A stretch of DNA of 21,231 bases from Fibrobacteria bacterium (GTDB lineage: Bacteria > Fibrobacterota > Fibrobacteria > UBA11236): positions 1 to 21,231 of the forward strand of contig JBGTHM010000057.1 in the NCBI GenBank assembly GCA_041746255.1. Direction: 5' to 3'. The position numbers and the translations under genes were made by a program. How positions within the stretch are numbered: the first letter of the stretch is position 1; every line of letters begins with the position of its first letter. Under the pieces are notes generated by a model. It made no database searches. It was not told the origin of the DNA and saw only the letters and a list, made by a program, of their open reading frames with translations. Shown one piece after another: positions 1 to 21,231 of the stretch.

Positions 1-971
1 AAATCAACGGTCATTCCCTCTTGATTCATCAATTTACCTTTGGGAACAGGTACTGCGGTGATACCCGGAAAGTTTCGTGTCAAGGAACCACTCCCGGTCG
101 TTCCCGCTTTTACGCCCTTGGAATTAAACCAAGTACGTCCCTCATCATCGCTGTAGGCATAACAGATATCATGAGCGGACTGCAGGCTTCCCTGCCGCCA
201 TATCCACCCAGCATGCAAACGACCGTTTTTGCTGAAAACCAGGTTACTCATATAGGGATTAGCCCCTGCTCCATCAATGTATTTACCCACGGTTTTCCAG
301 GTGCTGGGAGCATATTCGTATAAGACCTGCGCTCCATTGTTGGGGTTTCCCTGCCGGCGACTGAAGTACAACCTTCCAGAGGGAGAAGTGACAAAAATGG
401 GGTAGGTCACGCCCGTAACCGTCTCCTCACCCAATTTATCCGTTACAGGTCCGAACTGGCTTGCATTCCAGGGTTTGGAAGAGGGGTCATTGAGTAAACC
501 TACCACCGAACGGCGGTAATTCAAATCATCTACATGATGATCAAACGCCAGGTGCAAGGTGCCATCGAGTGGGCATATCCCAATGGCGATAACATTATGA
601 CCATCATTTCTGGTTTGAGCGTAATCCTGCAGTACCACGGTTTCCCAGGGACTTTTGGGAATCTGTCGGTTTCGCCTGGCTACCACGACCCGACGGGGTT
701 GTTGGTCATTGTAATAGGCCGTATATTGCCATCCGTTGTGGGATGCGATGATATCCAGTTGATGCGATTTCCCGTTCAGCGCGCCGAATTTACCGACATC
801 ACCTTTGGGGTCGTCGGCGACTTTGGATTCGCTGATTAATTCCTGCGCCTCCAATTGGATTGGAAAGGCGAGAAAGAAGAGACATGCGCTCGATAATATC
901 CATCCCGTCAAAATTTTACGAAGGTTTCTTTGAAAACGGAATTGCAACTTATGTGAAAAAATACCGCCCAT
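1..971 (-). CDS. BNR_4-repeat seven-bladed beta-propeller, PL24/PL42-like putative polysaccharide lyase (3' end lies outside the window)
   Basis: Not in the ORF track; translated by hand. ATG at 971 with AGGGGG upstream, frame open to base 1: MGGIFSHKLQFR...LFFLAFPIQLEA-QELISESK...GWQYTAYYN...NDGHNVIAIGICPLDGTLHLAFDHHVDDLNYRRS...VTYP...YAYSDDEGRTW...NQEGMTVD. It has a signal peptide, the HN...DHH...TYP motifs and an Asp-box (SDDEGRTW), and aligns without gaps to 9652..11127. Confidence 0.9.
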   Translation of the reverse strand, partial: MGGIFSHKLQFRFQRNLRKILTGWILSSACLFFLAFPIQLEAQELISESKVADDPKGDVGKFGALNGKSHQLDIIASHNGWQYTAYYNDQQPRRVVVARRNRQIPKSPWETVVLQDYAQTRNDGHNVIAIGICPLDGTLHLAFDHHVDDLNYRRSVVGLLNDPSSKPWNASQFGPVTDKLGEETVTGVTYPIFVTSPSGRLYFSRRQGNPNNGAQVLYEYAPSTWKTVGKYIDGAGANPYMSNLVFSKNGRLHAGWIWRQGSLQSAHDICYAYSDDEGRTWFNSKGVKAGTTGSGSLTRNFPGITAVPVPKGKLMNQEGMTVD

Positions 972-1293
972 TGACACCCCCTAGTTCAATTCAAAATAAC
1001 GCGTCCATCCCAATCCAGTGGGGGGAGATTGAGCATAGTGTCGCTTTTTGCAATTTCATCCTCAACTAGCGACTCTTGAGTTTCATTTTCCCAAAATCCC
1101 AAAGACTCAAACGGGATAACGGTAGCAATGAAGTCACGAGCCTTAATTTTGCGCTTTAATGAAGAGACGACAATCGCAAACCAGAGTAGTGGATATATTC
1201 ACCAGTGGAGGTTTTTCATGCAATTCGAATGTAAGGCTTTCCCAATTTTTCCGACCGTATTGGGACTGGCCTTTGCCCTGCATTCAACGCCGC

Positions 1294-3051
1294 TTATTTG
1301 AAACGCACGCCGTAGATTCCTTCACCCAGACTGGAAGGCAGCGCGATATTACGATTTCCTTCCCGCTCAATCAATTCTCCTTTCCAAAGCAACTTTCCCT
1401 TAAGGTCATAGACCTTAATCCCGGAAAATCCCAGGGGAATTCTAACCTGTGAGCCTGAGACTCCCTTAACCAGGACCCGGTGCCAATTTGAGGCTGAATT
1501 TCTGAGCGGATCGGAATCGAATATGGACGTGGTTTGCTGGGGAACCACTTGGTTTCTGGGTTTTTCCAGCGGCTTCAGATTAGGGCCGGATAACCTGTAG
1601 AGGTCATGGAAGCTGGTGGCCGACACCCTGGAGGCATGCATCATCGTTACATATAAATTACCATAGGAATCCTCTGAAAAAGAGGTGATGCCATTGTGCG
1701 AATTAAACCCCGATGTATTCGGAAATTGTCCTACCCTCTGGGCTACCCCCGGTTTCGATTCATTTATCGCCAGAAAATATCCTCGACCCACATCCGAAAC
1801 AAAATGATGTCCGTAGAAAGGCGACGATGGATCGCCGCGGAAAGCTGGACTCAAAACGACACAATTCATGGGTGTGCCCTCTAGCGCCGTCTTTCGGCCA
1901 CTCAATGACTTGCCGGCATGTTCGAAACTCCAATCGGCATTGGTGAAATCAGCGCAGGTCATGGCTTTGTTTTGGGATTGGGGTCCCTTGAAGGAATAGG
2001 GACTCATGTACGCGCCCGTGTTTGAATTCGAATTGTAATCGTGAGTGTAGGCTATGCCCGATTCGGAGTTATTAGAACAGGGACCTTCCACTCCTATTCC
2101 TTGGCGCTTGGGCTGACCGTCTCCCCCGTCAGCCCAGCCGTAGTTCTTCCCCGGTTTGATTACGTTTATTTCTTCCCAGGTCAATTGTCCTACCTCAGCT
2201 CCCAAAATCGAACCTGTGATATAATTGGGCGCCAGGATGTATGTGTTTCTGAGACCGTAGGCGTAAATTTCTTTTTTCACCGTAGGGTCCTGGGAATTAT
2301 AGAAGGGGTTGGAAGGCGGTATGCTATACAGTCTGCCTCCCTCGGGTTTGGATACATCGATCCGCAACACCTTGCGCATGTATTCACTCAAGTCCCAGCT
2401 GTTTTTGGCGTATGAACTTATCGCTACATACAGATAACCGTCTTTCCCGAAAACGATGCTGGCTGCACCATGGCCGATTCCCTTATCGGCTATGAAAATG
2501 GTAGTGTCCATTGTAAGAGTTTGGTGGTCTTCCGAAAGGCTCCATCTTTCCAGCGTATACCAACCCTTCCCTATTTTGAAATCATCGCCAGGCTGATTTG
2601 CCACCACGCCGGTATGGTAATCCGATTCTTTTTCATATTTGTTATAAATGATGTAAAAATAACGATTAGTCCGGAAATTAGGATCAAAGGCGGCTGAATG
2701 CGCGCCCTGTTCCATACCTTTTCGAACCCTTTTATTAAAGTCGGCGAGTTGCTTTTTCGCATAATCCTTCACGGCTCCCGCAGCATAATTTTTAGTGGTG
2801 TCCGGATATAACGACCATACAAATCCGTAAAATCCCAACACCAGGAAGTGTTGCGGTAATCCGGGTACTTCGAACATTCCCGAAACAGTTTGTTTATCAG
2901 CCTTAAAGCTCAAGCCTTTTTTGGTTATGTCATAAAAGGGTACTGCCGTAATGCCCGTGGGCAATGTTTGGGCCTGACCTAAACATGTAACCGCAAATAC
3001 CAAAAACGCTACTAATGCCGAAGATTTTTTCATGAACATATTCTGACTCAA
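1294..3051 (-). CDS. GSDH-family (PQQ-dependent sugar dehydrogenase-like / HHIP-like) beta-propeller with T9SS-type C-terminal domain
   Basis: 585-aa ORF with signal peptide. Motifs AFDPNFRTNRYFYI, GHGAASIVFGKDGYLY, KVLRIDV, IPPSNPF, EIYAYGLRN, WEEINVIKPGKNYGW, ITSFSEDSYGNLY. Tail TTSI...VYDLKGKLL...GIYGVRFK. The start could also be ATG 3039 or 3033. Confidence 0.85.
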   Translation of the reverse strand: MSQNMFMKKSSALVAFLVFAVTCLGQAQTLPTGITAVPFYDITKKGLSFKADKQTVSGMFEVPGLPQHFLVLGFYGFVWSLYPDTTKNYAAGAVKDYAKKQLADFNKRVRKGMEQGAHSAAFDPNFRTNRYFYIIYNKYEKESDYHTGVVANQPGDDFKIGKGWYTLERWSLSEDHQTLTMDTTIFIADKGIGHGAASIVFGKDGYLYVAISSYAKNSWDLSEYMRKVLRIDVSKPEGGRLYSIPPSNPFYNSQDPTVKKEIYAYGLRNTYILAPNYITGSILGAEVGQLTWEEINVIKPGKNYGWADGGDGQPKRQGIGVEGPCSNNSESGIAYTHDYNSNSNTGAYMSPYSFKGPQSQNKAMTCADFTNADWSFEHAGKSLSGRKTALEGTPMNCVVLSPAFRGDPSSPFYGHHFVSDVGRGYFLAINESKPGVAQRVGQFPNTSGFNSHNGITSFSEDSYGNLYVTMMHASRVSATSFHDLYRLSGPNLKPLEKPRNQVVPQQTTSIFDSDPLRNSASNWHRVLVKGVSGSQVRIPLGFSGIKVYDLKGKLLWKGELIEREGNRNIALPSSLGEGIYGVRFK

Positions 3052-3319
3052 CCTAGATTAAAAACCATTCTAGAAATATATGGCGTTTTCCTTGAAAAAA
3101 TGCCCGTTTATCAGTCCCTTTGGCTTATTGGCCTAACTAGTGTTCCCGATAAGGAACGCAATAAATTCACCAATTTCAAAATAGGCTACCCAGGCGACTG
3201 CGTATTTCAAAAGGTCAAGATAGATTAGCCGATAAGGGATTAAGGCATGGGGTTCCAAAGCCGCCACTTCTCTGGATTTTGGGTAAGGGCTTTCGAGTAG
3301 GAGTTCAAGGAGTACCGCG

Positions 3320-4699
3320 ATGAATGGATTTGCCATTAACGGCATACTAGTGGTCGGACTATTCACGGTGTATAGCGGTCACGCGCAAACATTTAAAAAA
3401 CAAGTATTGTCTGAAAAATACTATGCTGAAGGTGCTGAAATTGCAGACATAAACCTCGACGGGGTTCCGGATATCGTTTCGGGTCCCTATTGGTACCAGG
3501 GTCCCGATTTCAAAAAAACACATGAAATTTATGCGCCCAAAGAATTTAATTCGGGCCTGACCGATAATCGCGGCGTCTACGTGTATGACTTTACCGGGAA
3601 CGGATTTCCGGACCTTATCCGGAAATTCGACTGCTGCGCCAAGGGACTTACCCTGATGGTGAATCCAGGCACGACGGGTGGCGCCTGGAAACACGTACCC
3701 ATCGCCGACCTTTGCGGAAACGAAACGCCGTTTTTGGTGGATATTACCGGAGATGGAAAGCCGGAATTTATCACCATGGTGGATGGAATTCCCGGGTTTT
3801 ATGCTCCGAATTGGCAGCAACCGCTGCAAAAATGGAAATGGTATCCTGTCAGCACAAAAAAACTGGATATGAATGACGGTCAAATCCTGGGAAGGCACGG
3901 CATAGGCGTAGGCGACATCAACCGGGATGGAAAAATGGATTTGATTTATCCCACCGGCTGGTATGAACAACCCGCCGAGGGTGCGCTGTCTTCTGCTTGG
4001 AAACATCATCCTGCAACCTTCCTCCAGCAACTCTACCTCGATGAGAAAAACCACGGGGGGGCGCATATGTATCTCTACGACGTTGATGGTGATGGTGACT
4101 TGGACATCGCGACCTCGCTCCAAGCCCATGGACGGGGACTTTCCTGGTTTGAAAATGTAGACGGGATGGGTGCTCAATGGAAAGAGCACAGATTGATGGA
4201 TACCCCGGAGAATAAGGCGAAATTCGGCGTGTATTTCTCCATGCCGCATTCCATGAACTGGGCGGATTTCGACGGTGACGGACATCCGGATTTTGTATTG
4301 GGGAAAAGGTATTATACGCATGGCCCCAAACTTACGGACGGCCCTCCCGTGCTCTATCTCTTCAAGCTCAAAAGAGATGGGTTAAATTCGACTTTCCTTC
4401 CAATCCTCGTTGACGATATTGTGGGCGTCGGTAATCAAATCGGCGTCGGAGACGTGAACGGTGATGGAATGCCCGATATCGTGGTCGCCACTCCTAAAGG
4501 GACCTATTTGTACATCAATACTACCAAGCCTCCGTTAAGCAGCCTAATTTCCCAGTCTGATCCCAATACAATCGGGTTTTTAAAACTATACCACTTCGAT
4601 GGAAAGCTGCTATTGGAAGTCAACAACGGAGTACGATCCATGGACGGACGCCACCAGAAATCCCTTTTTATTGGAACCGGACCCGCGGATACTCACTAA
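3320..4699 (+). CDS. FG-GAP/VCBS-repeat beta-propeller protein, secreted
   Basis: 459 aa; AAGGAG RBS; signal peptide ending GHA-Q. Seven Ca-binding-type loops: DINLDGVPD, DFTGNGFPD, DITGDGKPE, DINRDGKMD, DVDGDGDLD, DFDGDGHPD, DVNGDGMPD. Short tail containing SMDGR. Confidence 0.9.
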   Translation: MNGFAINGILVVGLFTVYSGHAQTFKKQVLSEKYYAEGAEIADINLDGVPDIVSGPYWYQGPDFKKTHEIYAPKEFNSGLTDNRGVYVYDFTGNGFPDLIRKFDCCAKGLTLMVNPGTTGGAWKHVPIADLCGNETPFLVDITGDGKPEFITMVDGIPGFYAPNWQQPLQKWKWYPVSTKKLDMNDGQILGRHGIGVGDINRDGKMDLIYPTGWYEQPAEGALSSAWKHHPATFLQQLYLDEKNHGGAHMYLYDVDGDGDLDIATSLQAHGRGLSWFENVDGMGAQWKEHRLMDTPENKAKFGVYFSMPHSMNWADFDGDGHPDFVLGKRYYTHGPKLTDGPPVLYLFKLKRDGLNSTFLPILVDDIVGVGNQIGVGDVNGDGMPDIVVATPKGTYLYINTTKPPLSSLISQSDPNTIGFLKLYHFDGKLLLEVNNGVRSMDGRHQKSLFIGTGPADTH

Positions 4700-4726
4700 T
4701 CTTTCCTATAAGTTTGGAGGACTCAG

Positions 4727-6538
4727 ATGTCCCAGTTAAAATACGGCCGATATAAGAAATGGCTTCCATTTGTTTGCCTGGTTCTGTTCGGGATAAGCGA
4801 ATCCCGCGCACAACTCTCTTTTCCGGGTTGCGCCGATCTGAAAAGCTCCGATTTTAAACTGACCAAGTTGGCCACCGACGCCAAAATCATGCAACAGTCC
4901 ATCGCAAAGGATGGACGCATTTTTTACGTCAAAAAAGAAGAAGGCCAACTCAAGGTTTTCGATCCCAAAACCAAATCCACTTCCGTTCTCCTGACCGTGC
5001 CCGTTTCCACCTCCATCCATCTGGGTATTGTGGGAGTTGCGCTTGACCCCGATTTTGAAAACACCAATTGGATCTACATACGCTACTCTAAACCGGGCTT
5101 TCCAAAAGGTCCCTCACAAGCCCAATTGACCGCCAATTTAACCGAGTGGAAATGGACTCAAAGATTATCCCGGGTAACGTTATCGGGCGCGAAGGTGGAT
5201 CCCGCCTCGGAAAGGATTATTCTGGAATGGCCTTTTATCGTCGACGAGCATCCCGGTGGAGGCATCCGGTTTGCGCAAGATGGAAATTTACTGGTTAGTA
5301 CAGGCAACTCCGTCTATCCCGGCCCCCACCCGGTTTACGAGAATAAGCGCGAACGCAACGATTTGGGAACGGCTGCCAATACGAATGACCTGAACGGGAA
5401 AATCCTTCGCATCCGTCCCTTGCGTTTTTCCGATACGCAAAAACCCGCCATGGGAATTGGATCTACCTACGAAATTCCCCCCGGAAATTTCCGGGATTAT
5501 TACAAAGTCCAGATGGGATGGACGCAAAGTCAACTCGATAAAATCCGGCCTGAAATTTATAGCATGGGGCATCGCCAGTCAAACGCCATCCATTCCGACG
5601 GGGTGACCGGATGGCTGTTTAACGCGGAGGATTCCAACCAACGCGGCGACTACAAGTTTACCGAAACCGAAACCCTGCGCATGGGACCTGCCGGCGGCCG
5701 TGACGAGTATAATGTGCTGGCAAAGCCGGGATTCTATGGCTGGCCCATGGCGGAAGGTTCCAACGAAGTCCACAATTTTTATAACTGGGTTGACATGAAA
5801 CCTGGTCCCATGTTCGATACCTTGACTCCGAGGAATACTTCCATATTCAATTCGGGCATTGAACTATTACCCCCAATGATTCCGGCTTCCCTTGTCTTTG
5901 GCCGCACCCCCCTGCTGCTTCCCCAGGTTCCCGGATTTGTGGACTTGAAAGGCATGTACACGCCGATTGCAGGCCCCTTTTATCGGTACGATAATTCCCT
6001 GAACTCCCAAGTGAAATTCCCCCCACATCTGCATGAAAAATGGTTGGTAAGCGATTTTTTCCAGGGCTTTTTCCGGGCATTCACCTTGGATGCCACCGGG
6101 AAAATACTCCGTTCCGATGATATCACGGGTCCAACCTTACCACGTGGGACCTGGGATATGACAATGGGTCCGGATGGCAGCATGCATATCCTTAATCATT
6201 ACGATGGCTTATATAAAATCGAATATACCGGTGCATGCGTAAATAAAACCGTGTCCAATAAAATCGGAAATGACGCCGGGCAAAACCGGGGTTTCCGGAA
6301 TATGTCCGGTTTTTCCCTGAAATTTTCATATCGACCCGAAAATCAATTGGAGATTCAGGCTAACCTTCCCATACATTCCTTTAAACTATACGACGGCATG
6401 GGCCGGGTTCTCGGCGAAGTCAGCCCGTATTCACAATTCGCATCCCTTTCCTTCGCTCAACGGTTGAAACCCGGTATTTATACCTGGGTTGCCCAAAGTC
6501 AGAACGGTTGGAGTCAGGGAAAAACGACAATCTTCTGA
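4727..6538 (+). CDS. GSDH-family (PQQ-dependent sugar dehydrogenase-like) beta-propeller with T9SS-type C-terminal domain
   Basis: 603 aa; GGAGG RBS; signal peptide. Motifs VALDPDFENTNWIYI, EHPGGGIRFAQDGNLLVSTGN, AANTNDLNGKILRIRP, EIYSMGHR, DEYN...PGFYGWP, DMTMGPDG. Tail LYDGMGRVL...LKPGIYTW. Confidence 0.87.
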   Translation: MSQLKYGRYKKWLPFVCLVLFGISESRAQLSFPGCADLKSSDFKLTKLATDAKIMQQSIAKDGRIFYVKKEEGQLKVFDPKTKSTSVLLTVPVSTSIHLGIVGVALDPDFENTNWIYIRYSKPGFPKGPSQAQLTANLTEWKWTQRLSRVTLSGAKVDPASERIILEWPFIVDEHPGGGIRFAQDGNLLVSTGNSVYPGPHPVYENKRERNDLGTAANTNDLNGKILRIRPLRFSDTQKPAMGIGSTYEIPPGNFRDYYKVQMGWTQSQLDKIRPEIYSMGHRQSNAIHSDGVTGWLFNAEDSNQRGDYKFTETETLRMGPAGGRDEYNVLAKPGFYGWPMAEGSNEVHNFYNWVDMKPGPMFDTLTPRNTSIFNSGIELLPPMIPASLVFGRTPLLLPQVPGFVDLKGMYTPIAGPFYRYDNSLNSQVKFPPHLHEKWLVSDFFQGFFRAFTLDATGKILRSDDITGPTLPRGTWDMTMGPDGSMHILNHYDGLYKIEYTGACVNKTVSNKIGNDAGQNRGFRNMSGFSLKFSYRPENQLEIQANLPIHSFKLYDGMGRVLGEVSPYSQFASLSFAQRLKPGIYTWVAQSQNGWSQGKTTIF

Positions 6539-6585
6539 TACCCGACTGGCTTTACCGTCCCTATGCTCAATAGGAGGGAGATTTT

Positions 6586-7980
6586 ATGGAAACCGGATTA
6601 ACCGCCGCGAAGATTGGAATTGTATTCCTCCTATTCGGTTCTCTAGGGTTGTCGAATTCCTTCGCCCGATTCAAGCATCCCGGTATTTTCAATACCAAAC
6701 CAGAATTGGATTTAATCAAGGCTAAAATCTCCGCAGGGGAGCAACCGTGGAAATCGGCGTTTGAAAAAATCCAGGCGTCCAATCCCACCTCCAGAACCGC
6801 CAAGCCCAAGGCCAAAATTCCCGGAAGCAGCGATTCCAAGCACAGAAAGGACATGGATGAATTCGTCTTGGACGGTGAATACGCCTATGCCAGTACCCTA
6901 TTGTGGTACTTCACCGGGGAAAAGAAGTATGCGGATCACGCAATTGAAATTTTGAATGCCTGGAGCATCTTCGAGGATATTCCCATGTCCTTATATTTGA
7001 CTTGGGCAGCGCCCCACTACCTCAATTCCGCCGAAATTCTAAAGCATATTCCCGGGTCCGGCTGGCAGGAGTCGGATATCGAAAAATTCAGCGCCATGGT
7101 TCGGAATTATATGTTGCCGAAAATCCGGCCACCGGCGAAATGGGAATTTTGGCCCCAAAACCACGGAGCCACCACCCTGGAAAGCCACGTCGCCATTTCC
7201 ATTTTTCTTGATGATGAAAAAGAGTTCGACTTCGCCCTCAGTCTTTTCGACAAACATCTGGAAACCTATATCTATTACGGTAAAAAGGGATTTGCGGACG
7301 GCCAGTCTTTGGAAACCTGTCGCGACTTGAATCATACGAAGATGGGAGTCCTCGGCATCATGCATAACATGCAGTCGGCATTCAATCAAGGGGTTGACCT
7401 ATGGTATCGCGAAAGGGACCGACTTTCCCAATTCGCTGAAATGCATGCCGGTTGGATGACCGGGGAAACCAAGGTCCCCTCTACCATTTGTGGCGGAAAA
7501 GGCATCTGGTGCCAGGGAAACGTCTCTTGGGGCAACCCCTCCGGCCGCCCACCCTGTAATGAAACCAGTTGGGAAATCCTTTATAATCATTTAAGCACTC
7601 GACTGGGATTATCCCTTCCCATCACCAAAAAAATGAACGAAAGAAACCGGCCACTGGGCGGCATAAATAGAAGAAATATGAAATGGGAGACCCTGCTTCA
7701 CGCGAATATGGCGTACAGCTTATCTGGAAATGTGAACAGTGTTTTCGGCAGGTACGATATAGAGAGAAAGCCGGGGCTTTACCGCCACAATGGCCTCTAC
7801 CTCGTGGCCCCCCACTCCTATCCCGCCCAAATCGAGTTTTGGAATTTCACCGGCAAAAAAATTTGGGAGCGGCGTTCCGTATCCAAACCGTATTTGCTCC
7901 ATGAAGATGAGATTTCGAATGGCCAAGGGATTATCCGATTGAGGTCGCCAGGATATGTTGAGACGCTTCTGCTTCCCTAG
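6586..7980 (+). CDS. Alginate-lyase-family (PF05426-like, (alpha/alpha) toroid) putative polysaccharide lyase with T9SS-type tail
   Basis: 464 aa; GGAGGAG RBS; signal peptide. Motifs FKHPGIF...KISAGEQPW, YADHAIEILNAW, AEILKH, ISIFLDD, GQSLETCRDLNH, AFNQGVDLW. Tail WNFTGKKI...GIIRLR. Substrate not determinable from sequence. Confidence 0.82.
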   Translation: METGLTAAKIGIVFLLFGSLGLSNSFARFKHPGIFNTKPELDLIKAKISAGEQPWKSAFEKIQASNPTSRTAKPKAKIPGSSDSKHRKDMDEFVLDGEYAYASTLLWYFTGEKKYADHAIEILNAWSIFEDIPMSLYLTWAAPHYLNSAEILKHIPGSGWQESDIEKFSAMVRNYMLPKIRPPAKWEFWPQNHGATTLESHVAISIFLDDEKEFDFALSLFDKHLETYIYYGKKGFADGQSLETCRDLNHTKMGVLGIMHNMQSAFNQGVDLWYRERDRLSQFAEMHAGWMTGETKVPSTICGGKGIWCQGNVSWGNPSGRPPCNETSWEILYNHLSTRLGLSLPITKKMNERNRPLGGINRRNMKWETLLHANMAYSLSGNVNSVFGRYDIERKPGLYRHNGLYLVAPHSYPAQIEFWNFTGKKIWERRSVSKPYLLHEDEISNGQGIIRLRSPGYVETLLLP

Positions 7981-7993
7981 CTGATTTTTTGTT

Positions 7994-9421
7994 TTACGGC
8001 AGGAACAGCAATTGGCTCAGCTTCAACTCCGGCCCTTCAAACCGGACAGAATAGACACCTAACTTCAAATTATGCAAGGATAGCGATCCTTGTTGTATTG
8101 CCACGGTGTTATAGACCCGATTTCCCAGAATATCAAAGACCTGTACTTGAACGGGAAAGTGATTCGCATTGATGTGCAGATTCGCTCCCTCCCCGTATGC
8201 CCAGCTTCGATGCTGGACTATAGGAGAAATGGATGTCAACTTCTCCATGGGTAAATCGGCATGGGTGAGCGTTTCGAATTTCTTGTTGCGTTTGGAAATT
8301 TCCACTCCGGGACGATGTTTGACCGCCATTTTTTGGGTTTTGGGGAGTGGATTACCCAAGCGAACTTGAACATGATTAAGCACCATCTCCCATACGGCTC
8401 CTCCGCAATCGGGAGGATGTCCTCTTTTACTGCTCCAGGAAACGCCACCCGCACACCAGACTTTATCACCTCCGCATATGTTTCCCGGAACTTTATCATC
8501 CCCTAAAAGCCAACCCGAATGCAGCTCCGCAAAGGCTCCCATCCGTTTCTGTTCTTGTTTCCAGACATCGATTCCCTGGTTATAGGCCATTTCAGCGCTG
8601 TATATCACCGACGCGCCGCCTAACCTGGCATGGTTGAGGTCCCGGCATGTTTCCATACATTGTCCATCATAGAATGGGCCCTTTCCCCAGTGTTTTTGAA
8701 GCTCGGCCCTTCCAACCAGAATAGGTTGGTTGCCGTCTTCTTTGAGATAAAAATACCCCCGCGTCCATTCGCTCCACCGCCCTACCGCCCGTTTCAACTC
8801 CTCCTTATCGTCCAGGAAAATAGCAGTGGCGATTTGCCCTTCAATGGTGGAATGCATGGCATTATTAACCCAGGTTTTATTCTGCATCGCCGGCAGCCAT
8901 TTCTGTCGCACCATTCCGGTAAATTTCTGGATATCGGGCGCAGTCCATCCCGAACCGTTGACATGCGCCATTATTTCCGCCGCATTGAGGAATTGCGGAA
9001 CCGCCCAGGAAAGAAACAACCAGTTATCGTGCTTTTGAAATCCGGTCCAGGCATTCAATAATTTAATCGCGTGATCCGCGTATTTTTTATCTCCGCTGAT
9101 ATACCAGATAAGGGCGCAGGCATAAGCATTGGACCCATCCAAAGTCATTTCATCCATGGGGCCATGATTACTGGTACCCGAAATCGTGGCCCTGAAATTG
9201 GGGTTCCGTTTTTCGGGATTGCCATTCCGTAATTTATTGTAGGCGGCGGTCCAAGGCTGTTCCCCTTTGCTCACCTTTTCTTTAATGAAATCCAACTGGG
9301 CTTTGGTACTGAGCAAACCCGGATGTACCAGGTCCGCGCCGTAGACCATGGGACCGGAAAACCAGAGGGCGACAATTCCAATCGAAGCAAGGATTCGGTT
9401 CAATCTCGGAGTATTCATCAC
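7994..9421 (-). CDS. Alginate-lyase-family (PF05426-like) putative polysaccharide lyase, paralog of 6586..7980, with T9SS-type tail
   Basis: 475 aa (GTG 9421 or ATG 9418); signal peptide. Motifs LVHPGLL...KVSKGEQPW, YADHAIKLLNAW, AIFLDD, GQCMETCRDLNH, AYNQGIDVW. Tail TSI...VFDILGNRV...LGVYSVRF. Confidence 0.82.
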   Translation of the reverse strand: MMNTPRLNRILASIGIVALWFSGPMVYGADLVHPGLLSTKAQLDFIKEKVSKGEQPWTAAYNKLRNGNPEKRNPNFRATISGTSNHGPMDEMTLDGSNAYACALIWYISGDKKYADHAIKLLNAWTGFQKHDNWLFLSWAVPQFLNAAEIMAHVNGSGWTAPDIQKFTGMVRQKWLPAMQNKTWVNNAMHSTIEGQIATAIFLDDKEELKRAVGRWSEWTRGYFYLKEDGNQPILVGRAELQKHWGKGPFYDGQCMETCRDLNHARLGGASVIYSAEMAYNQGIDVWKQEQKRMGAFAELHSGWLLGDDKVPGNICGGDKVWCAGGVSWSSKRGHPPDCGGAVWEMVLNHVQVRLGNPLPKTQKMAVKHRPGVEISKRNKKFETLTHADLPMEKLTSISPIVQHRSWAYGEGANLHINANHFPVQVQVFDILGNRVYNTVAIQQGSLSLHNLKLGVYSVRFEGPELKLSQLLFLP

Positions 9422-9555
9422 CTTAATCTAGGCCCTGGCATCAGCCAATACCTCGCGCCCCATCCCTTAATTTTGAGAATATGTTTCCTTGAAGGAACAC
9501 AATTTGAGTCATGGTAGGATTTCGGCTTTCATGAGGTTCGGCCTCAACTTCTGAA

Positions 9556-9582
9556 AATAGGCCGGAATTACCCGCGCCTATT
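9556..9582 (-). terminator. Possible intrinsic terminator or processing hairpin downstream of the BNR_4 gene
   Basis: AATAGGC (9556-9562) pairs with GCCTATT (9576-9582). On the minus strand the stem runs into ...CCTATTTTC. The U-tract is short. Confidence 0.4.
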
Positions 9583-9651
9583 CTTGGCGCCCAGAAGTCC
9601 TCCTCCACGGAAAGCCACGTGGATTTTACTCAACGAACATCGGCAGAAGTG

Positions 9652-11127
9652 TTAACGTCCTTTTGCGGCAATCCCTGATTTGCCGGTTGGGACCCTCCGT
9701 CCATTTATTTCATGGGAGAAGCCCCATTCCGTAAACCACGGACTGGAATTCCTCACCGGTAGCACCGGTTTGATCGAGGTGCTGAGACTTCCCGGAAGTT
9801 TAAAATCATTCACTTCTACCGATTTGTGATTTTCGTCGATGACGTACAAGGACAAAATATTTTCTTGAGCCAATAAATGCCTGTCAAACAGGGCCGTTCC
9901 CGTATATTTACGCGGATGTGTGTAGACGATTTTCCAATCCTGGTAGCCTGCAGCTTCGGTAGCCATCGCGATTTCATGTCCTTTGACCAGGATATAGGCG
10001 TTATGGACGGCATCGGTCAGTATTTTTTTCCTGTCGTCATAATCCAGGCCGGTTTTTATCCCGGTGTTGGTTTTATGCCAGGCTCCATCCTCACCCCGGT
10101 AAAAATGATGAAGCATATCACCCAGGCGGTGGACAAAATGCGGACGGTTTTTCAAATCCACTGTCATACCTTCGTGATTTCTCATCTGGCCCTTGGCGAT
10201 CGGAATCGCGGCGATACCGGGGAAATTCCGTTTTAATGCCCCGTCTCCGATTGTTCCCGCTTGAACTCCGGCTGAGTTGAACCAGGTGCGCCCGTCATCA
10301 TCGCTATAGGCATAGCAAATATCGTGGGCCGTCTCCAAGCCTCCCTGTCTCCAAATCCAGCCGGCATGTAAGCGACCGTTCTGTCCGAAAACCAGATTGT
10401 CCACATAAGCGCTGGCGCCTGCGCCTTCGATGAATTTTCCGATGGTTTTCCAGGCACTGGAGGAGTATTCGTATAAAATTTGATCTCCCTCGCCGGTTCC
10501 GCCGATTCGGCGGGAAAAAAAGAGCTTACCTGAGGGAGAAGTTGTAAATAGGGGGTAGGTAACATCGGATAGCTTTTCGCTCCCCAATTTGTCGGTAATC
10601 GGACCGAATTGGCTGGCATTCCAGGGCTTGGCTCCGGGATTGCTGAGCAAACCCACCACCGATCGGCGATAATTCAAATCGTCATTGTGGTGGTCAAATG
10701 CCAAATGCAGAGTACCGTCCACGGTGCAAATCCCAAGTACGATTACGTTATGCCCATCATCCGTATTTTGCGTGTAATCCTGAAACACAAACGTTTCCCA
10801 AGGGCTTGCCGGCACTTGGCGGTTCCTCCTGGCCATCACAATTCTTCGTGGTGACTGGCCATTGTAATAAGCCGTGTATTGCCATCCCTCGTGGGTTATG
10901 AGAATATCCAATTGCAGGGAATTCCCGTTAATCGCACCGAACTTGACCGTTTCTTTTTTGATGTCGCTTCCGACCTGGGATGCGGTTAGCAATTCGATTG
11001 CCGAAGCCGGAACAGACGTCATCAGAAGGAACGTAAGACAACACCAGCCCCATACCGCCCCCGATAGGGTTATGGCATGGGATTTGGGAGCGTTGGTAAA
11101 TAACCGGAGCGTGCTAAATCCGAGCAT
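9652..11127 (-). CDS. BNR_4-repeat seven-bladed beta-propeller, PL24/PL42-like putative polysaccharide lyase
   Basis: 491 aa; signal peptide ending ASA-I. Motifs GWQYTAYYN, DDGHNVIVLGICTVDGTLHLAFDHH, VTYP, RIGGTGEG, Asp-box YAYSDDDGRTW. Short basic tail TSIKP...EINGRRV. Confidence 0.88.
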   Translation of the reverse strand: MLGFSTLRLFTNAPKSHAITLSGAVWGWCCLTFLLMTSVPASAIELLTASQVGSDIKKETVKFGAINGNSLQLDILITHEGWQYTAYYNGQSPRRIVMARRNRQVPASPWETFVFQDYTQNTDDGHNVIVLGICTVDGTLHLAFDHHNDDLNYRRSVVGLLSNPGAKPWNASQFGPITDKLGSEKLSDVTYPLFTTSPSGKLFFSRRIGGTGEGDQILYEYSSSAWKTIGKFIEGAGASAYVDNLVFGQNGRLHAGWIWRQGGLETAHDICYAYSDDDGRTWFNSAGVQAGTIGDGALKRNFPGIAAIPIAKGQMRNHEGMTVDLKNRPHFVHRLGDMLHHFYRGEDGAWHKTNTGIKTGLDYDDRKKILTDAVHNAYILVKGHEIAMATEAAGYQDWKIVYTHPRKYTGTALFDRHLLAQENILSLYVIDENHKSVEVNDFKLPGSLSTSIKPVLPVRNSSPWFTEWGFSHEINGRRVPTGKSGIAAKGR

Positions 11128-11151
11128 TAATGCCCTTTCTTCCCCTTGAAA

Positions 11152-11173
11152 TTACCCTCAACGGGAAGGGTAA
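11152..11173 (-). terminator. Intergenic stem-loop between the third barrel gene and the BNR_4 gene (weak terminator or processing site)
   Basis: TTACCCT (11152-11158) pairs with AGGGTAA (11167-11173), followed by TTTC on the minus strand. Confidence 0.35.
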
Positions 11174-11188
11174 ATTGGATTTCCGTTG

Positions 11189-11935
11189 CTAGTTCGTTTC
11201 CTGCTTGCCAAAAAGGTATTGGGCTCTGAAGGAAATCATATGGTTTGTCGATTTTGCGACTTCCGGCTTCCAGAAGGTTCGGACGCCGATTTCAAAAGCC
11301 AGCCCCGCTATAGGCGCTCCTACCACCCCATAGCCCATACTTGCCAGGTATCTCAACTCCCTATGCGTGAACCCCTCGTAGTCAACAAAGGAGGTAACCT
11401 TCCAGGGTGTTATCGCCGGGGTTATTACTCGCGCCCTAGGCCGCCAAACCCAGAAAGTGAATTGGCTGGGTTGCGAAATCAACCGTCGCTCGAACAGGTT
11501 ATCGAGTTCAAAAGAAAAACCGCTTGCCAGTGGAAGCCGTAGAGTTACTCCGGTACGGGGAAGATATTGGCGGAAATTCGAACGGGTTATAATATCATCA
11601 TAAATGCTGCTGTCGGCGATTTCCCGATTATAAACAGCCACTTCCGCCATGCCGATAAGCTCCGCGACGCCCAGCCTACCAAGCTTCAGCCGAGCCGTAG
11701 CCGCATACTCGCTGCCGGAAACCCCGATGCTGTCGAAAGCCGATTGAACTTGATCGATTTGTTCCAACCGTTCGCCGAAATACGTTCCACTACGAATTGC
11801 GAGTTCCATACCTTCCGCAACTTCGGCGCCCAGTGTAAGGTTCACGTGCTGGCCAAATCCGGCCTGGGAATTAATCGGAAAGACCGTAATCAATATTATC
11901 GGTAAAAGGGCGATGGAAAAAACGAGCTGCTTCAT
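11189..11935 (-). CDS. Small outer-membrane beta-barrel protein (DUF2490/KdgM-like), copy 3
   Basis: Start moved from 12022 to ATG 11935 (MKQLVFSIALLPIILITVFPINSQA, a clean signal peptide, 5 bp after the previous stop). Alternating hydrophobic strands, QYLPR, NLFERR, WVWRPR, last strand HMISFRAQYLF. Confidence 0.72.
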   Translation of the reverse strand: MKQLVFSIALLPIILITVFPINSQAGFGQHVNLTLGAEVAEGMELAIRSGTYFGERLEQIDQVQSAFDSIGVSGSEYAATARLKLGRLGVAELIGMAEVAVYNREIADSSIYDDIITRSNFRQYLPRTGVTLRLPLASGFSFELDNLFERRLISQPSQFTFWVWRPRARVITPAITPWKVTSFVDYEGFTHRELRYLASMGYGVVGAPIAGLAFEIGVRTFWKPEVAKSTNHMISFRAQYLFGKQETN

Positions 11936-11940
11936 ACGGA

Positions 11941-12678
11941 TTATTCCCGGAAAGGCCGGCCAAAAACCCAACGCACCTGCAAGGTCAGACCGTGCATGAC
12001 ACCGGGTAGTTCCGGCCGCCATTGGATGTTGTCGCTCAACCGGACATGAAGAGCCTGCAAAGGTTCAATGTCGATCCCAAACGCCGTTTCCGCCATATAT
12101 TTGACGTCCTTGATATCATGTCCCTCATAATACCCGAAAGCGGAAAGGCTAAGCGGGCTGATGGGAGGGGTATGCAGCGCCATCATGGGACGCCAAACGA
12201 AGGAAGTCAGCCGTTCCGGGCTTACGATGAGCCGACGCTCGAAGAGGTTGCCGAATCGCAGGAGAAATCCCGATACCATGGGAAAGTCCACGACAAGGCC
12301 TACCCGGGGAACATATTCCTTTAGGCTTGCAGCGGTAACGGTATCGTCATCCCTATCGAGGTCGGAAATTGCGCGATGGCGATATTGCACTTCGCCTGTT
12401 CCGGAAAGCCATGCGTTTCCAATGCGACCCAGATGCACCTTACCGGCGGCAAAAAATTCTCCTCCCGACGCGGCGCCCGAGTCATACACCGGATTGAACA
12501 AATCGATTTGCTCCATGTGGTGGCCGAACAAGGCCGAGCCTCCTACTCCCAGGGTAAAGCCTTCTGTCAGACCATATTCCACGCCAAGCCCGAGCTTCTG
12601 CCCGAGTCTGGTCTTGGCATCCGGGATTGCGCAGGGAATCAGAAACAGGGCGGTTAGTAGCGAATAGGAGAATTTCAC
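11941..12678 (-). CDS. Small outer-membrane beta-barrel protein (DUF2490/KdgM-like), copy 2
   Basis: Start moved from 12744 to GTG 12678 (AAGGA RBS; MKFSYSLLTALFLIPCAIPDA signal). Motifs EYVPR, NLFERR, FVWRP, YYEG, last strand HGLTLQVRWVF. Clear paralog of 11189..11935. Confidence 0.72.
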   Translation of the reverse strand: MKFSYSLLTALFLIPCAIPDAKTRLGQKLGLGVEYGLTEGFTLGVGGSALFGHHMEQIDLFNPVYDSGAASGGEFFAAGKVHLGRIGNAWLSGTGEVQYRHRAISDLDRDDDTVTAASLKEYVPRVGLVVDFPMVSGFLLRFGNLFERRLIVSPERLTSFVWRPMMALHTPPISPLSLSAFGYYEGHDIKDVKYMAETAFGIDIEPLQALHVRLSDNIQWRPELPGVMHGLTLQVRWVFGRPFRE

Positions 12679-12747
12679 GGTTATTTTCCTTGATGTAAAA
12701 GAGGTGGAAACATTGAATGCATGCTTACCGCGTTCCGGCCGCAAAGA

Positions 12748-13575
12748 TTATCTGCCGTTCCAAGCGGTAAGATCCAAGGTGTAAAAAGCATAGAGACATA
12801 ACAGGTGGTTACGGATGAGTTCAGAACCACCGTAGCGAAGTTGGAAATTGTCCGCAAGGCTTACCGATAAGCCCCGGACCGGAGCGAAAGTAATACCGAA
12901 TTCCGTTTCCGAGTAGAAATCGGTCCCGAGCTGGTTAAAAGCCTCTGAATACACATAGGGAGTGATTTTGAAATCGGTAAATGAGGGAGCGTTCAATCTC
13001 AACAGGGAACGGTACTGATTGGTGGCGAAGACCTGAGACGGCACCAGAGACCTAATGATATTCCCGTTCTCATCCTCAATCTCCCGGATATTCGCCCAGG
13101 TAGTGATGGAGCGCTCGAAGCGCTGACCCCATTGCACCGATCCACCAAATGGAAGCGGTTTGGTCAGAAATACATTCCACCGCGGGCGGTACTCGGACAA
13201 CACCGATTCCCCATCGTAGAAAATCCTTTCCAAAAAATAGACGTCGCCACCCATGCTCAACTGGATTCCGGAAAAAATCTCCCCGAACTCAACGGAAAAA
13301 CCGGGGACGACATCCCAACCGATATACTTGTAAGGATTGGTCAAGGAGTCGACTTTATATTGAGGGCCGGTTCCGAAGTAGGAGGCGCCGAATATCCCGA
13401 CCGTGACGTCTTTTTCCACCTTGACACGGACCCCGCCCAAGGCGCGATGGGAGCGGAAGGATTCTTTCAATTTCTCCTCGCCGGTCCCGGATTGGGCGGC
13501 CACGGGCGCAAAAGAAAGCAGCATGGCGGATACCGCCATTGCCACAATTGGATTCACGAACTCCACCTTTCTCAA
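12748..13575 (-). CDS. Small outer-membrane beta-barrel protein (DUF2490-like), copy 1
   Basis: 275 aa; the TTG start overlaps the upstream TGA (TTGA at 13572-13575); signal peptide ending VAA-Q. EYRPRW, QRFERS, QYRSLLRL and ITPYVYSEAFN resemble the DUF2490 pattern. Last strand HLLCLYAFYTL. Confidence 0.72.
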   Translation of the reverse strand: MRKVEFVNPIVAMAVSAMLLSFAPVAAQSGTGEEKLKESFRSHRALGGVRVKVEKDVTVGIFGASYFGTGPQYKVDSLTNPYKYIGWDVVPGFSVEFGEIFSGIQLSMGGDVYFLERIFYDGESVLSEYRPRWNVFLTKPLPFGGSVQWGQRFERSITTWANIREIEDENGNIIRSLVPSQVFATNQYRSLLRLNAPSFTDFKITPYVYSEAFNQLGTDFYSETEFGITFAPVRGLSVSLADNFQLRYGGSELIRNHLLCLYAFYTLDLTAWNGR

Positions 13576-14627
13576 CGAACTACGATTTTTCTTGAAAGCA
13601 CCGTTCGGCCCGACTCCGAGGCCTGCAGCACGTAGAGACCGTGCGGCATGCCTTCAGTTCCTATAGCCACGTGATTTTCACCGGCACTAACCACCAGGTT
13701 AGCCATCTTGCGCCCATGGATATCAACCAGGCTGACCTCATTAACCAAATGTCCCACCGGAAGATTCATGGATAGGGTGGATCCGGTAAGCGTGGGGTGG
13801 ATTTCACCGACCAGATAGCGGGCAAAATTGGGGTTCTCCGAAATTTGGGTGACGTTATTGGGAATGGGATTCTTGAACCTTTCGACGAAGTCTTTCGGAG
13901 AGGCGTTTTCATTTCCCGTCAAGAGGTACCAGATCATGCCGACATCGGAAATGTCACCCGGCTTTTGATAGAAGCGGGAATGCACCCATGGCCAAGGCTG
14001 CGGCATGGATTTCATCGCATCAAAGTTTCCGCCCTCACCCAGGTTTTTGTTCTGATTGGAAATGTCGATGAATTTATAGCCCCCCGGCAGCGCCTTCATG
14101 GTATTCCAGGTATTCTTCATTTGGGGGGTGTCATTATGGGTATTGTTCGCATTGGAATGCGAAATCATGGTAATGAATTTACGCTTGTCCATATCCACCA
14201 CGTTCAGCATGCGCCAGGCGGACTCCATGGGCCCGGTACAAACGAAGGTCAATGGATCATCCGCAGTGGACTTATCGGCTTCCTTTTTGAAATTGTCAAT
14301 CGCGGCGCTCAACTCCTTTTGCAAATCGAATACCATGTTTTTTCTGAAATTAAACCGTTCCACAGCGCCCTGGACGCTGATCTCCATCTGCGTTTCCTTT
14401 TCCTTTTTGCTGGACCCGAGGTGGTTATTGTAATCGAAATGCACCAATTTATCCTGAATGCCCCAGGCCCAGATTGTCGCCAAGCTGAATGCCGAAGCAC
14501 CGATATCATCCCGGTCATGTTCATTACCGTCGTGGGTAACGGCCATTCGACCCTTAAATTTTTGGGCCTCTGCAACAGTAAGTCCGAATATTAAGGCTGT
14601 TAGGCTAAATACGGAAAAAACTTTCAT
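13572..14627 (-). CDS. Secreted protein of unknown function with a nucleoside-hydrolase-like Asp cluster and T9SS-type C-terminal domain
   Basis: 351 aa; AGGAG RBS; signal peptide ending AEA-Q. RMAVTHDGNEHDRDDIGA (strand followed by D...DxDD) and FVCTGPME resemble the nucleoside hydrolase DxDxxxDD and xGP motifs. Tail IHPT...LVDIHGRKM...HGLYVLQ...SRKIVVR. Confidence 0.7.
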   Translation of the reverse strand: MKVFSVFSLTALIFGLTVAEAQKFKGRMAVTHDGNEHDRDDIGASAFSLATIWAWGIQDKLVHFDYNNHLGSSKKEKETQMEISVQGAVERFNFRKNMVFDLQKELSAAIDNFKKEADKSTADDPLTFVCTGPMESAWRMLNVVDMDKRKFITMISHSNANNTHNDTPQMKNTWNTMKALPGGYKFIDISNQNKNLGEGGNFDAMKSMPQPWPWVHSRFYQKPGDISDVGMIWYLLTGNENASPKDFVERFKNPIPNNVTQISENPNFARYLVGEIHPTLTGSTLSMNLPVGHLVNEVSLVDIHGRKMANLVVSAGENHVAIGTEGMPHGLYVLQASESGRTVLSRKIVVR

Positions 14628-14835
14628 GGTATTACTCTCCTAACCCCAGGCCTACTTCCTTTGGAAGACATCACTCAGGCACTCGGGTTGATGTGGATAC
14701 TTCATTCGAAGACTTACGAATGAATTTAATGCGGCACTGGAAATCAAAATTGAGAAGTAATAAGAATTCGTTCCTGCTGGGAAACAAGGCCCGAAAGCTC
14801 TCCAGGTAAATTTTTCCGACTAGTGCGCAATTTCC

Positions 14836-15816
14836 CTAGCGGGACAAAACCATCCGGTGAATGGCGGTTTTGCCGGCGACTTCCGCCACAATGAAATATT
14901 GCCCGGGTCCGGATTTATCACCAAAAGGCCGCCAGATACTCTGGTTATTTCCGGATTTAAGGGTGCGAATGGAAGGAGAGCCCAGCATACGGCCGCTGGT
15001 GTCGAATAGTTTTAAGGAAAGCGGCGTATCTCTCAGGGTTGTGGCACTAACCTCTACCCTATTGTCGGGTAATGTTCTCAAGGATAAGCCTTGCCCGTGA
15101 TTGAAAGCCAGAACAGAGGATGGTTTGTATTCGGATTCCGCTCCGATATAAGCATTGGTTACCGTCATATAGGCATCATGCGACATTTTGTCATTGGAGT
15201 ACAGGCCCCATCGGAAATAATTTTTGGTGCCGGAAGACGTATGATTGGGTTTGCCCGAGTACTTCTTGACCCCATTGAAATAAACTTCTTCCACCAACCC
15301 ATTGGAGCGGATTTTCAGTTCGAATTCTTTATCCTTGTACTCCGATGCCAGGGTTGTCGGACCCTTTCCCTTCGGAGAAAAGGTGATTCGATGTCCGTCG
15401 TTCATGTGGACCATGATTTGCGGGTTTTCCGTGACATTATCCTTTAGCTGGGCGATGCAGATCAGCTTCATTTCGGTTTTTACTTTCCAGGTCCCCTGCA
15501 TGATGTACCATTTGTTGCCCGGATTGAATTTTTCATTGCCATACACTTCCAGACGAGCATGAATCCTTCCCTCAGTGGACACGTCCCCCTTAAAGAGTTG
15601 AAAGGCTTGGACATTCCCCTCTTCCCGGTAATTTTTGGTGTACTTGTGAAAATCGGGCCTTTGAATATGCCTGTCATTCAAAACCCACAAGCGAATGTCC
15701 TGGGGAATTTCAGCCCAGACCGTAGAAAATACCCCTAAAATAAATGCGATAGGGAGCGATACAAATCTTTCAGAGATTTTTGCAAATTTTTTCCGCATAG
15801 AAGCGTGCCAATGCAT
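14836..15816 (-). CDS. Beta-jelly-roll polysaccharide lyase (PL7/PL28-like) with T9SS-type C-terminal domain
   Basis: 326 aa (start may be ATG 15798); signal peptide ending VWA-E. Three jelly-roll lyase motifs in order: HARLEV, CIAQLKD, NYFRWGLYS. Tail LFDTSGRML...PGQYFIV. Confidence 0.78.
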   Translation of the reverse strand: MHWHASMRKKFAKISERFVSLPIAFILGVFSTVWAEIPQDIRLWVLNDRHIQRPDFHKYTKNYREEGNVQAFQLFKGDVSTEGRIHARLEVYGNEKFNPGNKWYIMQGTWKVKTEMKLICIAQLKDNVTENPQIMVHMNDGHRITFSPKGKGPTTLASEYKDKEFELKIRSNGLVEEVYFNGVKKYSGKPNHTSSGTKNYFRWGLYSNDKMSHDAYMTVTNAYIGAESEYKPSSVLAFNHGQGLSLRTLPDNRVEVSATTLRDTPLSLKLFDTSGRMLGSPSIRTLKSGNNQSIWRPFGDKSGPGQYFIVAEVAGKTAIHRMVLSR

Positions 15817-15822
15817 TGAGGT

Positions 15823-17385
15823 TTATTTCGCAACCGGGCGCTCATCCTGTACGGGAACCAGGATTAATCGGGACCGACCGCGGGTGTCATATGCCGAACC
15901 ATTATCCGCTTCCTTTCCAAAACGAATAAAGTTCACTTGAGCGTTTTCAAACCGGATTTTAGACTGATTTTGGAGCGGAGGAAGGATGGACGCTTTCCTG
16001 ATGGAAGTCGACTCATCCCGAAATTTCAAAAGCATCAGGCGGGTGTCCGGCGGAACGGGGTTCGGTTTATTTGTCCCATTAGCCGGCAAAGTATACCGGC
16101 GAAGGGCGTAAAAGATTCCCGGTTCATCGCTTTTTCCGCGCCCGAACTGGAAACGAATCTCCATCGTACCCGCTTTCACTTGACCTTCTCCGCCACCCGG
16201 GGTGGAGGTAAGGGGAATCGTGGCGGTGGGTTTTAAGGTCTCCTCATTCAAGATCCACTTTCCGGATCCGTAAGTAGGGTGGTCCCAGTATTGCGTCAAT
16301 TTTCCGTCTTCGATAATTACGGAATTGATTACGATGAGTTTCGGGAGAGAACCCGTACCCCCGACTTTCCAAGTATAATCCTTCCAATCGCTGGTTTGCA
16401 CGAGGTCCCAGGCTCCCTTGGCTTCGGACCACCGGGCATTGTAGGCCTGGCTGATTCCCTTGGAGTCATAACGGTGATAACTGATGACGGGCCGTCCTTT
16501 GGAATCGAAACCCATTTGGTTGGACTGGTTGGTAAGTCCTTGTTTGGTCGGAACCGGATCCACACTCACCTTTTTTTCGGACACGGTGATCGGCAGGCTC
16601 AGCGGCTCTCCGCGAGCGGTTTCCCAGGCATCCAAATTGGGACCGCGGGTGCGGATGTAACTCAAGTCGTGGGTGCTGCTGACATCCGGTGAATCGCGCC
16701 ACACAAAGCTGATGTGGAAACGGCCGTCATCCCCGGGATGGTACCTGCTGCCGAAATAGGCGTTAACACTTCCCGCATTGCTGAAAAGAGGCGCACCGTT
16801 ATACAGAGAACTCCAGGAACGCTTATCCGGACGGGAATCGTATTTGTTGTAATACCAAACGCCGTCTCCGCTGCCTCCAAGCCGATGTACGAAATACAGC
16901 TCGCCCGTGGGCATCTTGAAAAAACGCGGGTAGGTCACCCTGGCCTCGCGCTCCTTGGAAACCATGTTGGGCACCTGGACCAATGTGCTGATGTCACCGG
17001 CTACTTCGGTACGGAAGTAAATGAGGGGAACGGCATGCATGTTTCCCGAGACATGCAAATGCCCCTGATCGTCGAGTTCGATGACGACATAATTGTGAGG
17101 ATCCCAACCGATTTTAGTGGGGAGTACTTTAAGGGAAAATTTGTCGGAGTCGAGGGTGCGGGAACCGACCACCATACTGTGATCCGAATTGTAATAAGCG
17201 ATGAACTGCCGGTTTCCATCGGTAAGCAGGTCGAGGTTGACCGGAAATCCGGCCGGTACCATGGCCACGAACAGGGAGTCGATAGGGTCGGTGGGAATGG
17301 CCGCAAGTGCGACCTGGGCGCGAGGAGCCGAGAATCCCAACCAGAGCAACGATACCAGGAAAACCAACCGACCGATGTGACTCAT
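15823..17385 (-). CDS. BNR_4-repeat seven-bladed beta-propeller, putative polysaccharide lyase (second subtype)
   Basis: 520 aa; signal peptide ending PRA-Q. Motifs QFIAYYN, GWDPHNYVVIELDDQGHLHVSGNMH, VTYPRF, RLGGSGDG, NAY, VWRDSPD, HDLSY, GFDSKGRPVISYH. Tail TSIRK...AYDTRGR. Confidence 0.88.
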   Translation of the reverse strand: MSHIGRLVFLVSLLWLGFSAPRAQVALAAIPTDPIDSLFVAMVPAGFPVNLDLLTDGNRQFIAYYNSDHSMVVGSRTLDSDKFSLKVLPTKIGWDPHNYVVIELDDQGHLHVSGNMHAVPLIYFRTEVAGDISTLVQVPNMVSKEREARVTYPRFFKMPTGELYFVHRLGGSGDGVWYYNKYDSRPDKRSWSSLYNGAPLFSNAGSVNAYFGSRYHPGDDGRFHISFVWRDSPDVSSTHDLSYIRTRGPNLDAWETARGEPLSLPITVSEKKVSVDPVPTKQGLTNQSNQMGFDSKGRPVISYHRYDSKGISQAYNARWSEAKGAWDLVQTSDWKDYTWKVGGTGSLPKLIVINSVIIEDGKLTQYWDHPTYGSGKWILNEETLKPTATIPLTSTPGGGEGQVKAGTMEIRFQFGRGKSDEPGIFYALRRYTLPANGTNKPNPVPPDTRLMLLKFRDESTSIRKASILPPLQNQSKIRFENAQVNFIRFGKEADNGSAYDTRGRSRLILVPVQDERPVAK

Positions 17386-17661
17386 TAACTACTTCTTTCG
17401 CGGAGCATTACTGTCTTAACATAATCAGAAATGTAAGAGTGGACAGATGGTTTTGGCGATTCCGACCCTGGAACTATACCCTCCCCTTTCGACCGTTCGG
17501 AAAAAGTCCTCTTGGAAAGGATTTAATGGGGAAAATGGCCAAAAAGCGAATTCCTATACGCATTTCCTCTATTTTTATAGGTGGCATTGGGAACTTACGG
17601 CTACAGTCTGATTGTTTCCAAAAAGCAACAGAATTCCGTCAAATCCGCTTACCGATATTTA

Positions 17662-17697
17662 TCAGTAGCCCTACCTTCACTCTGGTAGGCTACCTGA
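17662..17697 (+). promoter_or_regulatory. 5'-UTR stem-loop immediately upstream of the RBS of the GSDH gene
   Basis: TCAGTAGCCCTACC (17662-17675) pairs, with bulges, to GGTAGGCTACCTGA (17684-17697). The RBS GAGGA follows at 17701-17705. Confidence 0.4.
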
Positions 17698-17712
17698 AGT
17701 GAGGAACTCTTA

Positions 17713-19419
17713 ATGGGCGCCCTAAAACCTGTTTTCGCCTTATTTTGGGGTTGCCTGATATTCGAACCGTACGCACAGTTCACCTTTCCGGGCTGCAAAG
17801 ACCTGGTTCGCGGCGATTTCAAACTGGTGGAAGTGACGAAGTCGCCGGCGTACCATCTCCAACATCTTCCCGACGGGAGGATCTTTTATACGAGCGGCAG
17901 GGGCGGCGAAGGGACCATTCATGTCTATGATGCCGCCAAGCGGACGTCGATAGCCCTTAAAAATTCGGGTGGAGGCCGAAATTTTGGAATTGCGCTGGCT
18001 CCCGATTTTGATCAATCCAAATGGATTTACACTTATGATTCCAAGGTTTTTGGAAAAGGTTATCTCTACCGTCAAACTTATGACGAAAGCGATCATTCCC
18101 TGAATTCCAAAAAACTTATTCTCGAATATGTTGACGGTTTAAGCGGCACGGATCACGCCGGCGGCGGTTTTGCCTTCGACCGGGACGGCAATTTGCTCTT
18201 GGCCATTGGGGACAACGCCAACCCGGGTGACGGATTCGGTTCCATTAACGAATCCAAAAACAATTTCAGCTCATTGCGTACGGCAGCAAATACGAACAGT
18301 CTGATGGGAAAGCTCTTGAGGATAAAACCCATTCCTTTTCCCGATAACCAAAACCCCAAAGCCGGTCTAGGGCAGACCTATGCTGTTCCTCCGGGAAATC
18401 TGGGAGAAACCTTTCGCCAAAGCATGAACTGGACGCCTCAGGATATGGAAAAGATCCGACCCGAAGTTTATACCATGGGCCACCGGAATCCCTGGAATCT
18501 GGGATACGACCCGGCGCACAACTGGATCTTGCTTCCCGAACCCGGTCCGCGCGCGGAAGCGAACGACCCCGCCAGAGGTCCGATGGGGGGTGACGAATTC
18601 AACCTGGTGAAATCTCCCGGAAATTACGGGTGGCCCATGTTTATCGGTCCCAATCTTCCTTTTAATTTTTTCGATTACCAAAACAATAAAATGGGTCCCT
18701 GGTTCGACCCGGCCCAACCTACGAATACCTCCCGGTTCAATACCGGGGTGGAAAAACTACCTCCACCTAGGCCCGCATTGTTTTTTCATCTGAAAAATCA
18801 AACCTTGATGCTTTGGCAAAAGGGCGCCCCGGTAGTTTATGATACCGATAAACTTTGGAATGGCACGGGCAAAAAAAATCAAGCTACGGTGGCAGGACCA
18901 ATGGTCAATTATTCGGTCAACAGCACTGACGCGGCCAGGCTACCCCCTCAATTGCATAGGTCATGGTTGATTTCGGACTATTATTTGAAAACAGTCAAGG
19001 CGCTGGCCTTGGATGAAACAGGGGAGAACGTCTTGGGGATACATGATGTGGTGGATGCCCCGGCTAGCGTCACGAATCTTTCCATTAATCATCAGGGAGT
19101 GGCCTATATGACCGCCCAAACCCATGGGATGTATCGCATCGAATATACGGGTACTTGCCAGACCAAACAGTTGCCGGCGGTTTCCGTGCATGCCGCGCTT
19201 CATCGCTCTTCGTTGAAAAATTCAACCCGCATGCTCATAACCCAGGAAAGCTTAAAATCCTGGCCTCCTCCGCCAAGCGCCAAATCGGTTAGCCTGTTCG
19301 ATTTGCAAGGCAAACTCTTATTCGAAAAACAACTGTCTGATGGAAACTCAATTTTGCCGGAATACCCAAAAGGTAAAAACCGTTTGGTGATGCTGGTTAT
19401 TCAATATCCAGGGGATTGA
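17713..19419 (+). CDS. GSDH-family (PQQ-dependent sugar dehydrogenase-like) beta-propeller with T9SS-type tail, paralog of 4727..6538
   Basis: 568 aa; GAGGA RBS; signal peptide. Motifs IALAPDFDQSKWIY, DHAGGGFAFDRDGNLLLAIGDN, AANTNSLMGKLLRIKP, EVYTMGHRNPW, DEFNLVKSPGNYGWP. Tail LFDLQGKLL. Confidence 0.87.
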   Translation: MGALKPVFALFWGCLIFEPYAQFTFPGCKDLVRGDFKLVEVTKSPAYHLQHLPDGRIFYTSGRGGEGTIHVYDAAKRTSIALKNSGGGRNFGIALAPDFDQSKWIYTYDSKVFGKGYLYRQTYDESDHSLNSKKLILEYVDGLSGTDHAGGGFAFDRDGNLLLAIGDNANPGDGFGSINESKNNFSSLRTAANTNSLMGKLLRIKPIPFPDNQNPKAGLGQTYAVPPGNLGETFRQSMNWTPQDMEKIRPEVYTMGHRNPWNLGYDPAHNWILLPEPGPRAEANDPARGPMGGDEFNLVKSPGNYGWPMFIGPNLPFNFFDYQNNKMGPWFDPAQPTNTSRFNTGVEKLPPPRPALFFHLKNQTLMLWQKGAPVVYDTDKLWNGTGKKNQATVAGPMVNYSVNSTDAARLPPQLHRSWLISDYYLKTVKALALDETGENVLGIHDVVDAPASVTNLSINHQGVAYMTAQTHGMYRIEYTGTCQTKQLPAVSVHAALHRSSLKNSTRMLITQESLKSWPPPPSAKSVSLFDLQGKLLFEKQLSDGNSILPEYPKGKNRLVMLVIQYPGD

Positions 19420-19423
19420 TTTT

Positions 19424-20863
19424 ATGACCCATAAAACAAAACGACTCCATATGAAACTGACTTTTCCGGTTACCGTGGCTTTAGGTCTGATAGCCAATGG
19501 TCTTGCCCAGGACGGAAAAATCTATTTCGAAAAAATCACCCTCCACGAAGGCAACGCCTCGGAGGGCGTATCCGTGGGCGATTTTAATAATGACGGCCAT
19601 TTGGACGCTTCCAACGGTCTCTATTGGTGGCCGGGACCCGACTGGAAGAAGAAACACCGTATGGGTCCCACGGGTAATTTGGATTATCCGCTAAACGATT
19701 ACGCCTATTACTATATGCCTATTCGTCCGCTGGACATCAACAATGACGGCTGGCTGGACGTACCCTTCCAAAGAGGCTTGAAGAATGGGTTCTGGCTGGA
19801 AAACCCGGGTCCGGGCAAACAGGAAGGCCTTTGGAAGGAACATACTTTCTCACCCATCGGCGGAGAGTCCGCCCAGGTCTATCCACTGTTTGGCGGCAAA
19901 GCCGATGTGCTGCTTTCCAACAATATCCCCAGCGGAACCACGGGTCCGCTCACTTGGAGCAAATACGATACGGCGACGAAAAAATGGGTTTACAACAGAA
20001 TCTCCGCTACGAATTATCCGCATAACCACCACGGCTTGGGTCTGGGAGATATTACCGGTAATGGCCGTAACGATGTCCTGGTCTATGACGGATGGTTCGA
20101 ACAACCGGCCGTGGTTGAAAAGGATGTCGCCTGGAAATTCCACCCGTTTAAACATAAGAACCCCTACCAGACAAGCGGATATACGGGAGGCTCACATATG
20201 TTCGCAGCCGACTTTACCGGCAATGGAAAGGCCGATTTCGTAACCTCTCTCAACGGCCATGGCTGGGGACTGGCCTGGTATGAACAGGTGGAAGAGAATG
20301 GAGGAATCTCTTTCAAGCAGCATATCATCATGGGAGACGCGAACGAAAAATCGAAATATGGTCTGGCGTTTTCCCAATTGCATTCCCTGGCCTTAGTCGA
20401 TATCAACGGGGACGGCCTTAAGGACATTGTTACCGGAAAACGCTGGGCCGCCAAAACCAGCGACCCCGACAGCCGAGGCGACGCCGTGATCTATTGGTTC
20501 GAACAGCGCCGCACCAGCAGCGGCACCCAATTCATTCCCCATCTGGTGGATGCGAACTCGGGGTCGGGCCTCACTTTGGAAACCGTGGATATGGATGGCG
20601 ACGGGTTTCCCGATATTGTAACCACGAATAAAAAAGGAACTTTTATATTCCTGACCAGAGGCCATGCCAAGACCGGAGTGGCTATGCCTTCACCTTCACT
20701 CAAATACAACCGATACGGTCTGTTTCAACCCGTTATGCTTTACCCCCATTCCGCCGATAAAACCTTGGGCCAAGAGCGCTATAACTTGACGGGCCGCTTC
20801 GGGAGCCCTTCCCGGTATTCTCCGGGCTTGTACATTGAGAAGGTGCGGTCCGATGGAAATTAA
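19424..20863 (+). CDS. FG-GAP/VCBS-repeat beta-propeller protein, secreted, paralog of 3320..4699
   Basis: 479 aa (start may be ATG 19451); signal peptide ending GLA-Q. Loops DFNNDGHLD, DINNDGWLD, DITGNGRND, DFTGNGKAD, DINGDGLKD, DMDGDGFPD. Tail YNLTGR...PGLYIEK. Confidence 0.9.
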   Translation: MTHKTKRLHMKLTFPVTVALGLIANGLAQDGKIYFEKITLHEGNASEGVSVGDFNNDGHLDASNGLYWWPGPDWKKKHRMGPTGNLDYPLNDYAYYYMPIRPLDINNDGWLDVPFQRGLKNGFWLENPGPGKQEGLWKEHTFSPIGGESAQVYPLFGGKADVLLSNNIPSGTTGPLTWSKYDTATKKWVYNRISATNYPHNHHGLGLGDITGNGRNDVLVYDGWFEQPAVVEKDVAWKFHPFKHKNPYQTSGYTGGSHMFAADFTGNGKADFVTSLNGHGWGLAWYEQVEENGGISFKQHIIMGDANEKSKYGLAFSQLHSLALVDINGDGLKDIVTGKRWAAKTSDPDSRGDAVIYWFEQRRTSSGTQFIPHLVDANSGSGLTLETVDMDGDGFPDIVTTNKKGTFIFLTRGHAKTGVAMPSPSLKYNRYGLFQPVMLYPHSADKTLGQERYNLTGRFGSPSRYSPGLYIEKVRSDGN

Positions 20864-21075
20864 TTACCTGGCGATTGGAAAAAATATCCGGCGATACAGT
20901 CCCGACGTTTCTTCCTCCCTATGTAAAATTGTTGCTTAGCGTCGAGCATTATCTTGCTTCTGCCGCTTACGCCGAGTTCCGTATTGATAGTATGCCAAAT
21001 GCCGCGTTCAACCTGATAGAAATGCTGAATGGTTTTCCCCAACCGATGAGTAAAATGAGGGAGATCCTCCGGAAT
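20860..21075 (-). pseudogene. Internal fragment of a fourth BNR_4 paralog
   Basis: The minus-strand frame reads IPEDLPHFTHRLGKTIQHFYQVERGIWHTINTELGVSGRSKIMLDAKQQFYI and aligns to DLKNRPHFVHRLGDMLHHFYRGEDGAWHKTNTG...RKKILTDAVHNAYI in 9652..11127. There is an in-frame stop just upstream (21082-21084) and no signal peptide or catalytic N-terminal half. Confidence 0.75.
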
Positions 21076-21090
21076 GAAAAATCATCTCGG

Positions 21091-21231
21091 GATAACGTAG
21101 GTTTTGTTTCGCAAAAATGAGGAGGCTCCTCAGTCTGATTAGATTTGAAGTTACCAGACTTTAACCCTAGTTCAGAAAGAGGAGCACATGGAAAATATAA
21201 TCCAAATCAACCAGGACCAAATCCGGAATCA
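21091..21231 (+). mobile_element. Left end of a probable IS256-family insertion sequence (runs off the window)
   Basis: GATAACGTAGGTTTTGTTTCGCAAAAA at 21091 resembles, from recall, IS256-type ends. It is followed by a structured leader, a strong RBS (AAAGAGGAG) and a transposase-like N-terminus. The partner inverted repeat is outside the window, so the boundary is approximate. Confidence 0.6.
21188..21231 (+). CDS. N-terminus of a probable IS256-family transposase (partial)
   Basis: GAGGAG RBS then MENIIQINQDQIRN(H/Q), matching the IIQIxxxxIxxHL N-terminal pattern I recall from one IS256 transposase clade. Only 14 full codons are visible. Confidence 0.6.
   Translation, partial: MENIIQINQDQIRN

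Follow-up and report, generated by a model that had tools for sequence, protein, structure and literature searches.

The window analysed here, a stretch of 21,231 nucleotides from a Fibrobacteria contig, carries three tandem genes for small outer-membrane barrels amid genes resembling polysaccharide lyases, which raises the question of what these barrels do and which of their neighbours they work with. To our knowledge, Fibrobacterota degrade polysaccharides without importers of the SusCD type, and the route by which the products cross the outer membrane is poorly known. A small specific channel, inherited in pairs together with a surface enzyme, would offer one solution to this import question. 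A sequence-only reading of the window had proposed the barrels as DUF2490/KdgM-like candidate porins that would admit oligouronates and substitute for SusC. The outer-membrane barrels of the large DUF2490 family have no established function, and the rare branch described here provides a testable lead from gene neighbourhoods, namely paired barrels beside carboxylate or acid-sugar transporters and beside a secreted protein of nucleoside-hydrolase (NH) fold. On balance, we favour with moderate confidence the view that the barrels are TonB-independent channels for small acidic solutes across the outer membrane.

Three paralogous barrel genes in tandem

The three genes follow one another in the same orientation, all on the minus strand. 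The gene for barrel C (12748-13575; 275 aa from a TTG start) comes first and is followed, 69 nt from stop to start, by that for barrel B (11941-12678; GTG start, 245 aa; the same protein as P0007) and, after 5 nt, by that for barrel A (11189-11935; ATG start, 248 aa; the same protein as P0006). Signal peptides are readable in the barrel sequences, ending in ...VAAQ in C and in ...NSQA in A. Pairwise BLASTP yields 33% identity for A and B (E 1e-49), 23% for B and C (E 9e-13) and 22% for A and C (E 8e-8); open reading frames and pairwise comparison thus bear out the presence of three paralogous barrel genes at this place. The shared motifs read from the sequence are likewise found and conserved: EYRPR/EYVPR/QYLPR, FERS/FERR, YRS/WRP and P..I(T/S)P. 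Near-invariant in the barrel family is the pair E154-R155, along with R117, Y129, R132, R189, E211 and H257. The last of these, residue 257 of C, is the conserved histidine that had been placed ahead of the last strand; it is present, but the DSSP string puts it within that strand.

A TTGA overlap had been taken to couple C translationally to the gene directly upstream. At the DNA level the overlap exists, with the TTG of C at 13575-13573 and the upstream stop codon TGA at 13574-13572, and it would amount to coupling only if the TTG is the true start of C. The public gene call (P0001) uses an alternative ATG and gives 263 aa; the TTG start alone provides the charged n-region (MRK...) of the signal peptide that is found in the homologues. 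Such coupling is not conserved, since 27-141 nt separate the two genes at the four other measurable loci. Scanning positions 9400-17600 returned 6 promoter-like sites (7.8 ± 2.4 in shuffled sequence) and 16 terminator-like ones (10.8 ± 3.7); these counts lie within the shuffles and therefore mark no operon limits. A terminator-like hairpin at 14806-14790 (minus strand) lies ahead of the upstream gene.

Barrel fold, lumen and family membership

The AlphaFold2 model of C (pLDDT 87, pTM 0.77) is a beta-barrel with a long hairpin insertion at about residues 158-185. Its top VIA matches among 48,161 chains are VhGalP (Z 15.2), KdgM (Z 15.1) and NanC (Z 15.1), and with three porins of the KdgM family at the head, aligned over 162-184 residues at an rmsd of 2.6-3.4 Å, the expected architecture of small KdgM/NanC-like beta-barrels is supported. 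Autotransporter, COG4313 and FapF barrels match at Z 14.3-14.6 (FapF 14.3), a tie within 1 Z of the KdgM family; given this tie with other 12-stranded barrels, the match therefore speaks for architecture and not for function. Further down follow LpxR (Z 13.1), OMPLA (Z 12.2), Tsx (1tlw; Z 11.9) and BcsC (Z 8.5-8.7). Foldseek returned rows of the VDAC, TOM and BamA type alone (TM 0.14-0.41, rmsd 7-26 Å), which we judged uninformative.

DSSP assigns 11 strands, not 12, to the model of C over residues 39-268, the N-terminal segment being of low confidence, and the KdgM-family porins have an initial stretch of roughly 10 residues that remains unaligned to C. Co-folding barrels C and A with the NH-fold protein, on a separate alignment for each chain, scored 0.00 in two runs without controls, which is evidence neither way, with the barrel-barrel contact outside the score.

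The likeness to the KdgM family (KdgM of Dickeya, NanC of E. coli and VhGalP of Vibrio; PF06178, TC 1.B.35; PDB 4pr7, 2wjr, 8xua) includes a size of about 220-245 mature residues, the apparent lack of a plug and of a periplasmic domain, a lumen face that would be rich in basic residues and, in this window, surrounding genes that resemble polysaccharide lyases. For NanC, a barrel of 12 strands is described in which two strings of basic residues face each other (PMC3706956). Unlike these porins, which are proteobacterial, the present barrels come from Fibrobacterota, show 11 strands by DSSP in the model of C, always occur in tandem and usually as two old types, and have a type IX secretion (T9SS) protein of NH fold, not a lyase, as conserved partner. 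Sequence similarity to the KdgM family is lacking as well: PF06178 matches neither A, B and C at E ≤ 10, nor any of 31 family members at E ≤ 1, nor anything in the whole genome, and the E. coli control did match. A barrel-family profile searched against the PDB found no porin and returned one chance match (E 1.4).

In contrast to membership in KdgM, the proposed relationship to DUF2490 (PF10677) holds, if distantly. DUF2490 is the sole recurrent Pfam family in the barrel scans and is matched by 7 of the 31 family members, best by P0024 (34.3 bits, above the gathering score of 29.8 bits) and at 14-20 bits by six others, all of clade II; clade I is without any DUF2490 match. The three window barrels stay below the cut-off, C with 14 bits (E 0.043), A and B without a Pfam match of any kind at E ≤ 10. 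In a language-model comparison, DUF2490 accounts for 22 of the 30 nearest Atlas clusters (score 0.96; 183-193 shared features in the matches listed), which we treat as a lead and not as an alignment. The barrel-family profile finds 27 representatives at E ≤ 0.001 among 1.84 billion, and the family is present in 2 of the 296 genomes of the phylum Fibrobacterota. PF10677 counts 4,234 UniProt members (preprint), so that the profile missed the bulk of DUF2490. Judged by their sequences, the barrels are a rare, far-diverged offshoot of DUF2490 rather than members of KdgM. They share the signal peptide and the barrel with DUF2490, which is listed in TCDB as putative porin family 1.B.81 (PMC4827864). 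The tree resolves two old barrel clades, I and II (support 100/98), with A and B in clade I and C in clade II; A clusters together with the barrels that stand second at loci C48, C16 and G251. A literature search, with subscription journals outside its coverage, found no functional test of DUF2490, nothing on DUF1593 and no description of the cassette.

Lumen orientation was inferred from strand parity alone. By this measure, the inward-facing positions carry 9-19 K/R and 7-16 D/E, and the net inward charge of 26 sequences lies between -1 and +7 with a mean of +3.4; it is +4 for A, +2 for B and 0 for C, in which 12 K/R stand against 12 D/E. The near balance in C would suit a network of salt bridges no less than a path for anions. 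The idea that conserved arginines line the pore survives in part: strand parity turns R117, R130, R132, R152, R156, R187 and R189 inward, but R155, the best-conserved arginine, outward together with H257. A simple pore leaves E154-R155 and H257, the residues of highest conservation, unexplained.

These residues lead to an alternative in which the barrels are not channels, the conserved Glu, Arg, Tyr and His instead making up either a buried network of charges or a catalytic site in a filled barrel of structural or lipid/LPS-modifying function, like OMPLA or LpxR. Besides the near-invariant set and the nearly balanced inward charges, both enzymes appear among the structural matches, and the Arg/Glu/Tyr mix of the window family recalls a buried network of two cations, two anions and a Tyr reported for models of DUF2490 (preprint). 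We nevertheless consider a filled barrel unlikely. The KdgM-family porins score 2-3 Z units above LpxR and OMPLA, lipid or LPS genes adjoin none of the eight barrel loci, and the TctCBA system, anion-type transporters of the major facilitator superfamily (MFS) and acid catabolic genes found next to the barrels elsewhere suit transport and not lipid modification.

Conserved and local neighbours of the barrels

Tandem barrel sets occur in all eight loci, with one barrel of each clade wherever both types could be placed (6 of 6), and in three loci (C102, C10 and L026) the barrel genes overlap by 4 nt. Directly upstream of the barrels, all six Fibrobacterota loci carry a T9SS-tailed gene of NH fold. 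The sequence-only reading had regarded this gene in the window as mere cargo; it does appear to bear a C-terminal domain (CTD) of the cargo type, but is in fact a conserved partner.

The description of lyase-like genes flanking the trio on the same strand is correct in part. The gene at 7994-9421 (minus) matches Alginate_lyase (PF05426) above the cut-off with 50 bits. At 14836-15816 (minus), 208 nt before the NH-fold gene, a weak match to the jelly-roll lyase family Alginate_lyase2 (PF08787, E 1.2e-4, 22.5 bits) remains below the cut-off of 29.7 bits. The others are BNR_4 proteins, one encoded at 15823-17385 (minus) and the other, a beta-propeller (PF15892, E 4.9e-63), at 9652-11127 (minus), 61 nt after A. 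The latter reaches 132.5 bits with the BT3686-type model of NCBIfam, far below its cut-off of 700 bits, and has no counterpart at other barrel loci. It is local context and not a conserved partner, and the Alginate_lyase2-like gene is local context too. We also rejected the notion that the barrels belong to lyases, since lyase genes are absent from seven of the eight loci; the window is the sole locus behind the proposed specificity for oligouronates. The conserved unit consists of the NH-fold T9SS gene and two barrel types, with the lyases as local neighbours. What is new here are the tandem two-clade barrel sets and a constant Fibrobacterota partner that is the upstream gene and not the lyases.

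While the window holds no transporter gene, three loci elsewhere place the barrels in a transport context. On the metagenome contig L026, a regulator of the GntR/periplasmic-binding type is followed by a clade-II barrel, a clade-I barrel and TctC, TctB and TctA. A second contig, L027, carries one barrel gene of which the end alone is present, another in full and, after these, an MFS transporter, for which the D-galactonate-transporter subfamily is the best model (E 6.8e-72). L014 belongs to another Fibrobacteria genome, a MAG; here the NH-fold gene and two barrels precede a tartrate-dehydrogenase-like gene (474.4 bits, above the cut-off), an acid-sugar-kinase-like gene of the DUF1537 type, an oxidoreductase of the Gfo/Idh/MocA type and an MFS transporter, again of the D-galactonate-transporter subfamily (E 2.5e-69). 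The transporter contexts number these three only, and the transporter of L014 lies four genes away from the barrels.

Because the barrels neighbour TctCBA and anion-type MFS transporters outside this genome, we propose uptake of anionic solutes as their function. The earlier suggestion of acidic-solute uptake is thereby retained through these contexts, whereas the lyase context behind it is confined to this locus. The barrels would act as diffusion channels without TonB, through which small anionic solutes, with acid sugars and organic acids as candidates and perhaps also acidic oligosaccharides of short length, may cross the outer membrane after being freed at the cell surface by T9SS-secreted enzymes, possibly including the upstream NH-fold protein. 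The two co-inherited barrel types probably act jointly, whether they assemble into one hetero-oligomer or each form a channel for a solute of its own. Export of an acidic end product or polymer, for which the secretion barrels FapF (Z 14.3) and BcsC among the fold matches could be adduced, is very improbable given that the inner-membrane systems encoded next to the barrels are importers by type (TctCBA with its binding protein, the D-galactonate-type MFS) and the neighbouring enzymes catabolic or degradative.

The NH-fold partner and its relation to the barrels

The upstream gene (13572-14627, minus) encodes 351 aa with a signal peptide, an NH-fold domain at about residues 23-256 and a T9SS CTD resembling type A at about 274-351. 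All 13 best VIA matches of its model (pLDDT 73.5) are nucleoside hydrolases or NH-like proteins (Z 12.9-15.3, residues 22-256), among them Sde_0182 (2yhg; Z 14.5). An invariant DGNxHDxDD contributes D33, D38, D40 and D41 to the beta1-alpha1 loop, between the strand at 27-31 and the helix at 41-54, and D225 and D228 downstream of this Asp cluster are also invariant; the canonical NH motif is given as DxDxxxDD (PMC8910321). According to the same source, the NH-like Sde_0182 is inactive on nucleosides and thought to bind furanose sugars. The NH-fold protein may be a module that binds Ca2+ and furanose or cleaves glycosides.

Sequence comparison links the partner proteins loosely. PF07632 has no match at E ≤ 1 in the window partner or its three close paralogs and is matched only by the upstream proteins of C102 and C10 (36.8 and 38.5 bits, above the cut-off), whose BLASTP similarity to the window partner is confined to the CTD. 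In an hhalign comparison of the two partner types, the Asp-cluster motif alone was aligned, at a probability of 7%, and an NH-fold profile searched against the PDB gave no match of note. The genome also has six canonical PF07632 genes on other contigs that show no barrel match, and we therefore rejected the idea that all NH-like genes need barrels.

That the upstream gene is of the T9SS cargo type is supported by its CTD, which falls under the cut-offs of Por_Secre_tail (PF18962; E 1.9e-4, 22.1 bits versus 27) and TIGR04183 (E 9.5e-4, 19.1 bits versus 23) and matches the CTD folds of mirolase (Z 9.6) and RemA (Z 8.6), with RemZ included in a range of 8.2-9.6 in which fibronectin-type domains score alike. 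A T9SS translocon gene is present in the genome (SprA_N match).

PorP/SprF-like barrels hold cargo with a type-B CTD at the cell surface, and they too are small outer-membrane barrels encoded directly after a T9SS-secreted protein. The barrels could accordingly be docks or assembly partners for the NH-fold protein, with transport secondary. For this reading speaks the CTD-bearing NH-fold gene directly upstream in every Fibrobacterota locus, even where it has diverged to the PF07632 type (C102, C10), all the more as other CTD-bearing enzymes in the window and the six PF07632 genes mentioned above do without barrels; the possible TTGA overlap may be added. Against it, the partner CTD resembles type A (PF18962/TIGR04183; RemA and mirolase folds) and not type B, no barrel matches PorP_SprF (PF11751) in the Pfam scans, the spacing at the other loci shows that the coupling is not conserved, and the L026 pair sits in a transporter operon without an NH-fold or CTD gene. 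Taken together, docking appears to us improbable as the main role of the barrels.

For the channel function which we prefer, two further systems offer a comparison. Tsx, a 12-stranded nucleoside channel, is a small specific channel among the fold matches, and the window barrels follow a gene of nucleoside-hydrolase fold; however, Tsx scores 3 Z units under the KdgM family, and the locus holds no nucleoside-metabolism genes. SusC/SusD of Bacteroidota likewise combine the gene of a surface glycan-handling protein with that of an outer-membrane uptake barrel, amid secreted polysaccharide-degrading enzymes. In contrast to them, the locus has no TonB-dependent barrel, Plug domain or SusD, and the barrels 11-12 strands instead of 22; SusD finds no match in the genome, and its 7 Plug-domain (TonB-dependent) genes all lie away from the locus. 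The cassette could, in a speculative and distinctly doubtful extension, be a TonB-independent uptake unit in a Sus-like role, in which the NH-fold protein, delivered to the surface by the T9SS, would bind or cut an acidic glycan fragment that bears a furanose and hand the product to a hetero-oligomeric channel with one barrel of each clade. The first strand that seems to be missing (11 strands by DSSP) might, on this view, mean that the barrels complete each other or need a partner. If true, this would provide a first mechanism for DUF2490 and show how breakdown products are imported in Fibrobacterota, which lack SusD. A word-based homologue search returned 4 proteins with the NH-fold protein and 5 with barrel C; with barrel A it returned A itself only.

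Three tandem barrel genes of a rare family

The window is a complete contig (C57, 21,231 bases) of a 4.59 Mb genome in 130 contigs, G000. Here, four consecutive genes on the minus strand encode a protein with a T9SS-like tail and a predicted nucleoside-hydrolase fold (NH-fold gene, 13572-14627, 351 aa), followed by the barrels C (12748-13575, 275 aa from TTG), B (11941-12678, 245 aa from GTG) and A (11189-11935, 248 aa from ATG). The spacers measure 69 nt between C and B and 5 nt between B and A. As the sequence-only reading had noted, the TTG start of C overlaps the TGA of the preceding T9SS-tailed gene as TTGA. The three paralogous barrels it described are likewise borne out by the open reading frames and by BLASTP (A/B 33% identity, E = 1e-49; B/C 23%, E = 9e-13; A/C 22%, E = 8e-8), and its shared motifs, (E/Q)YxPR, FER(R/S), YRS/WRP, P..I(T/S)P and a late His, are all found in A, B and C, being the most conserved columns of the family. 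Each protein shows a plausible N-terminal signal peptide and a C-terminal last strand of the Y-x-F/L-D type.

PF06178 (KdgM) matches neither A, B nor C at E ≤ 10 nor anything in a genome-wide search of G000, and the barrel family profile finds no relative in the PDB. Against PF10677 (DUF2490) C reaches 14 bits (cut-off 29.8); this model is matched by seven of 31 family members, all in one clade, of which P0024 alone exceeds the cut-off (34.3 bits). DUF2490 also accounts for 22 of the 30 nearest Atlas clusters. Judged by sequence, the tie to DUF2490, which PMC4827864 gives as putative porin family 1.B.81 of TCDB with functions not established, is distant but real. A canonical DUF2490 protein was not found in G000. 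Among 1.84 billion cluster representatives the family profile retrieves 27 proteins at E ≤ 0.001 and 21 at E ≤ 1e-10; five of the 27 are identical to or contained in paralogs of G000 itself, and two of the weakest matches, at 807 and 1270 aa, are long proteins in which the profile aligns to 10 short stretches apiece. With at most nine candidates scored per genome, barrel matches occur in two of 296 Fibrobacterota genomes (G000 and a second Fibrobacteria genome, G251) and not in the sole other genome of the same genus.

A profile search of the contigs of G000 yields 12 barrel matches in five loci, namely three in the window, two each on C48, C102 and C10, and one pair split over the ends of C107 and C16. 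Since the end fragments, L011 (C107) 3-347 and L010 (C16) 2-421, cover complementary profile positions (8-122 and 128-265), they probably represent the two parts of a single broken gene, and with this gene split over both contig ends C107 and C16 are probably neighbours in the genome.

Barrels stand in tandem sets at all eight loci, with 4-nt overlaps between them on C102, C10 and the metagenome contig L026. A maximum-likelihood tree of 27 barrels separates two clades (support 100/98), and at four loci a clade-II barrel comes first, with clade-I barrel(s) after it; the tree shows this for C57, C48 and G251, and L026 is the fourth. The second barrel of L026 is P0014 of clade I, and the first, absent from the tree, is provisionally assigned to clade II because its YPNRF stretch resembles P0009, P0010 and P0013. 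The complete second barrel of C107/C16 belongs to clade I; the broken first one, also absent from the tree, scores high against the C-rich profile and on that ground may be taken as clade II. On C102 and C10 both barrels fall within a sub-branch of clade II and the two first-position barrels pair up (97/96), which argues that the barrel pair was duplicated before these loci split. On a second metagenome contig, L027, the contig end truncates the first barrel, whose last 27 residues resemble the neighbouring barrel. On the tree, window barrel A falls among the second-position barrels of C48, C16 and G251, and B splits off earlier (98/94); by their placement B and A are not recent duplicates.

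Predicted fold and lumen charge

Barrel C was modelled as a beta-barrel with a mean pLDDT of 87 and a pTM of 0.77 (AlphaFold2, 31-row alignment). Foldseek was uninformative, and the model was compared with all 48,161 chains by VIA-align. The top three matches are all KdgM-family porins: VhGalP (8xua; Z 15.2, 184 residues aligned, rmsd 3.4 Å), KdgM (4pr7; Z 15.1, 162 of 171 residues, rmsd 2.6 Å) and NanC (2wjr; Z 15.1). Because the 12-stranded barrels BrkA, COG4313, FapF and Hbp follow within one Z unit (Z 14.3-14.6), the match identifies a class of barrels rather than a function; Tsx reaches Z 11.9. The proposal of KdgM/NanC-like porins thus holds for the predicted architecture and fails for the sequence, PF06178 being unmatched. 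The DSSP string of the model gives a predicted strand count of 11 (residues 39-268), and the first ~10 residues of the porins remain unaligned. According to the turn pattern (short fixed turns, long variable loops) the final strand finishes on the periplasmic side, and strand 1 would begin outside; a twelfth strand is therefore expected before strand 1, where the mature N-terminus of most family members has 4-10 residues, too short for a normal first strand.

Lumen-facing positions were predicted for 26 sequences by strand parity, according to how hydrophobic and polar columns alternate. The face so predicted carries 9-19 K/R and 7-16 D/E per protein, with a mean net charge of +3.4 (range -1 to +7; A +4, B +2, C 0). 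Conserved R117, R130, R132, R152, R156, R187, R189, E128, E154, E211 and E223 have inward parity, R155 and H257 outward parity. For the suggestion that conserved Arg residues line an anion pore, the seven inward Arg speak in favour, and the outward R155 and the net charge of 0 in C against; such a pore is no more than consistent with the parity assignment.

The upstream NH-fold partner

In six of six loci (five in G000 and that of G251, L014), the first barrel is immediately preceded by a gene for a signal-peptide protein with a T9SS-like tail; a SprA translocon gene is present in G000. Identity to the protein of the window is 38-41% for four of these proteins and for a second copy at C48, and those of C102 and C10 match Pfam Sde182_NH-like (36.8 and 38.5 bits). 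The main domain of the window's protein has no Pfam match; its model (pLDDT 73.5) adopts a nucleoside-hydrolase fold, and the 13 top-ranked VIA matches are without exception nucleoside hydrolases or NH-like proteins (Z 12.9-15.3), including Sde_0182 (2yhg, Z 14.5). The next match (Z 9.6) is a T9SS CTD aligned on the C-terminal domain. The protein carries an invariant DGNxHDxDD in the beta1-alpha1 loop and invariant D225/D228 ~190 residues later. In the review PMC8910321, this loop of nucleoside hydrolases is described as bearing a Ca2+-binding DxDxxxDD, and Sde_0182 as a presumed binder of furanose sugars that shows no activity on nucleosides. The two types of upstream protein are related only at fold level, with no BLASTP similarity outside the tail and the Asp motif alone aligned by hhalign (probability 7%).

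At C48 (L009, 1084-3642) two tandem copies of the NH-fold T9SS gene precede the barrel pair, and a sulfatase gene after the barrels is cut by the contig end. G000 further holds six full-length PF07632 Sde182_NH-like genes (550-600 aa, E = 1e-70 to 6e-78; on C23, C35, C8, C100, C83 and C118), none with a barrel gene beside it; this set is a sizeable expansion of a family without known activity.

Gene neighbourhoods and the probable role of the barrels

The other barrel loci are flanked by sulfatases, a 3-keto-disaccharide hydrolase, a large Ig/beta-helix protein and an epimerase, and no lyase genes were found there. Barrels plus lyases are thus rejected as the conserved unit. The assignment as oligouronate porins, with lyases as partner, does not follow from these loci: the lyase context is confined to the window, one locus of eight, and the constant partner in the Fibrobacterota loci is the NH-fold gene.

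Two metagenome contigs, found with a narrow alignment, place barrels beside transporters. On L026 a GntR-type regulator with a periplasmic-binding-like domain is followed by a barrel (hhalign against the family: probability 100%, E = 1.3e-48), the barrel P0014, TctC, TctB and TctA, the last three forming a binding-protein-dependent carboxylate uptake system; no NH-fold gene is present. On L027 the barrel end and the barrel P0018 precede an MFS transporter that fits best, though below the cut-off, to the NCBIfam model of the D-galactonate-transporter subfamily (E = 6.8e-72). Next to this unit, at 2446-3096, lies an IS-type integrase (rve) gene. In G251 the barrels precede genes for a tartrate dehydrogenase (above the TIGR02089 cut-off with 474.4 bits), a DUF1537 protein resembling acid-sugar kinases, a Gfo/Idh/MocA oxidoreductase and an MFS transporter of the same subfamily as in L027 (E = 2.5e-69); the first three likewise follow the barrels on C16. 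This run 3' of the barrels in two Fibrobacterota genomes (L014 7632-12775; L010 1272-5432) comprises Iso_dh (tartrate-dehydrogenase-type), DUF1537 (SBD_N/NBD_C) and Gfo/Idh/MocA genes, plus the anion-type MFS in L014, and is a candidate acid-sugar catabolic pathway. If C107 and C16 are adjacent, an NH-fold gene, a sulfatase and a 3-keto-disaccharide hydrolase gene would be joined to the tartrate-dehydrogenase-like, kinase and oxidoreductase genes. SusD has no match in G000, and the seven Plug-domain genes of this genome lie elsewhere.

Our preferred reading, held at a little above even confidence, is that the barrels are TonB-independent outer-membrane channels for small anionic solutes, in agreement with the main idea of the sequence-only reading. 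They would pass acid sugars, organic acids and possibly short acidic oligosaccharides, and would be fed in Fibrobacterota by the surface NH-fold enzyme or binding module, in the window also by neighbouring secreted lyase-like enzymes. That the barrels instead dock or anchor the NH-fold cargo would account for the strict adjacency of the two genes; given the L026 barrel pair without an NH-fold gene and the type-A-like tail of the NH-fold protein, we regard this as doubtful. Equally improbable, in view of the transporter neighbourhoods, are filled barrels with a buried charge network or catalytic site, towards which the balanced inward charges predicted by parity and a DUF2490 preprint (10.64898/2026.07.29.741452) point. 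Export of solutes is very unlikely.

Outside subscription journals, our literature search on DUF2490, DUF1593 and Sde_0182 returned no functional study and no account of a barrel/NH-fold cassette. As channels, the barrels would be small specific porins, a kind already known; the new elements are the subfamily itself, which is rare, its obligate occurrence in tandem sets drawn from two old types, and its partnership with a T9SS NH-fold protein.

Nearly all of the window (1-21231) is taken up by genes for signal-peptide proteins that come in duplicated sets, several with T9SS-tail-like ends: three BNR_4 paralogs (3-977, 9652-11127, 15823-17385), two convergent PF05426 alginate-lyase-like genes (6586-7980, plus strand; 7994-9421, minus strand), three GSDH-like beta-propellers (1294-3051, 4727-6538, 17713-19419) and two FG-GAP proteins (3320-4699, 19424-20863), each adjoining a GSDH-like gene. 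On C102 (L012), the barrel pair is followed closely on its own strand by an unassigned 211-aa open reading frame and then, at 4822-8079, by a gene whose 1085-aa product combines PKD, Big_2, Big_13 and beta-helix domains.
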